Part shown: one piece after another, positions 1-64,000 of the stretch
Layout of the letters: every line of letters begins with the position of its first letter
How positions within the stretch are numbered: the stretch's first letter is position 1
From: Escherichia phage ph0011
Sequence record: OP557969.1
DNA length: 64,000 nucleotides
Reading direction: 5' to 3' (one strand)
Position numbers and translations under genes: made by a program
The notes under the pieces: generated by a model
The model's input: only the letters and a program-made list of their open reading frames with translations
Database searches by the model: none
What the model was told of the DNA's origin: nothing

Positions 1-746
1 GGACGTTTATCAGGAGCACTGTAAGGGAAGCTCAATCTGGAGGTTTGTGATTCAGAGTCGGTTCCGATACGGATATCTTTAAATGTAGCAGTGCTATTAA
101 TACCAGTTACGTTAGCACCAAAAGTTACCGCACCTTTTTGATTAGATGCACCAGTAACATTCAATGTTTCAGCGTTTAAATCAGAAAGATTAAACTCGCC
201 ACCTAGTGTACCACTAATATTCACATCTTGAAACTCAGCAGTGCCAGTACTAGTAATGTCAGTTGCGGTAATAGTTGTAATTTCTGCGGAATTGGAAGTA
301 ATTTTATCAAAAGCAGCGGTTGTACCAACCTCAGCAGATAAGTCCCCTTTAAGTGTTGTTTCTCCCACAACTTCTAAGCTTTTTACTTTAGTTGATTGTA
401 GTGTGGTTGAACCAGCAGTTTGTGAAAAATCACTACCCACCGACACAGTACCGTTAAACGTAGCACTTGAATTGATTGTTACTGTATCAGAACCACCATC
501 TGCACTGCCGATTGTGGTATTTCCAGTAATATCAAGGCCACCACTTAATGTTGCTTTACCACCAACATCTAAAGTAGAGTTGATGATAGCTGTTTCAGTT
601 TCAATAGCAGTAAATGTTGCGTTTGCAAAAGAGATACTACCATCTACTCTTAGGTTATTCTTGATTACTGCATTACCTTTGACTAATAGATCCTTACCAA
701 CTGTTCCAGCACCAGTAATATCTAAGTCAGTTTTTATTGAGTACAT
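1..746 (-). CDS. Tail fiber-like protein, N-terminal 248 aa only (gene continues past window start)
   Basis: Hand translation of the reverse strand from ATG at 744-746 is open to position 1 (MYSIKTDLDITGAGTVGKDLLVKGNAVIKNNLRVDGS...), T/G/S/N-rich beta-repeat composition typical of fibers; RBS GGAGGG 5 nt upstream. Forward ORF 241-798 is its antisense artefact. Confidence 0.6.
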   Translation of the reverse strand, partial: MYSIKTDLDITGAGTVGKDLLVKGNAVIKNNLRVDGSISFANATFTAIETETAIINSTLDVGGKATLSGGLDITGNTTIGSADGGSDTVTINSSATFNGTVSVGSDFSQTAGSTTLQSTKVKSLEVVGETTLKGDLSAEVGTTAAFDKITSNSAEITTITATDITSTGTAEFQDVNISGTLGGEFNLSDLNAETLNVTGASNQKGAVTFGANVTGINSTATFKDIRIGTDSESQTSRLSFPYSAPDKR

Positions 747-862
747 TTATACCCTCCGTTGGAGCCTTGTTAATATGTATATATTTAGTTTAATTTAACT
801 GATATCCAATATTTTATAAAATAAAAAACCAGACTTATTTGAATAAGCCCGGTTTAATTTTA

Positions 863-1759
863 TTACTTACCAGAGATAACAATCTTCCCACTGAATGCAA
901 CATCAGAAGTAAAGATCACGTCACCAGTATTGCTAATTTGTGTATCAGTTATTACCAATTCAAATGGTGAGGATGCAACACTACCAGGTGTTTTATTTGC
1001 ATAAATCGAAACATACAAATTGTCTGGTGATTGTTTGTGTTCAGATGCTGAAATCGTGATGATGAACACATCGTTATTAGAAATCCAATCTGCTTGGTTT
1101 ACTAATTTACTATAAGGTACTGTCATTGTTGTTGCTCCTATAATGTTTACTTTAACATTTGCATAATCTGTAATTTTACCAATTACATCTATTGTGATAT
1201 CACCAGTGCCGCTTACTACTACAGAGGTTTGAAATACGGAATCCAATGTTATACTACCATGAGGATCACCCTGTAGTTGTACCATGATATCAGGACCACG
1301 CCCATGTACAGATGCTGGAAGGGTGTATGTGTAATGGTCGGTAGTATCTGAAACTAATGTAAATGAAGATACTGGTATAGTTTCAGTTGTTACATATGGA
1401 CTATCAGTTTCATGTGAACTACCTTTGAATGATTTCCAAATACCAAGATCTTTAATATAAATTTGAAGAACATTAGTTTCATCAACTAAAAAATACAAAT
1501 CACCATCTAACCCAATAGTTTCATCCGGTGCACTGGTTCCACGCAAAATACCAGAACTCCCACCACTATGTGCGTTTAGATATCCTAACGTAACCAGGTG
1601 TGTGTCAGCGGTCGGTTCACCTGCTGAAATTGGAAGAAGTTTTGTTCCTGAGTAGTTTTGTATTTGCACAACACTACCATTTGTGGTAATCTGTGCACCA
1701 TTCTTCCCAAGAATGAAGGACTTCTTCATGGTTCCTTCTAAATTAGAAAAAACTGCCAT
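863..1759 (-). CDS. Tail fiber / receptor-binding protein (298 aa) with conserved N-terminal anchor domain
   Basis: ATG at 1757-1759, RBS AAGGAGA; first ~110 aa (MAVFSNLEGTMKKSFILGKNGA...) paralogous to N-terminus of adjacent 713-aa ORF; C-terminus divergent. Confidence 0.6.
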   Translation of the reverse strand: MAVFSNLEGTMKKSFILGKNGAQITTNGSVVQIQNYSGTKLLPISAGEPTADTHLVTLGYLNAHSGGSSGILRGTSAPDETIGLDGDLYFLVDETNVLQIYIKDLGIWKSFKGSSHETDSPYVTTETIPVSSFTLVSDTTDHYTYTLPASVHGRGPDIMVQLQGDPHGSITLDSVFQTSVVVSGTGDITIDVIGKITDYANVKVNIIGATTMTVPYSKLVNQADWISNNDVFIITISASEHKQSPDNLYVSIYANKTPGSVASSPFELVITDTQISNTGDVIFTSDVAFSGKIVISGK

Positions 1760-1775
1760 TTTAATTTAATCTCCT

Positions 1776-3917
1776 TTATGGTAGGGTTATGTACGTTACT
1801 GGTTGGGCGGCTTTTAATGATGCACCAGCGGCAGTTGCTGTTATGATGGGATCTGCAATATCAATTCTATATACGTTATTAACAACATATACTGCACGAG
1901 TTATATACGTTTTCAAATCATCACCATTTTCTCCAGCACCAGATATGATGATCTCAGTTCCCGCCGCTTTTGCATATTGGTTATCACCCCATGACACACC
2001 CAATGCTTCTATGTACGTTTGTCCTACTACCGTTTGTCTAATTGTGTCATATTTTCCAAAAAATGAACCACCCACTGTTACAATATATTTTCCACCTGAT
2101 TTTTTATGTATAATCGTTCCTTCTGGGAAGTATCTTCCACCAGGGAAAGTATCATATGGAATATAATATTGTTCAACTACAGGTATTAGAACTGGGCCAC
2201 GATGACCAGTACCGTCAATAGCAGTTGTTACTTTAAAATTATTAGATGATTGGTCGATTCTATCTACGTACATTTTAGAAAAACTATATTTTGAAACATT
2301 ACAATCATCTTGAACAACACAGTTAGTCCAATTAGTATAAGTATATTTAGAGCGAGTATACATTCCCCCACCCTCACCTTCAGTGGAAAGGTGTTGTCCT
2401 ATTACATCTAATTCTTTTGTTCTGATATCACTAAACTTAGATGAAGATGGTAGACCACGCCAAAGAATTTTAGAACAAGTGATATTACTTAATTCTGTAC
2501 TATTCAGCCAATTATCAGAACCAGAAGTATAAACGAATACGGAAGACTCTGGTATATAGAGATTGGAAATTTTAAAGTTTCTAGGTGGTCCAGCAAATCG
2601 ACCAGCAGTTACCCCCCAGTTAATAGATACCATACGGTTTGTGATTGTAGGATCATTAAGTAAATGTCCGGTTAAACCATCAATTACAAACTCTTTTGAG
2701 CCATAAGTTATCACACCAGCAGTTGTTAATCCAGTACCAACTGAAATTAGAGATGATGGATACACTTCGTTATCAAGTATTTTAAAGTCCATTCCCAATT
2801 CAACATGGATACATTGTCTAACATTATAAATTCTATTGTTCTTAATAACAAAGTTTCTAACGTATTGGGTATCAGGTGCATCCAGACCATAAGGACCAGA
2901 ACCCGCAACACCAATACCGATACCCCAGTTTGAAAGTGGGATTGGTGCATCTGAACCATCAACGTTTTCAATGATATTACCTTCGATTACAAAACCATCA
3001 GGATAATGTGAGTTAATAACGTTTAATTCTATTGCATCACCATATATATCATGAATATGGTTGTAAGAATAACGCCCCACTTTCATTTTCTCACCAGTTC
3101 CTTGCTGAAGAACGCCATATTTACATTTGGTCATTTCATTAAAGCAAAAATCTATTGTTCCTGGTTGGGTCATACCTTGCATCAAAAACGCGGCAGTACT
3201 GGTAATGTTTACAAATTTATTAAAATAAAATTTACCATCCCCACCAAAGAATTTCAAATAACATCCAGTAAGTGTGGTGAATTGAATTTGTGAATTAATA
3301 ACGGATATCATAGTACCACCATTACCAGTAATAGTGCCACCAAACCAAGTTACATCTTCCAAATATACTGCTTTTTTGATACGATAATTACCACCTGCTT
3401 GAATTTGTATTTTATTTTCTTTGGCATAAGTTGCACACAAATTTACAGCTTCAGTGTCATCGGTTTCCCCATCTCCTTTCGCACCAAATTCTTCTGGTGT
3501 TATATAGAACTGTGCTTGTTGAACTGTGCCACCAGTAATAAGGCCAATGAAATCACCACCATTTTTACTTGATAGTACTTTTTTATTAATGTATAGTGAT
3601 TTAATCCATGTGCCATTTGTTTTTACGAAAATATCAACAATACCATCTTCATCAATTTGAAAATAAGTGTTATTGTTTTTTCCAATATCACCAGACGGTG
3701 GTTGAACGCCAAATAAGGCATTTGGATTATCTTCAAGGTATCTAACATTAACTGCTGAATCTTGGTCTGATGGTGTTCCTATCTTTAGTGGTAGAAACTT
3801 TTCACCGAGATAATCTTTTATCGATACGGAATCATTGACGAAATTTATCGAAGCACCATTTTTACCCAATATCATTTTTGGTTTCATGGTTCCTTCAAAA
3901 TTAGAAAATACTGCCAT
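1776..3917 (-). CDS. Tail fiber / tailspike-like protein (713 aa), possible beta-helix depolymerase-type C-terminal part
   Basis: ATG 3915-3917 with RBS AAGGGGGTG; N-terminus MAVFSNFEGTMKPKMILGKNGA shares domain with 863-1759; long G/N/T-rich body. Confidence 0.55.
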   Translation of the reverse strand: MAVFSNFEGTMKPKMILGKNGASINFVNDSVSIKDYLGEKFLPLKIGTPSDQDSAVNVRYLEDNPNALFGVQPPSGDIGKNNNTYFQIDEDGIVDIFVKTNGTWIKSLYINKKVLSSKNGGDFIGLITGGTVQQAQFYITPEEFGAKGDGETDDTEAVNLCATYAKENKIQIQAGGNYRIKKAVYLEDVTWFGGTITGNGGTMISVINSQIQFTTLTGCYLKFFGGDGKFYFNKFVNITSTAAFLMQGMTQPGTIDFCFNEMTKCKYGVLQQGTGEKMKVGRYSYNHIHDIYGDAIELNVINSHYPDGFVIEGNIIENVDGSDAPIPLSNWGIGIGVAGSGPYGLDAPDTQYVRNFVIKNNRIYNVRQCIHVELGMDFKILDNEVYPSSLISVGTGLTTAGVITYGSKEFVIDGLTGHLLNDPTITNRMVSINWGVTAGRFAGPPRNFKISNLYIPESSVFVYTSGSDNWLNSTELSNITCSKILWRGLPSSSKFSDIRTKELDVIGQHLSTEGEGGGMYTRSKYTYTNWTNCVVQDDCNVSKYSFSKMYVDRIDQSSNNFKVTTAIDGTGHRGPVLIPVVEQYYIPYDTFPGGRYFPEGTIIHKKSGGKYIVTVGGSFFGKYDTIRQTVVGQTYIEALGVSWGDNQYAKAAGTEIIISGAGENGDDLKTYITRAVYVVNNVYRIDIADPIITATAAGASLKAAQPVTYITLP

Positions 3918-3929
3918 TGTGACACCCCC

Positions 3930-5057
3930 TTAAATATTATCTTGAATAGGTTGGACCGGAGCTTGCCACGAAAGAGTACAAATAATTTCCATTTTACCAT
4001 AAGGACTGTTATTAACTGAATCATTGAATACACATGAAATAATTTCATCTACATCTGAAACTTCATGATTTGTTTCATTGACGATAAAACGCATCTGGTT
4101 ATTAATATCAAAGTAGGTTGTTGGTGCAATTACGGTTCCACCAATATTCTCGTTTGCTTCACCACCAAATCGAACAAACATATCAGTTACTGGTTGTGAA
4201 TAAGGTTGTAAAACATTTACATCTATATTAGAAACTACATATCCAGAAGGACAAGTCCCAATAACTAATAGAGCATTAGTCCATGATCTATCAATAACGT
4301 TTCTAATTGTTACAGTATCTTTGCCTGGTGCACCCGGTTCACCTTGCTTACCTTGAATACCTTGTGGACCTTCTTTACCACGGAATAAAATACCACTACT
4401 CCATTCTTTTGATGGTGGGGTGGTAGTTGTTACTTCATCCACATAATAAAGCTTACCATCAGTGTTGTTATAGAAACAATAATCAATTGGGAGGTTTTCA
4501 ATACTTGGAAATTGATCACCACTATCGTCAATATGAAAACGACCACGTGGACCTTGCTCACCACGGAAAGGAATACCATCACTCCATGTAGCTGTTACTT
4601 TTTGATAAAAATATAGTTTACCATCTTGTGTATTGTAAAATGTATAGTTATCAAAAAGACCAGAACTTGGAAAAGTAGTTCCTGCACTATCGATATGAAA
4701 AGGCTTACCAGCTTCACCAGTATCACCTTTACCAAATTCAACACTAGTCCAAGTACTGGTTTCTTCTTGTGCATCATTTGATTTAAAATACAGAGTACTT
4801 GTGTTATTTGCCAAACTAAGATAGCACCAGCCAAGCGGTTCACCAACTTTAAATTTATCAGATGGAACTTCAAAACCAATCTCATTAGGATAAAAGTTTT
4901 TACCGTTCTGACCATTTTGTCCCACAACAAGACCGAGATCTTGAATTGTATTATCTGTATATGTTACAATTAAATGACCAGCATTATTAATAACTAGACT
5001 TTTGATGCCTGAGTTATTACATGAACCACTGGACCCATTGTTAAATGTAATTGTCAT
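3930..5057 (-). CDS. Tail fiber protein with collagen-like Gly-X-Y segments and ~50-aa tandem repeats (375 aa)
   Basis: ATG 5055-5057, RBS AAAGGGAAA; GEQGPRG and GKEGPQGIQGKQGEPGAPGKD triplet runs; three repeats of the pattern DGKLYF...W..G.PFRG.QGP.G.FHIDD.G..FPS. Confidence 0.6.
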   Translation of the reverse strand: MTITFNNGSSGSCNNSGIKSLVINNAGHLIVTYTDNTIQDLGLVVGQNGQNGKNFYPNEIGFEVPSDKFKVGEPLGWCYLSLANNTSTLYFKSNDAQEETSTWTSVEFGKGDTGEAGKPFHIDSAGTTFPSSGLFDNYTFYNTQDGKLYFYQKVTATWSDGIPFRGEQGPRGRFHIDDSGDQFPSIENLPIDYCFYNNTDGKLYYVDEVTTTTPPSKEWSSGILFRGKEGPQGIQGKQGEPGAPGKDTVTIRNVIDRSWTNALLVIGTCPSGYVVSNIDVNVLQPYSQPVTDMFVRFGGEANENIGGTVIAPTTYFDINNQMRFIVNETNHEVSDVDEIISCVFNDSVNNSPYGKMEIICTLSWQAPVQPIQDNI

Positions 5058-5104
5058 AATATTTCCCTTTTATGAGTGAATGTCATATACCAATATTTAT
5101 CAGT

Positions 5105-5120
5105 ACGAAATACATTTCGT
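5105..5120. promoter_or_regulatory. Perfect 7-bp inverted repeat (ACGAAAT-AC-ATTTCGT) in divergent intergenic region, candidate operator
   Basis: Read directly from sequence; lies between minus-strand fiber gene start (5057) and plus-strand gene start (5167), next to ATAAATA-type motifs on both strands. Confidence 0.35.
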
Positions 5121-5166
5121 CACCATTAATAAATAAATGAAAGTTCACTACTAAAAGGGCTTAACA

Positions 5167-5664
5167 ATGGCATTAAGATCAAAAAACTTTCTTTTTAAAA
5201 GAAAAACAAAAGATGGTTCATGGCAAGATTTTCCTGAATCTGACAGTTGGTATCCAGCCCAATTGGATTATCAATGGAATGAACAAACATTACCACTACC
5301 AAGCGGTGGATATTATGGCAGCACTACAGGTTTGCATACCATTTCATTTACACTACGTAATTTCATTGGAAGAATTTATGTATTAGCAACATTAGCCAGC
5401 AATCCAACAGATGATGATTGGTTCCCAATTAAATTCACTGAAAGTTGTAAATATTATCTAGAATTTACGGATATGGTTATTTTAAATCCAAACGGTGGTG
5501 ATTTGATTAGACAACAAGGAACTACCGGAACATTTGCAGAAACATTAACAGGTAACTTTACATATCTTAAAGTTGGTATTGACCGAGATTATATCAGTAA
5601 GTACCCGTCTGATGTACAAAAAAGTTTAGCAGGTAAACTAGAACAAATTTTAATTAACTACTAA
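5167..5664 (+). CDS. Hypothetical protein (165 aa), first gene of plus-strand three-gene island
   Basis: ATG with RBS AAAGGG 7 nt upstream; no recognisable motif. Confidence 0.5.
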   Translation: MALRSKNFLFKRKTKDGSWQDFPESDSWYPAQLDYQWNEQTLPLPSGGYYGSTTGLHTISFTLRNFIGRIYVLATLASNPTDDDWFPIKFTESCKYYLEFTDMVILNPNGGDLIRQQGTTGTFAETLTGNFTYLKVGIDRDYISKYPSDVQKSLAGKLEQILINY

Positions 5665-5673
5665 GGATTAGAA

Positions 5674-6282
5674 ATGAAATTAGAAGCAGAACAACCAAAA
5701 CTATTTGTTAAAGGTCATGTCCTAATTACTGACGTTACTGATCCATCAAATCAAAAAATCGTTTTAGATAAATCTAACGCTATTCACCCAGAAAATATGA
5801 GTACTGCAATTGCTAATGCGTTAGCATACAATCAAGATAGTACCAGTATTCCTATTGGTTCAATTAGCGAAATGCGTTTTGGTAATGGTGGTACTGTAGT
5901 GTTAAGTACTGGGCGAGTCACGTACAAAAAACCACGCGTGACTTCCTTTGGTGGATTGTATTCACAAACATATTTAAAAAAAATCAACCCAAGAATTTCT
6001 GCTGGTATTGATTCACAGTATAATAACATCACAACAGTTCATATCCCAGGACAATCATATACTGATATTGTATGTATTTGTACACTTGGTTTAGGTGAAC
6101 CATCAGACCAAGGTGTAAGTTCAGGTACAAGTATGGATGGTACATATGTATTTGATGAATTGGGGTTATATACTGATGGTGATAGTGGTATTCCATTGAC
6201 ACATATCATTTTTCACCCAGTTGAGAAAAGTGCTAACCGTGTGTTACAAATTAAATACACAGTTCGTGTACAACTACAATAA
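5674..6282 (+). CDS. Hypothetical protein (202 aa)
   Basis: ATG 5674 with RBS AAGGA; tightly packed after previous stop; no recognisable motif. Confidence 0.5.
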   Translation: MKLEAEQPKLFVKGHVLITDVTDPSNQKIVLDKSNAIHPENMSTAIANALAYNQDSTSIPIGSISEMRFGNGGTVVLSTGRVTYKKPRVTSFGGLYSQTYLKKINPRISAGIDSQYNNITTVHIPGQSYTDIVCICTLGLGEPSDQGVSSGTSMDGTYVFDELGLYTDGDSGIPLTHIIFHPVEKSANRVLQIKYTVRVQLQ

Positions 6283-6294
6283 TGGGGTCAAATT

Positions 6295-7395
6295 ATGAGT
6301 GTAAGTTATACAATTTATAGAAGCAATGGTAGTGTTTATGCTACCATTCCAAATAATGTCATATTGGGGCCAAACCAACCAGGAAGTAACCCAGTTCCGT
6401 TGAATTTCGTCGGAAGAAATAAAGTAAGTTATGGACAAGCATGGAATGAAAACTTTTTACATTTAGTTGAGAATTTTAGTTCGGCTTCAGCACCACGCGG
6501 TAATGTGAACGGTCAACTATGGTACAGAAATGCTGGCAGTACTGGTGAATTATTGATATCATTGGTTGACAATGCTAGACAACCATCAGATGTTGTGAGT
6601 GAAGCTGAGTGGGCGTCTATTCCAATGATTTCTGTGTTTAATACCGTACCAGATGGTGAAAATAGTGTTATGGGTCGTATGGTATTAACCAGTAATGGTG
6701 ACTCACTTCGTGTATTAATGAAAAATAAAGAATGGCGTGAAATTCAAACATCACGCCCTGAGAATAAAGAATATACATCATTATTGGATATTAACTATGA
6801 TAATGGTAAAAAATATATTGAGTTTACACAAAATAATAGTACCAAGCCACTAGCATATTTTAACTTAGGAGGAACGTCACAAGTCGATACTAACAACTGG
6901 ACAACAGTAACTAACGGAACTGGTGTTTTTGAATTTGGTAGTAACTATTTCTATGAATTAAAAATTATGATTAGAGAGGTAAGCGATTCAACAGGTGAAA
7001 TTGTATCAGTTCCACATAATTCAAAAACATTTTTAATCAAAGGTCAATTTTATGTAGATAACCAAGGTACGTTTGTCCCTGGTTCTGTGGGTGCAAGTCA
7101 AATGCCAGACCCCCGCAGGATTACACATCTAGAAACCATTAAAGATGTCATTACCAGTAGTCGCCCGAACTGGGATGTGAACATGGTTATCAATGATGTA
7201 GATCCATCACTACCTAATCCAAACGGCACATCTAAAGCAGATTATGAAAACTGGGTTATTAACTCATTGAACTCTAATAAAAACTTGGGATTTAGAGTTG
7301 ATGGTAGTATTAGCAATCTTGCACCAGGTGAATCTGTGAAATTACAAGCATCAGTGTTGTTAAACATTACAGGTATTCCAATTATTGGTGTATAA
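6295..7395 (+). CDS. Hypothetical protein (366 aa), possibly virion or fiber-associated
   Basis: ATG 6295; G/N/S/T-rich composition similar to the fiber proteins; followed by bidirectional terminator. Confidence 0.45.
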   Translation: MSVSYTIYRSNGSVYATIPNNVILGPNQPGSNPVPLNFVGRNKVSYGQAWNENFLHLVENFSSASAPRGNVNGQLWYRNAGSTGELLISLVDNARQPSDVVSEAEWASIPMISVFNTVPDGENSVMGRMVLTSNGDSLRVLMKNKEWREIQTSRPENKEYTSLLDINYDNGKKYIEFTQNNSTKPLAYFNLGGTSQVDTNNWTTVTNGTGVFEFGSNYFYELKIMIREVSDSTGEIVSVPHNSKTFLIKGQFYVDNQGTFVPGSVGASQMPDPRRITHLETIKDVITSSRPNWDVNMVINDVDPSLPNPNGTSKADYENWVINSLNSNKNLGFRVDGSISNLAPGESVKLQASVLLNITGIPIIGV

Positions 7396-7400
7396 AAAAA

Positions 7401-7422
7401 GGAGCCACATGGCTCCTTTTTT
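7401..7422. terminator. Bidirectional intrinsic terminator
   Basis: Stem GGAGCC/GGCTCC with ACAT loop, A-run upstream and T-run downstream; sits between convergent genes 6295-7395 (+) and 7421-7885 (-). Confidence 0.75.
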
Positions 7423-7885
7423 AATATCTATATGGTAAACTATTGACAAACTGTGTACCTTCACGTATACTTTCCCATAATGAGTAAAAATCTTTCATCA
7501 AGTTTGTGTTAAGCAATGTGTTTTTTGCACCAGGGTGTAATGGTTTAGGCCACGAGCCGATTTTAACCCATGCATATCCAGAGCTTTCATGATTTAATGT
7601 TGGTATAAACTCATTCTCAACTACGATAACAAATGAATAATATTTAAATTTACCATTTTTTGTACAAAATACATCAAATGGTATAATATCAATAATATTT
7701 GGTATTGAGTCACCTAACTCTTCTTTAATTTCTCTCATAAGACCTTGTATTGGTGTTTCGTCGCGTTCAAGCTTTCCACCAACAAATGCCCAATTGTTCG
7801 AATAGGTACTTCTTTCAGAACGTAAATTTAACATCATATGTCCGGTACTTTTTGATAAAAATATAGCACCAACAGCTTCATTCAT
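7421..7885 (-). CDS. NUDIX hydrolase (154 aa)
   Basis: Nudix box GKLERDETPIQGLMREIKEELG fits Gx5Ex7REUxEExG; ATG 7883-7885 with RBS AAGGAGGTG. Confidence 0.85.
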   Translation of the reverse strand: MNEAVGAIFLSKSTGHMMLNLRSERSTYSNNWAFVGGKLERDETPIQGLMREIKEELGDSIPNIIDIIPFDVFCTKNGKFKYYSFVIVVENEFIPTLNHESSGYAWVKIGSWPKPLHPGAKNTLLNTNLMKDFYSLWESIREGTQFVNSLPYRY

Positions 7886-7897
7886 AACAACACCTCC

Positions 7898-9241
7898 TTA
7901 TTTGTCAGTGAAAGTTATTTTCCAATATCCTTGACGATAAACTGGCATAATACTTTTATGCCATTTAAATTTACCATTGTATCTATAATAACCATTATCT
8001 TCGTTGTTATAAATGTAATTACGCACAGTTGATGGGTCAATTAATTCAGCACCGTCGTTGGTAATTTTAAACAAATAATTCGAAGGAATTTCAGTTTCTT
8101 TGTAAATGATGTTATGCATACTGTTATTTACGTAATATTGTTCAGGTATTGCATCAAAAAGAACTGAGCTTTTTTGGACAAATCCATGAATAGTATAATC
8201 AACTGTATAGTTGCTACTATCAAGCTGAACGATAATTTTATTTGCATCTTCATCTTCACCATATGAAGAAATATAGCCTTTGAGTGGATTATCTTCTTCG
8301 ATTGATTGTTGAAATTTAATACCGACTTTTTTATCATCAAAATTGGGTTCCAAATATTTAAGATATTTTTCCCATGAGTATATACCACCATTAGGGGAAA
8401 CATCGGACAATGACTGACTAACTAAAGTTAGTTGATATGTATCTGGTAAATTATATAAAGAATTAGTTATCTCTTCAACTTTAATACATAAGTTTTTTGG
8501 TGTAAAGACATCAGTGATAATATCCGAATAGTCAGACATTTCAATGTCAAATTCATCACGAGCACCTTTTATATTAGTAGTGATCTGTTGAATCAATTTT
8601 GGTTTTTCAACAATAGCTGGTAAAGAAAACCATATTGTTGTTTCAAATGTCAATACCATAATGTCTAAATCTTGGTCAGTTCCTTGTGGAAATCCACGTG
8701 TAGAGAACTGACAATCAATCAACTCTACATCACTTAGTGATGTCCAATCCAACGGGTTTTCAGATAACTGAAGTTGAATACTCGGTGAAAATAAAGTTGA
8801 AATTTGCTCAAATAATTCCATCTTTGTTTGTATTTGAGTTACCCAGATATTCAAATCAAATGTAAATGTCCAAGGAACTGGGTTATGTCTTACGATTTTA
8901 TATTGTGAATCGAGTTCTTTTTTGTATTCATTAATGGCAGGTGATGTGTTTGTTCCCATAACTAATGTTTCATTCGCATTAGAACGTATACTTTTACGAT
9001 CCAGCTTTAGTTGATTAACACTGATTGTCATAATTGGTGCAGATGGAAGAACATTTTCACTATTACCATTGATAATTGCAGCAGCCATTCTTGATATATC
9101 CGCATAACGACATGGAACCTTTTTATATTTTGGGTTCCCATCAGCATCAACACCATTTTGTACTTGAAATTCACCAAAAACTCTGATAAGATGTTTCAGT
9201 ACTCTGCGAAATTGGCCGTCATAATAATAATCTATTTTCAT
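7898..9241 (-). CDS. Tail completion / sheath stabilizer-like protein (T4 gp15-like, 447 aa)
   Basis: N-terminal pattern YYYDGQFRRVLKHLIRVFGEFQVQ...YKKVPCRYADISRMAAAI resembles the T4 gp15 N-terminus as recalled from memory; ATGA overlap with upstream gene; position next to baseplate/fiber genes. Confidence 0.4.
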   Translation of the reverse strand: MKIDYYYDGQFRRVLKHLIRVFGEFQVQNGVDADGNPKYKKVPCRYADISRMAAAIINGNSENVLPSAPIMTISVNQLKLDRKSIRSNANETLVMGTNTSPAINEYKKELDSQYKIVRHNPVPWTFTFDLNIWVTQIQTKMELFEQISTLFSPSIQLQLSENPLDWTSLSDVELIDCQFSTRGFPQGTDQDLDIMVLTFETTIWFSLPAIVEKPKLIQQITTNIKGARDEFDIEMSDYSDIITDVFTPKNLCIKVEEITNSLYNLPDTYQLTLVSQSLSDVSPNGGIYSWEKYLKYLEPNFDDKKVGIKFQQSIEEDNPLKGYISSYGEDEDANKIIVQLDSSNYTVDYTIHGFVQKSSVLFDAIPEQYYVNNSMHNIIYKETEIPSNYLFKITNDGAELIDPSTVRNYIYNNEDNGYYRYNGKFKWHKSIMPVYRQGYWKITFTDK

Positions 9242-10731
9242 TCTGTGTCCTTATGTATACGATAAGCTGTATTTGGTTTAACTGCGTCATGTAATGGAAC
9301 TTTATTATCACTATTTACGAACTTAGTAAGTGCTAAATCTGCACCTTCCCACGGTTTTCTACCACCGTAATCAAAAATAACCCATGAATTCTTAGTTGCA
9401 TTGAATTCCCACAGTGTAACTGGTGTATAATCAGTACGGTAAAAGTAATCACCATCAACTGCATCAGTAGGGAACATGTTTCCTTCTGGAACTGTACCTC
9501 TTGCTGGTGGGATTTTAGGGCGATAATCCTGTTGTGCATCAATATTTCCATATACACAACTTGATGTGAATGGGTCATTGACGTAAGTTACTTTTGGTTC
9601 GCCCCATTTACCATCATTGTACTGAAAAATGTGTGGTTCTTTATAAAAAATACAAAAATCTTCAATATCTTTTGGTGGATTTTCACTGGTCGTGTATTCA
9701 ACATCACAATTTAACCATTTTTTAACACTTTTATCGTACTGGTATAGTGTATACCCAGTTACATCTACATCATTCTCTTTAAAGAAGAAATCACCATCCA
9801 TAGGTTTCTTAGGAAAAACGGTTCCACGCTTGACTTCCAGTGAAATCCATGTATCATTATCGTATTCTTTAAGTATTGGGTATGTTTTTTTCAAAAAATA
9901 CATACCACTTGCAGGTTCTTCGGGGAAATCATATCCATTAAGCATATACTTTGACAAATCAACAGTATCACGACGGTCATCATACAAATGCTCGTTGGTA
10001 TAATGAATATAAGGCACTTCATCATCAGCTTGCATAATGATACGATTCATAATATCCATTTCATTACTATAGTTACTGTTATCAGATGTACCATCATCAG
10101 TGTTACCATTACCATTATTTGGATCATTTGGGTTATCAGGGTAATTGTTGTTTCCTAGTAAGTCGGAGTACTCAGGAGAGTCAGTCAATGGCTTTACTCG
10201 AAGTTTATAAATGTGATGTTGCCAAGTAACAGAGTAACCTTCTGCTGTACGAAACGCATCTTGGACCACATAGAAGCGATTCAGACCAGAATCTTTACCA
10301 AGAACATCATAATCACGTAAATTTGGTAGTTCAATTACATCACCAGGCATGATTTTTCTACCCAATCGTTGCATCATGGTATTGTAGTGGATTGTAATGT
10401 CCATCGTGTTGAAATTAAAGAACAAACCTGGAATTTTCAAGTCAGGTGTTGCTTCTTGAACTTGATAGACACAACTTAGTGTGATTGCTTCAAGATTATA
10501 GTTTCTATTTGGGGTGTCTCCAAAAATTAAATCACCAATACTTGACACAACCGATCCAGAAGATGTATAATCACCGCCATATGATAAGTCTTTGTTATCT
10601 GCAACTTGTTTTGGGCCGACATAAGCGTAAAGCCACATGTCAACACCACCAATGTTGTATTGTTCAGCAATGGCAGAGTCAATGAACTTGTAATCATTGG
10701 TTCTACCTTTTTTCCACATTCTATATGTCAT
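9238..10731 (-). CDS. Hypothetical structural protein (neck gp13/gp14-like by position, 497 aa)
   Basis: ORF-track start at 10743 is TTG; ATG at 10729-10731 (MTYRMWKKG...) has RBS GGAGA 5 nt upstream, so start moved. Internal repeats DGDYFYRTDY / DGDFFFKENDVDVTGY. Confidence 0.45.
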   Translation of the reverse strand: MTYRMWKKGRTNDYKFIDSAIAEQYNIGGVDMWLYAYVGPKQVADNKDLSYGGDYTSSGSVVSSIGDLIFGDTPNRNYNLEAITLSCVYQVQEATPDLKIPGLFFNFNTMDITIHYNTMMQRLGRKIMPGDVIELPNLRDYDVLGKDSGLNRFYVVQDAFRTAEGYSVTWQHHIYKLRVKPLTDSPEYSDLLGNNNYPDNPNDPNNGNGNTDDGTSDNSNYSNEMDIMNRIIMQADDEVPYIHYTNEHLYDDRRDTVDLSKYMLNGYDFPEEPASGMYFLKKTYPILKEYDNDTWISLEVKRGTVFPKKPMDGDFFFKENDVDVTGYTLYQYDKSVKKWLNCDVEYTTSENPPKDIEDFCIFYKEPHIFQYNDGKWGEPKVTYVNDPFTSSCVYGNIDAQQDYRPKIPPARGTVPEGNMFPTDAVDGDYFYRTDYTPVTLWEFNATKNSWVIFDYGGRKPWEGADLALTKFVNSDNKVPLHDAVKPNTAYRIHKDTE

Positions 10732-10773
10732 ATTTGTCTCCAAAATAATTCGGGTATATCTTTATTTACCATG

Positions 10774-10801
10774 TAGACAAACCATAAGAATGTGATATAA
10801 T
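10774..10801 (+). promoter_or_regulatory. Sigma70-type promoter with extended -10 (TAGACA-N16-TGaTATAAT) upstream of the ClpA-like gene
   Basis: Hexamers read directly; ~40 nt upstream of ATG 10840, which has RBS GGAGA. Confidence 0.5.
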
Positions 10802-10839
10802 GTTTGTTAATTAGAGTGACGTGAATCACAGGAGAATAC

Positions 10840-13128
10840 ATGAATCTTACTCAATTGTTCAAAAAAAGCGACGAACTAGCAACATCCCTAGGTCATACTT
10901 TCTTGACTATTGACCATGTGAGTGCTACAGTACTGACTATTGATAGTATCAAGGGCGTGTTCGAAGAAATGAACATCGATGCTGACAAATTGCATAGTCG
11001 ACTGATGAACTATCTTAAAAATACAACGGTTCCAAGTGCACCAAAAAGTACACTCGATGAAGATGCTAATCGCACTTCACTTCTGGTGAACCGTGTTGTA
11101 CATGAGCTTTCGAAAAAATCAGTCATTGAACAACTAAAAAGTGATGATTTTTCGATTGATGCATATTTTGTTCTATTTGAATGTTTATCATTCCCAAACA
11201 CTGCACTTGAAGCTGCTTTGAAAGAAGAAGGCGTTAGCTGTACCGAAGCTGCTCGTGCACTACAGAAACACGTTGAGGCACTGGAAAAGGGTATCAACCT
11301 TCAAAGTATCAATGACGAACCTACTGGAGATAAAAAAGTGGCTCAACCACAGCAATCATCTAAACAAAAAGGTTTAGCAGACTATACAACAAACCTAACG
11401 GCACTTGCAAAAGAAGGCAAACTAGACCCAATGATTGGTCGCCAAAAAGAGCTATCTGCATTGATTGAGACTCTTGCTCGCAAAACCAAAAAGAATGCCA
11501 TCCTGACTGGTGAAGCTGGTGTTGGTAAAACACAAATCATCGACGGTCTTGCACAAGCAATTGCTGATGGTAATGTACCAGAGCACTTAAAAGATGTTGA
11601 AATTCTTTCCCTAAATGTTGGTGCGTTGACTGCTGGGACTAAGTATCGTGGTGAATTTGAGGAACGTATCGATAATTTACTAAAAGAACTAAAGAAACGT
11701 GAAAACACAATTGTTTTCATTGATGAAATCCATATTATGGTCGGAGCAGGTTCTGCAAGCAACGGTTCAATGGACATGAGCAATATGCTTAAACCAGCAC
11801 TATCACGTGGTGAGATTCGTGTAATTGGTGCAACAACATACGAAGAATATCGTAAAAACATCGAGAAAGATAGTGCATTGACTCGTCGTTTTATGAAAAT
11901 TGATGTTGTTGAACCGTCAATCGATGAAACTCGTGAAATTGTGAACGGTCTTAAATCAACTTATGAAAAATTCCATAACGTTGAGTTTACAAAAGATGCA
12001 ATGGATGCAGTAATTTCTCTCAGTGAGAAGTTCTTGAAAAATAAACACTTCCCAGATAAAGCAATTGACCTAATGGATGCTGCTGCTGCGAAAGTGCGTT
12101 CACGTGATAATAATAGTAAACTAATTACAGAGAATTTGATTCAAGAAGTTGTTGCTGGTATTGCTAACTTGGATATCAACGTGGTTGCATGTACAGAAAG
12201 TGAACGTATGCGTAATCTACCAGATGCACTACGTTCACGTGTTTACGGACAAGAAGAAGCGATTCAAAAATTGGTTGATAATGTAATGGTTGCTCGTGCT
12301 GGTCTACGTGATAAGTCGAGTGTTCAGGGTGCTTTTATGTTTGTTGGTCCGTCAGGTACTGGTAAAACAGAAATTACAAAAGCATTAGCTGAAGCAACGG
12401 GTTCAGAGCTTGTTCGTTTTGATATGTCTGAGTTTTCTCAAGAACATACTGTTTCAAAACTAATTGGTTCCCCTCCAGGTTATGTTGGTCACGATTCTGG
12501 TAATGGTTTGCTATTGGATAAGATTGAGCAGTTTCCTAATGCCATTCTACTACTCGATGAAATCGAGAAAGCAGATCGTAAAGTACTACTAACCTTCCTA
12601 CAGGTTCTGGACGAAGGACGTTTGACTGGCTCACAAGGTAAAACTGTTTACTTCAATAACGTAACTGTTATTATGACAACCAACCTTGGTGCGGCTGATT
12701 CAACAAAGCGTAGTATTGGGATGAGTGGTAGTGAAAGTGCACAAGACAAGGCAATTAAAGCATTCTTACCACCAGAATTCATTAACCGTATTGACAGTAT
12801 TGTTACGTTTAATGAACTAAGTAGTGAAGCAATTGACAGTATCATTGATAAATTCATGGGAAGTTTGAATGAACAAGTTAAACATCGCAACGTAAAAGTT
12901 TCACTAACGAAAGCTGCACGTGGATGGCTTGCAAAAAATGGTGTTCAGGTAGGTATGGGTGCACGACCAATGAAACGTACAATTGAACAAAACATTCGCG
13001 TACCACTAGCGAAGGAAATGTTGTGTGGTTCACTGGTAAATGGTGGTAACATTACATTTGATGTTATCAATGACAAACTTGGTATTAAACCAAAACGTAC
13101 TAAAGCAGTTGAAAAAACACTAGCTTAA
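10840..13128 (+). CDS. ClpA/ClpB-family AAA+ unfoldase (two-ATPase-domain Hsp100, 762 aa)
   Basis: D1 Walker A GEAGVGKT and Walker B IVFIDEIH; D2 Walker A GPSGTGKTE and Walker B LLLDEIEKA; GYVGHDSGNGLL; SIGM tripeptide loop where ClpA carries its ClpP-docking IGL loop; ClpA-like length. Confidence 0.9.
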   Translation: MNLTQLFKKSDELATSLGHTFLTIDHVSATVLTIDSIKGVFEEMNIDADKLHSRLMNYLKNTTVPSAPKSTLDEDANRTSLLVNRVVHELSKKSVIEQLKSDDFSIDAYFVLFECLSFPNTALEAALKEEGVSCTEAARALQKHVEALEKGINLQSINDEPTGDKKVAQPQQSSKQKGLADYTTNLTALAKEGKLDPMIGRQKELSALIETLARKTKKNAILTGEAGVGKTQIIDGLAQAIADGNVPEHLKDVEILSLNVGALTAGTKYRGEFEERIDNLLKELKKRENTIVFIDEIHIMVGAGSASNGSMDMSNMLKPALSRGEIRVIGATTYEEYRKNIEKDSALTRRFMKIDVVEPSIDETREIVNGLKSTYEKFHNVEFTKDAMDAVISLSEKFLKNKHFPDKAIDLMDAAAAKVRSRDNNSKLITENLIQEVVAGIANLDINVVACTESERMRNLPDALRSRVYGQEEAIQKLVDNVMVARAGLRDKSSVQGAFMFVGPSGTGKTEITKALAEATGSELVRFDMSEFSQEHTVSKLIGSPPGYVGHDSGNGLLLDKIEQFPNAILLLDEIEKADRKVLLTFLQVLDEGRLTGSQGKTVYFNNVTVIMTTNLGAADSTKRSIGMSGSESAQDKAIKAFLPPEFINRIDSIVTFNELSSEAIDSIIDKFMGSLNEQVKHRNVKVSLTKAARGWLAKNGVQVGMGARPMKRTIEQNIRVPLAKEMLCGSLVNGGNITFDVINDKLGIKPKRTKAVEKTLA

Positions 13129-13136
13129 AAAACAAA

Positions 13137-13162
13137 AGGAGAGCATTTTGCTCTCCTTTTTT
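13137..13162. terminator. Bidirectional intrinsic terminator between ClpA-like gene and giant ORF
   Basis: Stem AGGAGAGC/GCTCTCCT, loop ATTTT, flanked by A-run and T-run. Confidence 0.8.
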
Positions 13163-13163
13163 A

Positions 13164-16100
13164 TTACTTAACTATTAATATTTTTTGAATATCATTACCA
13201 CGAACTCGTAGACTGTTAGTATACACAGAAAGGTCTATTGTATAACTATTTTGAGTATAACGTTTAAACTTATCATAACCGCCCAAATTAATTCCGTTGA
13301 AAGAATATGTAGTATCATGTTTGAAATCGTGTTCTGCACTGTACATTACTCCACGGAGTAAGTTGTTTGTATTTCTAACTTCAACTTTTTCATATCCAAT
13401 CGATATAATGTCACTCTTGTTAGCAGCGGAGCCTGATAACACATTATTTCTAACATTATAATGGCTTACGGAAAGAGGTTGTGCTACATAAGTTGTGTTT
13501 TCTTCACTAATGGTTGTTATGTTAGTGATGGTAGCGTCAGCCACATCAATATACATACTATCAACCATTGGATATTCATACACCCACACACCTTCATTAT
13601 TTTTTGTCGGTTTGATATCTTTCGCATCATATTCAATCACGTTAATTTCTAAACAATCCGGCATTTTAGTTCTTACTAATTCACTAAGAACACCTTCCCC
13701 TGTAATTGGTAGATTATAACCGTTGTCTATAGTAATACCATCATCATTAAATATTTCATTTGATACAACCCAAACATCAACATCATCAGGTGTTACTCCG
13801 TCATTATACTTACCACCATTTAAAGTAGTATCATAAAAAACGTCATAATTAATCACATCAATGGTGTAATTTCTGTTTTGCTCATATAATTTAATATCAC
13901 CCTTGGTAAATTCTGGGTCAGCAAATGTTCTAACACGAACAATGTTCAATGCAAGATGTTGTACTGGCTGATTCAGTTGTCCAAGTGTGATGTTATCATA
14001 TCGAAGAACATTACCAGAACTATCAACCAACTCAATCGTTTCTTTTCCTGTAGTTCTTACAGTGAATAGAATAGGAGTTGTATTATGTTTGATATTAGAC
14101 ACACGTAATATGGTTTCCCATGTACGATTTTGATATCGAATAAAATCTTCACCATCCGGTGTGAAAATCATCACCTTATCACCATCAGATAAGTCACTGT
14201 CAACGATTTCAGCCTCAGTTAAGCTATTAATAGAACGTACACGATAGAAATATTTTTCTTCAAACGGTGATGCCGTTTTATTAATATCATGTTCAATCTT
14301 AGCATATGAAGGAATACTAACAATTGCTTCTGTATGTTTATATGGGTTGATAATTGCCATACCCTCGGTTTTATATCTGCTATTATTACGCAATTGCACT
14401 AGTGATTCAGTATCAAATCCATAACCATCAACAGTGAATCTAATATGCCCAACTGCACGACTAGCTGGATTTATTTCAGATATATCGATAATATAAGGAT
14501 CAACTTCATCATCTTTAACTTCCCATTTGATAGCTGAAGTTTGTGATTCTAATGCAAGGTTGTCAAATGCATTCATATCATTGAAGAACTTAGCTTCAGC
14601 AATACTATCAATTATATATTGATAATCCGAATACATAGGGTTATTTTGATCTTGTGGTAAATCATCTAGATTTATTTCAGCAAGTTTAATCATTTCACCA
14701 TTAGTAATGAAATAATCTTCCATGAAATCATCAATACTTTTATCATCTGGTATACTTTGGTATTCACCATTGATATTTAAGTAGACATGTTTTCTTGGCA
14801 TCATAGTAATAGCATAGATATCAATAGGTGTTTTTGAAAGAATTTCTTCTGCTTTTTCATACATATCAGCAGAGTCTTTATCAAACAACCCTCTCATGGC
14901 TGCCAGTACATGGACCGCATCGGAATAGAAACGTGTATCACCACCAATTTCATCATAACGATAAACATATACACCGTATTCAACTTCAAGTTTCACTTTA
15001 ATATCATGTTCAGATGCATCTGGATATTTTTCTGTAATAAAAGAAATATATTTTTCATATAATTCTTTACTTATTTCAAAATATCCATAGTTATAATCAT
15101 TACTTGAAGAAAAACCTAATGGTAGTCTAGTACTTGGGTTATCATTATAAACCAAACCACTAAATCCACAGCCAACCTCATCATGAATCTTATCATCACT
15201 GATATCTTTATAAAGTTTCAAACGGTTTGCTAATGTATTGTACTGAACATAGTGTCGAAGGTCAGTAAACATTTCATTATGCGTTGATTCGTTATAAATG
15301 CGTTCAAGTGTAGCAGTAAATTCATCAGTTGCTTCTAAATCATCAGCATGTTCTTTATACCACTGGTTTACACCATTTGCAGTTCCTAGTGTTACATCTA
15401 ATTCTGGATAGTACGTTTGTAATAGATACGCATTAACCAAGTCAAATGATTGTTCATTATACACAGGGTAAGAATATATATAACGTTGTAATTCATAGGT
15501 ATTAACAGAATCTTTTTCATTTGATTGATACTTATTATTAACACTAATCAACTCATTAATGTTTGCCAAATCTTTATTCGGTTTACATTGAATATTATCA
15601 TAATGCATAATAATATCAATTTCTTGAAATCTTCTATTTGGTGCAATAAAATCACTAGGCAGAGAACCTACTTTCTCCCATTTTTTAGTGGTTTCATTAT
15701 ATTGAGCGTACTCATAATCCCAAATATCCTTTTCAGTTTTAACCCACGAACCATCAACAAAAATATACCCATTAGGATCTAAATCATTACAAAGACCTTT
15801 GATTAAGTCATCATCAGACGTTTTTTGTTCTATCTGTGAACGGATTTTTGTACGATATGGTTTCACCTCTTCAAAGTACTCAACAATTTGGTTAATCAAA
15901 TTATCATTTGAATAGTTTTGTACCAAAGATTGTTCCAAACCAACAATATAGATATAGGATGTTTTAAATACCCAATCAACAACACCCTGTTCTACGTGTA
16001 CATATTTGACCATATCAAAAACAATTTCACTTTGGTGTAAATCGAAAGAATTTTTTAGCAAAGCAAGTGCTTTTCTAATATTAATTTCACGATTACTAAG

Positions 16101-19100
16101 TGAACCGTCCTCATTATGAACATTATAATCTACATAAAACAAATCGTTAAGCTCAATAGTACTACGTTGTCGCCCAATAGCTTTCCAATAAATTGAATCA
16201 CGTGATTGAGATTTGATATATAAAGTCCAAATGTTTTCACTATCTGTGACTCTAATTATATCACCAACTTGATAGTTTTTAGCATTTGCTTCTTCTAAAC
16301 TTATCTCTTGGATGTAAGCAGTTTTGCTATCATACCCAACATCATACCAATCTGCATAAGACCAGTATTGAGTCATATCTAATGATGTTCCGAGTGATTC
16401 AACATAATCCGATTGCTTAATCATTTTATGTTGTCCTTCACCTTTATTTTCTAAAGTTATAGTAACAACACTACCTGCATTAGCTGGACTATTCATTAAC
16501 TGAATATATCCGTTTTCATCGAAGTGAATAAAATAAACAGCACTAGTTGATAATGGAGTCGGTAGATAACCGCTAGAACTTAAAATAACAGCGTCATTTT
16601 CTTTAAATTTATCCTTTTCAACTGCAATTACAAGTTCATTATTATAAGTTAATACACGGAACGAAACCTCATTAGGGTTAACTTCTGTAGTTTTAACATT
16701 AAACACATCTTCCATAACAACACTATTAGTAGTTATGTTTTGTGATCTATAATAATTATTTGCACTTTCTACAAAGTTTCTACGTGCCTCTATTATATTC
16801 TGGAACCAAGTTTTATTAGAGCCTAAACCAGTGTCAACTTCTGGATATAATAAATCTACAACCTTACCTGACTTCGTAGTTTCTTGACCAATTAGAGAGT
16901 TCCACATAGAGTCCCAAATTAGTGGGTTAAAGTTGTAACTTTCACCCTCTTTGCAAAGTTGATATTGGTCATGTTTAACAACTTCTGTATTGTCCATATA
17001 GTAAGAAATAGTCAAAACACTAGTATCATCATTAACTTCAAACTGCATATTACTAAGAATAAAAGAGTTTTCATTAATTGGTGCGAACCAAGGAATGTTC
17101 AACTGTGATGGATCTTTAATAATACGTGCAATGTCAGTACATGATTTTGTTCTGGTATGAATAGGTGGTACATAAATTGTATCACGTACCCAGAAATAGT
17201 ATTTTGTTACATAACTGTCAGTGGAGCTATCATATTCCAAAAATGTACTATAATTATCTTCAAGTGCTGTTCCACTTGGAAGATACATATTATTATTTTT
17301 GTTTTTCTTAGCAACATCTTTACAGTACTTATCCCAGTTATATGGTTCTACTGGTGAACAAACCCATTCCAACACATCAATAGTACTATGTGGCAACAAA
17401 CGACCCCAGTTGTAACGTTTATATTCATTGGTTGCGTCAATATCAACATTTCCATCTGCATCATAAATGGCACGAGTATAATCCAAATAAAAAGCGGTGC
17501 TAGTGTTCCACCATACTTGACCAACTTTTTCAGCACCCCACGCCTGAACCAATTCGCCATTGCTATTATATTGAGCAGGGTCGATTGGTGAAGTATATGT
17601 TACGTTTTGCATTGCTGCACCAGGAATAACACCATTAATTGGGTCATAAACATTTAGATATAATGCAGTAATGTTTGTACGTTCATCATATGTAGTTGGA
17701 CGTTCAAACAAAGTACTTTGTGGTGCTTTAAAACTATATTTTTTATCAATATATGCTTGACGCTCTTCAGTACTCACAAAACGCGAAACATAACGATACA
17801 AACGAGGGCGTGTATCTGGGTCAGTAAATTCGATATTAATTGAAGTATCAAATGGAACCACCATAACTTTGGAATCATCCCCAGCAGTATAATATTGACT
17901 TTCTACTGTTAAAGTATCTGGCATAAAGTTAGTTTCGTCCACAAAATAATAGTAATCACCATCTTCAAGAGGGATATCATCAGATAGAGTTACTTTACAG
18001 AATTTCTCAGCGTAAACATCTGTGGTTTCGATTGGTGTAATAGAAACCATTTTAACATTAGTGTCAATTAATTCAAAAATGTTCCATAACCCATTTCCAT
18101 CTTTGAACATCCATACTGATTCAGGATTTTCACCTTTACCATTGATATACAACATACGGTCATTGAATGCAGTACTGAAATCTTTCGTAGTATAAGATAC
18201 TTCATCTAATGTAACTGGACCAATATCAGGCAGTTGGATGTGTTCACTTCTACCACTACGCATTGGGAAAGAGAATTTACCATTTGGACGAGTAATCCAT
18301 TGTGGGTCTTTTCCTTGTTCACCAAAGAATACAATATTGTTTCCATTACCATTTGATGTTGCATTTTCATCAAAAGACATCATTTGTGGCTGCTGCTTAA
18401 ATTGGTCATTAATCAATTTAAATTGAAGGTTTTTCTTTCCATCGATGTTACCATATGTACCAACTTTAAACGCCCATTCTTGTAATGCTTTATATTCATC
18501 AGTATCATAGGATTTAGAAACACGAAGAACACGTTCTAAAACTTGGTTTGTACCTTTGTCATGAATAAATCCTTTATAGAAATCAACACGACTTACATCA
18601 CTACTAATCATACGTTGTAGATAATCACGAGATTGATAACCAATCAAATGGCTAGACAATTCTTGTAATTGTACATCGCTAACGGGATGTTCATTGTCAT
18701 AGTAATGTTGAAAATCTGTTACTAGAGTTTCAAATGATGGTATTGTACCAGATTCCAAAATAATAAAACCAGGTGCTTGTAATCTACCAGTCCATGAACC
18801 AGTAATGTACCCATACATTTTAATTAGTTCCTGGATAGAACCATAAGTTGGTTGATAGATATAATCACCAAAAATAGTCTTATCATCAAATATAACAGCA
18901 TGTTCATATGAACACAAACTTAAGCGGATTAATGCAATACGCTTATTAGAATCGGTTGTTCTAACAGTGAATATATTACCAATACGTGAAGTTTCGATTT
19001 CATATTGACGAATACCTTGGTTATTATCATCAAGCAATGACCACACACCACCATTATTTTGTGTAATAGACTGTACTGAACCAAAATCCGAACCAAACTT

Positions 19101-22100
19101 AGCATTTGCAGCACTTGGTGTACAAGAGATAAATTCGCCAGTTACCAGAGGACTCTGACTCCATATCACAAAATCTTTAGCAATAGTGTGCCAATCTTGC
19201 TGAATACCATCTTGATTAACATCTTCGAAAATCCAGCCATGTTCTTTAAGATACTCACCATATCCACAAATAAAAGTGTATACTTCTTGATAACTATTGA
19301 AAATAGTCCCATATTCAATAGAAGCCTCAGACTTCCATTCATTATAATGAACAATATTACGGTTTTCCAATTTAAGAGTTACTTTTCTTCCATTTTTTAC
19401 TGGAAGTTTATATTTAAATTTCGCACCAACCAAATCATATCCATCAATTTGATATGCACTACCATTCCATGTAATTTTGATGGCACTCATCTGTTCATCG
19501 CGAATGTTATTCGAACGCACCAGACCAATCGTTTGGTTTTCTTGTGAAATAAGACCAAATGATTTAGCGTTGAATGTTAATTGATCTGCTTTAGTAAAGC
19601 CACCAATTTTATGTCCCACATTTACGTAAGACGAACGTACAACATCTCCATATTTTGTAGTAATATTTTTATTTTGATACATCAAATAATCACTAACAAA
19701 CATTTGATATCCAATTGTTCTTGTGTTATCTTCACCATGAACAGTTGTGTTTTTATCAAAATTCACACGATTGCGGGTATCCCCGTACAGAAATTGTTCA
19801 CCAGTGGTGATAATTTCTTTCAAATTGTCATTACGGGTATCCCAATAATAGTTGGCAAATTGTGCAGGTTTAGCTTTATACAAAAGTAACATTTGGTCAT
19901 ATGCAAACAATGTGGTGTTCATATACGTAAATTCCATATCACCCATGTCGCCATACGCCCAAGGTTCTGCTCGGTGAACTAAAGATCCAGACACTAATCC
20001 TAAAACTTCAGGAGCAATATACTCAACCACACAAATATCTACACCGGATGATGTTTTATTTCCAGTTTTAGTAATTTTAAATGGTTGTACACCAAATCTT
20101 TTATATTTGTCATACTGACCACGGCGGTCGCCATATAAAATTGTCCCAGTACTACTATCGCCGATTGTATCATTTACATCCCAAAGTCCACTAGGAACCA
20201 AATCACCTTGTTCATCAGTTACAAGTGCCTCATATACATAAACTACATCACCATCACGTTCACCAACTTGGACAGCGGTTGGTTCATACTCTTGGTTCCA
20301 CCAAGTAGGACGTTGTGTAAACCCAAACATTTCCCATGGATGTGTAGCAGGGCGATATGTACCATATTGATCAGTATAGATTGCACGCCATGAACCACGA
20401 GCAGGAATTTCAGTACTTTTACCATCAACAACATAATAGGTTCCAGTATAGTTCCATGTTCTCCAGTTATTAGGATCATAATCATGTGTACTATTACTAA
20501 TACCATTAGATGCAGTGAAGTTAATATAACCACGTAATAGAAGTGTTTGTTTTTCTTCTGCACTATATTCAGTTTTTGTAAAATATGGTGTAGGGAAAAG
20601 ATCATCACTATTCAATACAGGGACATAATCAACATCTTTGAATTTATTGTCAATACTATTGAAAATTCTATTTTCAAGTTCATATACAACATCATCCATT
20701 TTATCAACACCATTGATAACACGGTATGCTTTAGAAATAATACCAGTATGGCTGATATTATAATAGCTAGGTTTACTACCAGCAGTTAGGAATGTTGCTT
20801 TCTCAGGAACGTATGCTTGTAGAATACCTAAAAACTGTGGAGTTGGTGGTATAAATGCACGAATAAGACCAGATGTACTACCCACATTGTCATAATAGAA
20901 TGGGAATGAACTATCACGACCCATATTAATAGTTGCCAAAATAGAATCAACGATGTTAGCTGCACTATTTTGTAAAAAGTTAGTTGGGTTTTCATTGTAC
21001 ATTCTAAGCATTTGTGTATTAAATTTATTAATGAATCTGAAATATTCAGATTGCATAAACATAGTTGCTTCAAATAAATCAATATCTTCATTTGCAGTAT
21101 GAGCCATCAATGGGAGCATAGAAGCTTCATTTTGAATAATTTTAGTTCCTACTCCATTATTCACTAATCCCTTAGCTAAACGTTCTTCATAATCGTTGAA
21201 GTCATCAGCATAACCACTAGTGATATTCTGTTGAATAATATCCTGAAAATGAAGAGTATAGTCTCCTTGATTAATATATATAATATTGGAGTTATATGGG
21301 TTATTTTGTAAGTTAATTGGAACTTCATATGCACCTAATTCTTTATCAGGTGTTACAGTACTGCTATAAGTTCTAATTTGAATAACAGAATCATCATCCA
21401 ATTCAACACTGTTATCGATTGTGATACTTTGCACTTGACCTTTTAATACATTCTTGGTATATTTGGAGATATTAACACCATCAACAACAACTTCAATAAT
21501 ATCAGAGTCATTGTCTAAAACTTTTTGTGCCAATTCAAAAGTATGGTCATATTTTAAAACCTGAATACCATCACCACTAATTTGATGCCAGTCCAAATAT
21601 GTTTCACGTTCAGCTTTATAGTACTGATATGTTTTATCAACTTCGATGACATATGCATACATACCCTCGACTGGTTCTTTAAACAGTTCCATATCATAAA
21701 CAGAACTAAAGACTCGATACATATCAGTACGTTTGACTTGAGGTGTCTGTTTTACAAATTGTTTAGAGAATTCTTTTGAACGCACCCAATCAGTTTGAAG
21801 ATTCATTTTATTATTTTCATCAATGATGTTATAATAATACAAACCACCGATTTCAACTTCAACACCAAGATGGTCATATGTATAACGTTGTGATTGTAAA
21901 AAGTTTTCATAAGTGTAATAGTTATAATCACCAAGTTCAATGTTATACCCATATACACTATCAGCCGCGTAGTTATAGTTGATTTTAAATCCAAATAATG
22001 GTGAACCTTTAAATGTACTGGATGGGTACGTGGTGCTGTTATCTAGTTTGATTCCATTACGATCATAAAGTTGGAATTGAGGAAAGACGTTAACACTTGG

Positions 22101-23165
22101 CTTCGCCTGTGCACGAACCCATAATGTTCCATTCCAATACATAGAATTATTGCCGTACTCATTTCCTTTTGTGACCAAAACTACGTCACCATTTTGTGGT
22201 TCACCACTTGGACGGGACTCAGTTTCTTCATTTGGATCTAGTGCTAAGCCATAAACGCGTGTACCATCTTGCATTTTTTTAACATACACTTTATAAATTC
22301 TATTGTTTTCACCATCATTACCAATACTGGTGAATAGAATACGCATACCATCTTGTGGAATAATACCATCAATGCGAATACCGCTATTGACATCTTTTTG
22401 AATAATATCTTCAGGTTTGATACTATCAGAAAAAAGTTCAACTGTTCCACGGAATTTTGTACCGTAGTTAATTAGCTCGATATTTTTATTATATTCGATA
22501 ATTGGTGCACGAGCACGAATAAAACGAGAATCTTGCATTAGCTCTTCAGTCAAGATAGAACCGTCTTCTAGTGTTTCACCTAAAGTATACCAAAAGTTTT
22601 GCAAAGACCATGTATTACCATTAAGTGCTCCACGTTCCATTACAATGTAATCAGGTGTAATGATATTATAAGAGTTTTTGGTATCCCAAAGATACGAACT
22701 AAAATTGTTCATTTTATTTGGGTTAATTGCAGGAGTCCATGCATAAAACTTACCGTTAAATAAACGACTTTCATTATCGGTTAGTGCTCCGTAATGACTC
22801 ATGTATCCAACAAGATCATCATAAAATTGAATTGAACGAATTGTTGAATCATCATTTTTAGAGACATAAGCAGTGGACAACTGATATAGTTGACGTGCAA
22901 CAGAACTTTCATGCAAGAAGATATTACCAGCGGCAGCCGGAGAACCCATGTCACCAATATAACCGTCAACCAATTCGTTTTCAGCCGGATTAAACCATTG
23001 TTGAATAACATCATCACTGACTTTTTGAATATCTTCTAAGCCTTGCATCCACTCAGGCAATCTTTTGATAAAAAGCTTTTTCTGTACTGCTTCAGCCATC
23101 TGTGTAGGTTGAAACTTAAAATTATTAGTCATTTTTTCTGGACTCCATATAATTCGTTCATTCAT
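13164..23165 (-). CDS. Giant virion structural protein (3,333 aa), likely fused baseplate-wedge/fiber protein
   Basis: Uninterrupted 10-kb ORF with ATG 23163-23165; Y/N/D/T-rich; sits in the slot between gp6-like and neck genes where T4 has gp7-gp12/wac; own terminators on both sides. Confidence 0.6.
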   Translation of the reverse strand: MNERIIWSPEKMTNNFKFQPTQMAEAVQKKLFIKRLPEWMQGLEDIQKVSDDVIQQWFNPAENELVDGYIGDMGSPAAAGNIFLHESSVARQLYQLSTAYVSKNDDSTIRSIQFYDDLVGYMSHYGALTDNESRLFNGKFYAWTPAINPNKMNNFSSYLWDTKNSYNIITPDYIVMERGALNGNTWSLQNFWYTLGETLEDGSILTEELMQDSRFIRARAPIIEYNKNIELINYGTKFRGTVELFSDSIKPEDIIQKDVNSGIRIDGIIPQDGMRILFTSIGNDGENNRIYKVYVKKMQDGTRVYGLALDPNEETESRPSGEPQNGDVVLVTKGNEYGNNSMYWNGTLWVRAQAKPSVNVFPQFQLYDRNGIKLDNSTTYPSSTFKGSPLFGFKINYNYAADSVYGYNIELGDYNYYTYENFLQSQRYTYDHLGVEVEIGGLYYYNIIDENNKMNLQTDWVRSKEFSKQFVKQTPQVKRTDMYRVFSSVYDMELFKEPVEGMYAYVIEVDKTYQYYKAERETYLDWHQISGDGIQVLKYDHTFELAQKVLDNDSDIIEVVVDGVNISKYTKNVLKGQVQSITIDNSVELDDDSVIQIRTYSSTVTPDKELGAYEVPINLQNNPYNSNIIYINQGDYTLHFQDIIQQNITSGYADDFNDYEERLAKGLVNNGVGTKIIQNEASMLPLMAHTANEDIDLFEATMFMQSEYFRFINKFNTQMLRMYNENPTNFLQNSAANIVDSILATINMGRDSSFPFYYDNVGSTSGLIRAFIPPTPQFLGILQAYVPEKATFLTAGSKPSYYNISHTGIISKAYRVINGVDKMDDVVYELENRIFNSIDNKFKDVDYVPVLNSDDLFPTPYFTKTEYSAEEKQTLLLRGYINFTASNGISNSTHDYDPNNWRTWNYTGTYYVVDGKSTEIPARGSWRAIYTDQYGTYRPATHPWEMFGFTQRPTWWNQEYEPTAVQVGERDGDVVYVYEALVTDEQGDLVPSGLWDVNDTIGDSSTGTILYGDRRGQYDKYKRFGVQPFKITKTGNKTSSGVDICVVEYIAPEVLGLVSGSLVHRAEPWAYGDMGDMEFTYMNTTLFAYDQMLLLYKAKPAQFANYYWDTRNDNLKEIITTGEQFLYGDTRNRVNFDKNTTVHGEDNTRTIGYQMFVSDYLMYQNKNITTKYGDVVRSSYVNVGHKIGGFTKADQLTFNAKSFGLISQENQTIGLVRSNNIRDEQMSAIKITWNGSAYQIDGYDLVGAKFKYKLPVKNGRKVTLKLENRNIVHYNEWKSEASIEYGTIFNSYQEVYTFICGYGEYLKEHGWIFEDVNQDGIQQDWHTIAKDFVIWSQSPLVTGEFISCTPSAANAKFGSDFGSVQSITQNNGGVWSLLDDNNQGIRQYEIETSRIGNIFTVRTTDSNKRIALIRLSLCSYEHAVIFDDKTIFGDYIYQPTYGSIQELIKMYGYITGSWTGRLQAPGFIILESGTIPSFETLVTDFQHYYDNEHPVSDVQLQELSSHLIGYQSRDYLQRMISSDVSRVDFYKGFIHDKGTNQVLERVLRVSKSYDTDEYKALQEWAFKVGTYGNIDGKKNLQFKLINDQFKQQPQMMSFDENATSNGNGNNIVFFGEQGKDPQWITRPNGKFSFPMRSGRSEHIQLPDIGPVTLDEVSYTTKDFSTAFNDRMLYINGKGENPESVWMFKDGNGLWNIFELIDTNVKMVSITPIETTDVYAEKFCKVTLSDDIPLEDGDYYYFVDETNFMPDTLTVESQYYTAGDDSKVMVVPFDTSINIEFTDPDTRPRLYRYVSRFVSTEERQAYIDKKYSFKAPQSTLFERPTTYDERTNITALYLNVYDPINGVIPGAAMQNVTYTSPIDPAQYNSNGELVQAWGAEKVGQVWWNTSTAFYLDYTRAIYDADGNVDIDATNEYKRYNWGRLLPHSTIDVLEWVCSPVEPYNWDKYCKDVAKKNKNNNMYLPSGTALEDNYSTFLEYDSSTDSYVTKYYFWVRDTIYVPPIHTRTKSCTDIARIIKDPSQLNIPWFAPINENSFILSNMQFEVNDDTSVLTISYYMDNTEVVKHDQYQLCKEGESYNFNPLIWDSMWNSLIGQETTKSGKVVDLLYPEVDTGLGSNKTWFQNIIEARRNFVESANNYYRSQNITTNSVVMEDVFNVKTTEVNPNEVSFRVLTYNNELVIAVEKDKFKENDAVILSSSGYLPTPLSTSAVYFIHFDENGYIQLMNSPANAGSVVTITLENKGEGQHKMIKQSDYVESLGTSLDMTQYWSYADWYDVGYDSKTAYIQEISLEEANAKNYQVGDIIRVTDSENIWTLYIKSQSRDSIYWKAIGRQRSTIELNDLFYVDYNVHNEDGSLSNREINIRKALALLKNSFDLHQSEIVFDMVKYVHVEQGVVDWVFKTSYIYIVGLEQSLVQNYSNDNLINQIVEYFEEVKPYRTKIRSQIEQKTSDDDLIKGLCNDLDPNGYIFVDGSWVKTEKDIWDYEYAQYNETTKKWEKVGSLPSDFIAPNRRFQEIDIIMHYDNIQCKPNKDLANINELISVNNKYQSNEKDSVNTYELQRYIYSYPVYNEQSFDLVNAYLLQTYYPELDVTLGTANGVNQWYKEHADDLEATDEFTATLERIYNESTHNEMFTDLRHYVQYNTLANRLKLYKDISDDKIHDEVGCGFSGLVYNDNPSTRLPLGFSSSNDYNYGYFEISKELYEKYISFITEKYPDASEHDIKVKLEVEYGVYVYRYDEIGGDTRFYSDAVHVLAAMRGLFDKDSADMYEKAEEILSKTPIDIYAITMMPRKHVYLNINGEYQSIPDDKSIDDFMEDYFITNGEMIKLAEINLDDLPQDQNNPMYSDYQYIIDSIAEAKFFNDMNAFDNLALESQTSAIKWEVKDDEVDPYIIDISEINPASRAVGHIRFTVDGYGFDTESLVQLRNNSRYKTEGMAIINPYKHTEAIVSIPSYAKIEHDINKTASPFEEKYFYRVRSINSLTEAEIVDSDLSDGDKVMIFTPDGEDFIRYQNRTWETILRVSNIKHNTTPILFTVRTTGKETIELVDSSGNVLRYDNITLGQLNQPVQHLALNIVRVRTFADPEFTKGDIKLYEQNRNYTIDVINYDVFYDTTLNGGKYNDGVTPDDVDVWVVSNEIFNDDGITIDNGYNLPITGEGVLSELVRTKMPDCLEINVIEYDAKDIKPTKNNEGVWVYEYPMVDSMYIDVADATITNITTISEENTTYVAQPLSVSHYNVRNNVLSGSAANKSDIISIGYEKVEVRNTNNLLRGVMYSAEHDFKHDTTYSFNGINLGGYDKFKRYTQNSYTIDLSVYTNSLRVRGNDIQKILIVK

Positions 23166-23183
23166 TTGATTTATTTATTAGAT

Positions 23184-23207
23184 AAAAAAGGCGTTCCGAA
23201 GAACGCC
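23184..23207 (-). terminator. Intrinsic terminator (minus strand) between 1,153-aa baseplate gene and giant ORF
   Basis: Stem GGCGTTC/GAACGCC with CGAA tetraloop, followed by T-run on the minus strand. Confidence 0.7.
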
Positions 23208-23214
23208 GATATTA

Positions 23215-26200
23215 TTAAGAACCGATATTAATATTACTTTTAGCTAATGAGTTAACTATTTGAACATTTTCAACCGATGCAGTACTCAAGAATATTTGGT
23301 CCGAGCGTGAAGGTATTTCAAACAAAGAACCAAATTTGGAATTCGGATTTTGTGCAACTATAACAATTGTACTAATATGTCTTCCTAGTTGGGAATGTAT
23401 ATAAGTACATAAATCGGTATAATAGAAACTTTCACCAAAATCCCAGTTATCAACATTAAAATATTCATTCGTTAATGCTATCACATTTTGACGAATTTCA
23501 TCATCACTCATCGTGCTATTTGGTAGCTTAACAACTTTAAAATCAGCTTTATAATCTTCCGCAGCACTGTTCCCAAATAATGGTAGATACTCTGCACTAT
23601 GCCAGATAATACTATCACTGATGACTATTTTTTGTTCGACATCTTTGAACATATTTTTCAATTCAACTGATGTTGGAGGCTTCGGCATACTTCCAACTGC
23701 ATTATTTTTTAACCACACATCAACTTCAGTTTTGTATGAGTTTGTTAGTACATACATATCAATTAGGTTTGTTCTACTAGGATCAATACGGTTATCATCA
23801 GGTGCATAATGTTTCCAATGGAAATCTATACTGGTACGAGCATTCGTCTTAACCGTATATTGCGATGTAACATCTTTATAACCATAATAATCCAACTTCT
23901 GATTCTCATCAGCATTAGTACCCATGTTATTAATTGAACGATAAAACGCAAGTTCAGGACTAATAGTTCCGGTATCATCGGAATATGTCAAATTACTGAT
24001 TAATTGCCCCAAACGATCATTGTTATTACCAACAGTTTGTTCAATAAAATAATATTTACCATCATATTTAAAACACACTAAGAATCCAGAGCCTTTACTA
24101 TACAATCCACTCAATGTGTTAGAACGAATTGCATTATTTCGTACAAATTCGGTTCTTTTATATGTATTAGGTTCAGCTAATGCTTGTTCCATCGTATAAG
24201 ACCATGACGTATCCAGTAGTGAGAATGTATCATTTGGTAATGACAGTACTGAAATTGTAAAATCATTATTTTCCTTGAATATCAATATACCACCGTATTT
24301 TAATGCATCAGAACCTGACCATTCTGGAACAATATCTTTAAATTGATTCGGTTCCAATGGTATACCATTACTATCTACTTTTCTAGAGGTGACAATAATA
24401 CGAGAACCATCCAGATATCCATTTTCTTGCTGTATTGTGTCATAAATTTGAAAATCTATATTACTTGTTAGACCTGAGTTACTTGTGCTTGTTGTGTTGG
24501 ATGATAAAATTTCAATTTTATCACTTTGAACTGTACCAGAACTAATATCAGTTATTTTTTTGGATGAAACGAAATAGAATTTGACTTTATTACCACCAAC
24601 AAATATATATTCAATACCATTTGCATCAAATTCCCAGGTTTCTGCTGTATATTTAACGTTTATTACAACTAAAACTTCGTGACCATTGTAAACAATAGTA
24701 TCATCATTTGTACTAATTTCTACTGGAACCCATGAAGTTGTTTCTTTATCATGAACAATAACAAAATCAGTTTTTTTATCAAGCATTGCAGAAATAGACT
24801 GAACCTCAACCGAATCAAATCTTGTTCTATATGGTAATATATAATCAATTGCTTGCATTTTACTAGAAACTGGCGTACTTAATACATAAAACCCATTATC
24901 TAAAACACTAATAACACTTGCCCATATAGTTGTTGTAGAGTTGGAGAACTTAATTAAAGTGCCAACCTGATACGAATTATATACTGTCCCAGATGATCCC
25001 ATGATTCTTCCATATGTATTGGTAGTATAATTCGAATTATAAACAGGTGTCCATGATTGTTGAAGTTCAATTCCAATAGTATTTGGTGGATATGCTTGAT
25101 AACGTTGTATCACAGCATTTTCACCAATTAGTGGTTGAATATTGTCAATTACGATACTGGCATTTGTTTTTGTAGTTGGTAGTAATAAAGATTTATTAAA
25201 TTTAGTATTTTCTTTATATAATGCACCATCATCACTAAAAACATCAGTATTTTGATATTTTCCAGTAGGGTCATTAATATCAATGAATCGAGACTGTCCA
25301 CTATAAATTCTATTAATAGCTTTTGACTTAAGTACAGTGTTACCTAAACTGAGTGGAGCAATATTATAATCTTCACCATTAACAAAACGGTTTTGTGTGT
25401 AATACATTTGTGGTGCTCGTGCTTTAATTTGCTCAATAGTCTCAGCACTTTGTGCACGATCTGATTCGTATTGTAATGAAAAGCGTACATCTAGTGTGCT
25501 TGATTCATAACTGGATTGTGTTTTAGTACGATACGTATATTTTACACTTTTATTTTGAATTTCTGACGTTTTGATGTTATATGTTTTACCATTACTAACA
25601 CGATACCACACACGGAATGTACCACGCGGAACAACACCACTTCTGGAATCTGGATATTTAATTGTTATTTGATCTTTATCACGAGTTGTAACTGCAAAAA
25701 TTGTTTTAAGCTGGCGATTGACCGTGTTGTATGCAATACTTTCCATGGATGGAACTTTTGTCCATTTGGTACGAACAATACCATCTTCATTGATTTCTTG
25801 TACCCAAACATCAGTTTCATTTATGTTATCAACGTTTACCTCTTGTATTCTATTTTCTTCACGAATATTATATTGGTAATCTTGATATGTCAATGTTCCT
25901 TGGATAAAATACACAAAAAAACCAGTATTTGGTGAACTGAATCCATTACCATCATTTTGGTACACAATATATTTTTGCTCTTGTGGTTCTGGATGTCTCT
26001 CTTCAACACCAACAGATGTAATGTCAGGGTTAACCACTTCAAATGTCATTGATTCACCATTAACAGTTGCAACAAATGGTATACTTGGAGCACTCATAGG
26101 AATAGTATTCATTCGATAAAGCTGACGTGACACCCCATTGACATCAATACGTTTAACTGGATTACCGAACTGATTAGTACTAACAAATGAACTATTCATA

Positions 26201-26676
26201 ACAAGAATAAAGTTTTCATACCAATTCGCATCCATTGGGTCGTTCCAACGAATAATTTTATCTTTTAATGATTCATTAAAACTATTACGAACATCTTGGT
26301 TTGTTTTAATTTCTGTTAATTTTGCTACTGCACGACCTGGATATGAGCGACGTGGTGTATACGAAATCATTTTGGCTAATTTTAGAACCGATGCACGGCG
26401 TGTAGCAGTATCTAAGAAGTTTTCACGCGTGTTCAAATCCATACGAAATGCCAAGTTCTGACCCAGCATTGAAATGGTATCAAGAATAAAAATAAACTGA
26501 TCGTTTTCAATCCAGTCATTAAATGAATCAGGATACGTTTGACGCAAATAATCAATCATACTCTGGCGAATAGTATCAAAGTCAAATGCCGTGAGATTGA
26601 TTTTATAAAAACTTTCATATACTTGTGTCCAATCTTCACCACTATATAAATTTGATTGCCTTTTTTGTTGTGACAT
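23215..26676 (-). CDS. Baseplate wedge protein, gp6/J-like by position (1,153 aa)
   Basis: ATG 26674-26676 with RBS AAGGA; directly downstream of the gp25-like gene, as in the conserved W-J baseplate order; no motif verified. Confidence 0.4.
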   Translation of the reverse strand: MSQQKRQSNLYSGEDWTQVYESFYKINLTAFDFDTIRQSMIDYLRQTYPDSFNDWIENDQFIFILDTISMLGQNLAFRMDLNTRENFLDTATRRASVLKLAKMISYTPRRSYPGRAVAKLTEIKTNQDVRNSFNESLKDKIIRWNDPMDANWYENFILVMNSSFVSTNQFGNPVKRIDVNGVSRQLYRMNTIPMSAPSIPFVATVNGESMTFEVVNPDITSVGVEERHPEPQEQKYIVYQNDGNGFSSPNTGFFVYFIQGTLTYQDYQYNIREENRIQEVNVDNINETDVWVQEINEDGIVRTKWTKVPSMESIAYNTVNRQLKTIFAVTTRDKDQITIKYPDSRSGVVPRGTFRVWYRVSNGKTYNIKTSEIQNKSVKYTYRTKTQSSYESSTLDVRFSLQYESDRAQSAETIEQIKARAPQMYYTQNRFVNGEDYNIAPLSLGNTVLKSKAINRIYSGQSRFIDINDPTGKYQNTDVFSDDGALYKENTKFNKSLLLPTTKTNASIVIDNIQPLIGENAVIQRYQAYPPNTIGIELQQSWTPVYNSNYTTNTYGRIMGSSGTVYNSYQVGTLIKFSNSTTTIWASVISVLDNGFYVLSTPVSSKMQAIDYILPYRTRFDSVEVQSISAMLDKKTDFVIVHDKETTSWVPVEISTNDDTIVYNGHEVLVVINVKYTAETWEFDANGIEYIFVGGNKVKFYFVSSKKITDISSGTVQSDKIEILSSNTTSTSNSGLTSNIDFQIYDTIQQENGYLDGSRIIVTSRKVDSNGIPLEPNQFKDIVPEWSGSDALKYGGILIFKENNDFTISVLSLPNDTFSLLDTSWSYTMEQALAEPNTYKRTEFVRNNAIRSNTLSGLYSKGSGFLVCFKYDGKYYFIEQTVGNNNDRLGQLISNLTYSDDTGTISPELAFYRSINNMGTNADENQKLDYYGYKDVTSQYTVKTNARTSIDFHWKHYAPDDNRIDPSRTNLIDMYVLTNSYKTEVDVWLKNNAVGSMPKPPTSVELKNMFKDVEQKIVISDSIIWHSAEYLPLFGNSAAEDYKADFKVVKLPNSTMSDDEIRQNVIALTNEYFNVDNWDFGESFYYTDLCTYIHSQLGRHISTIVIVAQNPNSKFGSLFEIPSRSDQIFLSTASVENVQIVNSLAKSNINIGS

Positions 26677-26743
26677 AATTTATTCCTTTAAATCAGTAAA
26701 GTACTAGTTCAGTACTGGGAATTATATAGAAATATTTATTCAA

Positions 26744-26773
26744 AAAGAAAAGCACCCCGAAGAGTGCTTTTTT
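26744..26773. terminator. Intrinsic terminator hairpin downstream of gp25-like gene
   Basis: Stem AAGCAC/GTGCTT with loop CCCGAAGA, A-run and T-run on either side. Confidence 0.6.
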
Positions 26774-26778
26774 AATAT

Positions 26779-27174
26779 CTACAAAGACGATACTGAATAT
26801 GTTGCCATTCTATTATTACTTCTTGCATCAAATACAATAGAAAGTTCCTCTACAGTATTCAATACTACATAATGCAATACTATGTTCATTTGATATCCAT
26901 ATTCTATCCTTGAAATTTGTATTTTTTTAAGATTCAAACGTGGATCTAAAGAAATAATCCTTCTGGCATCTGCTTCCAAAAGGTTCATAGTATTATAACC
27001 TTCCAATTCAAACAACAAATCCCATGCAATAAAACCATAGTCTGCATCAAATGCCCTTTCGCCTTTTTTTGTATTGAAATGGTTCATTAAATCCTGACGA
27101 ACCAGTTCAGTATCGTACAATGTTTCCGTTCTACCCACAACTGGTGTGGAGAAACCTTTAAAAACAACTGCCAT
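26779..27174 (-). CDS. gp25: Baseplate wedge protein, gp25/GPW family (131 aa)
   Basis: KGERAFDADYGFIAWDLLFELEG matches the gp25 pattern G.R.FDP.FG..L.D.LFE; size typical; RBS AAGGA. Confidence 0.7.
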   Translation of the reverse strand: MAVVFKGFSTPVVGRTETLYDTELVRQDLMNHFNTKKGERAFDADYGFIAWDLLFELEGYNTMNLLEADARRIISLDPRLNLKKIQISRIEYGYQMNIVLHYVVLNTVEELSIVFDARSNNRMATYSVSSL

Positions 27175-27187
27175 TGTCTATTTCCTT

Positions 27188-27676
27188 TTATACGGATTCG
27201 ACGATTCGTGCCATCTTTTCCGCTCTAGAAGTGGTTTGTTTATACCAGGTACTATCACGCAATTCTTTACCAGCAGTTTTATAATCAGCATTACCCAATG
27301 CGGTCATTGCTTTTTTAAATTTCAAAACTTTGGCTTTGCCCATTTGGAACACCATCATCCACAAAACACGCTGTACTTGTACTGGTGCAGTCATGCCAAA
27401 TTGCTCATAAATTGATTTTGCGTCATTGTACGCGGCCTGAGCATCTTTAATAAGAAGTTGTTCAGCTTGTTCTTCAGTTAAGCCATTTTTGAAGTTTTCA
27501 CCAGGAAGAACTAAATGACCATAACCAATAGTATCAAGTCCCAAGCTATCTTTATATACCCAAAACTTATCATTTTTAAAATAACCAAGTTTTTTCTGAT
27601 AAGCAATAGTTCCTTCAAATTCTTTGATTTCATTAAAAAATTGCTCATCTGTATTTTTAATTTCCCATTTACTCAT
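27188..27676 (-). CDS. T4-type lysozyme (GH24), free-standing, probable endolysin (162 aa)
   Basis: Catalytic-triad context EFEG...KDSLG...DTIGYGH, plus MVFQMG and W..QT..RA blocks typical of T4 lysozyme; RBS AAGGA. Confidence 0.85.
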   Translation of the reverse strand: MSKWEIKNTDEQFFNEIKEFEGTIAYQKKLGYFKNDKFWVYKDSLGLDTIGYGHLVLPGENFKNGLTEEQAEQLLIKDAQAAYNDAKSIYEQFGMTAPVQVQRVLWMMVFQMGKAKVLKFKKAMTALGNADYKTAGKELRDSTWYKQTTSRAEKMARIVESV

Positions 27677-27692
27677 AAAGACATCCTTATAT

Positions 27693-27700
27693 TATTTATA
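27693..27700 (-). promoter_or_regulatory. T4-late-promoter-like TATAAATA (minus strand) upstream of lysozyme gene
   Basis: Exact TATAAATA on minus strand, 17 nt upstream of the lysozyme ATG; gp55 homolog encoded in window. Confidence 0.35.
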
Positions 27701-27712
27701 GTACTAAAATAT

Positions 27713-30376
27713 TTATTGACATGCCTCTAAACGACGAGCCATTAATTCAGCACGGCGTGTTGTTTGACGATACCAAGCCGAATTTCGTATTTGAGCAGCA
27801 GCTTGTTTATAGTTTCCTTTGGCTAATTCAGACAACATGGTCTTAAATTTAAGGACACCCCCTTTACCCATCTGGAATACCATTTGACATAGAACTTGTT
27901 GTGCCATGTAAGGAGTTTTCATGTTATATGATGCATAAATTGCCTTAGCATCATAAATTGCTTTACTACTGTCTCTAACAAGCATATCATTGGCTTCTTG
28001 TTCAGTTATACCTGACGAAAAGTTCTCACCGCTAACAATTAAGTGACCGTATCCAATAGTAGGGAATCCACGACTATCTAAGTAACGCCAGAATTTACCA
28101 TTACGGTAATATCCTTTTGCTTGTTGATATTGTATTGTACCCTCATATTCTTTTAATTCCGAAATAAACTGAGCATCACCTGGGACGATTTTCCAATCTA
28201 TTGCTGTTTTATCTACGTTACCAACATTATATGTAGGTTGTTCAACTGGCGTTGATGATACACTTCTACGTTGTGTTCTTCTTTTGCGTGGTACATGTCG
28301 TGAACCACGCTGAGAATAACCAGTCCCAATTGTTTTAATTTTAGTAGTTACTACTAATTCATCACTATCTACTGACGGTTGCACAACTGCTTGCGGTGAC
28401 GATTGATTAGTTGCTTTTCCAGCAATCAAAGTTTTATTAGCTGCATCTGCTCCAATTCCAGTTTGTGATGCATAGAACAATCCCGGATCAACTGAACCAC
28501 TAAACCCAAGTACATTTGCAGACGTTACACGTATTTCAAATTGAATAACACCTTTAGCTTTACCTATAACTTGTCCTTTTTGAACAACATCTTTATTCAA
28601 TAAATCAGTTTGAATATTATAAAATATAGATTTATATCCAGATTTGTGTTGTATTAAAATACCACCATTAGTGATTGCAACAACACCACCATCTGGTGCA
28701 ACAACATCACCTTTGCATTGTATTTCCCATCCAGAACGATCTGCTTTTCCACCGTTTTGTGTTGGAATACCTTTCCCCCAGTAACCATATTGGCGAATTG
28801 TCCCACTACATGGCATATACATATGTAAACCTTCATATGTGATACTATATCCAGTCATTCCAGCATCAGATACCATCAAATCTTGTGTTTGTACTTGTTC
28901 TGTTTCAGGTGTATAGTTAATAAACTGTATAGCTTCAGTTTCTTGAGCTTCTGGAATTTCTGGCGTAACATCATTAGCAGGTTGTGGCTGTACTGGTGAT
29001 TCACTTGAAATCTTCCCACCGCCTTGTCTCGGTGGTTCAACAGTGCTACCATGTTTTTCTGCATTAACCCAAGCAGAAATGTCATGAATGTGTTCATTTA
29101 GACCCGTAGATGGTGTTTTAAAGTTAGGAGCAGTAAATTCAGCAGTCCCGCTGTTTCCTCCACTGTTAACAGTCAATGTTTGACCACCACCGCTAATTAT
29201 TGCTGATGATGAACCAATTAAATTTGCGGAAGTAGAAGCAGATATAGATGCATTTGAACCTGCGGTAATATCAGTACTACTACCACTTTGCATACGCAAT
29301 GATGCAGCAGTAACTAATCGGAGATCTGCACCAGAATTAACAACAACCTGACCACCAACTTTTGCATCAAGTGCACCAATTAAATCCAACTTAGTATTTG
29401 CACCAACACGTGCATTGAAATCTTGACCAGATTCAATATTATATGAACGACCAGCAATCATATTAATATCCTGACCAGCACGAATATTGATATTCTTATC
29501 ACAATGCATATCAATATCACCTTCACCTGTAAATTTTATGCGTGCTGTTCCGTCACGGTTAATTAACAGAACGTCGCCTGTTGCTTCTGACAGTAATAGC
29601 TGTGCACCACTGCGAGTTTTTATAACAACTCCTTCATTTTTACGGGAACCAACACGTGTATCGTTTACTGGGTTATTAAATTGTGTATCCTGATAACCAT
29701 CTGGATCTTGATCCCATGTAGGTGCGGTTAATTCCTCTTCAGTATATCCATCATCGATAATAAAACTATTTCCACGTGGTGACGACATACCATATACAGT
29801 ACTGGTTGTCTGGCGGGTGCTACTGCGATTAGCAAGACCTGCTTCTTCATCATATAAAAGGTTTTGTTTTTTCAAACCAGCAATGATTGGAACGTTTGCA
29901 TACTTATCTTGCATGTCTGTTGTGATTGTGTTACGATCATAATCAGTAACAGGGATAGGCATATCCGTTCCGCTATAACTACTAACTTCAGTTGCCATGC
30001 CTGGAACCATAGTATTCATGCGATGGTCATATACACAACCAATCCAATATGCCTGAAATGTACGTGCCTGTGCGAAAATCACAATAACAGTGCACCCAAC
30101 ATCAGGCGGTACAGCCCAGAATCCATAGCCTTTGGGATATTGACCATATGCATCGGCACTTGGAATACCTGGTGTTTTGCCAGCAAATGGTGACATATAT
30201 GATGCTTCAATCCATGATTCTTTGGAATTTTTATCACTTTGTGAACCTTGTATCCAAACTTTCAATTTTCCTGATTTAGTTGGATCTCTATTATCCATAA
30301 CCGTTGCTAACTGTGGGTAAGATGGGTCAAAACGACCCAACTGTTGTTGTGCATACTTTTTACTTGTATCTGCCAT
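27713..30376 (-). CDS. gp5: Baseplate central spike (gp5-like) with degenerate M23-like domain and C-terminal GH24 lysozyme domain (887 aa)
   Basis: N-terminal OB-like region, G/S/N-rich beta-helix repeats, M23-shaped block GWEIQCKGDVVAPDGGVVA...QFEIRV lacking the His ligands, and C-terminal lysozyme domain (EYEG...LDSRG...PTIGYGH...MVFQMG) ~55% identical to the adjacent free lysozyme. Confidence 0.8.
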   Translation of the reverse strand: MADTSKKYAQQQLGRFDPSYPQLATVMDNRDPTKSGKLKVWIQGSQSDKNSKESWIEASYMSPFAGKTPGIPSADAYGQYPKGYGFWAVPPDVGCTVIVIFAQARTFQAYWIGCVYDHRMNTMVPGMATEVSSYSGTDMPIPVTDYDRNTITTDMQDKYANVPIIAGLKKQNLLYDEEAGLANRSSTRQTTSTVYGMSSPRGNSFIIDDGYTEEELTAPTWDQDPDGYQDTQFNNPVNDTRVGSRKNEGVVIKTRSGAQLLLSEATGDVLLINRDGTARIKFTGEGDIDMHCDKNINIRAGQDINMIAGRSYNIESGQDFNARVGANTKLDLIGALDAKVGGQVVVNSGADLRLVTAASLRMQSGSSTDITAGSNASISASTSANLIGSSSAIISGGGQTLTVNSGGNSGTAEFTAPNFKTPSTGLNEHIHDISAWVNAEKHGSTVEPPRQGGGKISSESPVQPQPANDVTPEIPEAQETEAIQFINYTPETEQVQTQDLMVSDAGMTGYSITYEGLHMYMPCSGTIRQYGYWGKGIPTQNGGKADRSGWEIQCKGDVVAPDGGVVAITNGGILIQHKSGYKSIFYNIQTDLLNKDVVQKGQVIGKAKGVIQFEIRVTSANVLGFSGSVDPGLFYASQTGIGADAANKTLIAGKATNQSSPQAVVQPSVDSDELVVTTKIKTIGTGYSQRGSRHVPRKRRTQRRSVSSTPVEQPTYNVGNVDKTAIDWKIVPGDAQFISELKEYEGTIQYQQAKGYYRNGKFWRYLDSRGFPTIGYGHLIVSGENFSSGITEQEANDMLVRDSSKAIYDAKAIYASYNMKTPYMAQQVLCQMVFQMGKGGVLKFKTMLSELAKGNYKQAAAQIRNSAWYRQTTRRAELMARRLEACQ

Positions 30377-30386
30377 ATTTTATTCC

Positions 30387-32636
30387 TTAATCAACTATAC
30401 TATCTTGACGTTTAAGTGCACGGATTACAATTGCAGCTTGAATTTGTTGTGTGAAAGAACCACCTGCCCCAAAGTCATGTACAATTTTATTAACACGATA
30501 AATGGTTTGATTAAACGTAGTTGGTGTATTAATATCCAATACACCCGTGTTATCATTAATTGATACTACTGGTTGTAATTTAAGTAAAAGGTATGCTTCC
30601 GATGTTATATAGTTTGCTACATGATAATCATCTGGATTAATTTCCATATCTTCCCCATTAATTACTTGCTCTAGATATTGTAAGTACGAATAATCACTCC
30701 ATCCAAGCCAATATGGGTCACCAACAACTCGCATATCAAGTTTACACAAAAAAGGTCTATTATAATAGTTGTCACGTATTTTACGTCTATCCATTTCATA
30801 TGTACTACTGTTATCGTTTAATGAAGCAGATAGTGTGGTTTCGTTGTTAGTTGCTTCAGTTGGCATAGTGAATATTTGACCATATCGATGACCAACGCCG
30901 TCAGTACCTTCATCAGTTTCTTCATATGTGGAGACATAATCTTCAATATATTGTGGTAATACATTTACTTGATAATTATTATAACGATCCTGCTCTTCTG
31001 CATTTCCAACCTGCATTTGGTTTTTAGCTAATGTGTCAATATCATTTAATAAATCTTGCTGATCTTTGGTTAGCATACCACCCATATCACGTGTAACACG
31101 CAAATCGCTTGTTTTCGCCCATGCATCTGGTATACTATTATATTGTACACCTTGTATATTCAATTCTTGTGAGTTATGTGTACCTGAATGGTTTGCTACG
31201 TCTTGTATTGGACCAGGGTTGCGAGTAGTAGCTACAAAAAATTGCTGGTCAAATTTCAAATCCAAATCAAGTATCTCACTATTAAGTCCACTAAACTGAT
31301 AATTATAAGTTTTCATGTTTATTTTAGGTTTTTGATCAATAGGATCTACGTATTTTTCTGCGTTCTCAAAAAAGTACTCAAATGTGAAATTTTCTGGTTT
31401 CAAGTCAGATTCATGTACAATGTCACCTATTTTAAATTTAACTATGTAAAAAATTACTTTATAAACAGATGTATTACGATAATTATCAAAACCTATATAT
31501 TGTTTTATTGGTATAATATTAACAAATTGTCTTACACTAGTACTCTCATCCGCTTGTACAGTACAAGTGTCGATAACATCATCAATAATTCTTGATATTG
31601 GTGTGCTTGGGTTCCATGAAAAGTTTTTAGAACCTTGTGTTCCACTTTTAGTCGTTCCTGCTTCTGCCATTTGTTTTGAATCATAGTTGATAAAAAGATC
31701 TTGTAAATCAGGAGCTACTTTAAATTCAAAAAATTTACCATCGGATAATTCACCAAATTTATATCTTAGATAGCCATATTGTTGATCTGCCATTTGATTT
31801 AATTTATCTTCTAAATCAAAACAGAAATCACCAAAGTTTTCAGCCGTACAGTTAAATGGTTCTTTTAATGTCCATTCCATGTTGTCAACTAATGCTGCTC
31901 TATTATGAACTAAACTCATAGTATATAGCATAGTACTACCACTTTGTGATGCACTTGCTGTAATACTATTAATTTTTACAGACCATCTTCTCGTGGTTTC
32001 TGGTATAATCTCAGGTATTCCATTCTTATTAAAACCAACAAACTTTAACTCTAAGATTAAAGGTAAGTCCATGAATTTATGAAATCTAAGTTTGTTACTT
32101 AAAGATACTAATTCGTCATATAGACTCATACTGTTATTCTCAGACATATTAAGAACTGCGGTATTAAAACAATAATTCGTTGTCATTCCTGGTGTGGATG
32201 GTCCTGCTTGTGTCATTTGAACACTTGTTATATTATATTTTCCACTAACGCCACTTTCTGATATAACATAGCGTTGTACCTCTGCATCAGGGTAAAGCCA
32301 AAAGTTTTTGAAATCATCTTTATCTAAAGCAAACAGACAAAAATGCCAAGTTGGGTTGTCATATTTTAATAACTTATTCTCATATGGTATTACAAACTGA
32401 CTTAAATCCAAATCTTCATAAACTTGGTCCATTCCGGCACTTTGTGATGGTAATGACTCAACATTACTAACGTTTGCTTTATAATTATTTTTCGTGATAG
32501 TTTTTACATCATTTTGTAATGTATTGGCGGTGGCTTTCAAATTATCAAGTGAATTATTTGCAGTTGTTTTTGTCTTACCAGTGATATTTGAAATATCATT
32601 TTGAAAATTATCAACTGTACTTCGTAAATCTGCCAT
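30387..32636 (-). CDS. Hypothetical baseplate/hub-associated structural protein (749 aa)
   Basis: ATG 32634-32636 with RBS GGAG; position between gp53-like and gp5-like genes. Confidence 0.4.
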   Translation of the reverse strand: MADLRSTVDNFQNDISNITGKTKTTANNSLDNLKATANTLQNDVKTITKNNYKANVSNVESLPSQSAGMDQVYEDLDLSQFVIPYENKLLKYDNPTWHFCLFALDKDDFKNFWLYPDAEVQRYVISESGVSGKYNITSVQMTQAGPSTPGMTTNYCFNTAVLNMSENNSMSLYDELVSLSNKLRFHKFMDLPLILELKFVGFNKNGIPEIIPETTRRWSVKINSITASASQSGSTMLYTMSLVHNRAALVDNMEWTLKEPFNCTAENFGDFCFDLEDKLNQMADQQYGYLRYKFGELSDGKFFEFKVAPDLQDLFINYDSKQMAEAGTTKSGTQGSKNFSWNPSTPISRIIDDVIDTCTVQADESTSVRQFVNIIPIKQYIGFDNYRNTSVYKVIFYIVKFKIGDIVHESDLKPENFTFEYFFENAEKYVDPIDQKPKINMKTYNYQFSGLNSEILDLDLKFDQQFFVATTRNPGPIQDVANHSGTHNSQELNIQGVQYNSIPDAWAKTSDLRVTRDMGGMLTKDQQDLLNDIDTLAKNQMQVGNAEEQDRYNNYQVNVLPQYIEDYVSTYEETDEGTDGVGHRYGQIFTMPTEATNNETTLSASLNDNSSTYEMDRRKIRDNYYNRPFLCKLDMRVVGDPYWLGWSDYSYLQYLEQVINGEDMEINPDDYHVANYITSEAYLLLKLQPVVSINDNTGVLDINTPTTFNQTIYRVNKIVHDFGAGGSFTQQIQAAIVIRALKRQDSIVD

Positions 32637-32648
32637 GTGTTACTCCAT

Positions 32649-32963
32649 TTAGCCTATATTTCGAGTACCATTAAGATAGTTTTGTACTCTTTGATTTGCT
32701 GGTATTCTAATTGTTACCCCACTTTTAAAATTATATATTGGGTCTTCTCCTAATATGTCTGGATTTAATAATGCAAAGATATAATATAATCGTTCATTTC
32801 CGTACATTTCGTATGCCAAACGCCATGGTTGGTATTCATATTTCAATGGTATCTCATAAAAATCATCAGTATCAGCCGGAATGATATCACGTGGTAAATT
32901 ATACCCAAGATACCATGTTTGTTTCACCTTAGCATAAGGTGAGTATTGACTATAGTTGGACAT
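32649..32963 (-). CDS. Baseplate wedge protein, gp53-like with LysM-like fold (104 aa)
   Basis: RLAYEMYGNERLYYIFALLNPD resembles the T4 gp53 segment ELANAIYGNPQLYWVLLMCN (from memory); RBS GGAGG; 1-nt overlap with upstream gene. Confidence 0.45.
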   Translation of the reverse strand: MSNYSQYSPYAKVKQTWYLGYNLPRDIIPADTDDFYEIPLKYEYQPWRLAYEMYGNERLYYIFALLNPDILGEDPIYNFKSGVTIRIPANQRVQNYLNGTRNIG

Positions 32964-33694
32964 TAAATAAATCCTCCGTTGCGTAATAGTTCACCTCGCT
33001 TAAAAGCATTTAGGTTGAAAGTTTTAGTCATATAATCGGAAGTGGGTTGTTCTTCAAGCTGTATCATAACCGATATTTTTTGTGGAACCCAAACCTCATC
33101 TTGTGGGTTCATATACCCAGTACTTCTAAGTTGTTCGAAGAATTTCCTACTATCCATATCGGATAAGTTAAATGTACTGTCACTACTATTCAAAGGAACT
33201 TGAATATAAGAAACATCATTTGGATATGTAAAATTATAAGATTTTAAAATAACAGGAATATCATTATATGTATATCTCCCATACCCACTTAAAAGTAAGA
33301 TTGGTGGTGGAGCACCTGCAATTGCAAGTTCTGGGTTATTCGCTGCCGCAGCTTGTCTACCAAAATCCATCAATGAAACTGAACGTATAAAATGGATACA
33401 TGCTAATGTGTACATAGCTTCTGCTGCGGTGTTAGCATAAAACTCACCCTGAATGGTGAAAACAGTATTAGATGTGTTCTTATAGTTGTTATAGTTACTG
33501 TTGGTATGTATCGGTGACTGTGTTTCATACTGAATTGACCTTTGTTCAGTAATTATTGGTGTTACAGTCCATACCAACCCATTAGTTGGACGCAGAAACG
33601 AAAGTAGTGTGGGTTCAGAACTATCTCCGAAATCTCCATATACATAGTTAGCACCTGCGGCTTTAGGTCGTAATCGAATTCTACGATCAATCAT
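32963..33694 (-). CDS. Hypothetical baseplate/tail protein (244 aa)
   Basis: ORF-track ATG at 33709 has no RBS; ATG at 33692-33694 (MIDRRIR...) follows GGAGAA with 8-nt spacing, so start moved. Confidence 0.4.
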   Translation of the reverse strand: MIDRRIRLRPKAAGANYVYGDFGDSSEPTLLSFLRPTNGLVWTVTPIITEQRSIQYETQSPIHTNSNYNNYKNTSNTVFTIQGEFYANTAAEAMYTLACIHFIRSVSLMDFGRQAAAANNPELAIAGAPPPILLLSGYGRYTYNDIPVILKSYNFTYPNDVSYIQVPLNSSDSTFNLSDMDSRKFFEQLRSTGYMNPQDEVWVPQKISVMIQLEEQPTSDYMTKTFNLNAFKRGELLRNGGFI

Positions 33695-33738
33695 TTTTTG
33701 ATTCTCCATAATAAGGGAACATTTGATGTATTTATGGG

Positions 33739-33767
33739 TGGGACAAACTGGTTCTTAGTGCTATAAT
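33739..33767 (+). promoter_or_regulatory. Extended -10 sigma70-type promoter (TGcTATAAT with weak -35 TGGGAC) for gp55-like gene
   Basis: Read directly; ~58 nt upstream of ATG 33825. Confidence 0.45.
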
Positions 33768-33824
33768 AACATTGATGGTACAAGGATTGTACCTATTGGA
33801 TTAGAACATGGAGAGTGTAACACA

Positions 33825-34664
33825 ATGACAAGTAGACCAAAGCGTAAAAAGTATCTCAACAATGCAGATTTACTTCGTGAAATACAAAAAAGTAAGATTT
33901 CATACTGCTGGTTATTAGATAAATCATATAGTATGTATGATTATATTGTCTTTCATGAATCTGAAATCACGGCTGAGTTACTTGAAAAAGCTAAAGCAGC
34001 ACGAATTAAAAGACTCAACAATGAAATGCTTGAAAGTATTCGTGCAAAGGAAAACATGAGTGCAAAAAAAGCAAAGGAATATGCAGAAGAGAATAATTTA
34101 GTTATTACTGACGTTCCAATTGATGAAGTTGTTATTCGTGTTATTACTGATGAACACATTCCACCAGATACTAGAGTTAACTTTGAACCATTCAAGCATT
34201 ATATTGTGGATAATGAAGGTATCCTTTATGAAGTTTGTCGTTCTCACTGGAAAGGTGACCTAGAAACAGGTGAATTCTGCACTATTCACGGTAAAATTAC
34301 TAATGAATTGGGTAAAATGTTCATTAAACTTGCAGAGGAAATCTCACACAAATCTAATTATAGAAACTATACTTACTTAGATGAAATGATGGGCGATGCA
34401 AGAATTCAATTAGTTAAAAATGCACTACTCTTTAAAGAGAGTATTCTTTATAAAAAAGATAAACCAGCCGTACAATTAAATCCTTTCTCTTACTATACAT
34501 CGTTTGTTAACAATAGCTTTCGTTCTATTTTGAATAGTGAGAAAAATGTTCGAAATATACGTGATGATTTACTCGAAATGCATGGTTTTACACCATCACA
34601 CACACGTCAAATTGAAATTGAATTGAACATGATTGAAAGGAAAAATGAAGATGGCTCTATTTGA
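33825..34664 (+). CDS. gp55: Late-transcription sigma factor, T4 gp55-like (279 aa)
   Basis: N-terminus KKYLNNADLLREIQKSK matches T4 gp55 KYNYVNNKELLQAIIDWK; second block ELGKMFIKLAEEISHKSNYRNYTYLDEMMGDA matches gp55 region 2-like segment; conserved 55-47-46 gene order. Confidence 0.75.
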   Translation: MTSRPKRKKYLNNADLLREIQKSKISYCWLLDKSYSMYDYIVFHESEITAELLEKAKAARIKRLNNEMLESIRAKENMSAKKAKEYAEENNLVITDVPIDEVVIRVITDEHIPPDTRVNFEPFKHYIVDNEGILYEVCRSHWKGDLETGEFCTIHGKITNELGKMFIKLAEEISHKSNYRNYTYLDEMMGDARIQLVKNALLFKESILYKKDKPAVQLNPFSYYTSFVNNSFRSILNSEKNVRNIRDDLLEMHGFTPSHTRQIEIELNMIERKNEDGSI

Positions 34665-35682
34665 TAAAGCAATTACATTCACTGATATTCACTTGGGATT
34701 AAAGAATAACAGTAAACAACACAATGAAGATTGTTTAAACTTCATTAAATTTATGATAGATGAAGCAAAAAAGAATAATATCAAAGTTTGTGTTTTTATG
34801 GGAGATTATTTTCATAATAGAAGTAATATCAACATTCAAACACTAAACTATGGTTTACAGATTCTTCAACTACTGAATGACAATTTTAAAAAAGTATATT
34901 TTCTTGTTGGGAATCATGATATGTACCATAAGAACAAACGTGATATCACAAGTATCAATATGGCTCAAGTATATGAAAATATCGAGTTCATCAATGAAAT
35001 CACAACATTTGACGATTGTACATTCATTCCATTTATGATTGAAGATGAATATAAACTATTACCTCAACTAAAAAGTAAGTATGTTTTCGGTCACTTAGAA
35101 TTACCAGGGTACTTACTTAATAAGATGGTAGAAATGCCAGACCATGGGAAAGAAACCGATGGTTCTTTTAGTGGTTGTGAATATGTTTTTAGTGGGCATT
35201 TTCATAAAAGGCAAGCAAAAACAACATCTAAAGGAACTCGTGTTGTTTATACTGGTAATTGCTTCCCACATAATTTTTCCGATACGTGGGATGATGCAAG
35301 AGGTGTAATGATTCTCGAACACGATAAAGAACCAATTTTTAAATCGTGGGATAGTGCACCAAAATATCGAACATTCACACTTTCCGAATTATTGACTGAC
35401 CCCAGTTATTATCTTCAAGATAATACAATTTCTAAAGTTCAAATTGATATATCAATAACAACGGATGAGATTAGTTTTATTCGTGATACTTTTACTAAAC
35501 TATACAACATTAGAGAGTTTAATGTTGTAACAAGTAAACAAAATGTATCAGAATTAATTGAAGATGGTGTCAATTTTGAAAGTACTGAATCAGTTGATGA
35601 GATTGTTTTACAACAAATCATGGAAATTGATTCACCAATGTTTGATAAAAATCTTCTAATCCAAATTTACAGATCATTATAA
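34645..35682 (+). CDS. gp47: Recombination/repair nuclease subunit, SbcD/Mre11-like (T4 gp47-like)
   Basis: Calcineurin-like phosphoesterase motifs DIHLG, GDYFHNR, GNHD; ORF-track start 34633 is TTG; ATG 34645 or 34651 (MALFDK) more likely. Confidence 0.85.
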   Translation: MKMALFDKAITFTDIHLGLKNNSKQHNEDCLNFIKFMIDEAKKNNIKVCVFMGDYFHNRSNINIQTLNYGLQILQLLNDNFKKVYFLVGNHDMYHKNKRDITSINMAQVYENIEFINEITTFDDCTFIPFMIEDEYKLLPQLKSKYVFGHLELPGYLLNKMVEMPDHGKETDGSFSGCEYVFSGHFHKRQAKTTSKGTRVVYTGNCFPHNFSDTWDDARGVMILEHDKEPIFKSWDSAPKYRTFTLSELLTDPSYYLQDNTISKVQIDISITTDEISFIRDTFTKLYNIREFNVVTSKQNVSELIEDGVNFESTESVDEIVLQQIMEIDSPMFDKNLLIQIYRSL

Positions 35683-35690
35683 GGGACTAT

Positions 35691-37838
35691 ATGCTAAACA
35701 TTACACGTATATCTATGCGAAACTTCTTTTCATTCGGTAATGCACCACAAATTATTGAATTGAATAGTTCTGACATTTCATTAGTACTGGGTCAAAATAA
35801 TGATGCAGTTATTGAAGGTGGTGACAGTTCTGGACGACGAAATGGTGTAGGAAAAAGTGCAATTATTCAAGGATTAGTTTTTGGATTATTTGGAAAAAGT
35901 ATTGGGAATGATATTAAAATCCCTAACTTAGTTAATAAAACTAATGGGAAAAATTGCGAAGTTGTGGTAGAGTTTGAAAAAGACGGTGTGCAATATATTG
36001 TTGAGCGTGGGAGAAGTCCCACGTATTTCAATCTTGTTACTTTAGGTAAAGATGACAAAATTGAAGATGAATCAAGGGGTGAAAAGAAAGACACTCAAGA
36101 AGATTTGAATGAAATTCTTGGAATATCTCAATTATTATTTGAACATATTGTAGTACTGAATGCAAACGTTGAACCTTTCTTGGCGTTATCCACACAAAAA
36201 CAACGTGATATGATAGAAGAACTTCTAGGTATAACACAGTTAACAGAAAAAGCCGAAATATTAAAGGAGATGTACAAGGATACTAAACGCTTAGCAGAGC
36301 AAGAAAAGTTTAAAAATGAAACAGTTGCTGCAAGTAACGAACGTATTCAAAAAAGTATTGAGGTTCTTCAAGAACAGGCAAACCAATTTGAGATCGATAA
36401 AAGTAATAGAGTAGCGAAGTTAAATGAAGAGTTGAATATTTATAAAACGTTCGACTTCAATGAACTCTATAAAGCTGCTGAAGAGAAAGAGAAAGCTCTT
36501 ATTCATAACACAAAGCGTAATGAAATAGAACGCCGTGTACAAGATTTAGCTTTAAAATTTGATGCATATGACCGTGAGATTGAATCATCCAAACGTGCAC
36601 TAAAACTAAGCATTGATAAACTAAAAACTATTGATATTAGTGCTGAGTTGGAAAATCATAATGAACTAGAGATATGGAAACAGTTAGAAGACATTCTTAA
36701 AGAGAATAATAACCAAAAACGTTTCAAAGAGCAAAAGCTAAACTCACTAAAAGTTGCATTAAAAGGGTATGAATGTTCAATTAATGCTGAAATTGACAAA
36801 TTATCAACCGTTGAAAATAGTAAATGTCCACTTTGTATGTCAGAATTGGAACATAATGAACATACTTCTTCAATTAAAGATAAAATTCAAAGTACTATTG
36901 ACGATCTTCAAGCCAAAATTGACAGTTCTTCTTCTGAAATTGAGATTTTACTTAAAGAAATTGAGAGTATTGAGATTTTTGATATGCCACCTAAGCCTGT
37001 GACATATTATAATACACTTTCAGAAGCACAAATGCATGAACATAAGCTTCAAGAATTGATCAAAAAGAGTGAAGAAGAGCCAATAAACATCTATGCAAAT
37101 GAACTTATGTCATCATATGATGAACTTAACTCATATGAACTAATGGAAGTTCCAGATACATTAAACAAATATGAAGTTAAAGAGTTGGAAATGACCGTAA
37201 ATTCATTATCACAGCAATTAGATCGTGAATTGAAGACTACTAACACATTTATTAGTCAAATTAATACCCTGAAGACTGATTCTTTAGTACCAATCGATTA
37301 TAGTGACTATAATAATCTTGATAAAATGTCAAATCACCAAGATTTCTTGGTTAAATTACTTTTAAACAAGGATTCTTATGTCCGTAAACGTATTATTGAG
37401 CAAAATATCTCATATTTGAATACACGACTTCAGTACTATATCGATATGTGCGGTTCTGAGCATAATGTTGTGTTTTTGAATGATTTGAGTGTTGAAATTG
37501 AGAAGAGTGGGCAGTACTTTGACTATAAACAGCTTAGTCGTGGCGAGCGTACAAGGGTAAACATTGCTTTATCATGTGCTTTCCGTGATACATACGAGTC
37601 ATTATATCAAAGTATCAATCTAATAGCACTAGATGAAGCTTGTGATGTTGGTCTTGATTCAAGTGGTGTAGTTAAAGTGTGGTCAATCTTCAATGACATG
37701 GCTGCTATCAGAAATAAAAATGTATATATCATCTCTCATAGAGAAGAACTAGTTTCTAAGACTGAACATATACTTAAAGTAACTAAAGAAGATGGTTTTA
37801 GTACTATAAGTTACTGTACAATTGATGATATCTATTAA
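35691..37838 (+). CDS. gp46: Recombination/repair ATPase, SbcC/Rad50-like (T4 gp46-like, 715 aa)
   Basis: N-terminal Walker A GRRNGVGKSAII, central coiled coil with zinc hook CPLC, C-terminal signature LSRGERTRVNIAL and Walker B LIALDEACDVGLD. Confidence 0.9.
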   Translation: MLNITRISMRNFFSFGNAPQIIELNSSDISLVLGQNNDAVIEGGDSSGRRNGVGKSAIIQGLVFGLFGKSIGNDIKIPNLVNKTNGKNCEVVVEFEKDGVQYIVERGRSPTYFNLVTLGKDDKIEDESRGEKKDTQEDLNEILGISQLLFEHIVVLNANVEPFLALSTQKQRDMIEELLGITQLTEKAEILKEMYKDTKRLAEQEKFKNETVAASNERIQKSIEVLQEQANQFEIDKSNRVAKLNEELNIYKTFDFNELYKAAEEKEKALIHNTKRNEIERRVQDLALKFDAYDREIESSKRALKLSIDKLKTIDISAELENHNELEIWKQLEDILKENNNQKRFKEQKLNSLKVALKGYECSINAEIDKLSTVENSKCPLCMSELEHNEHTSSIKDKIQSTIDDLQAKIDSSSSEIEILLKEIESIEIFDMPPKPVTYYNTLSEAQMHEHKLQELIKKSEEEPINIYANELMSSYDELNSYELMEVPDTLNKYEVKELEMTVNSLSQQLDRELKTTNTFISQINTLKTDSLVPIDYSDYNNLDKMSNHQDFLVKLLLNKDSYVRKRIIEQNISYLNTRLQYYIDMCGSEHNVVFLNDLSVEIEKSGQYFDYKQLSRGERTRVNIALSCAFRDTYESLYQSINLIALDEACDVGLDSSGVVKVWSIFNDMAAIRNKNVYIISHREELVSKTEHILKVTKEDGFSTISYCTIDDIY

Positions 37839-37848
37839 TAACAGAAAA

Positions 37849-37870
37849 GGGGGCTTATGCTCCCTTTTTT
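37849..37870. terminator. Intrinsic terminator after gp46-like gene (also downstream of minus-strand gene 37948-38442)
   Basis: Stem GGGGGC/GCTCCC (one G-U), loop TTAT, T-run TTTTTT. Confidence 0.7.
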
Positions 37871-37947
37871 ATTATCATTATATCTATTGTTTCCATACAT
37901 CCTACATTGAACTAGATTTTGTAAGATATAGGATTGGTAATGTGTTT

Positions 37948-38442
37948 TTATTTTGTATCTCTTTTTACATCAACCATGTTTAATTTACCGTCCTTAATTA
38001 GCTTTCTAGCTTGTTTTACACGAGCAGTAGTGTTGCTACCAGGGACGACACCTAACCCTTCCAGAATTGCGTTTTGCTGCGTTGCTGGAAGCCTTTTAAA
38101 CTTATTCACATCTACTGTTAGTGCTGTGTGATGTATCACTTGCTCTTCTAGTGGGATGTTGTTGTTCTTTTCAAGATAATCTGCCAGATTTCTTAGAACT
38201 TCATGTAAAGGCATATCAGTTAAATGCTTTCCATATCGGTTCCATGCGTTGGAAACTTTACCTTCAAATGCGTTTATTTCATTCTGTAGAACTTCACGAC
38301 AGTGTTGGTTACCATAGTGGTAGTGATCCAGTACTGGTTTAGTTATTGGTTCCTTAATTATAGGATCAATTCCTTTTTGCTTCTTTAGTAATTCATTACG
38401 ATAGTTTGCAGCTTCTTTACTATCTTTTAATCTTTTCTTCAT
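37948..38442 (-). CDS. Endonuclease VII-like protein (Holliday-junction resolvase family), atypical (164 aa)
   Basis: LDHYHYGNQHCREVLQNEINAFEG resembles the endo VII core HLDHDH...N..EG; the N-terminal CxxC zinc pair of T4 gp49 is absent; RBS GGTGGGG. Confidence 0.45.
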   Translation of the reverse strand: MKKRLKDSKEAANYRNELLKKQKGIDPIIKEPITKPVLDHYHYGNQHCREVLQNEINAFEGKVSNAWNRYGKHLTDMPLHEVLRNLADYLEKNNNIPLEEQVIHHTALTVDVNKFKRLPATQQNAILEGLGVVPGSNTTARVKQARKLIKDGKLNMVDVKRDTK

Positions 38443-38534
38443 AAATCCCCACCAAACTAATTTTTATAAAAATATTTATGAGTTACATTAGAGAACAATA
38501 ATTATGTGTTTTTTGATAAATAAATTTAAATTAT

Positions 38535-38564
38535 TTGAGACAACTTTGAAGTTTGTGCTATAAT
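38535..38564 (+). promoter_or_regulatory. Near-consensus sigma70 promoter TTGAGA-N18-TATAAT in ORF-poor region
   Basis: Hexamers read directly at 38535-38540 and 38559-38564; no plausible coding gene downstream before the terminator at 39017-39040. Confidence 0.5.
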
Positions 38565-38570
38565 GTTTGA

Positions 38571-39040
38571 TGTAGTAATGACAATCCTGTTGAATGCAGA
38601 AATGCATATAAATTAGAACCTGATCCTATCGAAAATGTAGATGGCAGATGAGCAGTTCAACAGTGCGATGAGCAGAAGAAACCCGTCAGAAGTGGGCATA
38701 GTTTGAACCCCTCACGGCAATGCGGCTCAATAAAGAACTCCGATAAGCACACAGAGAGTTCCTAGATAGACATATAAGGAATCACACCTTACCAGATTTG
38801 CTAAGGGAGTTTATTAATTGATTTTAATAAACAGCCTGAAGTTTGATTGTATAGACTTTCAGGTGAGTGCTGGGATGAAAAGACCAGTGACCGTTGCATA
38901 TGACCGTGATAGGGAGAAACAGAGCAACCCGCTTCCGTTTGTGATTGATCATTTTTACAATATAGATCCGTCCAAAATTCACGATACAATAAATGCTGAA
39001 ACCATCAGCGTCAAGAAGAGACTTAATTGTCTCTTTTTTA
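38571..39040 (+). ncRNA. Candidate non-coding RNA of unknown class (~470 nt)
   Basis: Bounded by the promoter above and an intrinsic terminator; largest non-coding gap in the window (~850 bp); only short or terminator-crossing ORFs; local hairpins and a 9-nt direct repeat GATGAGCAG x2. Confidence 0.35.
39017..39040 (+). terminator. Intrinsic terminator (plus strand)
   Basis: Stem AGAGAC/GTCTCT, loop TTAATT, followed by TTTTTTATT. Confidence 0.55.
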
Positions 39041-39251
39041 TTACTTTCATTCCCCTGTGGGGGGATGAAAATGTCCTCAACAAATCCCGTCAAGTTTTAA
39101 ATCTTTAAAAGTTCTTTCTAAATTAATTTAATGAAATGAATATGAGTTACGTAGTAACGAATATTCTTCAGGTAACGAATGAAATGAGTTAGCTGAATCC
39201 AATATATTAAAATTAATCTTTCATAATTCAATTCAAATAATTCTGTAGTTT

Positions 39252-39281
39252 AAAAACAAAAAACCAGCAACAATGTGCTGG
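39252..39281 (-). terminator. Intrinsic terminator (minus strand) downstream of gene 39294-39503
   Basis: Stem CCAGCA/TGCTGG with 6-nt loop, followed on minus strand by T-rich run (TTTTTTGTTTTT). Confidence 0.7.
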
Positions 39282-39293
39282 TAATTATGTGAT

Positions 39294-39503
39294 TTAGTGC
39301 TTCTCGTTTTGTTTTTTAATTTTCTTATTAAAAGACTTAACTAATAAGTCTCTATCTATTAAAGGCATATTAAGAAGTGTTCCATAGTCAATATTATCCA
39401 TATAAACAGAACACTCCATTAGTGCTTGTTTGATTTCTGACTTATTCAGTTCTATCTCCCTTATGACTTCTTGTATTTCTTCAGGAGTTGACTGGAGAAG
39501 CAT
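39294..39503 (-). CDS. Hypothetical small protein (69 aa)
   Basis: ATG 39501-39503; 1-nt overlap with upstream gene; terminator downstream. Confidence 0.45.
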   Translation of the reverse strand: MLLQSTPEEIQEVIREIELNKSEIKQALMECSVYMDNIDYGTLLNMPLIDRDLLVKSFNKKIKKQNEKH

Positions 39504-40339
39504 TACTCGAAAAAATGACTAGGATCATATTTTAGTCCATCAATTTCCCATTGATGATTACAGTTACTACATTCAACTTCCATAGTATGGGAGACACCAA
39601 TCTCAAGTACTTCATCCATTTTTTCACGAATTAGTTTAAGAACTCCCTTCGATTGTTGACCGAGCCATTCATTAATAAATTCCTTTTCAACTACTTCATC
39701 ACCGTCTGGTGTTATAATTTTTGCAATAACTCCACCAATCATATCAAAATTAAGTTGAGCCATACTTTCAAAAACTTCTGAAAATATTTTTACTTTTTCA
39801 TCATTGTCAATATCAGCAGTTTCAAGAAACTTGGTTTTTTGTTGTTCGTTGAACATGCGTTCTGCAAAAGATGAATATTCTTTCCATGTAAGTGGTTTAA
39901 ATTCCAAACGTAGACCGTTATCCAAATCAACAGAAGGAATTTCACTAAATGATTTCGCAGTTTCAAGTAGATATGATAGATTACGCTCAAAGCGTCCCTC
40001 TTTTTCACATTCAGGACATACTACGTTAATGTCATATGTTTCTTCTTTCGAAGCAACTTTAATTGCAATAAGAAGCATTTCAACGTCATTTACATATAGT
40101 TCATCTGCATCAATTACATTCGGAACACAGTTCTCAATCACACGTGATACTGCATCACCATTTAGTAGCATATCTGGTGTATTCAGTGTCATTTCATCAC
40201 GTGCACTACGTGCACAAACTCCGCACTTGACACCTTTTGGTCCTAGTACTCCATCTTTATAAGGAATAACGCCGTTTGTAACCAACTTAGTACTGATCTC
40301 TTCAATTTTAGTGTACTTAGCAAGTGGATTCATAGCCAT
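39503..40339 (-). CDS. Hypothetical zinc-finger protein with three CxxC pairs (278 aa)
   Basis: ORF-track N-terminal 35 aa look like translated AT-rich intergenic DNA; ATG 40337-40339 (MAMNPLAKY) has RBS GGAGA; motifs CGVC, CPEC, CSNC. Confidence 0.5.
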   Translation of the reverse strand: MAMNPLAKYTKIEEISTKLVTNGVIPYKDGVLGPKGVKCGVCARSARDEMTLNTPDMLLNGDAVSRVIENCVPNVIDADELYVNDVEMLLIAIKVASKEETYDINVVCPECEKEGRFERNLSYLLETAKSFSEIPSVDLDNGLRLEFKPLTWKEYSSFAERMFNEQQKTKFLETADIDNDEKVKIFSEVFESMAQLNFDMIGGVIAKIITPDGDEVVEKEFINEWLGQQSKGVLKLIREKMDEVLEIGVSHTMEVECSNCNHQWEIDGLKYDPSHFFE

Positions 40340-40462
40340 TTTGTTAAATCTCCATGTAATAAATGTGTTTGTAGTATTTATAATACTAAAAACAAACAAT
40401 TTTTTTATATTATATATAGTTTCATAAATATTTCTATAATACATCTATTAAAAGGGAATGTT

Positions 40463-42664
40463 ATGGCTGGAAATACAAGTGATTACCTACTACAACAGTT
40501 GGTTAATCAAACTAAAGATAACAATGATAGCTTGAGTGCTATACGTGAGTTATTGGCTGAAAATATAAAAAATGACAGAAAGAAATCCGGTTCTAAAAGT
40601 AGAAAACATAACGAAAGAACTTCATCTGGTTCTGGGAATCGTGGTTCTAAAGCTAATAATGTAGGTGGTGGTAAAGAATTTGGTAAAATATTCAAATCAT
40701 TATCATCTGAAGTATCAAATGTTGGAAAAACAATGATGAGTACATCTGCTAACGTCAGCAACGTTGTCAATTCACTGGGAATGAGTGCATCTTCATTTGC
40801 TGGTTCACTGGCAATGATTCCTGGGCCAGTTGGTGCAGCCGCTACTGCTTTTAAAATGGTCGCTGACGTTGGTATGGCAGTATATAATGTATTAAACGCA
40901 CAACTTGAAGTTTATAATAGAATAAACAGTGCTGGTGTTGCCCTATCTGAAGGTTATGGTTCCATATTAAAAGGTGCAGGTGCATCAATGATGAGTGTTG
41001 ATGCATTTGGTGAAGCATTACAAACACATAGTTCCGTTGTTGCACAATTGGATGGAGCATATGGTGATGGTGTTTCCACCTTTGGTAAATTATTGGGTAC
41101 TGTACAACAGGCACAAAATCAATTGGGTTTATATGGAGTTTCACAAAAAACACTAACTGATTTAACTGCACGTAATATTAAATTCCAAAAGCAATTTGGT
41201 GGAAGAGAAATGTTACGTAGTATGGATCAAGCAAAAAGTACTGAACAGTTTATCATGAGCATGACTAAGTTCAGTAAAAGTATGGGTGAGTCGGTTGATG
41301 CACTATTAAATAAAACACAAAACTTAGATAAATCATTAGATACACGTTCAATGCAAATAGCATTACAGAACTATTCTGGGCTATCAGGTAAAGCAGCAGT
41401 CGAAACGTCAAAAGCATTTAACGAAGCTGCTGCGAGTATGGGTGATGCTGGTGCAGATTTCCTACGTTTAATTTCACATCGTTTAACCATTGGTGGTGTA
41501 CCAGATGATTTATTGACTCCAGTACTTAATCAATTTGCTGACTTAGGTGAGAACTTGGTACGTAGTGGTGTTACTGATTCGCAAGAAATTCGCCGCCAGC
41601 AGATAGAATTTGTTAAAAAGAACAAAGAATTAATAAAGCAAGATTTATTACATCAGATTAATTTAGGAAACACTACTGCTGCAATCTTCAACCAACAACT
41701 ACTCGATATGGAAGCTGCGATAAACGATCCTAAGAGTCAACCAGCAGATAAATTAACACAATTCACTGATAGATTCAACAGATGGATTAGTAAAGAGTTT
41801 ACTGGACCATTTAATAAAATGTATGCAGATACACAAAATTCTATTGCGGATTACCTTACTGATATTGCTGATAGTACTGATGGTGCATGGGAATTCATCG
41901 GAAAGTTAGCACTTGATGGTTTTGGTTTGGTTCCTATTGCGAAAGATGCCGTTGTGTATTTGGATAGGATCGGTGGTGAGTTTGAGCAGTGGTTAGAAGG
42001 GTTAGGTACTGAAATTTTTGGTAGTGGATATAATAAAGTTTCAGAAGCATTCAATAGTTTTATGAATAACTTAATGGATTTACCTGGAAAACTATGGGAT
42101 TCTGTAAAAGGTTGGTTTGGTGGTTCGAAAGATAAACCAAAAGTTGATAATAATTCAGTCACCGATGGAGTAGAAAAAGTTAATAGCTACTTCGAAGATA
42201 AAATGAATTCATTTGGGGATTATATTTCCAATTCATTTGACCATTTTTTGAAATGGAATTCAAGTAGGAACTTTAAACAACCTAAACCACTTGATGGTTC
42301 AGTTGCAGAAAAACTTATTGGTACTGGTATTGATAGTAAACCCACAACAACTACTAGAATCGAAAAATCTGAACACGTTGCTCCGTATGTTACCATTACA
42401 CCAAAAACTTTTGATAAGTCAGCATGGGGACCGAATGAACCGCCAGTTCAAGCTCAACCGGACGATAATGAGGCTATGAAAGCGATGATAAATAATGGTA
42501 GTAGTATGGCAAATATTAATAATAATGCCACAATATCAGAAGATATGAAAGAGTTACTTAAAAAACTTGCTGATGTTAACGAGCAATCACTATCTGCTGT
42601 ACAACAGACAAATAACTATCTAAGAACTATCTCTGAAAACACTCAAGGTGAGAGAAACAGTTAA
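40463..42664 (+). CDS. Ala/Gly/Ser-rich helical virion protein (733 aa), possibly tape-measure-like or ejected internal protein
   Basis: RBS AAAGGGAA; low-complexity basic N-terminus, long helical A/G/S/Q-rich body; immediately upstream of portal gene. Confidence 0.4.
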   Translation: MAGNTSDYLLQQLVNQTKDNNDSLSAIRELLAENIKNDRKKSGSKSRKHNERTSSGSGNRGSKANNVGGGKEFGKIFKSLSSEVSNVGKTMMSTSANVSNVVNSLGMSASSFAGSLAMIPGPVGAAATAFKMVADVGMAVYNVLNAQLEVYNRINSAGVALSEGYGSILKGAGASMMSVDAFGEALQTHSSVVAQLDGAYGDGVSTFGKLLGTVQQAQNQLGLYGVSQKTLTDLTARNIKFQKQFGGREMLRSMDQAKSTEQFIMSMTKFSKSMGESVDALLNKTQNLDKSLDTRSMQIALQNYSGLSGKAAVETSKAFNEAAASMGDAGADFLRLISHRLTIGGVPDDLLTPVLNQFADLGENLVRSGVTDSQEIRRQQIEFVKKNKELIKQDLLHQINLGNTTAAIFNQQLLDMEAAINDPKSQPADKLTQFTDRFNRWISKEFTGPFNKMYADTQNSIADYLTDIADSTDGAWEFIGKLALDGFGLVPIAKDAVVYLDRIGGEFEQWLEGLGTEIFGSGYNKVSEAFNSFMNNLMDLPGKLWDSVKGWFGGSKDKPKVDNNSVTDGVEKVNSYFEDKMNSFGDYISNSFDHFLKWNSSRNFKQPKPLDGSVAEKLIGTGIDSKPTTTTRIEKSEHVAPYVTITPKTFDKSAWGPNEPPVQAQPDDNEAMKAMINNGSSMANINNNATISEDMKELLKKLADVNEQSLSAVQQTNNYLRTISENTQGERNS

Positions 42665-42675
42665 GGACGAAAATA

Positions 42676-44415
42676 ATGAGTTGGAAACGACATATGACAA
42701 TGGGAAGGTCTAAATTATCGACCATCCCAAATCAGTCCAGTAATAGCAATAAATCAACGGGAACTAAAACAAATTTCGCTTCCTATCTACCAGTTGTATA
42801 TAATGGATTGGCAAATCGCACTGAACGTTATAGTCAGTACGAGCAAATGGACCAAGACCCTGAAATTAGAACTGCATTAAATATCATTGCTGACTTCTGT
42901 ACACAAAGTACTGAAGACTATGGTTTGCCATATAAAATTAAATACAAAGATGATATTGGTGATACAGAAGTAACTACAATTGAAGACCGTTTGGATGCTT
43001 GGACTGAACAAAATGATTTTAAAACACGAATGTATGAAATTGTACGTGGTCTTCTTAAATATGGCGACCAGTTTTTTATTCGTGACCCAGAAACATTTGA
43101 TTGGTATTGGGTGAGTCCAAAAAACGTTGAACAAGTGTTTGTTAACGAAGCTACTGGAAAAACACCAGTAATTTATTACATACGAGATGTGTCATTGAAC
43201 CTGAAAGATAAGGTTTTTAGTAACCTACAAGTAGGATTTGATAAAACAGCTTATCCTGGTGCGATCCCTACAACAATGGGTGGGGGTGGTTCAGTAGCTG
43301 CGGGTGGTGCGTCTGGATTTACCAGCCAAGGAAATACTGCTGACCCATTCAGTACTAATGGACAATTGGACGTTATTCCTGTTGGTGCAGAACACGTAAT
43401 TCATCTAACACTAAATACAGGACAAGATGGGGTATGGCCTTTTGGAACAAGTATACTTGAGGACGTATTTAAAGTCTATAAGCAAAAAGAACTTCTGGAA
43501 GATAGTATTATAATTTATCGTGTACAACGTGCACCGGAACGTCGTGTGTTTAAAATTGATGTTGGTGATATGCAAGCACACCAAGCAATGGCTTATGTGG
43601 AAAGATTTAAAAATGAAATCCACCAGCGTAGAATACCTTCGAACAAAGGTGGAAGCACTTCATTGATGGATGCTGCATATAATCCATTAAGCATTTTAGA
43701 AGATTACTTTTTTCCACAAACTTCCGAAGGTCGTGGTTCTGATGTCCAAACACTACCTGGTGGTGATAACTTGGGACAAATTGATGACTTACGTTATTTT
43801 AATAATAAATTGATTCGTGGTCTTCAAATACCAGCTTCATATCTACCACAAGGTCCAGATGATGGCGGTGTTTCGCTATTTGGTGATGGTGCTACACAAG
43901 CTATGGCAAGTGAATTGCGATTCAATAATCAATGTATGCGTTATCAGCGTTTGGTTGCAAAACACTTTGATGCTGAGTTTAAAAGATTTATGGTTAAAAA
44001 TGGTTATAATATTAGTACTTCATCTTTTGAGGTTATAATGAATCCACCTATTAACTTGGCTTCTTATCGTAAAGCAGAGTTGGATGCTAAATTGATTAAC
44101 ACCTATCTTCCTCTTAATGACTTGCCTTATATGGCTAAACAAACAATTCTTGAAAAAATGGGATTTTCTAAATCTGATATTGTCAAGAATGAACAATTGT
44201 GGTTACAAGAAAATCCACAAGATGGTTCCCAACCTACTGGTGATGAAGAAGAATCCGCAGGTTTGCAGTCTGTTGGTATTGACGCACCAAATGACCCTGG
44301 TATGGATCTTGGTATTGATGGCGATGGTAATTTGGAAAGTGCTGATGCAGAATATCAAGAACAACAAAGTGGAAGTGACGGTTTTGACCCGAATAATTTA
44401 GGCAATTCTTTTTAA
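42676..44415 (+). CDS. gp20: Portal protein, gp20-like (579 aa)
   Basis: Size, acidic C-terminus and position upstream of prohead core, gp21, gp22 and gp23 homologs (T4 order 20-67-68-21-22-23); RBS AAGGA. No motif verified. Confidence 0.6.
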   Translation: MSWKRHMTMGRSKLSTIPNQSSNSNKSTGTKTNFASYLPVVYNGLANRTERYSQYEQMDQDPEIRTALNIIADFCTQSTEDYGLPYKIKYKDDIGDTEVTTIEDRLDAWTEQNDFKTRMYEIVRGLLKYGDQFFIRDPETFDWYWVSPKNVEQVFVNEATGKTPVIYYIRDVSLNLKDKVFSNLQVGFDKTAYPGAIPTTMGGGGSVAAGGASGFTSQGNTADPFSTNGQLDVIPVGAEHVIHLTLNTGQDGVWPFGTSILEDVFKVYKQKELLEDSIIIYRVQRAPERRVFKIDVGDMQAHQAMAYVERFKNEIHQRRIPSNKGGSTSLMDAAYNPLSILEDYFFPQTSEGRGSDVQTLPGGDNLGQIDDLRYFNNKLIRGLQIPASYLPQGPDDGGVSLFGDGATQAMASELRFNNQCMRYQRLVAKHFDAEFKRFMVKNGYNISTSSFEVIMNPPINLASYRKAELDAKLINTYLPLNDLPYMAKQTILEKMGFSKSDIVKNEQLWLQENPQDGSQPTGDEEESAGLQSVGIDAPNDPGMDLGIDGDGNLESADAEYQEQQSGSDGFDPNNLGNSF

Positions 44416-44438
44416 ACATAAATAATATTGTATAAAAG

Positions 44439-44468
44439 TGAGGGTGAAATTAAACCCTCATTTATAAT
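44439..44468 (+). terminator. Hairpin with weak T-tract after portal gene, possible terminator or attenuator
   Basis: Stem TGAGGGT/ACCCTCA with 8-nt loop, followed by TTTATAAT. Confidence 0.4.
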
Positions 44469-44488
44469 GCATATTTCAAGGAGATTGA

Positions 44489-44716
44489 ATGTTAAAGGAC
44501 ATCTTTGAATCTAGCAGTGATTCAATGTACGACCCTGAAGATGATCAGAACGTATATAAAATTACTGATTCCAGAAAACCGAAACTGACATTACAAGTAC
44601 TAAACAATTTAAGAAAGTATCGTGAATTTAAAGCACATGAAGAACAACGCCGCAAAAATGTGGTTGCAGTTGTTTATGCCGCTGCACCATCTGGTGACGG
44701 TTCTGGACTAATGTAA
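44489..44716 (+). CDS. Small hypothetical protein (75 aa), prohead core candidate by position
   Basis: RBS AAGGAGA 5 nt upstream; sits where T4 has gene 67. Confidence 0.4.
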   Translation: MLKDIFESSSDSMYDPEDDQNVYKITDSRKPKLTLQVLNNLRKYREFKAHEEQRRKNVVAVVYAAAPSGDGSGLM

Positions 44717-44817
44717 GTTAAAAATCGCACTTTTTGAAGCTTTTAAAAAAGGCGATTTTATTCAGTACTAAATAATATCATACTTTATACGAATATAATA
44801 TATCTATGGAGGATATA

Positions 44818-45654
44818 ATGGCGAATTTAAAACTACTACAAGAAGCAATTGCGGCGTTTGCAAATGGCGAGCAAGATATTGCTGATAAAAAAATGCGTAA
44901 GTATTTTGTTGAACAAGCACAAGAAATTAACAAAAAGCTAGAAGAAAGCATGGAAGACGAAGAAAGCATTGAAGATGAAGACGTCGAAGATGAAGAAAAG
45001 CTTGATGAAGATTTTGACGTACAACCAGATGCAGGTCTTAATGCAGAAATCCAATACACCCTTGGTGAAGAAGATGAAAGTGCAGAAGACGAAGTTGAGA
45101 TTTCTGCTGATGCAGATGCCGATGGTGAAGATGATGTTGATGTTGATGTAAAAGCAGATGCTGAAGTTCCTTCTGAAGATCAATGGGAATCAATTCAAGA
45201 TGCTTTCCGTGGTCTACAGCAAATGTTTGATGAAATTGGTGATGGTGAAGTTGACCTAGACTCCGATGAAGAAGTCGAAGATAGTGAAGAAGAAGTTGGT
45301 GTTGATGGTGATGATGAATTCGCTGATATTGAATTTGGTGATGAAAAAATCGGTGAATCATTCAAACTAGAAAAAGTTGCACCAGTTGATAAGAAAGAAA
45401 AAGCAGGAACTCATACTAAATCACCAGTTGCACCAGAAGCTAAATCACCAGTAGATGGTGTAGAACCAGTTAAATTCGCTAAGAAAACTGATCAAGCACC
45501 ACTAGTTGATCTTGATGATAAATCTGTTCTACCAAAAGATAATCTAGATCTTGGTAAAAACGCTCGTGGTGAAATGAAAGATGTCAAAGAACCAAAAACT
45601 ACTGCATCTAAGTCCAAATCACCACTAAGCAAAGCACAACCTAAACTAAAATAA
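44818..45654 (+). CDS. Highly acidic Asp/Glu-rich protein, prohead core / internal head protein candidate
   Basis: ATG 44818 (MANLKLLQEA) has RBS GGAGGA; the ORF-track ATG 44806 lacks one; long D/E runs; sits between portal and gp21 protease where T4 has gene 68. Confidence 0.5.
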   Translation: MANLKLLQEAIAAFANGEQDIADKKMRKYFVEQAQEINKKLEESMEDEESIEDEDVEDEEKLDEDFDVQPDAGLNAEIQYTLGEEDESAEDEVEISADADADGEDDVDVDVKADAEVPSEDQWESIQDAFRGLQQMFDEIGDGEVDLDSDEEVEDSEEEVGVDGDDEFADIEFGDEKIGESFKLEKVAPVDKKEKAGTHTKSPVAPEAKSPVDGVEPVKFAKKTDQAPLVDLDDKSVLPKDNLDLGKNARGEMKDVKEPKTTASKSKSPLSKAQPKLK

Positions 45655-45674
45655 ATATCTGAAAGGAGATCATT

Positions 45675-46298
45675 ATGAGTAGTATGATTCGTGAATGGTC
45701 TTCATTCAATGATTCTAAAGTTGTTTTGGAACATCGTGATAATGGATTTGGTGGGCGTGATTGCTATCTTCGTGGCATTGCTATTCAAGCTGACCAACGA
45801 AATTTGAACGAGAGAATTTACCCTTTATCTGAAATTACAAGGGCAGTAAATAACATGAACCAGCGTTTAGCTAAAGGTGAAAGCATTCTTGTTGAATGTG
45901 ACCATCCAGAAACATTAACTATTAATCTGGACCGAGTAGCAGCAATGATTACTAAGGTTTGGATGGAAGGTGCTAATGGTATGGCAGAAATCAAATTACT
46001 TGATACTGCACATGGTCAAAATATCCGTAAAATGCTAGAGGCTGGTGTGAAACTTGGTGTAAGTTCTCGCGGTTCCGGTAACGTTGATTATAATGGAATA
46101 GTTTCTGATTTTGAAATTATCACTATTGATATTGTTGCTCAACCTAGTGCTCCAGAAGCATACCCAACAGCGGTATTTGAATCTCTGATGAGTAAGTACG
46201 GATCACCTTGTAAAAGTTCTAAAAAAATCACTGAATCTAAAAAGGTAAATAACTTAGATTCCGAAATATACGATTTTTTCAAGAAATTAAAAGGTTAA
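45675..46298 (+). CDS. gp21: Prohead core protease, T4 gp21 family (207 aa)
   Basis: YLRGIAIQADQRNLNERIYP, HPE...KLGVSSRGSG and QPSAPEAY blocks align with T4 gp21 (YIEGIFMQAEVVNRNKRLYP, GWIPGVSSRGLG, GPSAPDAW); RBS AAAGGAGA. Confidence 0.9.
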   Translation: MSSMIREWSSFNDSKVVLEHRDNGFGGRDCYLRGIAIQADQRNLNERIYPLSEITRAVNNMNQRLAKGESILVECDHPETLTINLDRVAAMITKVWMEGANGMAEIKLLDTAHGQNIRKMLEAGVKLGVSSRGSGNVDYNGIVSDFEIITIDIVAQPSAPEAYPTAVFESLMSKYGSPCKSSKKITESKKVNNLDSEIYDFFKKLKG

Positions 46299-46309
46299 CA
46301 TTTTAAAAA

Positions 46310-46317
46310 TATAAATA
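46310..46317 (+). promoter_or_regulatory. T4-late-promoter-like TATAAATA upstream of scaffold gene
   Basis: Exact TATAAATA, 47 nt upstream of ATG 46365; same TAAATATCTG context recurs at 45652. Confidence 0.4.
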
Positions 46318-46364
46318 TCTGTATATTGAAGTACAGATATTTCAGTACTTAAAGGAGAGAACGA

Positions 46365-47480
46365 ATGTCTAAATTAGAAAAGCTTCTAAAAGAATCATCT
46401 CTTTCTGATGAGGCAAAACAGCTAATTCAGGAAGCATGGAATGAAGAAAAGAATACACTAGCCGCAGAGATGCGTGAAGAAATGAAAGGTCGTTACCAGC
46501 AGGATTTGGCTGAACTAACTGAAGGTTTGAACACTATGGTTACTCAAGTCATTGCTGAAGAAATGGGTGCTGTATATGAAGAGAAAAAACGTCTTGTTGA
46601 AGATCGTGTAACTCTACGTAAAACACTAAGCAATTTCTCTGCGTTTTCGAACTCTGTATTGGCAGAAGAAGTTAAACAAATGCGTAAAGAACGTAAGCAT
46701 CTTCATGAATGTATGGGTAAATTTGTTAATTTTTCTAACGGTATCCTAGCAGAAGAGCTAAAAGAATTCCACAATGAAAAACGTCAACTAGTTGAAACAC
46801 GTGTAAAACTACTTGCTGAAGGTTCACGTCAAATTGCTGAAGCTCGTAATAACTTCATCAAACGTACATCTGAAAGTGCTGCTAAATATATTGCAGAGAC
46901 AACTCAGAAGAATCTATATGCGTTGAAACAAGATCTAGTGGAAGCGAAACAAAATATGTTTGGTCGTAAAATCTTTGAAGCATTTGCTCAAGAATTTAAT
47001 GTCAAACAATTCAATGAAAATTCATTGCTACGTTCACTAACTGAAACAATTAAATCTAAAGAAGATGAAATTGATCAAGTTAAGCAAGAACTACATGAAA
47101 CTGTTAATGCGGTCAAAGCTGCTAAAACTAAACTACGTATTATGGAAGATGCACAAGCCCGTAATGCGATTATGTCTGAACTAGTAAAACCACTAACAGC
47201 ACAGCAAAAACAAATTATGGAATCCCTTCTAGCAACTTCACCTACTGAAAAGCTTAAAGAAGATTTCAATAAGTACCATAAGTCAGTACTTAACGGTACT
47301 AAAGTAAATGAATCTGCTACCACTCGTCAAGCAGTTCAGTCTTCCGCTAAGAAAACTCTTGCAGAAGGTAAAGTGATCACTGGCAACCGTCAGGCTATTG
47401 TTGAAAGCGAAGAAATGACCGCTGACGATATGGCATTCCTAAAAGAACTTGATGTTCTTTCTGGTATCAATAAAAAATAA
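46365..47480 (+). CDS. gp22: Prohead scaffold protein, gp22-like (371 aa)
   Basis: Coiled-coil E/K/A/L-rich sequence; between gp21 and gp23 homologs; RBS AAGGAGAG. Confidence 0.7.
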   Translation: MSKLEKLLKESSLSDEAKQLIQEAWNEEKNTLAAEMREEMKGRYQQDLAELTEGLNTMVTQVIAEEMGAVYEEKKRLVEDRVTLRKTLSNFSAFSNSVLAEEVKQMRKERKHLHECMGKFVNFSNGILAEELKEFHNEKRQLVETRVKLLAEGSRQIAEARNNFIKRTSESAAKYIAETTQKNLYALKQDLVEAKQNMFGRKIFEAFAQEFNVKQFNENSLLRSLTETIKSKEDEIDQVKQELHETVNAVKAAKTKLRIMEDAQARNAIMSELVKPLTAQQKQIMESLLATSPTEKLKEDFNKYHKSVLNGTKVNESATTRQAVQSSAKKTLAEGKVITGNRQAIVESEEMTADDMAFLKELDVLSGINKK

Positions 47481-47518
47481 ATATTTTAAAGCATTTTAAT
47501 AATCAAATTTTTCAGTTC

Positions 47519-47526
47519 TATAAATA
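47519..47526 (+). promoter_or_regulatory. T4-late-promoter-like TATAAATA upstream of major capsid gene
   Basis: Exact TATAAATA, 46 nt upstream of ATG 47572. Confidence 0.45.
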
Positions 47527-47571
47527 ATAACATACTGAAAAACGAATATAACATCTTTAAGGAGATATATA

Positions 47572-48747
47572 ATGTCACAACTACTAAATGAATCCAAATG
47601 GGTAGCAGTAAAAGAGAAACTAGTTGAAGGTCTACAGGGTACTCGTAAGTCTGTAATGGAAACTGTTCTTGATAACCATCGTAAAGTTATGCTAACTGAA
47701 TCTGCAACTTCTGGTGCAACTACTGCTGGTAACATCGCTACTCTAAACAAAGTGATTCTACCAATTATGCGTCGTGTAATGCCAACTGTTATTGCGAACG
47801 AAATTATCGGTGTTCAACCAATGACTGGTCCAGTTGGTCAGATTCACACCCTACGTGTGCAATATGCTGATAATGCACCTGGTGTTATTGCTGGTGAAGA
47901 AATGCTTTCTCCATACAAAATTGCAAAATCCTACTCTGGTGAACTAAATTCTGATAATAGCAACCCACAAGCTGCTCCTACTAGTCAACTAGAAGGTACT
48001 ATGGGTCGTCGCGTAAATATCCGTATCCTACGTGAAACTGTTGAAGCGAAATCACGTCGTCTATCTGCACGTTGGACTGTTGAATCTGCACAAGATGCAC
48101 AATCTCAACATGGTGTTGATGTTGAAGCTGAACTAATGGCAGCAATTGCACAAGAAGTTACTGTAGAAATCGACCAAGAACTACTAAGCCGTCTACGTGC
48201 ACTACCAGGTGCTGCTGCTGTAACTTATGACCAATCTAAAGTTACCGGTGTTGCAACTTTCGTAGGTGATGAACACGCTGCTCTAGCTACCCTAATCAAC
48301 CGTCAAGCTAACGAAGTTGCTCGTCGTACCAAGCGTGGTGCAGCAAACTGGGCCGTTGTTTCCCCAACTGCTCTAACCATTCTACAGTCTGCAACTACTT
48401 CTAGCTTTGCACGTACCACTGAAGGTACTTTTGAAGCACCAACTAACGTTAAGTTTGTAGGTACTCTAAACAGCACCATGCGTATCTTTGTTGATACCTA
48501 TGCAAGTGATTCTGAAGATATCCTAATTGGTTATAAAGGTAATGCTGAAACTGATGCTGGTGTATTCTATTGCCCATACATCCCACTAATGGCATCCGGT
48601 ACTGTTATGGACCCTAACACTGGTGAATTGGTTACAACTTTCCTAACTCGTTATGGTTACGTACAATTGACCGACAGCACTTCCTCTCTTGGTAACGCTG
48701 CTGACTACTATAGCAAAATCGCTATCAAAAACGTTACTTTCATGTAA
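47572..48747 (+). CDS. gp23: Major capsid protein, T4 gp23 family (391 aa)
   Basis: Blocks IIGVQPMTGPVGQIHTLRVQYA, VEAKSRRLSARWTVESAQDAQSQHGVDVEAEL and GYKGNAETDAGVFYCPYIPL align with T4 gp23; RBS AAGGAGA. Confidence 0.9.
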   Translation: MSQLLNESKWVAVKEKLVEGLQGTRKSVMETVLDNHRKVMLTESATSGATTAGNIATLNKVILPIMRRVMPTVIANEIIGVQPMTGPVGQIHTLRVQYADNAPGVIAGEEMLSPYKIAKSYSGELNSDNSNPQAAPTSQLEGTMGRRVNIRILRETVEAKSRRLSARWTVESAQDAQSQHGVDVEAELMAAIAQEVTVEIDQELLSRLRALPGAAAVTYDQSKVTGVATFVGDEHAALATLINRQANEVARRTKRGAANWAVVSPTALTILQSATTSSFARTTEGTFEAPTNVKFVGTLNSTMRIFVDTYASDSEDILIGYKGNAETDAGVFYCPYIPLMASGTVMDPNTGELVTTFLTRYGYVQLTDSTSSLGNAADYYSKIAIKNVTFM

Positions 48748-48790
48748 TTATAATCGATTTAAAAAAATAATCAAGAAATTAAAAACAAAA

Positions 48791-48818
48791 AGGGACTCTG
48801 ATGAGTCCCTTTTCTTTT
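48791..48818 (+). terminator. Intrinsic terminator after major capsid gene
   Basis: Stem AGGGACT/AGTCCCT, loop CTGATG, T-run TTTTCTTTT. Confidence 0.8.
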
Positions 48819-48889
48819 ATCTAAATATTGACAAACAGTACTGAAACATGTTATGCTTATGTAAATATAGTAACTATAGAGGAATTTAA

Positions 48890-50488
48890 ATGCTTGGTGA
48901 AATCAAACAGTTTTTGAAGACGAAAAAGTTAAGAGGTGTAAAATCTGCACTTCAAGCAAAACCATTATATGTTGATTACTTAAAAGAAATTTATGGTGAT
49001 ATCGAACTGAATGTTATCATTTACATGGTATTGAATGATATTAAAGAAATTCCAAAAGCAAAATGTGGTAACGATGTAAAGTTTGTTAATTTAATTGAGG
49101 GATTCAGTGACAGATGTAATCTACCGTTTCAGGGAAAAAATAAATGTAAAGTTTGTTCTGTAATGATTTCTGAAAAAAGAAAAAGTACATACAAGAATAA
49201 AACTGGGTATGATAATCCCGGACAGAATCCAGACGTTCGTGACAAGATGTCAAGAACTAATATTAATCGTTACGGAACTACTGTTCCCCAGCAGACCGAT
49301 GTTGTCAAAAAACGTTCAATTGAGACAAATCTTCTTAAGTACGGAGTTGAACATCCCTCAATGTTGGAAGAAAACAAAGAGAAACGCCAAAAAACTGTTT
49401 TTGAAAAGTATGGTGTAGATAATGTACTTAAAACTACACATAAACGCCTTGAAGAACGTTATATGAATTTCAAGAAAAAATATGAATATTCTGGAAAATA
49501 TACATTACTTAGTTCAATTGAAGAGTATGATTCTTCTGTTAATGGTGTTAAAAGTATTCTTTTATGGAAATGTAATACTTGCAACAATACTTTCAATAAA
49601 GTTGCACCGTGTTTAAGATGTCCTAAATGTGAACCATACTCTTCCAGTACTGAAGAAGTTGAATTATATGAATATATTTCATCAATCTATGACGGTGTAA
49701 TTATCCAGAATAGTAGGAATATTATCACAGGTAATGAGATTGATATTTTCATTCCAGAACTGAAACTTGGTATTGAGTTCAATGGTGAGTACTGGCACAG
49801 AGACGAAGTGCGTGGTAATAATTATCATCAGAGCAAATATATTCGTATGAAGGAAAATGGCAACAAACTTATTACTATATATAGTAATGAATGGCGTAAT
49901 AAAACTGACATCGTTAAGCGTAGATTAAAAAGCATTTTAAATACTGATAATAGAGTGTACGCTCGTAAGTGTACTATCGGTTTAGTTCAGAATGATGTAT
50001 GTGATGAGTTTTTGAATACATATCATATACAGGGTAAGTGTAGTTCTTCGATTCGCGTAGGTCTGTATTTGGAAACAGAACTTGTTGCAGTAATGACATT
50101 CGGTAAACCAAGATTTAACAAAGAATATGAATATGAACTACTCCGTTATTGTTCCAAAGATACAGTGGTTGGTGGTGCTTCAAAACTGTTAAAATATTTC
50201 GAAATTACACATGTTCCAAAATCTTTGATATCTTATGCTGATATGAATTGGAGTTCTGGTAATCTATATGAAGCAATTGGATTTCAATTTGTTGAAATGA
50301 CGAAACCTGGATATTTCTATTATGATAAAAAAACAGAAACCACATATTCCAGATACCAATGTCAAAAGCAAAAACTAATATCAAAGTTTGGATTTCCTAA
50401 CACAATGACAGAGAATGAAATGACACGATCACTTGGTTATTACAAAATATATGATTGTGGTAATTTAGTATATAAAAAAGAATACTAA
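48890..50488 (+). CDS. Multi-domain freestanding nuclease, homing-endonuclease-like (532 aa)
   Basis: N-terminal CxxC pair, three ~21-aa repeats ending in [RK]YG, zinc ribbon CNTCN...CLRCPKC, Vsr/DUF559-like PD-(D/E)xK core IDIFIPELKLGIEFNGEYWH, C-terminal domain with GGASKLL motif; inserted between capsid gene and fiber module. Confidence 0.6.
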   Translation: MLGEIKQFLKTKKLRGVKSALQAKPLYVDYLKEIYGDIELNVIIYMVLNDIKEIPKAKCGNDVKFVNLIEGFSDRCNLPFQGKNKCKVCSVMISEKRKSTYKNKTGYDNPGQNPDVRDKMSRTNINRYGTTVPQQTDVVKKRSIETNLLKYGVEHPSMLEENKEKRQKTVFEKYGVDNVLKTTHKRLEERYMNFKKKYEYSGKYTLLSSIEEYDSSVNGVKSILLWKCNTCNNTFNKVAPCLRCPKCEPYSSSTEEVELYEYISSIYDGVIIQNSRNIITGNEIDIFIPELKLGIEFNGEYWHRDEVRGNNYHQSKYIRMKENGNKLITIYSNEWRNKTDIVKRRLKSILNTDNRVYARKCTIGLVQNDVCDEFLNTYHIQGKCSSSIRVGLYLETELVAVMTFGKPRFNKEYEYELLRYCSKDTVVGGASKLLKYFEITHVPKSLISYADMNWSSGNLYEAIGFQFVEMTKPGYFYYDKKTETTYSRYQCQKQKLISKFGFPNTMTENEMTRSLGYYKIYDCGNLVYKKEY

Positions 50489-50516
50489 AATACATTATTG
50501 AAACAAGGAGGTTTCG

Positions 50517-50867
50517 GTGTTAACTGTATATATTTTTAAGAAAGAAGAGTACTTAAAGAGTCAGTACTCTAAAATTGAGATTAACGTTCCCTATGGAACA
50601 TTGGTTGGTTATGACGAATCTAGCGAAACCTTGTTTTATAATGATGATAAACTTGACTATAGCATTGATTCATTTATTGAAGATATACTTGATAGTAATA
50701 CAGAAGATATGTTGTATGAAGAATACTTAGATGCGTACAGAGAACGTATGTCAAAGTTACATGCTGATGCTCCAGTACTAAACATTACGCAAAAACCTTC
50801 TGAATTTGAACCACATAATCCGTTTCAACGTTTAATTGATATTGGTTTAAAATTCACTATTAATTGA
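50517..50867 (+). CDS. Hypothetical acidic protein (116 aa), GTG start
   Basis: GTG at 50517 preceded by RBS AAGGAGG with 5-nt spacing. Confidence 0.45.
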   Translation: MLTVYIFKKEEYLKSQYSKIEINVPYGTLVGYDESSETLFYNDDKLDYSIDSFIEDILDSNTEDMLYEEYLDAYRERMSKLHADAPVLNITQKPSEFEPHNPFQRLIDIGLKFTIN

Positions 50868-50906
50868 TAGATAAATATCTCCATATTAATGATGGAGATT
50901 GAATCT

Positions 50907-51215
50907 ATGTCACAAATATGTTATGTTATCATAAATTCTGCGTGGCCTGATTATGTTAAGATTGGGTTCACATCAAAATCCGAAATGACTGAGCGTTTGA
51001 GAACATATCAGACAGCTACACCTTTCAGAGATTTTGAGGTATACCATGAGGTGTATTTTGATGATGCACGTTTGGCTGAAAAAGAAATTCATAAAAGACT
51101 AAAGCAAATGAATGCAATTAGACAACCGAACACTGAGTGGTTTAAAATGTCTAAAAAGATCGCCGCAAACATTATTGACTCCATAAGGGATGATATGGAT
51201 AATGATATGTTATAG
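50907..51215 (+). CDS. T5orf172 / GIY-YIG-like domain protein (~102 aa)
   Basis: CYVIINSAWPDYVKIGFTSKSEMTERLRTYQTATPFRDFEVYHEVYFDD...EKEIHKRL...TEWFKMS fits the T5orf172 pattern; ATG 50907 has RBS GGAGA; ORF-track ATG 50889 is an alternative. Confidence 0.65.
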   Translation: MSQICYVIINSAWPDYVKIGFTSKSEMTERLRTYQTATPFRDFEVYHEVYFDDARLAEKEIHKRLKQMNAIRQPNTEWFKMSKKIAANIIDSIRDDMDNDML

Positions 51216-51255
51216 GAATAAATATAGTATATATTAATCATAAAGGGATTTATAC

Positions 51256-52869
51256 ATGAGCATAAGTTTTAATAACCCACTGGATACAATGACCAGTACT
51301 GGTGCTAATGGTTCTTTGGAACTAATAGTGCTTGGTGGTACACCAACTAACCCAAGACCTATTCGTTTTAATTCATCATCAGTTATTATGCCAGTAAAAA
51401 CATTACCGACTGGTGAACAAGGTGCAATGGTTTTTGATAGAAACGAATTAGTGTTAAAGTATCATAATGGTACTAGTTGGATTGCAATATACGACAATGA
51501 TACTATTTTAGAACCAATTAGGGTTTCGTTGGATGAAGTAAACAGAAAATTAAACTTAAAGGTTGAAAGTGTAACATACAGTAGTAGTTCTGTTCCAAGT
51601 GCAAGTATCAGTGGAACAAACTTAAACATCGTATTCCCTACTGTTTCTAGTGGTGGTGGTTCAGGGCCAACTGGCCTTTATACTTCACTTAAACCTGGTG
51701 TTATCACACAGTACGCATTGACTTCTGGTCAAAACGTTGCTAGTATACGTGAACAAATGTCTGGACAAACCAATGGTCAAAATGGACGAAATGGTTCGCA
51801 AGCTGCTCCATGGAAAACATCAGATGGATGGTGCTTTGCTGATGGTATGTGGTGGCAATGGGAAGGTGAAAATGGCACAGTTACTAAACAAGTACCAAAT
51901 CTTAACAGAAACGCGTATTTAAAAGGGATATCCACATCAGGGGTAACCAAAACGGATAGTGTTATTGGGAGCAGTGGTAACATTAGCGGAACTGTTTTGA
52001 GTGTAGCACAATTGCCTTCACATTCATTTAGTTTTAGCGGAAGAACTGATGCTGCTGGTCGCCACAGCCATAGTCAAGCACTAAAAGGTATGGACCGAAG
52101 TGGTCTAAATGCGTTAACATCAAGTAATGATAACGGTATACCAACAGTAATTAGTAACATTAATGAAGCACCAGACCATGTTCACTCATTTAGTGGAAAC
52201 ACAAACACACTTGGTGGGAATCAGCCACATTATCATGGTATCAGTAATGTTGATGTTGAGCACTTTAACGTGGCATATTTATATAACATTGCAGAATCAA
52301 ACGTAGCACTGAGTGAAAAAGTAGCAAATACGCGTTATGTACTGAAATCAGGTGATACAATGACTGGTTCTTTAACTATTGCCAACAGTGCATCTATTAA
52401 GTCTAATGATACATCATTAGTTCTATATTTCCGTAACGCAAGCGGCGGTGAACGTGCGGCTGTTTACCATAATTCATCAAACAACACGTTGCGATTACGT
52501 TCCGGTGGTGCTGAAGTAGCAGTAAACTCTTCAGGTAACTTGTCTGCTCCTTCATTAACTGTTTCTAATAATTCAGCTACTGTTGGTGGTAAAAATATTG
52601 TTCGCACTATCAATGGTACAGCGGCTGATGGTAATGGTAATGTTTCATTGCAAATTAATTCGAATAACGTACAAAGTATTCGTTTGAGTGCAAGAATTGA
52701 AACAAGTAAAATTCCAGATTCTTCATGGACATACGCACCTGAAGGTGCACTCATGGATGGTGTATGGATTTCAGTGAACGGTAGTTCAGGAACTCATTTG
52801 GAACGTATTAGCTATCGTTATATTCAAATGCAGGTAAATGGCAATTGGGAAACGGTACGACAACAATAA
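51256..52869 (+). CDS. Tail fiber protein (537 aa), partner of downstream Tfa chaperone
   Basis: RBS AAAGGGA; G/S/T/N-rich; immediately followed by tail-fiber-assembly gene. Confidence 0.55.
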   Translation: MSISFNNPLDTMTSTGANGSLELIVLGGTPTNPRPIRFNSSSVIMPVKTLPTGEQGAMVFDRNELVLKYHNGTSWIAIYDNDTILEPIRVSLDEVNRKLNLKVESVTYSSSSVPSASISGTNLNIVFPTVSSGGGSGPTGLYTSLKPGVITQYALTSGQNVASIREQMSGQTNGQNGRNGSQAAPWKTSDGWCFADGMWWQWEGENGTVTKQVPNLNRNAYLKGISTSGVTKTDSVIGSSGNISGTVLSVAQLPSHSFSFSGRTDAAGRHSHSQALKGMDRSGLNALTSSNDNGIPTVISNINEAPDHVHSFSGNTNTLGGNQPHYHGISNVDVEHFNVAYLYNIAESNVALSEKVANTRYVLKSGDTMTGSLTIANSASIKSNDTSLVLYFRNASGGERAAVYHNSSNNTLRLRSGGAEVAVNSSGNLSAPSLTVSNNSATVGGKNIVRTINGTAADGNGNVSLQINSNNVQSIRLSARIETSKIPDSSWTYAPEGALMDGVWISVNGSSGTHLERISYRYIQMQVNGNWETVRQQ

Positions 52870-52881
52870 GGAAATGTGCAA

Positions 52882-53391
52882 ATGCAACTAACTAATTTTA
52901 AGATGTACGATAAAGAAGATGGAAATCCAAATTCTTTGTATATGATGTCCGATGAAGGCATGGATTGGTATGAATCTCGTGGTCTGTTTGACATTAACAA
53001 AGCCAAATTTATGTATGATGCCAATGGATTGATAGTTTCTGCATCATATGACATTTATGATCTAGTACCTTTGGGGTTTAGTGTTTCTGAAATTGAGTAC
53101 GATGGTGACGTTAACAAACTTTATGGTATGATTTATGATGGTAAAACTATCAAGGAGTATGTAGAAACCAAAGAAGAAAAGATTGAACGTCTTAAGATTG
53201 AATTGGAAAAATTAAAATACTCTGCAATTCAACAGCTTGGGCATTTGAAAACAGCTATGGATCTTGAGTTAGCATCAGATGAAGAAGCTGTATTGTTTGC
53301 AAAATTAAAAGAGTATGTAACACAATTGTCGTCAATTAAACCAGTAGATATGGTCAAAAAAACATTTTCATTTCCAGTCAAACCTGAATAA
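52882..53391 (+). CDS. tfa: Tail fiber assembly chaperone, Tfa family (169 aa)
   Basis: SDEGMDWYESRG...AKFMYDANGLIVSASYDIYDLVPLGFSVSEIEYD and C-terminal LELASDEEAVLFAKLKEY resemble lambda/E. coli Tfa; ORF-track start is GTG 52876; ATG 52882 has RBS AAGGAAA. Confidence 0.7.
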   Translation: MQLTNFKMYDKEDGNPNSLYMMSDEGMDWYESRGLFDINKAKFMYDANGLIVSASYDIYDLVPLGFSVSEIEYDGDVNKLYGMIYDGKTIKEYVETKEEKIERLKIELEKLKYSAIQQLGHLKTAMDLELASDEEAVLFAKLKEYVTQLSSIKPVDMVKKTFSFPVKPE

Positions 53392-53432
53392 AAATTGAGA
53401 CAGCACTGAAATGTATGATACAATTTAGTCAT

Positions 53433-53464
53433 CTCACCAGCGGTGGTGAGGTGACATTTTTTTT
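53433..53464 (+). terminator. Hairpin plus T8 run after Tfa gene
   Basis: Stem CTCACC/GGTGAG with loop AGCGGT, then GTGACA and TTTTTTTT; the ORF-track start 53415 lies inside it and is rejected. Confidence 0.5.
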
Positions 53465-53489
53465 CAAAACAAACATGGAGAAATACAAA

Positions 53490-53792
53490 ATGGCTAAATC
53501 CAAAAAAGAAGTTAAAGTTGAAATTCGTGATCTAAACGATGAACAGCGTAAACGTCTCGGTGATGCACTTAACAACATCGTAGTCCAACTAACTTTTATC
53601 GATGATACTAAAGCATCTTTATCTGATTTTGTTTCTAGTGTTTCAGACGAACTTGGTATTGATGCATCCGATATCAAACAAGCGGCACAACGTATGTACA
53701 AAGGTGATTACTTTGACAAACAAAGTAAACTAGATAATATTGAAACTATTCTAAGTGTTACCAACAATCTTCCACAAGCAGACGATTACTAA
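53490..53792 (+). CDS. Hypothetical protein (100 aa)
   Basis: ATG 53490 (MAKSKKEVKVEIRDL) with RBS GGAG 9 nt upstream. Confidence 0.45.
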   Translation: MAKSKKEVKVEIRDLNDEQRKRLGDALNNIVVQLTFIDDTKASLSDFVSSVSDELGIDASDIKQAAQRMYKGDYFDKQSKLDNIETILSVTNNLPQADDY

Positions 53793-53815
53793 TTTGTAAT
53801 AAAATATATTAAATT

Positions 53816-53842
53816 GCCTCCATGGACGGAGGCATTATTTTT
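53816..53842 (+). terminator. Intrinsic terminator upstream of DNA polymerase gene
   Basis: Stem GCCTCC/GGAGGC, loop ATGGAC, followed by ATTATTTTT. Confidence 0.65.
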
Positions 53843-53871
53843 AACTTAATAAACGTAAGGGAATACTAACG

Positions 53872-56800
53872 ATGTATATCGATGCTTATATGGAACGTAA
53901 ACGTACTGGTGATATTCTTCATGTTGTTGAACGTAAAAATGGTAAACGTATTCTACGTGAATTAGATCCAGTATATGAATATTACGTTGAATCTCCCCAA
54001 GGTACACACAAAACTGTGTATGGTACAATGGCTAAACATTTTGAGTTTCAAACACAAGCTCAAATGAATAAAAGTGTAGAGCAGCACAAAAGTGAAGGTC
54101 TACGTATTTTTGAAAGTGATTGTAACATTACATTTAAAACACTAGCAAAAGAATATATGGGGAAAGGCTCACCGGACTTGAATATTGTTTTCTTCGATAT
54201 CGAGACTGATTTCCATAAGAAATTTGGCTATGCCCCGCCATCAGACCCATTCAACCGTGTAACAGCCATTTCCCTATATCAATCATGGACCGGAAAAGAT
54301 TATGTACTTACTTTACCACCTGATGATATGGAAATTTATGAAGCACAGGACATTGTTCGCAAACTAAATGAAGAAACAAACGATCCTAACAGTACTGTAA
54401 TTCTATATACAGACGAAAAGGAAATGTTTATGGAATTCTTTAGTTTAATTGATGATTCTGATATTATTTCAGGATGGAATAGTGAATTCTTTGATATTCC
54501 ATATATGATCAATAGAACTAAAAAAATCTTCAATGAAGCAACAACTGCACGTTGGTGTTTGTGGAATAAAAAACCAACTTCGCGTGAAGCCGATAACTTT
54601 GGAAAAATAGTTCAAACTTATGATCTGATTGGTCGTGTTCATCTTGACTACTTGGCATTGTATAAAAAACATGCTGGTCAGGTTGAACAATCTTATAAAC
54701 TGGATTATATTGCAGAAAAAGTAACTAAAGAAAATAAAGTATCATATGAAGGTTCACTAGATAAACTTTACAGAGAAGATTATATTACTTTCTTACGATA
54801 TTCCAAACAAGATAGCATTCTACTTAAAAAGATTGATGCAAAGTGTGACTACATCAACCTGCACAATCGCCTGGCACATAAAGAATGCGTTCTTATTAGT
54901 ACAACAATGGGTTCTGTTGCACTTATTGACACAGCTATTATTAACTTAGCACATGCACGTGGTGAAGTTGTTTTTAACAAAGCACCCAAAGATGATGTTG
55001 AGTTTGATCCTGAAATGGAATATTATGGTGAAGATGGAATTGATGGAGAAGAGAAAATCAGTGCAAAAGCAGCAGGGGCATGGGTACAAGATCCAGTACT
55101 AGGACTTGTGAGTGACCTTGGGTGTACTGACTTTAACTCACTTTATCCTACTGTCCTACGTACTTTAGGTATGAGTACTGAATGTATTCTTGGACAACTA
55201 CGACAAGATTACACAGATGCGTATCTTGCAGATAAAATCCAGGAACAGAAGAGCAAATCTAAATCAAAATCATTTGAACCTGATTGGACTGCTGCATGGC
55301 ATGGTTTGTTTGCCGCAGTAGAGTTTACAATGGTCCATGAAAAGTCAGAAGAAACATTGATTGTGGACTTAGAAGATGGTAGTTCCTTCAAAGCAACTGG
55401 TAAGGAACTATATGATATTATTTTTGCAGAAGATAGCACGATTGTTCTTAGTGCAAACGGAACATTGTTTGATAAATCTAAATCAGGTGTAATTCCAGAT
55501 ATTCTTACACAATGGTATTCTGAACGTAAAGCCCAGCAAAAAATGGTTATTGATTACAAACATATGTGTACGGATGGCTGGGAGTTTAATGGTCATGAAA
55601 AAGTTGAACCATTGCTATCCAACTATACACATGGAACTATGTTTAGAACCAATATCCATGATAACGATCCAGTATACTTACTTCGTAAAGAAATTGGTAA
55701 AGGACAATGGGATGAAGTTGCTAAGTTGATTGTTGAAAACGGCTTAATCCTAAAAGAAGGTCGCATTTTTTGTCCAAACGAAGAAAAAGAGTACTTTAAA
55801 CAGCGTAGTGCTTTCTGGAAACAGAACCAACAGATTCGTAAAATTCTTCTAAACAGTCTATATGGTGCACTATTGAACAAAGGTTCTCGTTTCTTTGATA
55901 AACGTTTAGGTCAATCTGTTACATTAACTGGTCGTTCAATGACTAAGCACATGGCAAGTCGTATCAATGAAATCACAACTGGTGAATATATCCACCACGG
56001 TGGTTCTGTAATTTACGGTGATACTGACTCCGTTTACTTTAGTGTGACACATTATCTGAAAGAACAAGGCATCCCATATAATTTATCAAAAGAAGAAATT
56101 GTTGATATGTATATTAAAATTGGTGAAGAAGTTGGTGAATCTTTCCCAACATTTATGCATGAAATGTTCAACACTGGTATTGAAAAAGGTAAGATTGTCG
56201 GTGCAGACCTTGAGATGGTTGGTTCCCGTGGATTATTCTTGAAGAAAAAACGTTATGCAATCTTGAAGTACTGGGAAGATGGCTTCCGTAAAGATATTGA
56301 TGGTAAACCCGGTGAAATCAAAGCAATGGGTCTTGAGATTAAACGTTCAGATACACCAAAATACATCCAGAACTTCCTAGAAGAGACACTAATTGCACTA
56401 CTGGTAGGTGAGAGTGAACAGCAATTAAAACAGCGTGTACGTGCTTTTAAAGATGTATTTAAGGACATGCCAGTATACGAAAAAGGATCACCAAAAACCG
56501 TAAAAAATTACACTAATTTAGAGGCAGAATATCAACTAACTGGTAAGTGTAAGGTTGGTCATGTTCTTGCTGGTATTCAATGGAATCGTCTTCGTGAAAT
56601 TTATGATGATAAAACAGTACCAGAAGTAACTGATGGAACAAAAGTGATTGTCTGTAACTTAAAAGATAACCCTATGGGAATTAAAGCTGTTGGTTATCCA
56701 ATTGACTGTGTTGAGTATCTTCCAGAATGGTTCTTGGAATTACCATTTGATACTGAAAAAATGGAAGAGATTGTCCTGACTAAAAAATTAGAGAATATTT

Positions 56801-56877
56801 TTGGTATTTTAGATATGGATATTGGTATTCATGAAAAAAGTACTGCATCAGTAAACAATGGATTCTTCACTTGGTAA
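53872..56877 (+). CDS. gp43: Family B DNA polymerase with 3'-5' exonuclease domain (T4 gp43-like, 1,001 aa)
   Basis: Exo I FFDIETD; motif A DFNSLYPTV; motif B KILLNSLYG; motif C YGDTDSVYF; RBS AAGGGA. Confidence 0.95.
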   Translation: MYIDAYMERKRTGDILHVVERKNGKRILRELDPVYEYYVESPQGTHKTVYGTMAKHFEFQTQAQMNKSVEQHKSEGLRIFESDCNITFKTLAKEYMGKGSPDLNIVFFDIETDFHKKFGYAPPSDPFNRVTAISLYQSWTGKDYVLTLPPDDMEIYEAQDIVRKLNEETNDPNSTVILYTDEKEMFMEFFSLIDDSDIISGWNSEFFDIPYMINRTKKIFNEATTARWCLWNKKPTSREADNFGKIVQTYDLIGRVHLDYLALYKKHAGQVEQSYKLDYIAEKVTKENKVSYEGSLDKLYREDYITFLRYSKQDSILLKKIDAKCDYINLHNRLAHKECVLISTTMGSVALIDTAIINLAHARGEVVFNKAPKDDVEFDPEMEYYGEDGIDGEEKISAKAAGAWVQDPVLGLVSDLGCTDFNSLYPTVLRTLGMSTECILGQLRQDYTDAYLADKIQEQKSKSKSKSFEPDWTAAWHGLFAAVEFTMVHEKSEETLIVDLEDGSSFKATGKELYDIIFAEDSTIVLSANGTLFDKSKSGVIPDILTQWYSERKAQQKMVIDYKHMCTDGWEFNGHEKVEPLLSNYTHGTMFRTNIHDNDPVYLLRKEIGKGQWDEVAKLIVENGLILKEGRIFCPNEEKEYFKQRSAFWKQNQQIRKILLNSLYGALLNKGSRFFDKRLGQSVTLTGRSMTKHMASRINEITTGEYIHHGGSVIYGDTDSVYFSVTHYLKEQGIPYNLSKEEIVDMYIKIGEEVGESFPTFMHEMFNTGIEKGKIVGADLEMVGSRGLFLKKKRYAILKYWEDGFRKDIDGKPGEIKAMGLEIKRSDTPKYIQNFLEETLIALLVGESEQQLKQRVRAFKDVFKDMPVYEKGSPKTVKNYTNLEAEYQLTGKCKVGHVLAGIQWNRLREIYDDKTVPEVTDGTKVIVCNLKDNPMGIKAVGYPIDCVEYLPEWFLELPFDTEKMEEIVLTKKLENIFGILDMDIGIHEKSTASVNNGFFTW

Positions 56878-56888
56878 GGAGTAATATT

Positions 56889-57038
56889 ATGGTTATTGTA
56901 AATGAAATTGAGCTAAACTATGACGAAGTAAATGATACTTTCACTAATGCAATGTTGAATATTACTGAAGAAAGTGTAAATGAGGCATGGGAAAAATATG
57001 TAGAATGGACTTCATTACAAGGTAAAAATGATGAGTAA
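56889..57038 (+). CDS. Small acidic protein (49 aa), not in ORF track
   Basis: ATG 56889 preceded by AAGGAG with 7-nt spacing; ends TAA 57036-57038, overlapping the next gene start by 11 nt. Confidence 0.4.
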   Translation: MVIVNEIELNYDEVNDTFTNAMLNITEESVNEAWEKYVEWTSLQGKNDE

Positions 57039-57327
57039 TATATATAAGCGTATTGGTGAAGTACTAGAAGGCAATGGTATCATCAATTCTGTACTAGCAT
57101 ACGATAATGATGAAGAAGTAGTTCTAATTGGTGCGGGTTTTACCCGTACTGGTTCTGTTGAAGTTGATGGCGAGATTGTTGATGTTTATACTCTTGTGAA
57201 AAAGCGTAAAGTTGTTTTTGTAGACGATGTGCATACATTAAAAGACTTAGAAAAATTACGCAATAAAATTGGCATGAGTTCTACAATTGATAAGCCTTAT
57301 CTTAAACGTTGGAACACAAAATTCTGA
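57028..57327 (+). CDS. Hypothetical protein (99 aa)
   Basis: ATG 57028 in overlap with the preceding small ORF; no recognisable motif. Confidence 0.45.
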   Translation: MMSNIYKRIGEVLEGNGIINSVLAYDNDEEVVLIGAGFTRTGSVEVDGEIVDVYTLVKKRKVVFVDDVHTLKDLEKLRNKIGMSSTIDKPYLKRWNTKF

Positions 57328-57333
57328 TAAAAA

Positions 57334-57370
57334 TGAGACAAGCACCATTTTTGAGATATAATGGTGCTTG
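57334..57370 (+). promoter_or_regulatory. Sigma70-like promoter (TGAGAC-N17-TATAAT) inside an 8-bp inverted repeat
   Basis: Inverted repeat CAAGCACC (57339-57346) / GGTGCTTG (57363-57370) brackets the -10 TATAAT (57357-57362); upstream of clamp-like gene. Confidence 0.4.
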
Positions 57371-57425
57371 TAGTAATCTGACATAAACACATTTTTGATT
57401 AACAAATAAAACGGAGAATTATATA

Positions 57426-58157
57426 ATGGATCTACGCAACGTACTACGTGACCTAGTTAACACCACCAGCAGCATCGATTTTTCTTGTATCGCAGTGAGT
57501 AGTGAAGACCGTGGTGAAGGACAACGTGTATATATGGAAGCGTATACAGATGACCGAACTCTTGTTATGCGTGCATATACAAAAGAAGATGTTCCTGAAG
57601 TTCAGGGTCGTTTTGGTCTAGGAAACCTAGGTCTTCTTCAGGGTCTAATGTCCCTTAAAACGTACAGTACTGAAGGAACTACCATTACATCTAATGTTAA
57701 AGATGGTTCAGTTAAAAGTTTAGGATTTAAATCAGAAGATGCAAGTACTACATTTATGGTACAAGCAGAAAAACTTATTCCAGTTCAACCACGTTTCCAT
57801 GAACAACCATATGACGTACAGGTTATTCCTAGTGCTGCTAAAGTTCAAGAACTAAAAAGTTTTTCTGGTGTATTCAAATCATTTAGTTCTCTCGTAACAC
57901 CATACACTGAAGGAGACACTCTATACTTTCATGTTGGTGAGAAAAACAAAAGCAATCACGTTGGGTCATTAGCTTTTTCTAAAACTGAAGGTGAATTGGG
58001 TCTTGGATTTGGATACAATATTGATCGTGTACTTCAAGCACTGTCCCGTGTATCTAATGCTGAATCTGTATCACTCGGAATTACCAAAACTGGTATGCTA
58101 AATGTAACGCTTGATACTGGTATTGCAGTATACAAATTTTACGTAACAGGTTGCTAA
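57426..58157 (+). CDS. Sliding clamp-like protein (T4 gp45-like, 243 aa)
   Basis: GRFGLGNLGLLQGLMSLK and S.DASTTF...L.PVQP segments align with T4 gp45 (VAIYDLNGFLGILSLV, STIFWPAADPSTVVAP) from memory; near the polymerase; RBS GGAGA. Confidence 0.5.
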   Translation: MDLRNVLRDLVNTTSSIDFSCIAVSSEDRGEGQRVYMEAYTDDRTLVMRAYTKEDVPEVQGRFGLGNLGLLQGLMSLKTYSTEGTTITSNVKDGSVKSLGFKSEDASTTFMVQAEKLIPVQPRFHEQPYDVQVIPSAAKVQELKSFSGVFKSFSSLVTPYTEGDTLYFHVGEKNKSNHVGSLAFSKTEGELGLGFGYNIDRVLQALSRVSNAESVSLGITKTGMLNVTLDTGIAVYKFYVTGC

Positions 58158-58224
58158 TATATATAACGGGGAATGTAATATTCCCCACTACTTAGTTTTA
58201 TTTAAAAGTAAAGGAATACAAAAA

Positions 58225-58431
58225 ATGCCATTATATACATATCGTTGTGAAAAAGAAGAATGCAAGCATAGCATTGAAAAAATTGTTAAAATTGCAAATC
58301 GTGATGAACCTCATGATTGTCCTAAATGTAATGGTGAAAAAACTATGAAGTTGGAAGTGTTCACTCCAGGTGATAAAGGTGCTAATCTTTATTTTCGTGG
58401 AAAATGGTTTGCAAATACTGGGGGCTACTAA
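58225..58431 (+). CDS. FmdB-type zinc-ribbon protein (68 aa)
   Basis: MPLYTYRCEKEEC...DCPKCNG: two CxxC pairs with the characteristic YxYxC start; RBS AAGGAA. Confidence 0.65.
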   Translation: MPLYTYRCEKEECKHSIEKIVKIANRDEPHDCPKCNGEKTMKLEVFTPGDKGANLYFRGKWFANTGGY

Positions 58432-58432
58432 T

Positions 58433-58732
58433 ATGAAAATTAAAATGATTAATGATTATGTACTTGTTCGCCAAATTGAAGCACAGAATAAAAGTTCTGG
58501 TGGTATTATTCTTGGTAATGTTGAACCACCTTGCATTGGTATGGTAATTTCAGTTGGGCCTGGTAAAATCTTACCTAATGGACAATTAGCAGAGCACAAT
58601 ATTAAAGAAGGTGATATGGTTGTATTTGGACGCTCTTCATTGAACACCCCACTCACTGAAGATCTTGGTGGTGGTGAAGATACATATTATGTAATGAAAA
58701 TTGAAGAGATTTTTGGTAAGAAAAATGGCTAA
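58433..58732 (+). CDS. GroES-like co-chaperonin (cpn10; functional analog of T4 gp31, 99 aa)
   Basis: MKIKMINDYVLVRQIEAQNKSSGGIILG...GMVISVGPGKILPNG...GDMVVFG follows the GroES pattern; ORF-track upstream start rejected, ATG 58433 used. Confidence 0.7.
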   Translation: MKIKMINDYVLVRQIEAQNKSSGGIILGNVEPPCIGMVISVGPGKILPNGQLAEHNIKEGDMVVFGRSSLNTPLTEDLGGGEDTYYVMKIEEIFGKKNG

Positions 58733-59450
58733 AAAGAAATTCATACCATTTTGGCTTGTCCCTGCACATTGGGGACTTTCTGGAAAAGCAAAAGAGATTG
58801 CCAAAGCATACTACTACAATGATGATTATGAAGCTGATATGAAAGTTGCAGAATTGACATATTTAACTCCATATGAAGTAGAAGTAGCACATTTAGATAT
58901 TAAAAAGAAATATAATGTAATTGGAGAACTTGAATATCTAATCGCAGTACTTGATGTGGACCTTAAATATTCTAAAATTACACGTGAACAGTATGACGTT
59001 AAAGTTCTTGATGCAAAATTAAGTACTGGAACTATTACTGAAAAAGAATATGACATGGAAATTATCGAGTTAATGCCAGACGGTGATGAAAAAAGGCTGA
59101 AGGCAATTGAATATGCATATCGATATGATGAAATCACACAAAGTGAATATTCTAAGGAAATATACACACTTCGTAAAGAGCCGTGGATTGATTTAGACGT
59201 GGTTCTTGACCCTGATACGAATGAAGTTGAGTTTGTGTTTGATTATAATGAGTATTTCTGGAAAAAGTTGAAGGCTGAAGGCCATCCAGGTAATGACGAA
59301 GAAGAGATTATTGATAATTTTGTTAGAGACTTAGGTCGTAAACTTGCCACGGATGATTTCAGTGATGATTATGACACAAAGTTGGTGAGTGCGAACGAAG
59401 GATTAGACAAGCTACCTGGTTTGCCTGAAGGTTTTCGTTCATATAGATGA
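58725..59450 (+). CDS. Hypothetical acidic protein with internal KEYD/EY repeats (241 aa)
   Basis: ORF-track start 58701 is TTG; ATG 58725 (MAKKKFIPFW) overlaps the GroES-like stop; followed by a strong terminator. Confidence 0.45.
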   Translation: MAKKKFIPFWLVPAHWGLSGKAKEIAKAYYYNDDYEADMKVAELTYLTPYEVEVAHLDIKKKYNVIGELEYLIAVLDVDLKYSKITREQYDVKVLDAKLSTGTITEKEYDMEIIELMPDGDEKRLKAIEYAYRYDEITQSEYSKEIYTLRKEPWIDLDVVLDPDTNEVEFVFDYNEYFWKKLKAEGHPGNDEEEIIDNFVRDLGRKLATDDFSDDYDTKLVSANEGLDKLPGLPEGFRSYR

Positions 59451-59455
59451 AATAT

Positions 59456-59487
59456 AAAAAGGAGAGCATATGCTCTCCTTTTCTTTT
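59456..59487. terminator. Bidirectional intrinsic terminator (near-perfect palindrome)
   Basis: GGAGAGCATATGCTCTCC flanked by an A-run and TTTTCTTTT; between convergent genes. Confidence 0.85.
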
Positions 59488-59493
59488 GATATA

Positions 59494-60183
59494 TTAAACC
59501 AATGCTGGGAGGTATTTGAATAGTTTAATACCGAAATCACCTGCTGCATCAGCGGCCTGTGAACGAAGATACACTTCAGTGACACCATCTTTTGCCAATA
59601 GCGGAACACCAGTTAGGTCATCGATTAGTAGGCGACCTTCTTCATATTCAGTACTTGGAACACCTTGTGGTGATTTGAGATCTTTATTAAAGACACTAGC
59701 ACGTTCAACAAGGAATGTGATAACAGAAGCATCATCAATGCTAACGCTACCAGCACTCATAACACCATCAGGTGCGTTGGAGAAACCAGTAACCGGAAAC
59801 GCTTCAGCACCACTTCCTGCAATGTTGGATGTGGCAATAACAACTGCACGCTGTTGCACAACGTCTACGATGCGTTTGACGTTGGTTTGTGCTGCATAGG
59901 ATGCATTGTAATCTGATTCTAGTGATTCTAGAACGAAAGCAGAACCATCAACACGCTTGATACCTTTATCATTTAGGTATGCTAGAATTTCTTCTGGGAT
60001 ATCAGTGTTTAGAAAACGTTGTAAACCTACATAAGAGGAAACTGCTCCTGTTACAAGAACGTTCACGTCACCAAGTTTACTAATAGCAATAGATGCTAGG
60101 GCGTTAGTACCACAAAAGTAACCTAGAATACGCTCAAATGAATACCCATTGATACGTTCAAAAGAAGTATTAGTATTTGACAT
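59494..60183 (-). CDS. Hypothetical protein, paralog A of a tandem pair (229 aa), probable late/structural gene
   Basis: Shares VVQQRAVVIATS...VFNKDLK blocks with the adjacent gene; RBS GAGAGG. Confidence 0.5.
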   Translation of the reverse strand: MSNTNTSFERINGYSFERILGYFCGTNALASIAISKLGDVNVLVTGAVSSYVGLQRFLNTDIPEEILAYLNDKGIKRVDGSAFVLESLESDYNASYAAQTNVKRIVDVVQQRAVVIATSNIAGSGAEAFPVTGFSNAPDGVMSAGSVSIDDASVITFLVERASVFNKDLKSPQGVPSTEYEEGRLLIDDLTGVPLLAKDGVTEVYLRSQAADAAGDFGIKLFKYLPALV

Positions 60184-60198
60184 AATATTACCTCTCTA

Positions 60199-60798
60199 TT
60201 ATAGTTGAACTGGAAGAGCAGCACGTACTTTAATAGCTACAGCAGTAGATGCACCTGCATCACCAACACCATCAGTTCCTTGACTTACGAAAGTTTTAGT
60301 ACGAAAAACTTTAGCTTGTGCAATAGATTTAGCTAGGTCAACAGTTGGATCAACTGGAGCAGGACATGCAGAACCTGGACGAACTTCTTGTTTATTAAAT
60401 ACGTCTTGACGTTCACAGATGAAAGTCAATGCAACAGAGTTAGCACCACCTTTAACATCAGTACCGCTAGTACCAAATGCAACTACGTTTGGGTTAGCAT
60501 TTTTAAAATCTTCAGGAATAACAACTTCTGCATCAAGAGCAAGTAGTGAAGTCGTTACAAGAACAGCACGTTGCTGTAGTAGTTGAGTAACCATGAATAG
60601 GTTATATTGTGCATTGCTTAGTGCAGTTTGATATGCATCAGCTTGAGCATCAGAACCATCGGACACAACTTTAGTAGTACCGATTTCAACATCGGCTGGT
60701 AGATCGATTACGATGGTTACAAAACCGTTGTTACCACCCCACCATTCGCGTGCAACACCAGACATACCATAGTTACGGTTAAAAGAATTAAGACTCAT
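60199..60798 (-). CDS. Hypothetical protein, paralog B of a tandem pair (199 aa), probable late/structural gene
   Basis: LLQQRAVLVTTS...VFNKQEV blocks; strong RBS AAGGAGA; ATAAATA-type motif 46-58 nt upstream on the minus strand. Confidence 0.5.
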   Translation of the reverse strand: MSLNSFNRNYGMSGVAREWWGGNNGFVTIVIDLPADVEIGTTKVVSDGSDAQADAYQTALSNAQYNLFMVTQLLQQRAVLVTTSLLALDAEVVIPEDFKNANPNVVAFGTSGTDVKGGANSVALTFICERQDVFNKQEVRPGSACPAPVDPTVDLAKSIAQAKVFRTKTFVSQGTDGVGDAGASTAVAIKVRAALPVQL

Positions 60799-60843
60799 GA
60801 AAATCTCCTTGTCAAATTTTGTGCAGGAACATCCTGCTTAAAG

Positions 60844-60920
60844 TTATTTATCAAAAAATATCATCAGCATTTAAATTTACTGAAATAATTAATGAATTTC
60901 TATGATATTATTTATCAAAA
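60844..60920. repeat. Two 13-bp direct repeats TTATTTATCAAAA (60844-60856 and 60908-60920) in divergent promoter region
   Basis: Read directly; the reverse complement contains GATAAATAA (late-promoter-like, minus strand); the second copy abuts the -35 of the RNase H promoter. Confidence 0.5.
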
Positions 60921-60950
60921 TTGGGAAAGTGCTTAATGATGTGCTATAAT
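60921..60950 (+). promoter_or_regulatory. Sigma70-type promoter TTGGGA-N18-TGcTATAAT upstream of RNase H gene
   Basis: Extended -10 TGCTATAAT at 60942-60950 and -35-like TTGGGA at 60921-60926. Confidence 0.5.
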
Positions 60951-60959
60951 TTTCAATGA

Positions 60960-64000
<3,041 letters not shown>

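Follow-up and report, generated by a model that had tools for sequence, protein, structure and literature searches.

In a 121Q-like jumbo coliphage, two adjacent tail genes share a homologous N-terminal domain, most likely an adaptor for virion attachment

Two adjacent genes of Escherichia phage ph0011 encode a tailspike with a colanidase body and a conserved virion structural protein, and both proteins begin with homologous domains of about 110 residues followed by unrelated C-termini. We consider the shared domain to be most likely a plug-in adaptor for attachment to the virion. This adaptor would consist of a conserved peptide of about 24 residues inside a beta module of about 66 residues, followed by a fibre repeat of about 40 residues that may nucleate trimerisation, and through it the payload would be held in a conserved socket of the baseplate or of the fibre apparatus. 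In the explanation that, taken as a whole, we judge probable, the genes form part of a conserved tail-gene operon of 121Q-like jumbo coliphages (from 5057 to 863). The two Ig-like domains of the structural protein would be the ancestral, conserved payload, plausibly serving for weak, general adhesion or as a decoration, and the colanidase would have been added in the 121Q-like lineage, when a phi92 gp150-type body was fused to the adaptor near residue 100. The virion would gain an enzyme cutting the colanic-acid slime capsule of E. coli, for instance that of mucoid phage-resistant mutants, so that the arrangement would add capsule penetration and not switch the host range.

Gene organisation of the locus

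The source phage is an Asteriusvirus, i.e. a 121Q/PBECO4-like (Rak2-like) jumbo coliphage. The window analysed here is a stretch of 64,000 nucleotides of its genome (record OP557969.1), and all four genes of the locus lie on its minus strand. A three-gene block opens with a gene for a 375-aa (41 kDa) tail/virion protein (3930..5057), continues with that of the 713-aa (78 kDa) colanidase tailspike, a chimera (3917 to 1776; 121Q gp573, PBECO4 gp547), and closes with that of the 298-aa (31.7 kDa) virion structural protein (1759 to 863; 121Q gp572, CBB_227). The last two open reading frames had been listed by an earlier, sequence-only reading and are indeed present at these positions. The intergenic gaps are of 12 and 16 nt, and the block ends at a terminator-like hairpin with a 13-bp stem followed by a T-run (826..855, minus strand). 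Genes for three structural proteins of 165, 202 and 366 aa, at 5167-7395, are transcribed divergently from the block. Because they share one tightly packed block, the genes of the 713-aa and 298-aa proteins are probably expressed together and constitutively.

The hairpin separates the 298-aa gene from a long tail fibre gene, whose 5' part of 248 codons occupies positions 1..746 (minus strand, ATG at 746) and which continues beyond the window. This segment, described earlier as an upstream partial fibre, encodes the first 248 aa of the fibre and by transcription lies downstream. The gene, of about 1830 aa in full, corresponds to 121Q gp571 (1841 aa) and phAPEC6 gp256, and its match to PHROG 4549 ("tail fiber protein") has an E-value of 2e-52; orthologues were found by mass spectrometry in phAPEC6 and CBB virions.

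The 375-aa protein has counterparts in 121Q (gp574), phAPEC6 (gp253), CBB (CBB_228) and RaK2 (ORF062), and matches PHROG 13565 ("tail protein") with an E-value of 8e-217. Of the collagen-like sequence noted earlier it contains only short G-X-Y runs, at aa 46-54, 111-119, 166-174 and 227-247, the longest being of 7 triplets, and scores 17.2 bits against the Pfam Collagen family (cut-off 27.2). Its orthologue was detected in phAPEC6 virions (65.6% coverage) and in CBB virions; mass spectrometry of RaK2 virions did not detect it. A PDB sequence search with this protein returned nothing useful. Motifs picked out by eye, such as "DGKLY...W", had raised the possibility that it carries the same fibre repeat as its neighbours, but the family HMM gave this no support (E 8.5). 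In agreement with the earlier reading, each of the four genes has a tail, fibre or virion-protein assignment.

Homology of the N-terminal domains

BLASTP comparison of the 298-aa and 713-aa proteins yielded a single significant segment, pairing aa 1-108 with aa 1-104, in which 44 of 108 positions are identical (41%; E 4e-21 with composition-based statistics). The local alignment score was 203, against 27.6 +/- 4.9 in 2000 shuffles (z 35.7), and z was still 20.4 once the first 22 residues had been removed. These values show that the shared N-terminus reflects homology and not composition. Since the pairing is moreover present in every 121Q-like genome examined, a resemblance due to composition or chance has practically no probability left. 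Beyond this segment, the C-termini are unrelated (z 0.6), in line with the complete divergence already noticed by eye. No third copy of the domain was found within the 64-kb window.

The term "near-identical", which had been applied to the whole domain of about 110 residues, fits only its beginning: 18 of the first 22 residues are identical, and the 5' ends of the genes share a 36-nt stretch (1725-1760 and 3883-3918) at 94% identity, while identity falls to about 30% over the remainder. We considered a recent gene conversion for the 36-nt stretch and rejected it, the same codons being found in orthologues from other genera, with CBB identical over 11 codons. Strong amino-acid conservation together with a shared codon bias is sufficient to explain the 94% identity. 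As for the origin of the colanidase N-module, a recent tandem copy of the neighbouring module was tested: across aa 23-66 it shares 30% of its residues with the 298-aa neighbour, compared with 41% shared with the N-module of a spike from an uncultured contig. Judging from such identities, either an old duplication or an acquisition could have produced it.

A chimeric colanidase tailspike

The body of the 713-aa protein (aa ~101-713; 1776..3617, minus strand) comprises a neck, a right-handed beta-helix and a C-terminal domain. Its residues 101-712 align with residues 16-623 of PDB 6E0V (phi92 gp150) with a phmmer E-value of 4.1e-237, and the protein matches PHROG 6117 ("colanic acid degradation", E 4e-260); the precomputed annotation of its UE-S1 orthologue is PF27800 WcaM. 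Compared with a phi92-like gp150 of 804 aa, it shows 56.6% identity over 617 aa. The BLASTP alignment begins at aa 96 of the colanidase and aa 189 of gp150, so that a Rak2-type domain replaces the phi92-type N-terminus of about 188 aa. The colanidase N-domain gave no alignment with gp150 aa 1-188 (identity 16-27%). The junction between the Rak2-type N-domain and the gp150-type body thus lies at about aa 96-108. The N-terminus of a tailspike is the usual place of its particle-binding domain.

In its orthologue PBECO4 gp547, the body is 95.5% identical and the N-domain is the same. According to PMC13450770, which cites Xu et al. 2025, phi92 gp150 hydrolyses colanic acid, and Kim et al. 2015 is the work cited for PBECO4 gp547 as an enzyme that degrades colanic acid. 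Given the 95.5% identity to the PBECO4 body, the 713-aa protein probably degrades colanic acid too. In phage JP4 and in one E. coli assembly, the whole enzyme body has been removed by an in-frame deletion, which indicates that the enzyme is dispensable on some hosts at least.

A conserved virion protein with two predicted Ig-like domains

Downstream of its N-domain, the 298-aa protein is predicted by an AlphaFold2 model with a pLDDT of 78 to carry a pair of Ig-like beta-sandwiches in tandem (aa ~118-210 and 211-298; 863..1408 with the stop codon, minus strand). PDB sequence searches with the 298-aa protein and with its family profile returned nothing useful. Ig-like accessory domains are known on phage virions, for instance as Hoc-type decorations.

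The protein matches PHROG 10468 over its entire length (aa 1-298, E 1.9e-84). We collected 68 homologues with 40-94% identity, 66 of which align at 100% coverage. The family is conserved in full length, C-terminus included, in Rak2-like phages of at least seven host genera (Escherichia, Salmonella, Cronobacter, Erwinia, Yersinia, Serratia, Pectobacterium, Xanthomonas), and its gene keeps its place between the 375-aa and long fibre genes in 121Q, CBB, EJP2 and RaK2. The 298-aa protein thus looks like a conserved virion structural protein and not like a variable receptor binder.

Its orthologue CBB_227 was detected by mass spectrometry in CBB virions; in 121Q-like virions, both proteins are presumed components. 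The mass-spectrometry table of phAPEC6 lists gp253 and gp256, and the two genes between them are absent from it. The GenBank feature table of phAPEC6 omits these two genes as well, with their open reading frames intact, and they were therefore possibly outside the database searched.

Architecture and spread of the N-terminal domain

Profile searches resolved the shared domain into a module of about 66 aa, best conserved in its first ~24 residues, and a widespread fibre repeat of about 40 aa. In the colanidase, the N-module covers aa 1-66 (3720..3917, minus strand) and includes the conserved N-terminal peptide MAVFSNFEGTMKPKMILGKNGA; the s-type N-module HMM matches aa 1-63 with an E-value of 1e-19 (ORF coordinates 5-67, the ATG being at residue 5). 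The fibre-repeat half (aa 67-108; 3594..3719, minus strand) holds one copy of the repeat, whose HMM matches aa 66-104 with an E-value of 4e-10 (ORF coordinates 70-108). In the 298-aa protein, the corresponding parts are aa 1-66 (1562..1759) and aa 67-112 (1424..1561), both on the minus strand. Conservation within the family peaks in the first 22 residues, with a mean pairwise identity of 84% among 44 homologues, compared with 43-60% in the other segments. Residues 1-10 have a pLDDT below 50 in the full-length monomer model of the 298-aa protein, which is expected of a segment that would depend on a partner.

Other large phage contigs encode unrelated proteins that begin with profile positions 1-66. 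One uncultured contig has the module both on a 780-aa spike with a beta-helix and a Peptidase_S74 domain and on a 705-aa beta-helix spike; elsewhere it starts BNR-propeller fibres of 1200-1370 aa and proteins of 684, 1424 and 280 aa. The modularity claimed for the domain is borne out by these diverse spikes and fibres, as by its standing in for the phi92-type N-terminus in the 713-aa protein. In L034 and L035, the N-terminal peptide of about 22 residues alone is kept. In RaK2 and K64-1, a 115-aa gene in the corresponding syntenic place encodes the N-domain alone, with 58-60% identity, the 298-aa protein being cut down in RaK2 to its N-domain only. Versions that stand alone or carry one Ig domain are also present in metagenomes. 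In the two distant contigs examined, no conserved partner gene was found beside the N-module genes. Only 121Q-like phages carry two copies of the N-domain, and all other Rak2-like genera carry one.

Alternative explanations

The sequence-only reading had taken the two proteins for alternative receptor binders competing for one virion site and giving a broad or switchable host range. We regard this as unlikely. It draws on the homologous N-domains with their almost identical first 22 residues, on the uncultured contig whose two different beta-helix spikes share the N-module, and on the cases of RaK2 and phiKp24, jumbo phages with several spikes that widen their host range in this manner. However, a host-specific binder would not normally stay conserved over its whole length across host genera, and the 298-aa protein, C-terminus included, does so (40-94% identity), unlike a specificity determinant; colanic acid, for its part, is a common slime layer and not a strain-specific receptor. 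Module swapping among relatives was not seen either, the gene pair being invariant within the genus. No inversion or other switching element was found at the locus, which has no long inverted repeats and leaves little room between its genes. The low identity past residue 22 and the faster divergence of the colanidase copy (58-85% identity among 121Q-like phages, against 75-92% for the copy of the 298-aa protein) fit distinct or shared sockets equally.

Instead, the shared domain might chiefly nucleate folding or trimerisation (as a "head" domain), with attachment left to another region or to a distinct adaptor. Trimerisation is suggested by weak fold matches; to such a main role we give a somewhat smaller chance than to competing binders.

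In a further alternative, the 298-aa protein would itself be the socket, and the colanidase would dock on it through a heterotypic contact between N-domains, so that the second copy needs no new site. The two genes are neighbours that are probably transcribed together, and the colanidase occurs only alongside the 298-aa gene. Distant contigs, however, have N-module spikes without a 298-aa-type gene in the flanks fetched, and the N-modules of those spikes are no less similar to that of the colanidase (41% over aa 23-66) than its neighbour's is (30%); we consider such docking very improbable.

Implications

The adaptor reading can be carried further, and we do so tentatively, as an extension that we would sooner doubt than assert. 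The ~24 residues (MA[IV]F.N[LF].GT....[FI].[LI]GK.G) with the ~66-residue module might be a universal "plug" of the Rak2-like supergroup, fitting one conserved tail socket and bearing many payloads (colanidase, other beta-helix depolymerases, BNR-propeller fibres, Ig domains), in which case the payload-free Alcyoneusvirus forms of 113-115 aa might be socket caps. If true, this would provide a defined, portable handle for engineering payloads onto jumbo-phage tails, with a fold so far unseen among phage anchor domains.

More directly, the gain of a capsule-cutting enzyme by a 121Q-like jumbo coliphage can be traced to the fusion at about residue 100: the body is of a type common to many smaller coliphages, and the adaptor resembles that on the neighbouring conserved virion gene. 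Its delimitation into docking peptide, 66-aa module and fibre repeat offers a candidate boundary for payload swapping on Asteriusvirus tails. Two annotations can be corrected, namely "colanic acid biosynthesis protein" and "hypothetical protein", as can the absence of the CDSs in phAPEC6. The modularity of tail proteins in general is already well established; this locus is an ordinary example of it and leaves the general picture unchanged.

Comparison with known systems

Among known systems, the tailspike is closest to its orthologue PBECO4 gp547 and to phi92 gp150 (PDB 6E0V/6E0W), to which colanidase residues ~96-713 are homologous along the full body. The difference from gp150 lies at the N-terminus: gp150 has its own unrelated stretch of about 188 aa, suited to a 150-kb myovirus, where the protein described here has the Rak2-type adaptor.

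[quoted passage not shown] As in KP32-type receptor-binding proteins, a short conserved peptide stands at the extreme N-terminus of differing bodies (18 of 22 residues identical; 84% on average in the family), a likeness proposed here as a functional analogy. [quoted passage not shown] Such assemblies also have a primary fibre protein with docking (branching) domains, for which no candidate emerged here, PDB sequence searches with the 375-aa protein and with the profile of the 298-aa family giving no match. Finally, over its full length the 298-aa protein belongs to the PHROG 10468/CBB_227/GAP32_221 family with no difference of substance, and what sets the 121Q-like phages apart within this family is a colanidase gene with a paralogous N-domain inserted just upstream.

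Organisation of the gene block

Every gene of the block is carried by the minus strand, and gene order is given here in the direction of transcription. The first gene encodes a 375-aa protein (5057 to 3930; 121Q gp574) and is followed by those of the 713-aa protein (3917 to 1776; 121Q gp573, annotated as 'colanic acid-degrading') and of the 298-aa protein (1759 to 863; 121Q gp572, 'structural protein'). The intergenic gaps are of 12 and 16 nt, from which we deduce that the three genes probably form a single transcription unit. A terminator-like hairpin is located 3' of the 298-aa gene (855-826), followed by the first 248 codons of a 'long tail fiber proximal subunit' (746 to 1; 121Q gp571, ~1830 aa). 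Since all these genes lie on the minus strand, this partial fibre, placed upstream of the pair by the sequence-only reading, is in fact downstream. The entire first 6 kb of the window aligns with Asteriusvirus jumbo coliphages, UE-S1 being the closest (92.6%) and 121Q, PBECO4, phAPEC6 and others reaching ~87%. A few kb from the block, the minus strand also contains a very long ORF (13167-23174, 3336 codons from stop to stop), which appears to correspond to 121Q gp582, a ~3320-aa 'hypothetical protein', the match being made by position only in the syntenic 121Q region.

Homology of the two N-terminal domains

Using BLASTP, residues 1-108 of the 298-aa protein were aligned with residues 1-104 of the 713-aa protein (41% identity, E-value 4e-21), and no other significant segment was detected. 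The alignment score had a z of 35.7 against 2000 shuffles, which excludes a similarity due to composition alone, and a z of 20.4 when the first 22 residues were removed. The N-terminal domains are thus truly homologous, and the C-terminal parts, with a z of 0.6 in the shuffle test, are unrelated, as had been proposed. The description of the domains as near-identical applies to the first 22 residues (18 of 22) and to the matching 36 nt at the 5' gene ends (1725-1760 and 3883-3918, 94% identical), whereas the whole domain is only 41% identical. The ribosome-binding regions upstream of these 36 nt differ. Gene conversion of this stretch is disfavoured: the same codons are found in orthologues from other genera, so that the identity needs no special cause and probably reflects conservation and codon bias. 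No third copy of the domain was found within the 64-kb window.

Two matches to the domain were found only in 121Q-like phages, every other Rak2-like genus having one, coliphage EJP2 included. Compared between phages, N-domains of the 298-aa type share 54-92% identity; a colanidase-type N-domain shares 35-42% with any of these. Among 121Q-like phages, the colanidase-type domains diverge faster (58-85% identity versus 75-92% for the 298-aa type). In the segment of residues 23-66, the colanidase module has 30% identity to its neighbour versus 41% to the spike N-module of an uncultured contig, so a recent tandem duplication is not established.

The 713-aa protein

Residues 101-712 match the crystallised gp150 of phage phi92 (PDB 6E0V, E-value 4e-237) and PHROG 6117, 'colanic acid degradation' (E-value 4e-260). 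According to a recent phi92 study (PMC13450770), gp150 degrades colanic acid by cleaving the beta-1,4 glucose-fucose bond. When a full-length phi92-like gp150 (804 aa) is aligned with the 713-aa protein, the match runs from residue 189 of the former and residue 96 of the latter and covers 617 aa at 56.6% identity. By this comparison the 713-aa protein is a chimera, in which a Rak2-type domain stands in place of the ~188-residue phi92-type N-terminus, with a junction at about residues 96-108. Identity to the PBECO4 orthologue is 95.5%, and gp547 of that phage is cited as the enzyme that Kim et al. studied. The enzyme body occurs in 255 records of phages belonging to many genera and is of a known, characterised kind, with an orthologue that has been studied. 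Recombinant PBECO4 gp547 reportedly strips capsule in the work of Kim et al.

In the colanidase, conservation is lower in the N-domain than in the enzyme body (83% versus 95% identity to 121Q). Comparing 121Q, WPEC5, Turkey5 and A4, the corresponding values were 63% versus 86-89% for Turkey5 and 46% versus 63-68% for A4; the 298-aa gene exhibits the opposite trend, its N-domain being the better-conserved part.

Escherichia phage JP4 (3001-3606 of its locus, L014) and an independent E. coli assembly (protein P0069) encode a shortened colanidase of 201 aa, in which residues 1-151 of the 121Q protein are fused in frame to residues 660-713. The deletion removes the beta-helix body entirely and spares the N-domain and the final ~50 residues. 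These natural 'adaptor-only' mutants suggest that the enzyme is dispensable on some hosts. Cronobacter phage GAP32 has one N-domain gene at the syntenic site and encodes a distant colanidase-like protein (27% identity) elsewhere in its genome (NC_019401.1, 70669-72294); given this other location, related jumbo phages may carry the enzyme on a different scaffold.

The 298-aa protein

The 298-aa protein belongs to PHROG 10468 (E-value 1.9e-84). In a large protein collection it has 68 homologues, 66 of which are full-length (284-309 aa, 40-94% identical), the 2 others being partial and shorter (203 and 166 aa). Using tblastn, one gene of this type was found in Rak2-like phages of Klebsiella, Salmonella, Erwinia, Yersinia, Serratia, Cronobacter, Pectobacterium and Xanthomonas, always between the 375-aa gene and the fibre gene. 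In RaK2 and K64-1 it is cut down to the N-domain, a protein of 115 aa still 58-60% identical. This syntenic gene (ORF061w in RaK2, 8001-8348 of its locus, L002) has the same N-domain-only form in other Alcyoneusvirus records. In Klebsiella jumbo phages, an unrelated 510-aa ORF takes the place of the downstream long fibre gene. Over 44 homologues, the mean pairwise identity of residues 1-22 is 84% versus 43-60% elsewhere; in the model of the full-length monomer, confidence is low for residues 1-10.

Mass spectrometry of CBB virions detected the orthologue CBB_227 together with CBB_228 and CBB_226. The table of phAPEC6 proteins identified by mass spectrometry includes the 375-aa protein (gp253), at 65.6% coverage, and the fibre (gp256), but neither gene between them. 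The phAPEC6 DNA contains intact copies of both ORFs (MK817115.1; 3584-5725 and 5742-6638 of its locus, L013), but the GenBank feature table passes from gp253 to gp256 with no CDS for either, which may explain their absence from the published virion proteome; the negative result may reflect the search database. RaK2 gp062 was undetected by mass spectrometry of RaK2 virions, and the corresponding paper is silent on gp061. The 298-aa protein is a member of a known virion-protein family, and both it and the 713-aa protein are candidate virion components in 121Q-like phages.

Anatomy and spread of the shared domain

We searched 1.84 billion representative proteins, without a word index, using a profile built from the two N-domains. 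The 147 matches fell into two groups. Profile positions 1-66 (the N-module) form the extreme N-terminus of nearly all their matches and precede widely differing bodies: a 780-aa beta-helix spike with a Peptidase_S74 chaperone, a 705-aa beta-helix spike on the same 120-kb contig, fibres of 1200-1370 aa with BNR propellers, one-Ig forms of ~200 aa and stand-alone forms of ~113-115 aa. Positions 67-110 match an internal repeat of many long fibre-like proteins, each of which has 4-14 copies, often next to collagen repeats. On this contig, from an uncultured large phage (Logan contig SRR18476386_53, 119.9 kb), the two spikes, different but sharing the N-module (10001-12343 and 18571-20688 of locus L009), are separated by two paralogous ~900-aa proteins, and both match Pfam PF27114 'Phage_tail_beta' (precomputed).

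In IMG/VR, the N-module was found almost exclusively on Rak2-like contigs of 350-370 kb. The same scan recovered a 684-aa spike, along with proteins of 1424 and 280 aa in which just the first ~24 residues of the module are kept, directly followed by the fibre repeat. Among deposited phages it is restricted to Rak2-like jumbo phages, with one weak match in Salicola phage SCTP-2.

A putative attachment adaptor

The most economical reading of these sequence comparisons is that the ~110-residue domain would be a virion-attachment adaptor. It occupies the particle-binding position of a tailspike, exactly substitutes for the phi92-type N-terminus, persists alone in RaK2 and heads many unrelated payloads, its extreme N-terminus being the most constrained part; these features support the attachment reading. 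The docking peptide and small beta module would plug into a conserved socket, the fibre-repeat unit would come next and may nucleate a presumed trimer, and the payload would come last.

The switchable host range proposed for this locus was not borne out: no switching device was detected, long inverted repeats were not found and the gene pair has an identical arrangement in every 121Q-like genome. Colanic acid is a common slime capsule and not a strain-specific receptor. The colanidase would add penetration of this capsule rather than a new strain-specific receptor.

We found no literature description of this putative adaptor family, of its two-part anatomy or of its payload-free form. N-terminal anchors common to several tail proteins are textbook knowledge, and the adaptor reading fits the plug-and-play principle already reported in CBA120, RaK2, phiKp24 and Klebsiella phages generally.

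Follow-up and report, generated by a model that had tools for sequence, protein, structure and literature searches.

A probable segmented fibre protein with short collagen-like Gly-X-Y tracts in RaK2/121Q-like jumbo myophages

The genome of Escherichia phage ph0011 (OP557969.1), of which we analyzed a stretch of 64,000 nucleotides (hereafter, the window), encodes a protein in which Gly-X-Y triplets alternate with short repeats, raising the questions of what kind of virion component this protein might form, whether its triplets are of the collagen type, and whether the number of its repeats is stable. The feature at 3930..5057 on the minus strand is a single open reading frame (ORF) of 375 amino acids plus a stop codon, with an ATG start; the divergent intergenic region upstream (5058..5166, 109 bp) contains its ribosome-binding region (Table 1). 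The best full-length family match of the product is phrog_13565, 'tail protein' (E 8e-217, residues 1-375 aligned to profile positions 1-375). Full-length orthologues, namely 121Q gp574, phAPEC6 gp253, CBB_228, GAP32_222 and RaK2 gp062, show 55-95% amino acid identity, with length, module order and synteny all unchanged; the identity is 95.5% with the copy of phage UE-S1 and 91% with that of 121Q. The orthologues in phages are labelled 'structural protein', 'tail protein' or 'hypothetical protein'.

Comparison of the ORFs of the window with those of RaK2, 121Q, phAPEC6, CBB and metagenomic contigs showed that the synteny of phrog_13565 is present, with a gp15-like gene, a NUDIX gene and three structural genes on the opposite strand, then the fibre ORF, and then fibre genes. 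The ORF is part of the tail-fibre gene cluster and heads a leftward gene run that also encodes a tailspike and a virion structural protein; a gene for a T4 gp15-like tail completion protein lies nearby, and in the orthologous loci of 121Q and CBB, the gene for the proximal subunit of the long tail fibre comes next. Two of the orthologues have been detected in virions by mass spectrometry (MS), phAPEC6 gp253 with 14 peptides and 65.6% coverage (PMC7247149) and CBB_228 with 13 peptides and 44% coverage (PMC5259590). In RaK2, MS did not reveal gp062, and the authors of that study doubted that it had a morphogenetic role (PMC3622015). The family match, the MS detection of orthologues and the position in a tail-fibre cluster support the identification of the product as a fibre-type virion protein, in agreement with the original prediction. 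With respect to functional or structural data, the papers on RaK2, the Alcyoneusvirus adsorption complex, phAPEC6, CBB, fEgEco12, PhiKp24 and the tail-fibre atlas report MS detection only, and the literature examined on RaK2, phAPEC6, CBB and related phages contains no description of a collagen-like or modular architecture of the orthologues.

The internal repeat of the protein is highly significant: in a Smith-Waterman self-comparison, the best off-diagonal score is 187, compared to 35.8 +/- 6.7 (maximum 59) in 60 shuffles. From the N-terminus to the C-terminus, the protein consists of a leader, module A, a Gly-X-Y tract, module B1, a tract, B2, a tract, B3, a tract of seven triplets and a jelly-roll domain (Table 1). 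The N-terminal module (residues 17-45), a fourth and different one, and the C-terminal domain did not figure in the original prediction, which had proposed three tandem repeats. Two of these, unit 2 (residues 109-164) and unit 3 (165-225), are clear copies of each other (hhalign probability 99.5%, E 9e-23 and 54% amino acid identity between the family profiles), but unit 1 (46-108) is divergent and is aligned to unit 2 with an E of 1.6e-3 only. When compared to a profile of diverse copies of the module from outside the family, with the Gly-X-Y residues excluded, unit 1 is recognized with a probability of 93.5% and an E of 2e-7 (0.6% for the reversed control), and the three units share the order of beta-strands in the AF2 model; as judged by profile comparison, which alone makes the relationship evident, B1 is a divergent copy of B. 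The consensus originally given for the repeat, DGKLY...FHID...FPS, occurs literally in only two places and is phase-shifted, the natural unit being a Gly-X-Y tract followed by a module. In the AF2 monomer model, the modules fold into small beta units (pLDDT 85-88) and the C-terminal domain into a jelly-roll (~90), and the tracts have a pLDDT below 50.

Table 1. Features of the fibre gene and of its 375-residue product (positions are those of the window)
Feature	Coordinates	Strand	Description
Ribosome-binding region	5058..5075	-	AAGGGA, 8 nt ahead of the start codon, as seen in the sequence itself
Whole ORF	3930..5057	-	Orthologue of 121Q gp574, phAPEC6 gp253, CBB_228 and RaK2 gp062; phrog_13565, E 8e-217
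N-terminal leader, residues 1-16	5010..5057	-	MTI(S/T)FNNGS..SC.N, hardly varies within the family; pLDDT of the monomer model low here
Module A, residues 17-45	4923..5009	-	Three-strand beta meander, GI.S..IN..GHLIVTY.DN.I.DLG.VVG
Gly-X-Y tract 1, residues 46-54	4896..4922	-	GQNGQNGKN, 3 triplets; invariant F55 directly after
Module B1, residues 55-108	4734..4895	-	Divergent copy, F..N..G...P....GW.YLSL.....LYFK......W...F
Gly-X-Y tract 2, residues 109-119	4701..4733	-	GK-GDTGEAGKP, 3 triplets
Module B2, residues 120-164	4566..4700	-	FHIDSAG..FP....Y.FYN..DGKLYF.....W....PF; HMM i-E 5e-24
Gly-X-Y tract 3, residues 165-174	4536..4565	-	R-GEQGPRGRF, 3 triplets
Module B3, residues 175-225	4383..4535	-	HIDDSG..FPS...LP.DYCFYN..DGKLYYV........W..GILF; HMM i-E 2e-23
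Gly-X-Y tract 4, residues 226-247	4317..4382	-	R-GKEGPQGIQGKQGEPGAPGKD, 7 triplets
C-terminal jelly-roll beta-sandwich head, residues 248-375	3933..4316	-	pLDDT ~90

The embedded Gly-X-Y tracts were correctly anticipated. There are four runs of at least three triplets (residues 46-54, 111-119, 166-174 and 227-247, with 3, 3, 3 and 7 triplets, respectively), a number reached in only 1 of 20,000 composition-preserving shuffles. Among 30 relatives, the glycine columns are 96-100% conserved, with values of mostly ~40-50% for the X and Y positions (~79% for Y in tracts 1 and 3), and the lengths of tracts 1-3 differ by +/-3 residues only, that is, by whole triplets; tract 4 is one triplet shorter or changed by one residue in some relatives. 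Glycine at every third position and the triplet register are thus under purifying selection. Tract 4 is also the site of the sole match to the Pfam Collagen family (PF01391), which covers only residues 227-245 and, at 17.2 bits, falls below the gathering score of 27.2. In a syntenic orthologue, P0058, B2, B3 and their tracts are replaced by ~55 uninterrupted Gly-X-Y triplets that do pass Pfam Collagen (PF01391), suggesting that the stalk region is compatible with collagen and trimeric. The invariant glycines, the whole-triplet indels and the long tract of P0058 support, at the sequence level, the interpretation of the tracts as genuine collagen-type spacers, as originally proposed.

Under a different interpretation, the tracts are mere flexible glycine-rich linkers between independent beta modules that form no triple helix and do not require a trimer. 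The three triplets of each short tract, the sub-threshold Pfam score, the modest proline content of the tracts and their low pLDDT are compatible with such linkers; the low pLDDT is also expected of a helix that needs three chains. Three triplets are, furthermore, far below the length of collagen helices that are stable unaided, which counts against triple helices in the short tracts. However, the strict periodicity of the conserved glycines, with indels of whole triplets only, the fixed length of the tracts between conserved aromatic residues on both sides, the bona fide collagen tract that takes the place of two modules in P0058, and the occurrence of modules A and B between long collagen tracts in numerous further fibres make flexible linkers, in our assessment, quite unlikely.

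The suggestion that the collagen-like segments are prone to repeat expansion and contraction is contradicted by the comparison of repeat number among relatives. Three B modules are present in all of the ~57 clusters of full-length homologues, which are 356-387 aa long and share 44-95% identity. The three units are likewise retained in each of the 71 phage records that reach a coverage of 80% or more; variation is limited to +/-1 triplet in the tracts and to module replacement, at deep divergence only (P0058, P0067 and P0057). At the DNA level, neither TRF nor self-alignment of the ORF detected a unit-length tandem repeat, the sole repeat being a 9-bp x 2.7 micro-repeat at 4341-4364, within tract 4. 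Given that B2 and B3 are 58% identical in nucleotide sequence and that the longest exact repeat in the coding sequence is 10 nt, there is no substrate for slippage or recombination. An origin by recent duplication or slippage was rejected because the DNA searches gave only the micro-repeat, and an unstable tandem-repeat locus of the contingency type because near-identical DNA units are absent and the unit number is constant across the relatives. These comparisons indicate that the duplication that yielded B2 and B3 is ancient, older than the whole clade, and that the repeat number is fixed among the relatives. A rapidly evolving locus, with units gained and lost between isolates, could be seen in the micro-repeat, in the small length changes of tract 4 and in the dissimilar module content of deep orthologues, but it is hard to reconcile with the uniform module count and the divergence of B2 from B3, and appears extremely unlikely.

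The variants at the syntenic slot bear on the orientation of the fibre. Each of them keeps the N-terminal 113 residues, and the distal two-thirds of the protein are exchangeable (P0057, with a DUF4376-like end; P0058; P0067). The constancy of the N-terminus and the swapping of the distal part suggest that the N-terminus is virion-proximal and the C-terminus distal. Conservation is highest in the first 45 residues of the protein, with 69% mean pairwise identity. We consider it fairly probable that the protein assembles as a homotrimer into a segmented fibre of the virion, one conserved throughout the RaK2/121Q/GAP32/CBB-like jumbo myophages. In such a fibre, the conserved N-terminal third, consisting of the leader, module A and B1, would be the anchor, attached to a conserved component of the fibre apparatus of the tail or baseplate, with the leader (residues 1-16) as a likely component of this virion-proximal part. 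The stalk would be a rod of the 'beads on a string' type, in which one A and three B modules are linked by three-triplet Gly-X-Y segments, with the seven-triplet segment after them; each segment would form a short collagen-type triple helix, bracketed, in the case of the short ones, by aromatic residues (F108/F120, F164/F174, F225, F55), and the flanking modules would keep the three chains in register. The distal jelly-roll would trimerize into a ligand-binding head; the probable ligand is a conserved carbohydrate or some other part of the virion.

The head retains ~59% identity among phages whose hosts are very different, a degree of conservation seldom expected of a host-specific receptor-binding tip; receptor binding may thus be the wrong function. 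Conservation of both the N-terminus and the head, in phages of unrelated hosts, is easier to understand with a phage-internal partner than with a host receptor that varies, and it is compatible with a fibritin-like accessory fibre of the whisker or collar type, the head of which would bind not the host but a part of the virion, such as the long tail fibre, and aid the assembly or retraction of the latter. The gene has the gp15-like tail-completion gene to one side and the long-tail-fibre genes to the other, and the predicted trimeric fibre is of modest length; the position of the gene loosely resembles that of wac in T4. This case is, however, built from analogy and position alone: neither the sequence nor the fold resembles fibritin or the foldon, there is no coiled coil, and the swap of the head for a DUF4376-like domain in P0057 is a change more typical of receptor-binding tips. 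A fibritin-like role therefore seems unlikely.

Apart from its conservation, the head is restricted to its own orthologous family (a match in 5 of the best 150 representatives listed), and the solved structures nearest to it in fold are trimeric phage proteins, either capsid cement or virion-associated, among them KHP40 gp16 (7dou), Pam1 (7eel_H) and GP4 (8h89_J), with a sequence identity of 7-13%. Because these nearest folds bind capsids, the opposite polarity of the fibre is conceivable. The trimer at the C-terminus would then be a cement-like anchor, the N-terminus would point outwards, and the protein would be one of the unassigned 'hairy' decoration fibres on the capsid and/or sheath of phAPEC6-like and CBB-like phages. 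The capsid fibres of phAPEC6 are apparently trimeric ('triskelion') and, together with three tail-fibre rings, lack an assigned gene, and the MS coverage of gp253, 65.6%, is close to that of the sheath protein (68%), suggesting many copies (PMC7247149). Against such a decoration fibre, the gene belongs to the tail-fibre cluster rather than to the head cluster; the variants at the same slot keep the N-terminal third and replace the C-terminal domain (P0057), the usual pattern of an N-terminal anchor; the hairs of CBB measure ~119 nm, compared to ~30 nm estimated for the 375-aa fibre (~14 nm of collagen plus the modules); and orthologues are present also in RaK2 and GAP32, neither of which has been reported to be hairy. 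Length and phyletic distribution led us to reject the long 'hair' of CBB and phAPEC6 as the main explanation, and the decoration fibre in general appears rather unlikely. The class of capsid cement and decoration proteins was likewise rejected: its members are small, free-standing jelly-rolls of ~125-155 aa that are encoded among head genes and occupy the three-fold sites of the capsid, whereas in the 375-aa protein the fold forms a fibre tip and the gene lies among tail-fibre genes.

The modules from which the proposed trimeric fibre is built are not limited to this family. Modules A and B were found in more than 1,200 clusters of fibre and collagen-like proteins, and in proteins other than the 375-aa one, module A occurs in up to 17-19 tandem copies with Gly-X-Y spacers. 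The carriers include proteins classed as phage tail fibres, with PHROG labels such as 'tail fiber protein' and 'collagen like minor tail', which counts in favour of the fibre reading. In P0100 (with a Tail Collar domain), P0065, P0127, P0068 and P0089, one or both modules alternate with Gly-X-Y as they do here; the modules are also carried by a 1093-aa, phiKZ-like tail protein and, in Vibrio phage VF16, by a tail protein whose gene adjoins an L-shaped-tail-fibre assembly gene. The heads and anchors of these fibres are unlike those of the 375-aa protein, and their collagen tracts are much longer. No Pfam or NCBIfam family corresponds to either module in the 375-aa protein or in ten other carriers scanned; the matches were limited to Collagen, Collar, LRR and List_Bact_rpt, in regions outside the modules, and to spurious sub-threshold ones. 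Searches of PDB sequences with the whole protein and with the module A and B profiles gave nothing significant (collagen peptide, E 0.87; WW domains, E 0.1). Assignment of module B to the WW domains was rejected, given that the best PDB match, the WW prototype, is not significant at this E and there is no Pfam WW match. Within the window, an HMM search of the six-frame translation found module B in no other ORF, and a similar motif at the N-terminus of the neighbouring tailspike (ORF 1776..3917) was discarded since the HMM gave no match at E <= 10. Tentatively, and with less confidence than we have in the trimeric fibre itself, modules A (~30 aa) and B (~50 aa) could be regarded as widespread uncatalogued domain families that serve as chain-registering trimer nodes and enable aromatic-capped triple helices of 9 residues. 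'Segmented collagen' would then be a general principle of phage and bacterial surface fibres, and the 375-aa protein, with an anchor, four nodes and a head, its smallest complete example.

Collagen-like phage fibres are already well known, and the current understanding is not overturned by this analysis. Rather, a protein that is widely conserved in the RaK2/121Q jumbo-phage clade, where it is called 'hypothetical' or 'structural', gains a domain map and a testable role, that of a trimeric accessory fibre anchored by its N-terminus and ending distally in a jelly-roll head; the map should aid the assignment of the many unassigned fibre densities in cryo-EM maps of phages of this clade, and the definition of modules A and B would improve the annotation of phage fibres. 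If three-triplet helices truly form between the modules, the protein would offer a compact model of minimal, clamp-stabilized triple helices.

An experimental precedent for short collagen domains kept together by trimerization domains on either side comes from the side-tail proteins of E. coli prophages, and the 375-aa fibre can be likened to EPclA and EPclB of E. coli O157:H7 prophages, which are tail-associated trimers with non-hydroxylated collagen, flanking trimerization domains and a dumbbell or stalk shape (PMC3368898). The EPcl proteins contain one long collagen domain along with PfN, Pf2, PCoil (an alpha-helical coiled coil) and PfC; in contrast, the 375-aa fibre has no coiled coil and no match to Phage_fiber_2, its four short tracts are split by modules A and B, and its head is a jelly-roll. 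The proposed overall plan, with an anchor at the N-terminus, a stalk of Gly-X-Y triplets and a beta-sandwich head at the C-terminus, recalls C1q, BclA of Bacillus anthracis and the collagen proteins of phages annotated as 'C1q domain containing' in BFVD, and in such designs the head probably nucleates the trimer. The spike protein P5 of phage PRD1 is likewise a collagen stalk with a jelly-roll head.

The gene under study belongs to a jumbo coliphage of the 121Q-like (Asteriusvirus, "RaK2-like") group. It encodes a collagen-like protein that aligns over its full length with PHROG 13565 ("tail protein"; E 8e-217), a family already present in databases. This match, together with the fiber-gene neighbors and the presence of orthologues in virions, bears out the original prediction of a fiber-type protein. 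Nucleotide identity is 92.7% to phage UE-S1 and ~87% to 121Q gene 574 ("structural protein"), PBECO4 and phAPEC6 gp253. A TTG-start ORF of 111 aa (4595..4930, minus strand) lies inside the gene, on the same strand but in a different reading frame; the records for 121Q, RaK2, phAPEC6 and CBB do not annotate it, and it most likely occurs by chance.

Features of the fiber protein and its genomic neighborhood
Feature	Position	Strand	Description
Fiber ORF	3930..5057	-	375 aa, ATG start
Ribosome-binding site	8 nt upstream of the fiber-gene ATG	-	AAGGGA
Gly-X-Y tract 1	residues 46-54		at least 3 triplets
Gly-X-Y tract 2	residues 111-119		at least 3 triplets
Gly-X-Y tract 3	residues 166-174		at least 3 triplets
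Gly-X-Y tract 4 (long)	residues 227-247		at least 3 triplets
Unit 1	residues 46-108
Unit 2	residues 109-164
Unit 3	residues 165-225
Virion structural protein	863..1759		298 aa
Pectate-lyase-type tailspike	1776..3917	-	713 aa; phrog_6117 "colanic acid degradation", E 4e-260
Three conserved structural genes	5167..7395	+	165, 202 and 366 aa; phrog_13657, phrog_11259, phrog_14394; divergent from the fiber gene
NUDIX/MutT hydrolase gene	7421..7885	-	between the structural block and the gp15-like gene
T4 gp15-like tail-sheath stabilizer	7898..9241

Self-alignment of the protein confirmed an internal repeat, with a top off-diagonal score of 187 against 35.8 +/- 6.7 (maximum 59) in 60 shuffles. In each natural repeat unit, a Gly-X-Y tract precedes a beta module of ~45-55 aa. 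Units 2 and 3 are unmistakably copies of one another (54% amino acid identity; hhalign probability 99.5%, E 9e-23 between family profiles). Unit 1 matches the unit 2 profile at an E-value of only 1.6e-3 and does not match the unit 2/3 HMM; its own family profile, with the Gly-X-Y part excluded, matches diverse module copies from unrelated proteins (probability 93.5%, E 2e-7; reversed-sequence control, 0.6%), and the strand order is alike across the three units in the AlphaFold2 (AF2) model. Unit 1 is a divergent member of the same module type. The three predicted tandem repeats thus exist, with the proposed consensus motif literal in two of them rather than three, and two further parts had been overlooked: a different, fourth module at residues 17-45 (module A) and a globular domain at the C-terminus. 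The core of the beta module of units 2 and 3 (module B; Y.F.n..dGklY......W, residues 138-160 and 193-221, window ~4578-4646 and 4395-4481) resembles the WW-domain signature; WW domains, including a WW prototype, were the top, non-significant match of the module B profile in PDB (E 0.1), and the likeness might reflect convergent evolution of a three-strand meander.

Of 20,000 composition-preserving shuffles, only 1 contained as many Gly-X-Y tracts of three or more triplets as the protein does (four). Among 30 relatives, conservation is 96-100% at the Gly columns and mostly ~40-50% at the X and Y columns (Y ~79% in tracts 1 and 3); the short tracts differ in length solely by +/-3 residues, and differences in the long tract amount to one triplet or a single-residue interruption. 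Conserved aromatic residues (F55, F108, F120, F/W164, F174, F225) bracket each short tract. The protein alone does not reach the Pfam Collagen threshold (17.2 vs 27.2 bits). The collagen-like, non-incidental nature of the tracts is best supported by P0058, a distant orthologue occupying exactly the same syntenic slot on a metagenomic jumbo-phage contig (L005 10001-11251), in which ~55 uninterrupted Gly-X-Y triplets, above the Pfam threshold, stand where the modules of units 2 and 3 would be; this replacement marks the B2/B3 part of the protein as a collagen-compatible and hence putatively trimeric stalk. Both P0058 and the constraint on triplet register contradict the notion that the tracts are mere flexible linkers, which we consider improbable.

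According to the original prediction, such repeats tend to expand and contract. Comparison of related isolates does not support this: the A-B1-B2-B3-head layout (B1 to B3 being the beta modules of units 1 to 3) is common to ~57 clusters of full-length homologues (356-387 aa, 44-95% identity) and to 71 phage genomes with hosts in Escherichia, Salmonella, Klebsiella, Erwinia, Cronobacter, Pectobacterium, Serratia, Yersinia and Xanthomonas, with no difference in copy number. Tandem Repeats Finder detected no unit-length DNA repeat in the gene, B2 and B3 are 58% identical in nucleotide sequence, and the longest exact repeat within the coding sequence is 10 nt. The duplication therefore predates the clade, and such divergence leaves no substrate for slippage or unequal recombination except for a micro-repeat in tract 4. 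This sole DNA-level repeat (4341..4364, 9-bp period, 2.7 copies, ACCTTGAAT on the plus strand) encodes QGIQGKQG, agrees with the +/-1 triplet variation of this tract among relatives, and is the one site where triplet slippage is conceivable. An unstable repeat locus, contradicted by the constant copy number, is highly improbable.

In the AF2 monomer model, built on a 31-sequence alignment (mean pLDDT 77), three strands form a meander in module A, four strands make up each of the small B modules (pLDDT 85-88), and residues 248-375 form a beta sandwich (pLDDT ~90). The Gly-X-Y tracts score below 50, as expected for an element that would need three chains. Outside the orthologues, the nearest BFVD models are tail fibers and collagen-like proteins of phages (with C1q-type heads) and of giant viruses. 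Two further variants occupy the syntenic slot. P0067 (L009 8001-8987), a deep orthologue, has two B1-type modules and none of the B2/B3 type, and shares the conserved anchor and jelly-roll head with P0058. P0057 (L008 8001-8813) is a natural chimera, 75% identical to the window protein over its first 113 residues (leader, A and B1) and joined to a DUF4376-like C-terminal domain exactly inside tract 2 ("GKGD|AVVTF"), which suggests that Gly-X-Y tracts act as domain-swap junctions. All three variants keep the N-terminal ~110 residues and exchange the distal part; these stalk and head differences occur at deep divergence.

The fiber gene is the first of a leftward run that continues with the tailspike, which begins 12 nt downstream, and the 298-aa virion protein; the next gene of the run in 121Q and CBB encodes the long tail fiber proximal subunit. 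The tailspike, with weak Pfam matches to pectate-lyase-like and endosialidase N-terminal domains, is found at this position in 121Q-like phages and is missing from RaK2 and CBB, which have other genes there; it looks like a lineage-specific depolymerase insertion into the fiber operon. The products of the three divergent structural genes lack Pfam domains, and their orthologues are virion proteins by mass spectrometry (CBB_230, CBB_231; phAPEC6 gp250c, gp251c), with CBB_229 annotated as "structural protein"; they are candidate docking partners of the fiber. The odd placement of the NUDIX gene amid structural genes is conserved in every relative examined. Elsewhere in the window, a giant ORF of 3333 aa (13164..23165, minus strand) is orthologous to 121Q gp582 and to phAPEC6 gp245 (382 kDa, in virions). 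Among the orthologues of the fiber protein itself, phAPEC6 gp253 was detected in purified virions with 14 peptides and 65.6% coverage, near that of the sheath protein (PMC7247149), and CBB_228 with 13 peptides and 44% coverage (PMC5259590); RaK2 gp062 was undetected and its role was uncertain to the authors (PMC3622015). Our literature search found no published account of the protein's architecture or virion location.

We propose that the protein is probably a homotrimeric accessory fiber, in which the near-invariant N-terminal third would dock on a conserved component of the tail or baseplate fiber apparatus. The stalk would be a chain of small beta "nodes" joined by minimal collagen helices, held in register by the nodes and aromatic caps, and the fiber might measure roughly 30 nm, ~14 nm of it collagen. 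The jelly-roll head would trimerize distally and bind a ligand; given ~59% identity of the head across phages of very different hosts, this ligand is probably conserved, either a widespread envelope carbohydrate or some other component of the phage rather than a strain-specific receptor. The resemblance of the head fold to capsid cement proteins, the high mass-spectrometric coverage and the trimeric phAPEC6 fibers that have no assigned gene would also fit a capsid or sheath "hair" anchored via the head; the gene position, the constant N-terminus and swappable C-terminus, the 119-nm length of CBB hairs and the occurrence of orthologues in phages for which no hairs are reported make this unlikely. 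A fibritin-like whisker or assembly aid, suggested by analogy and conservation, is about equally unlikely.

A profile search of 1.84 billion representatives yielded five full-length proteins, to which the jelly-roll head is confined among the best 150 representatives listed, and 1,218 proteins with module A or B (E <= 1e-3). Module A occurs in up to 17-19 tandem copies, always separated by Gly-X-Y. Long arrays of this kind are found in large proteins (P0068, P0069, P0081) with Listeria-Bacteroides repeats, as in P0068, or BspA-type LRRs, so that module A is not restricted to phage fibers. Module B is present in five copies alongside a Phage Tail Collar domain (P0100) and in two other fibers (P0065, P0127); further carriers are a phiKZ-like tail protein of 1093 aa and a Vibrio phage VF16 tail protein encoded next to an L-shaped-tail-fiber assembly gene. 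In PHROGs, these proteins are called "tail fiber protein" or "collagen like minor tail". Pfam and NCBIfam contain no model for either module, and profile searches of PDB sequences returned nothing significant.

Collagen-like phage fibers are already well known, as is the combination of a collagen stalk with a globular head in BclA, C1q and PRD1 P5. The EPcl proteins of E. coli prophages (PMC3368898) are well-known phage proteins of the same general kind as the one described here. What is modestly new is the explicit domain map, the very short collagen segments bounded by clamps, the two widespread beta modules that lack Pfam, NCBIfam or PDB sequence matches, and the likeness of the head to capsid cement proteins.

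Follow-up and report, generated by a model that had tools for sequence, protein, structure and literature searches.

A gene for a small Nudix hydrolase directly follows the gene for a long gp15-like tail-sheath stabilizer/terminator (referred to here as gp15L) in the stretch of Escherichia phage ph0011 DNA that was analyzed (64,000 nucleotides of sequence record OP557969.1; "the window"). What is new is how very widely and stably this pair of genes has been conserved. The data define a Nudix subfamily that is found only in phages and has clear signature motifs; it behaves as a core gene, which hundreds of large uncultured phages keep joined to the tail-terminator gene, and it is linked by homology to the Nudix domains of polyvalent proteins that have been proposed to be injected as effectors. 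The reading favored here, to which as a whole we assign a probability of roughly 0.4, is that the gene specifies an active stand-alone Nudix enzyme that would be produced from a late tail-terminator operon and would act in the cytoplasm on a substrate of the ADP-ribose/NAD type.

Taken by itself, the window gene is an ordinary, already annotated gene in a conserved context and, to that extent, modestly interesting. It is already catalogued, with a MutT/NUDIX annotation in dozens of records: 121Q, PBECO4, phAPEC6 and others carry a "MutT/NUDIX hydrolase" with 96% amino acid identity. (Against any deposited phage, the window DNA shows 88-90% nucleotide identity; it is that of an Asteriusvirus-like jumbo coliphage.) A literature search found no study of this protein; its orthologues in the Rak2-like phages appear as annotation only. 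A function found for one member would serve the whole subfamily, and the subfamily bears on a broader idea, according to which phages use the Nudix genes of their morphogenesis clusters as NAD/ADP-ribose counter-measures.

The Nudix protein and its active site

The open reading frame occupies exactly positions 7421..7885 of the minus strand (ATG at 7885-7883, stop at 7423-7421) and encodes 154 amino acids. An earlier note on this DNA had pointed to a Nudix box in a small gene, and the box can be read directly from the translation: GX5EX7REUXEEXGU appears as G37-KLERD-E43-TPIQGLM-R51 E52 I K E55 E56 L G58 D59 (residues G37-D59, positions 7709..7777, minus strand; catalytic residues R51, E52, E55 and E56). 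It deviates from the consensus at its last, loosely defined position alone, where D replaces the expected hydrophobic residue. Together with the matches to Pfam NUDIX (PF00293; E=3e-15, 56.8 bits, cut-off 21.1) and to the PHROG 1198 "MutT/NUDIX hydrolase" profile (E=8e-45, full length, residues 1-153), the box places the Nudix assignment far beyond chance. An AF2 model (pLDDT 92.3) has the alpha/beta/alpha Nudix fold.

Alignment of 74 distinct family members shows R22, W32, G36, G37, E43, R51, E52, E55 and E56 to be invariant in all of them, and likewise, on the far side of the box, F80, E92, F93, P95, N98, E100, W106, H117 and G119. Among these, E100 (codon at 7586..7588, minus strand) is a glutamate outside the box that aligns with E198 of Dcp2, the catalytic-loop glutamate that is replaced by Q in the E198Q mutant chains of that enzyme. 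H117 and G119 lie in a family signature, WPKPLHPGA (residues 112-120; 7526..7552, minus strand), that precedes the C-terminal helix. The gene is under purifying selection (dN/dS of 0.041 against 121Q), with its active site intact. As part of the favored reading, the product is predicted to be a catalytically competent, metal-dependent, stand-alone Nudix pyrophosphohydrolase, in which E100 would join E52, E55 and E56 in cleaving the substrate at its pyrophosphate.

A probable late unit ending in the Nudix gene

The gene upstream, gp15L (7898..9241, minus strand; 447 amino acids), matches Pfam T4-gp15_tss (PF16724) over residues 5-234 of its 447 (74.4 bits, cut-off 25; E=1e-20) and PHROG 11196 at E=4e-222; compared with T4 gp15 it has approximately 210 extra C-terminal residues. 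The 12-nt spacer between its stop codon and the Nudix ATG (7886..7897, minus strand) contains a Shine-Dalgarno sequence, GGAGGTG, at 7891-7897. The placement of the Nudix gene directly after a gp15-like gene, as the earlier note had it, stands. The start of gp15L is in turn overlapped, by 4 nt, by the first gene of the unit (9238..10731, minus strand), which encodes a 497-amino acid virion structural protein (PHROG 11591; E=2e-263, alignment from residue 5). For this gene the ATG at 10731 is the likely start, in preference to the TTG at 10743 in the list of open reading frames; its counterpart in 121Q, gp580, is 1494 nt long. At the other end of the unit, a strong bidirectional intrinsic terminator, A7-GGAGCC-ACAT-GGCTCC-T6 (7394..7423), sits exactly between the Nudix stop codon and that of the convergent gene 6295..7395, to which it is common. 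Its hairpin (dG of -17.8 kcal/mol; z=-5.87) folds better than any of 200 shuffled sequences (0/200). With this terminator coming next after the Nudix stop, the description of the gene as the last of a neck/tail-completion operon is borne out.

A late-promoter motif, ATAAATA, has been proposed for phages CBB and GAP32 (PMC5259590). The related GTAAATA found by motif scan approximately 30 nt 5' of the first gene of the unit (10763..10769, minus strand) is a candidate promoter element; the same scan found no xTAAATA late-promoter-like motif within 80 nt of the Nudix ATG. A terminator scan found no terminator-like site at the gp15L-Nudix junction; its other match within the unit is a weak hairpin at 7943-7963, inside the gp15L coding sequence. 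(Two further scans of the window should be mentioned: TATAAATA, the late motif of T4 in its exact form, shows no enrichment, with 6 occurrences against 10 expected, and a σ70 promoter scan, with 40 sites against 41 expected, carries no information.) Gp15L and the Nudix gene are probably co-transcribed, and expression of the latter is probably late. The unit would then read 497-amino acid virion protein, long gp15, Nudix, terminator, with Nudix as the promoter-distal cistron of a late neck/tail-terminator unit, and a strong ribosome-binding site of its own would serve its translation 12 nt past the gp15L stop; as the last cistron of such a unit, the enzyme would be made late, together with the tail-completion proteins. 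A gp15L-Nudix fusion generated by stop-codon readthrough or frameshifting was considered and rejected: the two reading frames are in register in CBB as well as in the window, whereas in 121Q and GAP32 they are not. The variable spacing among the 80 IMG/VR loci, where the two genes may overlap by as much as 58 nt or lie as much as 55 nt apart, also disfavors fusion.

Conservation of the gene pair

The Rak2-like orthologues (121Q gp578, PBECO4, phAPEC6 gp249, RaK2 gp066 "mutT", GAP32_226 and CBB gp232) have the length of the window protein, the position after a gp15-like gene, and a convergent structural gene downstream; amino acid identity descends from the value already cited for the Asteriusvirus members to 73-78%, and nothing of substance sets them apart from the window protein. 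PA5oct gp161 and the homologues in uncultured marine and freshwater T4-related phages (the PHROG 1198 family) are 42-55% identical to the window protein, retain the same invariant residues and follow gp15L in the same order, but differ in the genes that lie downstream.

The pair is retained in all 80 of 80 IMG/VR relatives (42-72% identity), in 121Q, phAPEC6, RaK2, CBB, GAP32 and PA5oct, and in metagenome contigs L006-L009. The gap between the two genes is no greater than 55 nt at 67 of the 80 IMG/VR loci, and the genes overlap at 31 of these 67; at the other 13, an insert of 0.3-0.74 kb separates them, with an HNH homing endonuclease in two. An open reading frame of approximately 200 amino acids is also placed between them at some loci of the PHROG 1198 family. 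Gp15L and Nudix have diverged together (Mantel r=0.79, which is reached by 0 of 999 permutations), and Nudix is the more conserved of the two, with a mean identity to the window of 47.5% against 30.7% for gp15L. The association has its exceptions: in one clade of the Nudix family (P0072) the gene does not adjoin gp15L, and Atu_ph07 has a long gp15 with no Nudix gene downstream.

The distribution of the subfamily is phage-only: two scans of 185,579 species genomes yielded no cellular or prophage relative, and the lone DNA match in the species-genome scan is a chance match in glycosyltransferase genes. The arrangement is probably ancestral, and would have been passed down vertically within a very extensive clade of large, T4-related phages, to which the Rak2-like phages belong, as do PA5oct and numerous uncultured phages of marine and fresh waters.

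Named Nudix classes and polyvalent proteins

The window protein resembles several characterized Nudix enzymes and belongs to none of their defined classes. Scores against the MutT equivalogs TIGR00586 and NF008044 are 34.7 bits (cut-off 97.9) and 36.8 bits (cut-off 148), with alignment over the box region only; those against the NudG and NudI equivalogs NF007834 and NF012016 are 32.7 bits (cut-off 156) and 32.4 bits (cut-off 95); and the best score against the RppH equivalogs (PRK00714) is 26.4 bits (cut-off 118). Conversely, MutT, NudG (Orf135) and NudI of E. coli and Salmonella, whose equivalog cut-offs the window protein misses by three- to four-fold, score 48-55 bits on a profile of the phage family, the range of bacterial MutT-like proteins generally, and the C-terminal WPKPLHPGA is specific to the phage family. 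NudI is the best structural neighbor in a fold search whose list of matches is flat. Fusion of the NadM/NatV type to an NMNAT domain is absent: the window protein is single-domain and scores 19 bits against NF003791 (cut-off 409). Dunn et al. are said to have proposed, in 1999, that a proline some 16 residues after the box marks ADP-ribose pyrophosphatases and that SQPWPFPxS marks NADH pyrophosphatases; both, weak predictors in any case, are absent from the window protein (residues 74-76 read C, T, K). The caution of the earlier note, that sequence does not disclose the substrate, agrees with the absence of any NCBIfam equivalog near its cut-off and with the flatness of the fold-search list.

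T4 has a comparable enzyme, NudE/NudE.1 (gene e.1): a stand-alone phage Nudix protein of similar size (151 amino acids), also in a non-metabolic neighborhood. Orthology to it, which would have made the window gene a NudE-type housekeeping gene, was looked for and is rejected: BLASTP gives 25% identity at E=0.004, confined to the box region, hhalign covers columns 7-101 only, and NudE scores 17.3 bits on the family profile. The contexts also differ, T4 nudE lying between the lysozyme gene e and e.2, near internal-protein genes, and the window gene following gp15L. In T4, gp15 is followed instead by the terminase genes.

Judged by profile score and shared motifs, the closest relatives beyond the stand-alone clade are the Nudix domains of polyvalent effector proteins, a "polyvalent-protein Nudix subfamily" that is a grouping made in this analysis. 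Members of the window family score approximately 200 bits on the family profile and the Nudix domains of large polyvalent proteins 115-132 bits. The subfamily motifs TGR...RS, EFxPxLNxE and WPxPLHxG are all present in the window protein, and the polyvalent proteins, which are encoded by phages and conjugative elements, share TGR..RS, TWG.[WF]GG, EFxPxLNWE and WPxPLH[FP]G with the window family. They differ from it in that the domain is embedded in proteins of 250-1900 amino acids, is preceded by a conserved H..AL..TGFWG linker, and has alanine at the position of K38; the window protein has a single domain of 154 amino acids, encoded in a tail operon by a gene that has a ribosome-binding site and a stop codon to itself. 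Nine of 58 multidomain relatives have ADP-ribosyltransferase (ART) domains, some Nudix domains being fused to ART-PolyVal or ADPrib_exo_Tox; others have lysozyme, cell-wall hydrolase or ParB domains, and in one case an ART-PolyVal gene lies two genes upstream. A more distant homologue, in phiRSL1 (94.5 bits), is encoded three to five genes from genes for a nicotinamide phosphoribosyltransferase and an NMNAT-Nudix protein. Polyvalent proteins have been proposed to be injected as early effectors (Iyer et al. 2017, PMC5512222).

What does the enzyme hydrolyze?

The substrate is suggested, with low certainty, to be a nucleoside diphosphate-X of the ADP-ribose/NAD type (either a metabolite in free form or a derivative that the host uses in immunity or signaling) rather than an oxidized or surplus dNTP. 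We lean in this direction because of the polyvalent-protein relatives, their ART fusions, the NAD genes that neighbor the phiRSL1 homologue, the lack of conservation of K38, and the existence of a separate MazG-type enzyme in 121Q. The ART association is weak support: no domain is commoner than ART in polyvalent proteins, which limits what a fusion to it can tell, and a tblastn search with the ART-PolyVal domain, which matched 30 phage records, found no homologue in Rak2-like phages. The pattern of conservation, too, suits housekeeping better than counter-defense: the Nudix protein is a core gene product that evolves more slowly than its neighboring tail protein, and counter-defense genes are usually patchy in their distribution. 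The characterized relatives point the other way. A reading of 200 kb of the 121Q annotation for NAD-related genes was uninformative, nearly everything there being "hypothetical protein."

Those characterized relatives suggest a (d)NTP pyrophosphohydrolase of the MutT/NudG/NudI type: a phage antimutator or pool-shaping enzyme that would clean out oxidized or non-canonical dNTPs, or trim pyrimidine dNTPs, for replication and packaging of a 350-kb AT-rich genome, its location in a structural operon being incidental. The solved structures that the profile matches best are indeed those of MutT (5x1x at E=7.7e-12, 4v14, 3hhj), NudG (2rrk) and NudI (6dt3), and the window protein has a MutT-like R22...W32-x-F34-x-G-G-K38, the lysine after GG being the counterpart of MutT K39. 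The window protein and 54 of 74 relatives have that lysine, but the position holds M in 15 of the 74, M, T or L in 18 of the 74, and A in the nearest relatives, polyvalent effector domains in which sanitation of dNTPs makes little sense. Core-gene behavior and very slow evolution suit a housekeeping role of this kind, and the structural and DNA-metabolism genes of PA5oct both belong to the middle/late class, but the MutT, NudG and NudI equivalogs score 33-37 bits against cut-offs of 95-156. RaK2 reportedly encodes a dCMP deaminase, a thymidylate synthase and a dNMP kinase but no homologue of dUTPase or dCTPase, and the RaK2 paper is the source of the idea that the Nudix protein is the missing dUTPase/dCTPase. 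This is weakened because 121Q gp37, a MazG/PRA-PH-type NTP pyrophosphohydrolase, sits beside NrdA/NrdB/DHFR: the nucleotide-metabolism cluster has a dedicated enzyme of its own, and the contrast drawn by the earlier note between a structural and a nucleotide-metabolism setting survives. The viral Nudix proteins that have been characterized act, moreover, on ADPR, NADH, ApnA and RNA caps, not on 8-oxo-dGTP (PMC9503650). On balance a dNTP substrate is doubtful. Hydrolysis of RNA 5' ends, by RppH-like removal of pyrophosphate or by decapping in the manner of NudC, NudE.1 or Dcp2, would provide for late turnover of host and earlier phage transcripts. Poxvirus D10, a late decapping enzyme, would be its functional analogue. 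A single-sequence search of the PDB ranks the Nudix domain of yeast Dcp2 (E=2.5e-7, over residues 25-137, which include E100) and Bdellovibrio RppH highest; both are still in the top ten with the family profile, and some relatives give weak Nudt16-like matches. T4 NudE.1 decaps NAD-RNA in vitro (bioRxiv 10.1101/2024.04.04.588121). Many unrelated Nudix classes, however, score at least as well as the RNA-directed Nudix proteins, the RppH equivalogs reaching 26 bits against cut-offs of at least 116, and the pI gives no indication of a conserved basic surface: it lies anywhere between 4.7 and 9.7 in the family, with acidic values in the Rak2-like proteins (6.3 for the window, 4.7 for GAP32). An RNA substrate accordingly ranks as improbable.

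Where the protein acts is a related matter. Could it be a low-copy passenger of the virion, either associated with the gp15L hexamer or neck or packaged and carried into the next host to serve as an early effector? Its strict adjacency to gp15L, the overlap of stop and start codons at many loci (suggestive of translational coupling), the nearest relatives in polyvalent proteins that are predicted to be injected, and a weak PHROG match in a portal-Nudix fusion family (phrog_15528) are consistent with such a role, and it has been proposed that phages package the Nudix, Macro and NADAR proteins whose genes lie among those for morphogenesis (Iyer et al. 2022, PMC9503650). On the other hand, no fusion to gp15L by readthrough or frameshifting is conserved, and in three independent virion proteomes, those of PA5oct (93 virion proteins), CBB (55) and phAPEC6 (62), gp15L and neighboring structural products are present and Nudix is absent: phAPEC6 gp248 was detected and gp249 was not, and the same holds for CBB_233 and 232 and for PA5oct gp162 and gp161. 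(The product of the gene immediately upstream was detected in virions of CBB and PA5oct and is not listed for phAPEC6.) These proteomes argue against the notion of a virion protein, implicit in the earlier note's suggestion of virion proteomics, and we regard it as most improbable. In the favored reading, that of a stand-alone enzyme directed at an ADP-ribose/NAD-type substrate, the protein would act in the infected cytoplasm and, if packaged at all, would be so below the level of detection of these three proteomes.

A more specific version of that reading can be entertained as a long shot: that the gp15L-linked Nudix protein is a hard-wired counter-signaling enzyme directed against ADP-ribose immune messengers (Thoeris-type cyclic ADPR isomers, His-ADPR) or NAD-derived caps. 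It would be made along with the late structural proteins that trigger abortive-infection sensors, a few copies perhaps residing at the tail terminator; this, too, is conjecture of the same improbable order. If it were true, the enzyme would be a core, rather than an accessory, anti-defense gene across a clade of large T4-related phages, and the same evolutionary module as the one that polyvalent effector proteins deliver in other phages.

The Nudix gene and its probable transcription unit

A Nudix box had been read in a small gene at 7421..7885, and the reading stands: the minus-strand ORF matches these coordinates exactly (ATG at 7885, stop at 7423-7421, 154 aa). The box appears in its translation as G37-x5-E43-x7-R51-E52-I-K-E55-E56-L-G58-D59, and it is no chance motif: Pfam NUDIX (56.8 bits against a cut-off of 21.1, E=3e-15), an end-to-end match to PHROG 1198 'MutT/NUDIX hydrolase' (E=8e-45) and an AlphaFold2 model made with 32 homologues (pLDDT 92.3, pTM 0.86) all agree. 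The active site is intact and strongly constrained; dN/dS between the window and phage 121Q is 0.041, similar to that of the flanking structural genes. The Nudix dS for the same pair is 0.40, under half that of three neighbours (0.83-1.06), which could reflect either recombination or constraint at the nucleotide level.

Three genes follow one another on the minus strand: a virion structural protein gene (9238..10731, 497 aa, PHROG 11591), gp15L (7898..9241, 447 aa) and the Nudix gene. The product of gp15L is a T4 gp15-like tail-sheath stabiliser/terminator, so named here because it is some 175 residues longer than T4 gp15; its residues 1-234 match Pfam T4-gp15_tss (E=1e-20). A 4-nt overlap joins gp15L to the gene before it, and the Nudix gene lies directly downstream of gp15L, as the earlier note had it: a 12-nt spacer on the same strand, containing GGAGGTG, separates the gp15L stop from the Nudix ATG. 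Directly after the Nudix stop comes a hairpin (A7-GGAGCC-ACAT-GGCTCC-T6, 7394..7423; -17.8 kcal/mol, z=-5.9), which is common to the Nudix gene and the convergent structural gene at 6295..7395. At 10763..10769, some 30 nt before the first gene, a motif scan found GTAAATA, similar to the ATAAATA put forward as consensus for the late promoters of CBB and GAP32 (PMC5259590); it found nothing of this kind closer than 80 nt to the Nudix start. Because of the spacer, the hairpin and a late-like motif placed only ahead of the first gene, the natural reading is the one already advanced, that the Nudix gene is the last of a neck/tail-completion operon, with which it would be co-transcribed. (A technical note: mechanical ORF calling starts the first gene at TTG 10743, giving 9238-10743; its real start is probably ATG 10731 (MTYRMWKK...), for 497 aa as in 121Q gp580.)

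The gp15L-Nudix pair in large phages

The identity of the gene was already known, from PHROG 1198 and dozens of GenBank annotations, and in this sense it is ordinary; a literature search found no published study of the protein. What the analysis adds is comparative: an unusually stable pairing of gp15L and Nudix genes that hundreds of uncultured large phages share, the signature motifs that define a subfamily, and a homology link to the Nudix domains of polyvalent effectors.

Asteriusvirus Nudix proteins, labelled 'MutT-like' or 'MutT/NUDIX hydrolase', are 96% identical to that of the window; those of RaK2, K64-1, GAP32, CBB and related jumbo phages are 73-78% identical, and the position of the gene is always the same. 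The pair is wider than the Rak2-like phages: the Nudix gene also directly follows gp15L in PA5oct, which belongs to a different family (54% identity in the tblastn match, 47% in full-length alignment), and on metagenomic contigs with Nudix proteins of 42-49% identity. Relatives are encoded in at least 599 stretches of IMG/VR (599 of the 600 candidates listed), and in all 80 loci retained from the listed candidates gp15L lies upstream on the same strand. The gap is at most 55 nt in 67 of them, 31 of which overlap; the other 13 carry an insertion of 0.3-0.74 kb. Two of these insertions are HNH homing endonuclease genes on the opposite strand (L044, 3390-3968, and L047, 531-1301, both minus), and at least four others (L034, L039, L062 and L069, approximately 3340-4000, plus strand) hold an ORF ('...YDGHxCIHE...', about 175-230 aa) that is unannotated and in which no known domain is recognised.

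The two genes diverge together (Mantel r=0.79 over 74 distinct pairs, 0 of 999 permutations), the Nudix protein more slowly (mean identity to the window 47.5% vs 30.7% for gp15L). Eighteen residues, E100 and all the catalytic ones among them, are invariant in the 74 distinct sequences, and the family has its own C-terminal signature with an invariant His. Its distribution is phage-only: a search of 185,579 species genomes of bacteria and archaea turned up no member. Its linkage to the tail-terminator gene is fixed. There are exceptions to the linkage: one clade of the family (P0072) is located elsewhere than beside gp15L, Atu_ph07 has a long gp15 without the Nudix gene, and in the short-gp15 phages XacN1 and RAS14 the sheath gene directly follows gp15. 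The Nudix gene thus belongs to the core of a large clade of phages, in which it is inherited vertically, and is no sporadic 'moron'.

Some neighbouring observations may be recorded. The annotated start of the PA5oct gene (EST35_0161; MK797984.1 93958-94506, or L002 5872-6420) is an internal ATG that yields 105 aa and cuts beta-strands 1-3 from the fold; the frame is open from position 5872 on, with homology from about 5986, overlapping the gp15L stop codon. On three gp15L-Nudix contigs (L007, L008 and L009, 438-863, minus strand) a gene for a homologue of ribosomal protein L11 (Ribosomal_L11_N plus Ribosomal_L11) adjoins a T4 gp13-like neck gene and one resembling dNMP kinase. On a 126-kb contig (L006, 5453-8957) the Nudix gene is directly followed by a nucleotide-sugar set (a PfkB and cytidylyltransferase-like fusion resembling HldE, an epimerase/dehydratase, a PNK3P/HAD phosphatase), which may constitute an ADP-heptose-type pathway; the contig has 2OG-Fe(II) oxygenases as well.

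Virion proteomes

Virion proteomics, proposed in the earlier note as a check, does not place the protein in the particle: it was not detected in three published proteomes, in which the gp15L orthologue and neighbours were. Among the 62 phAPEC6 proteins gp248, gp250c, gp251c and gp253 are present and gp249 (Nudix) is absent; among the 55 of CBB, 230, 231, 233 and 234 are present and 232 (Nudix) is absent; among the 93 of PA5oct, gp159, 162, 163, 165 and 166 are flagged 'ESI-MS/MS' and gp161 (Nudix) is not. A conserved gp15L-Nudix readthrough fusion is excluded because the relative frame of the two genes varies between close relatives. Thymidylate synthase and DHFR were reportedly once claimed in the T4 baseplate. 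The virion-associated proteins of phAPEC6 include a thymidylate synthase, gp259c (PMC7247149 Table 1).

Relatives and substrate

Orthology to T4 NudE, which the earlier note had set against its own interpretation, is rejected: BLASTP gives 25% identity (E=0.004), hhalign aligns the box region only, T4 NudE scores 17 bits on the family profile, and T4 nudE lies beside the lysozyme gene e whereas the window gene follows gp15L. None of the NCBIfam equivalogs (MutT, NudG, NudI, RppH, NudB, NadM, NudE) comes near its cut-off. Against solved structures the single sequence finds yeast Dcp2 and Bdellovibrio RppH at the top (E about 1e-7), the family profile finds MutT proteins, NudG and NudI (best E 7.7e-12, 48 bits), and two fold searches put NudI first in a very flat list.

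Among 1.84 billion representative proteins the profile finds about 60 stand-alone members and a next tier at 115-133 bits, scores that no characterised Nudix approaches. Most of what makes up this tier are Nudix domains embedded in larger proteins (250-1900 aa); these domains share the family motifs TGR..RS, TWG.[WF]GG, EFxPxLNWE and WPxPLH[FP]G. Nine of 58 such proteins carry ADP-ribosyltransferase domains (ART-PolyVal in seven, ADPrib_exo_Tox in two), others lysozyme, cell-wall hydrolase, ParB or GNAT domains, and the gene of one lies two genes from an ART-PolyVal gene. The repertoire is that of 'polyvalent proteins', predicted to be delivered with DNA as early effectors (Iyer et al., PMC5512222). 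In the same broad subfamily, phiRSL1 ORF109 (94.5 bits) lies near NAD-salvage genes. The metagenomic proteins P0108 (320 aa) and P0110 (628 aa, its C-terminal region of about 350 aa lacking a Pfam match) are tandem Nudix-Nudix members of the subfamily. Tunturiibacter phage Tunturi_5 (308 kb; PP885688.1 227014-227523) has an ART-PolyVal-like segment inside a gene annotated MutT/NUDIX hydrolase; a fusion of Nudix and ART like the metagenomic ones would here occur in a jumbo phage that has been cultured.

What, then, might the enzyme hydrolyse? Probably expressed late with the tail-completion proteins, it would act in the cytoplasm, and we put at roughly 0.4 the probability that its substrate is an NDP-X of the ADP-ribose/NAD type and its action host-directed. 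A (d)NTP pyrophosphohydrolase would suit both the characterised neighbours (MutT, NudG, NudI) and core-gene behaviour, but appears rather unlikely. Four observations speak against dNTP sanitation and for the host-directed NDP-X type: the NrdA/NrdB/DHFR cluster of 121Q includes an NTP pyrophosphohydrolase of its own, of MazG/PRA-PH type; the lysine equivalent to MutT K39 is not conserved; the kinship to polyvalent effector domains is much closer; and the viral Nudix enzymes characterised to date act on ADPR, NADH, ApnA or caps (PMC9503650; for NudE.1, bioRxiv 10.1101/2024.04.04.588121). Two observations count against the NDP-X substrate: ART-PolyVal is undetectable in the Rak2-like phages, and the protein departs from the classical sequence rules for ADPRases and NADH pyrophosphatases.

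Processing of RNA 5' ends seems improbable, and a shade more so, given the three proteomes, a role for the protein in the particle, where a few copies could be packaged or attached to the tail. The earlier note had hedged between housekeeping and degradation of host nucleotide-derived signals or RNA caps; that interpretation, like the observation beneath it, is supported.

Genomic setting

Outside this unit, the window covers the core genes for structure and replication of a T4-related jumbo phage, coding for a portal, a prohead protease, a gp23-like capsid protein, a baseplate hub-lysozyme, a gp46/47-like nuclease, a ClpA-like ATPase and a family-B DNA polymerase. Over 6 kb around the Nudix gene (5000-11000), the nucleotide sequence matches Asteriusvirus coliphages at 88-90% identity (UE-S1, 121Q, PBECO4, phAPEC6 and others). 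A single 10-kb frame (13164-23165, minus strand) encodes 3333 aa; its counterpart in phAPEC6, gp245 (381.9 kDa), was detected in the virion. Divergent from the neck/tail-terminator unit runs a full two-ring ClpA/ClpB-type AAA+ ATPase gene (10840-13128, plus strand; AAA, AAA_lid_9, AAA_2, ClpB_D2-small); 121Q also encodes a ClpS-like adaptor (gp48).

Follow-up and report, generated by a model that had tools for sequence, protein, structure and literature searches.

The window studied here, i.e., the whole 64-kb stretch of DNA of Escherichia phage ph0011 that was analyzed, carries on its plus strand a clpA-like gene (10840-13128) that starts with ATG and encodes 762 amino acids (aa) plus stop. 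Its product is identical to an existing annotation (WAE77172.1, Escherichia phage ph0011). The four ORFs flanking clpA (7898-9241, 9238-10743, 13164-23165, and 23215-26676) all lie on the minus strand, in agreement with a preliminary description of this DNA, according to which the gene is opposite in strand to all neighboring virion genes. The divergent upstream neighbor is a virion structural protein (PHROG 11591); its full ORF spans 9238-10743 and the likely ATG is at 10731, which gives a product of 497 aa (9238-10731), the length also given by metagenome gene calls. Its homologue CBB_234 has been detected in virions. The convergent downstream neighbor (13164-23165) is a giant virion protein of 3333 aa (PHROG 10938), homologues of which have been found in the virions of CBB (CBB_236) and phAPEC6 (gp245, 382 kDa).

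TIGR02639 (ClpA) was the top family for the phage protein (E=1e-226, residues 3-740, 754.5 bits), and the E. coli ClpA structure 1ksf aligned with it over residues 17-744 against 20-737 (E=2e-178). The PHROG match was phrog_4871, with 1025 bits. Since the scores were below the cut-offs of both TIGR02639 (754.5 against 993.15 bits) and NF008263 (646.4 against 1350 bits), the protein is no equivalog of bacterial ClpA, although ClpA is its best-matching family. The Pfam domains found were Clp_N (residues 11-59), AAA, AAA_lid_9, AAA_2, and ClpB_D2-small, which include the four (Clp_N, AAA, AAA_2, and ClpB_D2-small) that the preliminary description had proposed for an HMM search.

The N-terminal domain (aa 1-150; 10840-11289) is a divergent form of Clp_N that contains an insertion near aa 100-110. 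Only its first repeat passed the Pfam Clp_N cut-off (23.3 against 20.7 bits, aa 11-59), and the domain is covered by the ClpA profile (TIGR02639 from residue 3) and by the 1ksf alignment. It was predicted to be helical in the AF2 model, but with pLDDT values of 50-64 over aa 61-110. The phage homologues keep this domain, which is unlike that of E. coli, with a mean column entropy of 1.73 bits. It is followed by a flexible linker (aa 151-185; 11290-11394; pLDDT <50 for aa 156-176), the most variable segment of the phage ClpA, with an entropy of 2.25 bits. Pfam, alignment and motif reading placed the D1 AAA+ module at aa 186-440 (11395-12159) and the D2 AAA+ module with its small domain at aa 441-745 (12160-13074). 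D1 contains the Walker A motif GEAGVGKT (aa 224-231; 11509-11532), the KYR pore loop in GTKYRGEFE (aa 266-274; within 11635-11661), the Walker B motif IVFIDEIH (aa 291-298; 11710-11733), and the Arg fingers RR (aa 349-350; within 11878-11892). The corresponding elements of D2 are Walker A GPSGTGKT (aa 503-510; 12346-12369), the GYVG pore loop in PPGYVGH (aa 545-551; within 12472-12492), Walker B ILLLDEIEKA (aa 569-578; 12544-12573), and the Arg finger NR (aa 649-650; within 12772-12795), to which the sensor-2 motif GARP (aa 707-710; within 12958-12978) must be added. All these elements are encoded on the plus strand, and both Walker A/B sets, RR, NR, and GARP were invariant in an alignment of 84 sequences. 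There is no coiled-coil middle domain, the ClpA alignment being continuous (residues 3-740 to model positions 5-732). The AF2 model had a mean pLDDT of 78 and reached a TM-score of up to 0.88 against the ClpA chains of ClpAP complexes. Judging from its sequence, the ORF is thus a real full-length two-ring ClpA-type (class I Hsp100) unfoldase with intact motifs; Pfam, TIGR02639, 1ksf and motif reading all bear out the full-length Clp ATPase with two ATPase domains and both Walker A/B sets that had been described.

Transcription Signals and Conservation of the Locus

The promoter scan revealed a −35-like hexamer (TAGACA, 10774-10779, plus strand) and an extended −10 element (TGaTATAAT, 10793-10801, plus strand). 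The resulting putative promoter (10774-10801) reads TAGACA-16 nt-TG-a-TATAAT, with 11/12 matches plus the TG. The element TGnTATAAT preceded the clpA homologue in each of the seven phages compared, which upholds the extended −10 promoter first described. Reading of the sequence also revealed a ribosome-binding site (RBS), AGGAG, 4 nt before the ATG (10831-10835, plus strand), shared by six of the seven aligned phages, the RBS of RaK2 being AAGGA. It must be noted that promoter-like sites were not enriched in the region overall (11 found, 11.6 expected). The arrangement GACA-N13-GTGnTATAAT recurred at three further intergenic sites of the window, and the TGnTATAAT motif also lies upstream of a putative late sigma gene (33759) and of an ORF at 61017.

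On the 3' side, hairpin folding identified a predicted intrinsic terminator at 13134-13160, common to clpA and the convergent 3333-aa gene, with folding energies of −16.8 kcal/mol on one strand (z = −6.1) and −17.3 kcal/mol on the other (z = −4.6). Given the A-run ahead of the hairpin and the T-run behind it, the terminator is considered bidirectional. A hairpin with A-run and T-run was found 3' of clpA in 7/7 phages, with three different stem sequences; this conservation was established from single-sequence folds and stem reading, the RNAalifold consensus being poor as MAFFT misaligned the hairpins. The 5' side consists of a 108-bp divergent promoter region, and the only terminator-like match there (10675-10704), which falls within the neighboring coding sequence, is a weak one with 3 GC pairs and an 8-nt loop. 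Of the bidirectional terminators initially placed on both sides of the gene, only the 3' one is therefore retained. With its own promoter and 3' terminator, clpA is a predicted one-gene transcription unit.

The window showed no enrichment of T4-type late promoters (TATAAATA), with 6 found against 10 expected. Exact TATAAATA copies immediately precede the scaffold gene (46310) and the major capsid gene (47519), and upstream of the 497-aa neighbor of clpA there is a conserved TAAATA core only, which might hint at a late promoter. Since the promoter class of clpA also precedes the putative late sigma gene, expression of clpA probably precedes, or does not depend on, that of the surrounding late virion genes. 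The main text of the PA5oct omics paper does not mention the timing of ClpA or ClpP, and our search for Asteriusvirus RNA-seq data found none for any member.

The gene order NUDIX, gp15-like, virion protein, ClpA (opposite strand), ~3330-aa virion protein, and gp6-like is common to 121Q, RaK2, GAP32, CBB, SE_PL, Yersinia fHe-Yen9-04 and a metagenomic contig; besides the contig, these are six phages belonging to four or more named genera. In addition, clpA occupies the same locus in 38/38 nucleotide-level relatives. No homology was found by BLASTP between the 3333-aa protein and the 2236-aa tail protein beside the PA5oct ClpA, so the synteny of PA5oct was left uncounted. The G+C content at third codon positions (GC3) of clpA (0.257) is comparable to the 0.20-0.27 of the 12 other large ORFs of the window; its overall G+C content (0.388) is above the mean of the window (0.345) and is matched by two further large genes (0.388-0.389). 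Within the phage ClpA clade, identity decreases continuously from 91 to 52%, followed by a gap down to the ~41% of cellular ClpA, the host ClpA (~41%) being no closer than other bacterial ClpAs. The conservation of ClpA in Rak2-like phages has been noted previously (PMC6102473). As read from the shared slot, the phage-like GC3 and the low identity to cellular ClpA, clpA is an old core gene that the RaK2/121Q-like jumbo myoviruses have inherited vertically, and no recent insertion. The moron-type insertion proposed in the preliminary description is thus contradicted by a gene that is syntenic, conserved, non-patchy and phage-like in composition; among moron traits, a promoter and a terminator apart from the surrounding operon were found, while those of presence and composition were not.

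The ClpP-Docking Loop and the Other Phage Clp Components

Alignment placed the tripeptide IGM (aa 626-628; 12715-12723, plus strand) at the position of the ClpP-docking IGL of E. coli ClpA. The preliminary description had located SIGM at this loop and had named non-homology in such an alignment as the result that would speak against it; SIGM (aa 625-628) matches S616-I617-G618-L619 of E. coli ClpA column for column. The third residue, Met, is non-canonical with respect to the docking pattern [I/L/V]-G-[F/L], and the loop is 2-4 residues shorter than that of E. coli, without I620 and H621. IGM falls in a predicted flexible loop (pLDDT <50 for aa 624-630 in the AF2 model), which, like its counterpart in ClpA, is still rich in Gly/Ser and contains hydrophobic residues. 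The retention of this segment was dropped as a mark distinguishing ClpA from ClpB because ClpB has a segment of similar length there.

In the phage clade the tripeptide takes the forms IGF, IGL, LGL, IGM, IGV, IGA, IGG, LGM, LGH, MNM, and MSM, of which MNM and MSM have no glycine; in cellular ClpA it was [I/M]G[F/L] in 8/8 sequences. Its mean entropy in the phage clade was 1.74 bits vs. 0.67 bits for the D2 large domain, reaching 2.44 bits at the third position, so that few positions of D2 are less conserved. Such poor conservation is unexpected if ClpP is an obligatory partner. The forms are IGM in 121Q and ph0011, LGL in A4-like phages, IGV in RaK2, MNM in SE_PL, and LGM in GAP32. Sorted by host, they are IGM/LGL in Escherichia, IGV in Klebsiella and MNM in Salmonella phages, while the ClpPs of these hosts are nearly identical, which argues against selection by the host pocket. 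The phage ClpA may be physically coupled to a ClpP, either that of the phage or that of the host.

By tblastn, no ClpP, ClpS or ClpX was found within the 64-kb window. The earlier remark that the window has no ClpP gene is therefore correct but misleading, since the relatives encode a ClpP ~85 kb away. In all relatives listed (121Q, A4, RaK2, SE_PL, GAP32, Yen9-04, and PA5oct), a ClpP whose Ser-His-Asp triad is intact and a ClpS-fold protein are encoded elsewhere in the genome. The ClpP homologue and the ClpS-fold protein (71 records) occur in the same phage genera as ClpA; the clpA, clpP and clpS-like genes are scattered ~85 kb apart and form no operon. In one sequencing run, the exact ClpA was found on one contig and the phage ClpP on another. 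By analogy with its relatives, ph0011 would be expected to encode a ClpP as well. ClpX was not found in enterobacterial RaK2-like phages, so ClpA is the only Clp ATPase encoded there. Given relatives with ClpP and a ClpS-fold protein and no ClpX, the phage ClpP is the most economical partner for ClpA. The 121Q products gp473 ("ClpP-like") and gp475 ("ClpYQ-like") gave no Pfam match and were left out of the Clp components. GroES-like and DnaJ-like genes were found in the phage, too.

The phage ClpP is of the cellular type, with 35-38% identity to E. coli ClpP over residues 17-203. The seven phage ClpPs have an invariant catalytic triad and conserve the N-terminal gating segment; the phage ClpP also has a 20-aa extension at the C terminus, likewise conserved. 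Of the 13 pocket residues defined for ClpAP (10.1101/820209), four are altered in the phage proteins: Y60 (to T/V/S), F82 (to S/C/N/Y), L114 (to G), and R192 (to P/A/D/E). Phage and host have similar, hydrophobic residues at most pocket positions. No interpretable pattern of co-variation between the ClpA tripeptide and the ClpP pocket was obtained from seven genome pairs, the pockets of 121Q (IGM) and A4 (LGL) being identical. The ClpS-fold adaptor has acquired extra domains and no longer has D35, D36, and H66, which are canonical residues of the N-degron pocket; contact residues between ClpS and the N-domain were not found in the literature searched.

The virion list of CBB includes CBB_233, CBB_234, CBB_236, and CBB_237 and lacks CBB_235 (ClpA). 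Similarly, gp244, gp245, and gp248 are listed among the virion proteins of phAPEC6 and gp246 is not, PA5oct gp186 bears no MS flag, and gp092 and gp113 are the only unexpected, non-structural proteins that the RaK2 paper names among those detected in the virion by MS. ClpA is thus absent from the published virion proteomes checked and is presumably not packaged into virions.

Proposed Role of the Phage ClpA

In our reading, to which we assign a probability of roughly 0.6, clpA encodes a vertically inherited ClpA-type hexameric unfoldase that is the ATPase of a phage-encoded Clp protease, with the phage ClpP as its partner. The gene would be transcribed alone from a sigma-70-type extended −10 promoter, with transcription stopping at the bidirectional hairpin, and its product would most likely act in the infected cytoplasm as the ATPase of that protease. 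Substrates would be recognized via the divergent N-domain and/or the phage ClpS-fold adaptor, translocated past the KYR and GYVG pore loops, and handed to the phage ClpP docked by the IGM loop. Host proteins, phage regulators or misfolded giant virion proteins are candidate substrates. It must be considered that the expression timing, the ClpP coupling and the choice of ClpP (phage or host) are what we infer. More tentatively, ClpA, the remodelled ClpP and the ClpS-fold adaptor may constitute an insulated private machine of the RaK2/121Q-like jumbo phages. If so, the fast-evolving short ClpA loop would reflect co-evolution with the phage ClpP, and private substrates would be degraded during the long infection cycle with no cross-talk with host ClpA, ClpX or ClpP.

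The phage ClpA could instead be a ClpP-independent unfoldase or assembly chaperone (like ClpA on RepA, or ClpB/ClpV) for very large virion proteins, for example the adjacent 3333-aa baseplate protein in tail/baseplate assembly. We regard this as possible though rather doubtful. A translocase or virion-assembly role has been proposed by Iyer et al. (PMC7824862), a giant virion protein gene and tail-completion genes adjoin clpA in at least four named genera, and the GroES-like and DnaJ-like genes suggest that the phage invests in folding; the low conservation of the docking tripeptide, with IGG, IGA, and MNM in some lineages, points in the same direction. However, synteny alone may be historical, and the promoter is sigma-70-like and common to a pre-late gene, unlike those of the surrounding late genes. 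Moreover, every relative listed has a catalytically intact ClpP with gating loops and no other phage-encoded Clp ATPase, while the modelled docking loop keeps the flexible character it has in ClpA. A role in head maturation, in which ClpA would feed scaffold/core proteins to ClpP acting as the prohead protease, is suggested by the "head maturation protease" label of the phage ClpP in PHROG and RefSeq and by low-level ClpP peptides in the virion preparations of CBB (1 peptide) and PA5oct. It is highly improbable, since a dedicated T4 gp21-like prohead protease (Peptidase_S77) is encoded at 45675-46298 beside the scaffold and major capsid genes, with counterparts in CBB (CBB_255), RaK2 (gp092), and PA5oct (gp152); in addition, the phage ClpP is a bona fide cellular-type protein and ClpA was not found in virions.

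The proposal of a moron encoding a protein that would use SIGM to dock onto host ClpP and redirect proteolysis in the host drew on the opposite strand, the promoter and terminator of the gene and a window without ClpP. The part concerning the IGM at the homologous docking position stands, and the largely hydrophobic pocket residues, similar in phage and host, make cross-docking conceivable. Nevertheless, host ClpP is unneeded, and not favored, in a lineage with its own ClpP and ClpS-like protein, and the tripeptide varies (IGM, LGL, IGV, MNM) despite nearly identical host ClpPs. The gene itself is at the same locus in all relatives listed, fully phage-like in composition and no closer to host ClpA than to other bacterial ClpAs. 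We therefore consider this explanation unlikely.

The existence of clpA is not news, as the gene is annotated in dozens of jumbo-phage genomes in GenBank, is catalogued in PHROG, and its conservation in Rak2-like phages has been remarked in print. A biochemical characterization of any phage-encoded ClpA/ClpP/ClpS set was not found in the literature searched. Should the trio prove to be a private protease, it would illustrate how a virus can supply regulated proteolysis of its own and would offer synthetic biology orthogonal ClpAP pairs of natural origin. The question of function is made testable by a docking tripeptide that is unusually variable although ClpP is always co-inherited, and by the status of ClpA as the only Clp ATPase of the RaK2-like enterobacterial phages.

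Comparison with Known Systems

The phage protein resembles E. coli ClpA (1ksf, 1r6b, 6w1z) in having an N-domain, D1 and D2 without an M-domain, with 41% identity over residues 17-744, in conserving all Walker, sensor, Arg-finger, and pore-loop motifs, and in the hydrophobic-Gly-hydrophobic tripeptide at the IGL position; its predicted fold superposes on the ClpA of ClpAP. It differs in its divergent N-domain with an insertion, in its shorter docking loop with IGM, and in being phage-encoded, in a separate clade and below the NCBI equivalog cut-offs. ClpB, ClpV, and ClpC also have two AAA+ rings with a similar D1/D2 fold. Nevertheless, their alignments split into two stretches, the phage ClpA has no middle domain, and its scores were lower for ClpB (631 bits) and ClpV (548 bits) than for ClpA (754 bits).

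The closest counterparts are the ClpAs of the RaK2-like jumbo phages (121Q gp581, RaK2 ORF069, GAP32_229, and CBB_235), which share the family, the slot and the design of the transcription unit, with identities to the ph0011 protein of 95% (121Q), 75% (RaK2) and 61% (GAP32 and CBB); nothing essential separates them, the tripeptide varying by subclade. Cellular-type Clp components are also found in the giant phages PA5oct (ClpA/ClpX/ClpP/ClpS), Atu_ph07, and phage G and Lak (ClpXP). Unlike the ClpA studied here, that of PA5oct is equidistant from the RaK2-like clade (41%) and cellular ClpA (44%), has the canonical IGF and adjoins a DnaJ gene, in a phage that encodes ClpX as well.

ClpA family and fold

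The plus-strand ORF at 10840-13128 (762 aa, ATG start, AGGAG ribosome-binding site) encodes a full-length ClpA-type protein with two ATPase modules, as stated in the preliminary description. In profile searches ClpA was its top-scoring family (TIGR02639, E=1e-226, residues 3-740), while the ClpB and ClpV profiles scored lower and aligned in two pieces. The Pfam domains AAA, AAA_lid_9, AAA_2 and ClpB_D2-small were found, together with Clp_N at residues 11-59. The closest solved structure was that of E. coli ClpA (1ksf, E=2e-178), whose residues 20-737 aligned without interruption to residues 17-744 of the window protein. The two Walker A/B sets, the pore loops KYR and GYVG, the arginine fingers at both sites and the GARP of sensor 2 were all in place, and these motifs were invariant in an alignment of 84 homologues. 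The AlphaFold2 model (mean pLDDT 78) reached a TM-score of up to 0.88 against ClpA protomers in cryo-EM structures of ClpAP; its confidence was low in the linker between the N-domain and D1, in the pore loops and at residues 624-630.

A conserved gene with its own transcription unit

At the DNA level the window shares 89% identity with jumbo coliphages of the 121Q/PBECO4 type (genus Asteriusvirus), and its ClpA is identical to WAE77172.1, which is annotated in Escherichia phage ph0011 as a Clp ATP-binding subunit. The homologues of 121Q, RaK2 and SE_PL showed 95, 75 and 69% identity, respectively, and those of GAP32, CBB, Yersinia fHe-Yen9-04 and Serratia BF 60-61%. In a large protein database the identity of the phage clade (PHROG 4871) fell continuously from 91 to 52%, followed by a gap down to the cellular ClpAs at about 41%. 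The slot was identical in the genomes of six relatives and in one metagenomic contig, in the order NUDIX, gp15-like tail completion protein, virion protein of about 500 aa, opposite-strand ClpA, virion protein of about 3330 aa and gp6-like baseplate wedge. The GC3 of clpA (0.257) does not depart from that of twelve other large window ORFs, which span 0.20-0.27. Being a syntenic core gene in the relatives, clpA is not the moron-type insertion that had been proposed, but belongs to the core genes that are known, and already annotated, in RaK2-like jumbo phages; its conservation across Rak2-like phages is already in print (PMC6102473; PMC7824862).

Some additional traits of this region were observed. 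The NUDIX/MutT hydrolase gene (7421-7885, minus strand) lies within the tail/baseplate block and keeps its position in all relatives examined. The mechanical ORF of the upstream neighbour (9238-10743, minus strand, 501 aa) begins with TTG at 10743; its real start is probably the ATG at 10731, as indicated by the GGAG preceding this codon and by the 497-aa gene calls of the relatives. In 121Q (locus L018, 101-865), a gene for an HNH endonuclease (gp584, described as 'associated with group I intron') separates the gp6-like baseplate gene from the gp25-like one; this mobile element is absent from the window, in which only about 100 bp are present at 26677-26778.

All neighbours of clpA lie on the minus strand, and its promoter (TAGACA-16 nt-TGaTATAAT, 10774-10801, plus strand) is located inside a divergent upstream region of 108 bp. 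Promoter-like matches were not enriched over the whole region. Nevertheless, the promoter is independently supported, because TGnTATAAT precedes the clpA homologue in all seven phages compared and the arrangement GACA-N13-GTGnTATAAT recurs, besides the clpA site (10793-10801), at three other intergenic plus-strand sites of the window (33759-33767, 38556-38564 and 60942-60950). One of these copies precedes ORF 33825-34664, the positional counterpart of the 121Q late sigma factor gp591; this window ORF matched no Pfam family. Downstream of clpA, a 12-bp terminator hairpin (13134-13160) with A-run and T-run flanks is stable on either strand (z = -6.1 and -4.6); a hairpin follows clpA in 7/7 phages, with three different stem sequences. 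Thus, the preliminary description was essentially correct as to the opposite-strand position, the extended -10 promoter and the 3' terminator, but its second terminator, on the 5' side, did not hold, as the sole candidate is weak and lies within the coding sequence of the neighbour.

ClpP of the phage lineage and the tripeptide at the docking position

No ClpP, ClpS or ClpX was found within the 64-kb window, in agreement with the earlier statement on ClpP. An E. coli ClpP query revealed a homologue with 35-38% identity over residues 17-203 in the phage genera that bear this ClpA. In 121Q it is gp464 (L006 5944-6639; Pfam CLP_protease, 4e-41), about 84 kb away from clpA, and in the sequencing run SRR32103870 one contig carried the exact window ClpA and another a phage ClpP. 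The seven phage ClpPs compared (among them those of loci L006 and L012 to L016 of relatives) keep Ser97, His122, Asp171 and the N-terminal gating segment, and the RaK2-like ones share a C-terminal extension of about 20 aa with a conserved NEKGxYLVKRRGGVEEWV. Nine of the thirteen ClpP pocket residues that touch the IGL loop of ClpA in ClpAP (10.1101/820209) are conserved or conservatively replaced, Y60, F82, L114 and R192 being altered.

A ClpS-domain protein of 177-181 aa, above the Pfam cut-off, was found in 71 records of ClpA-bearing phage genera, among them 121Q gp48 (L017 2489-3034) and GAP32_314 (L011 2321-2854). It carries about 70 additional N-terminal and 35 additional C-terminal residues, and D35, D36 and H66, with which the E. 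coli ClpS binds N-degrons, are not conserved in these two homologues. The gene adjoins an IF3-like gene. No ClpX was found in RaK2-like enterobacterial phages, and therefore ClpA is their only Clp ATPase.

It must be noted that several short 'phage' records (OR845177.1 and similar), for instance a contig of 3 kb named 'Escherichia phage EC22.5-2', carry clpP-clpX 100% identical to E. coli. They are probably contaminating host DNA and inflate phage ClpP and ClpX counts. Additionally, 121Q gp473 (L006 10000-10608) and gp475 (10936-11532) are annotated as 'ClpP-like' and 'ClpYQ-like' and matched no Pfam family; gp473 has a signal-peptide-like hydrophobic N-terminus and keeps an SPGG motif.

SIGM (aa 625-628) occupied the same alignment columns as S616-I617-G618-L619 in E. 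coli ClpA, residues that enter the hydrophobic pocket of ClpP (10.1101/820209), confirming its assignment to the docking position. The tripeptide was very variable among 75 phage-clade sequences. Some forms end in a hydrophobic residue (IGM, LGM, MGM, IGV, IGL, LGL, IGF, LGF, VGF), others are listed with a small or polar third residue (IGA in nine, IGG in five, LGG, IAG, LGH, TGM, TAI), and the M/L-N/S-M/I group, including SE_PL, has no glycine. The cellular ClpAs in the alignment had [I/M]G[F/L] in 8/8 cases. Its mean entropy over the three positions was 1.74 bits, against 0.67 in the D2 large domain. One IGG-type clpA was found in the usual syntenic slot and therefore the variant genes are not stray paralogues.

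Probable role of ClpA and a possible proteostasis set

Such variability argues against the host ClpP pocket, which is nearly invariant, as the selecting partner and, since the phage lineage itself encodes a ClpP, a moron product hijacking host ClpP, for which SIGM had been invoked, is unlikely. The variability fits either co-evolution with phage ClpP or a relaxed need for ClpP docking, which the seven ClpA/ClpP pairs did not separate. The main rival to the mechanism favoured below is a putative ClpP-independent chaperone role in the assembly of giant virion proteins, which we consider clearly less likely. The best-supported mechanism, judged from sequence comparison and with a probability of roughly 0.55-0.6, is that ClpA would act as a cytoplasmic unfoldase serving a phage-encoded ClpP, with the ClpS-fold protein as adaptor.

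Judging by the published virion proteomes examined, ClpA is not a virion component. Mass spectrometry of CBB detected CBB_233, 234, 236 and 237 and not CBB_235 (ClpA). The phAPEC6 virion list includes gp244, gp245 (382 kDa) and gp248, gp246 (presumably ClpA, from gene order) being missing, and gp186 of the giant phage PA5oct carries no mass spectrometry flag. In the virion mass spectrometry of the RaK2 paper, gp092 and gp113 were the only proteins named as unexpected, non-structural ones.

A role of the phage ClpP as head protease is contradicted by a T4 gp21-type prohead protease (45675-46298, plus strand; Peptidase_S77, 1e-20) beside the scaffold (46365-47480) and major capsid (47572-48747) genes; exact TATAAATA late-promoter cores are located at 46310 and 47519. 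The window also encodes a GroES/Cpn10-like co-chaperonin (58370-58732, plus strand; Pfam Cpn10, 9e-17) matching 121Q gp615, which, together with ClpA and the DnaJ-like genes of the relatives, suggests a phage-encoded proteostasis set.
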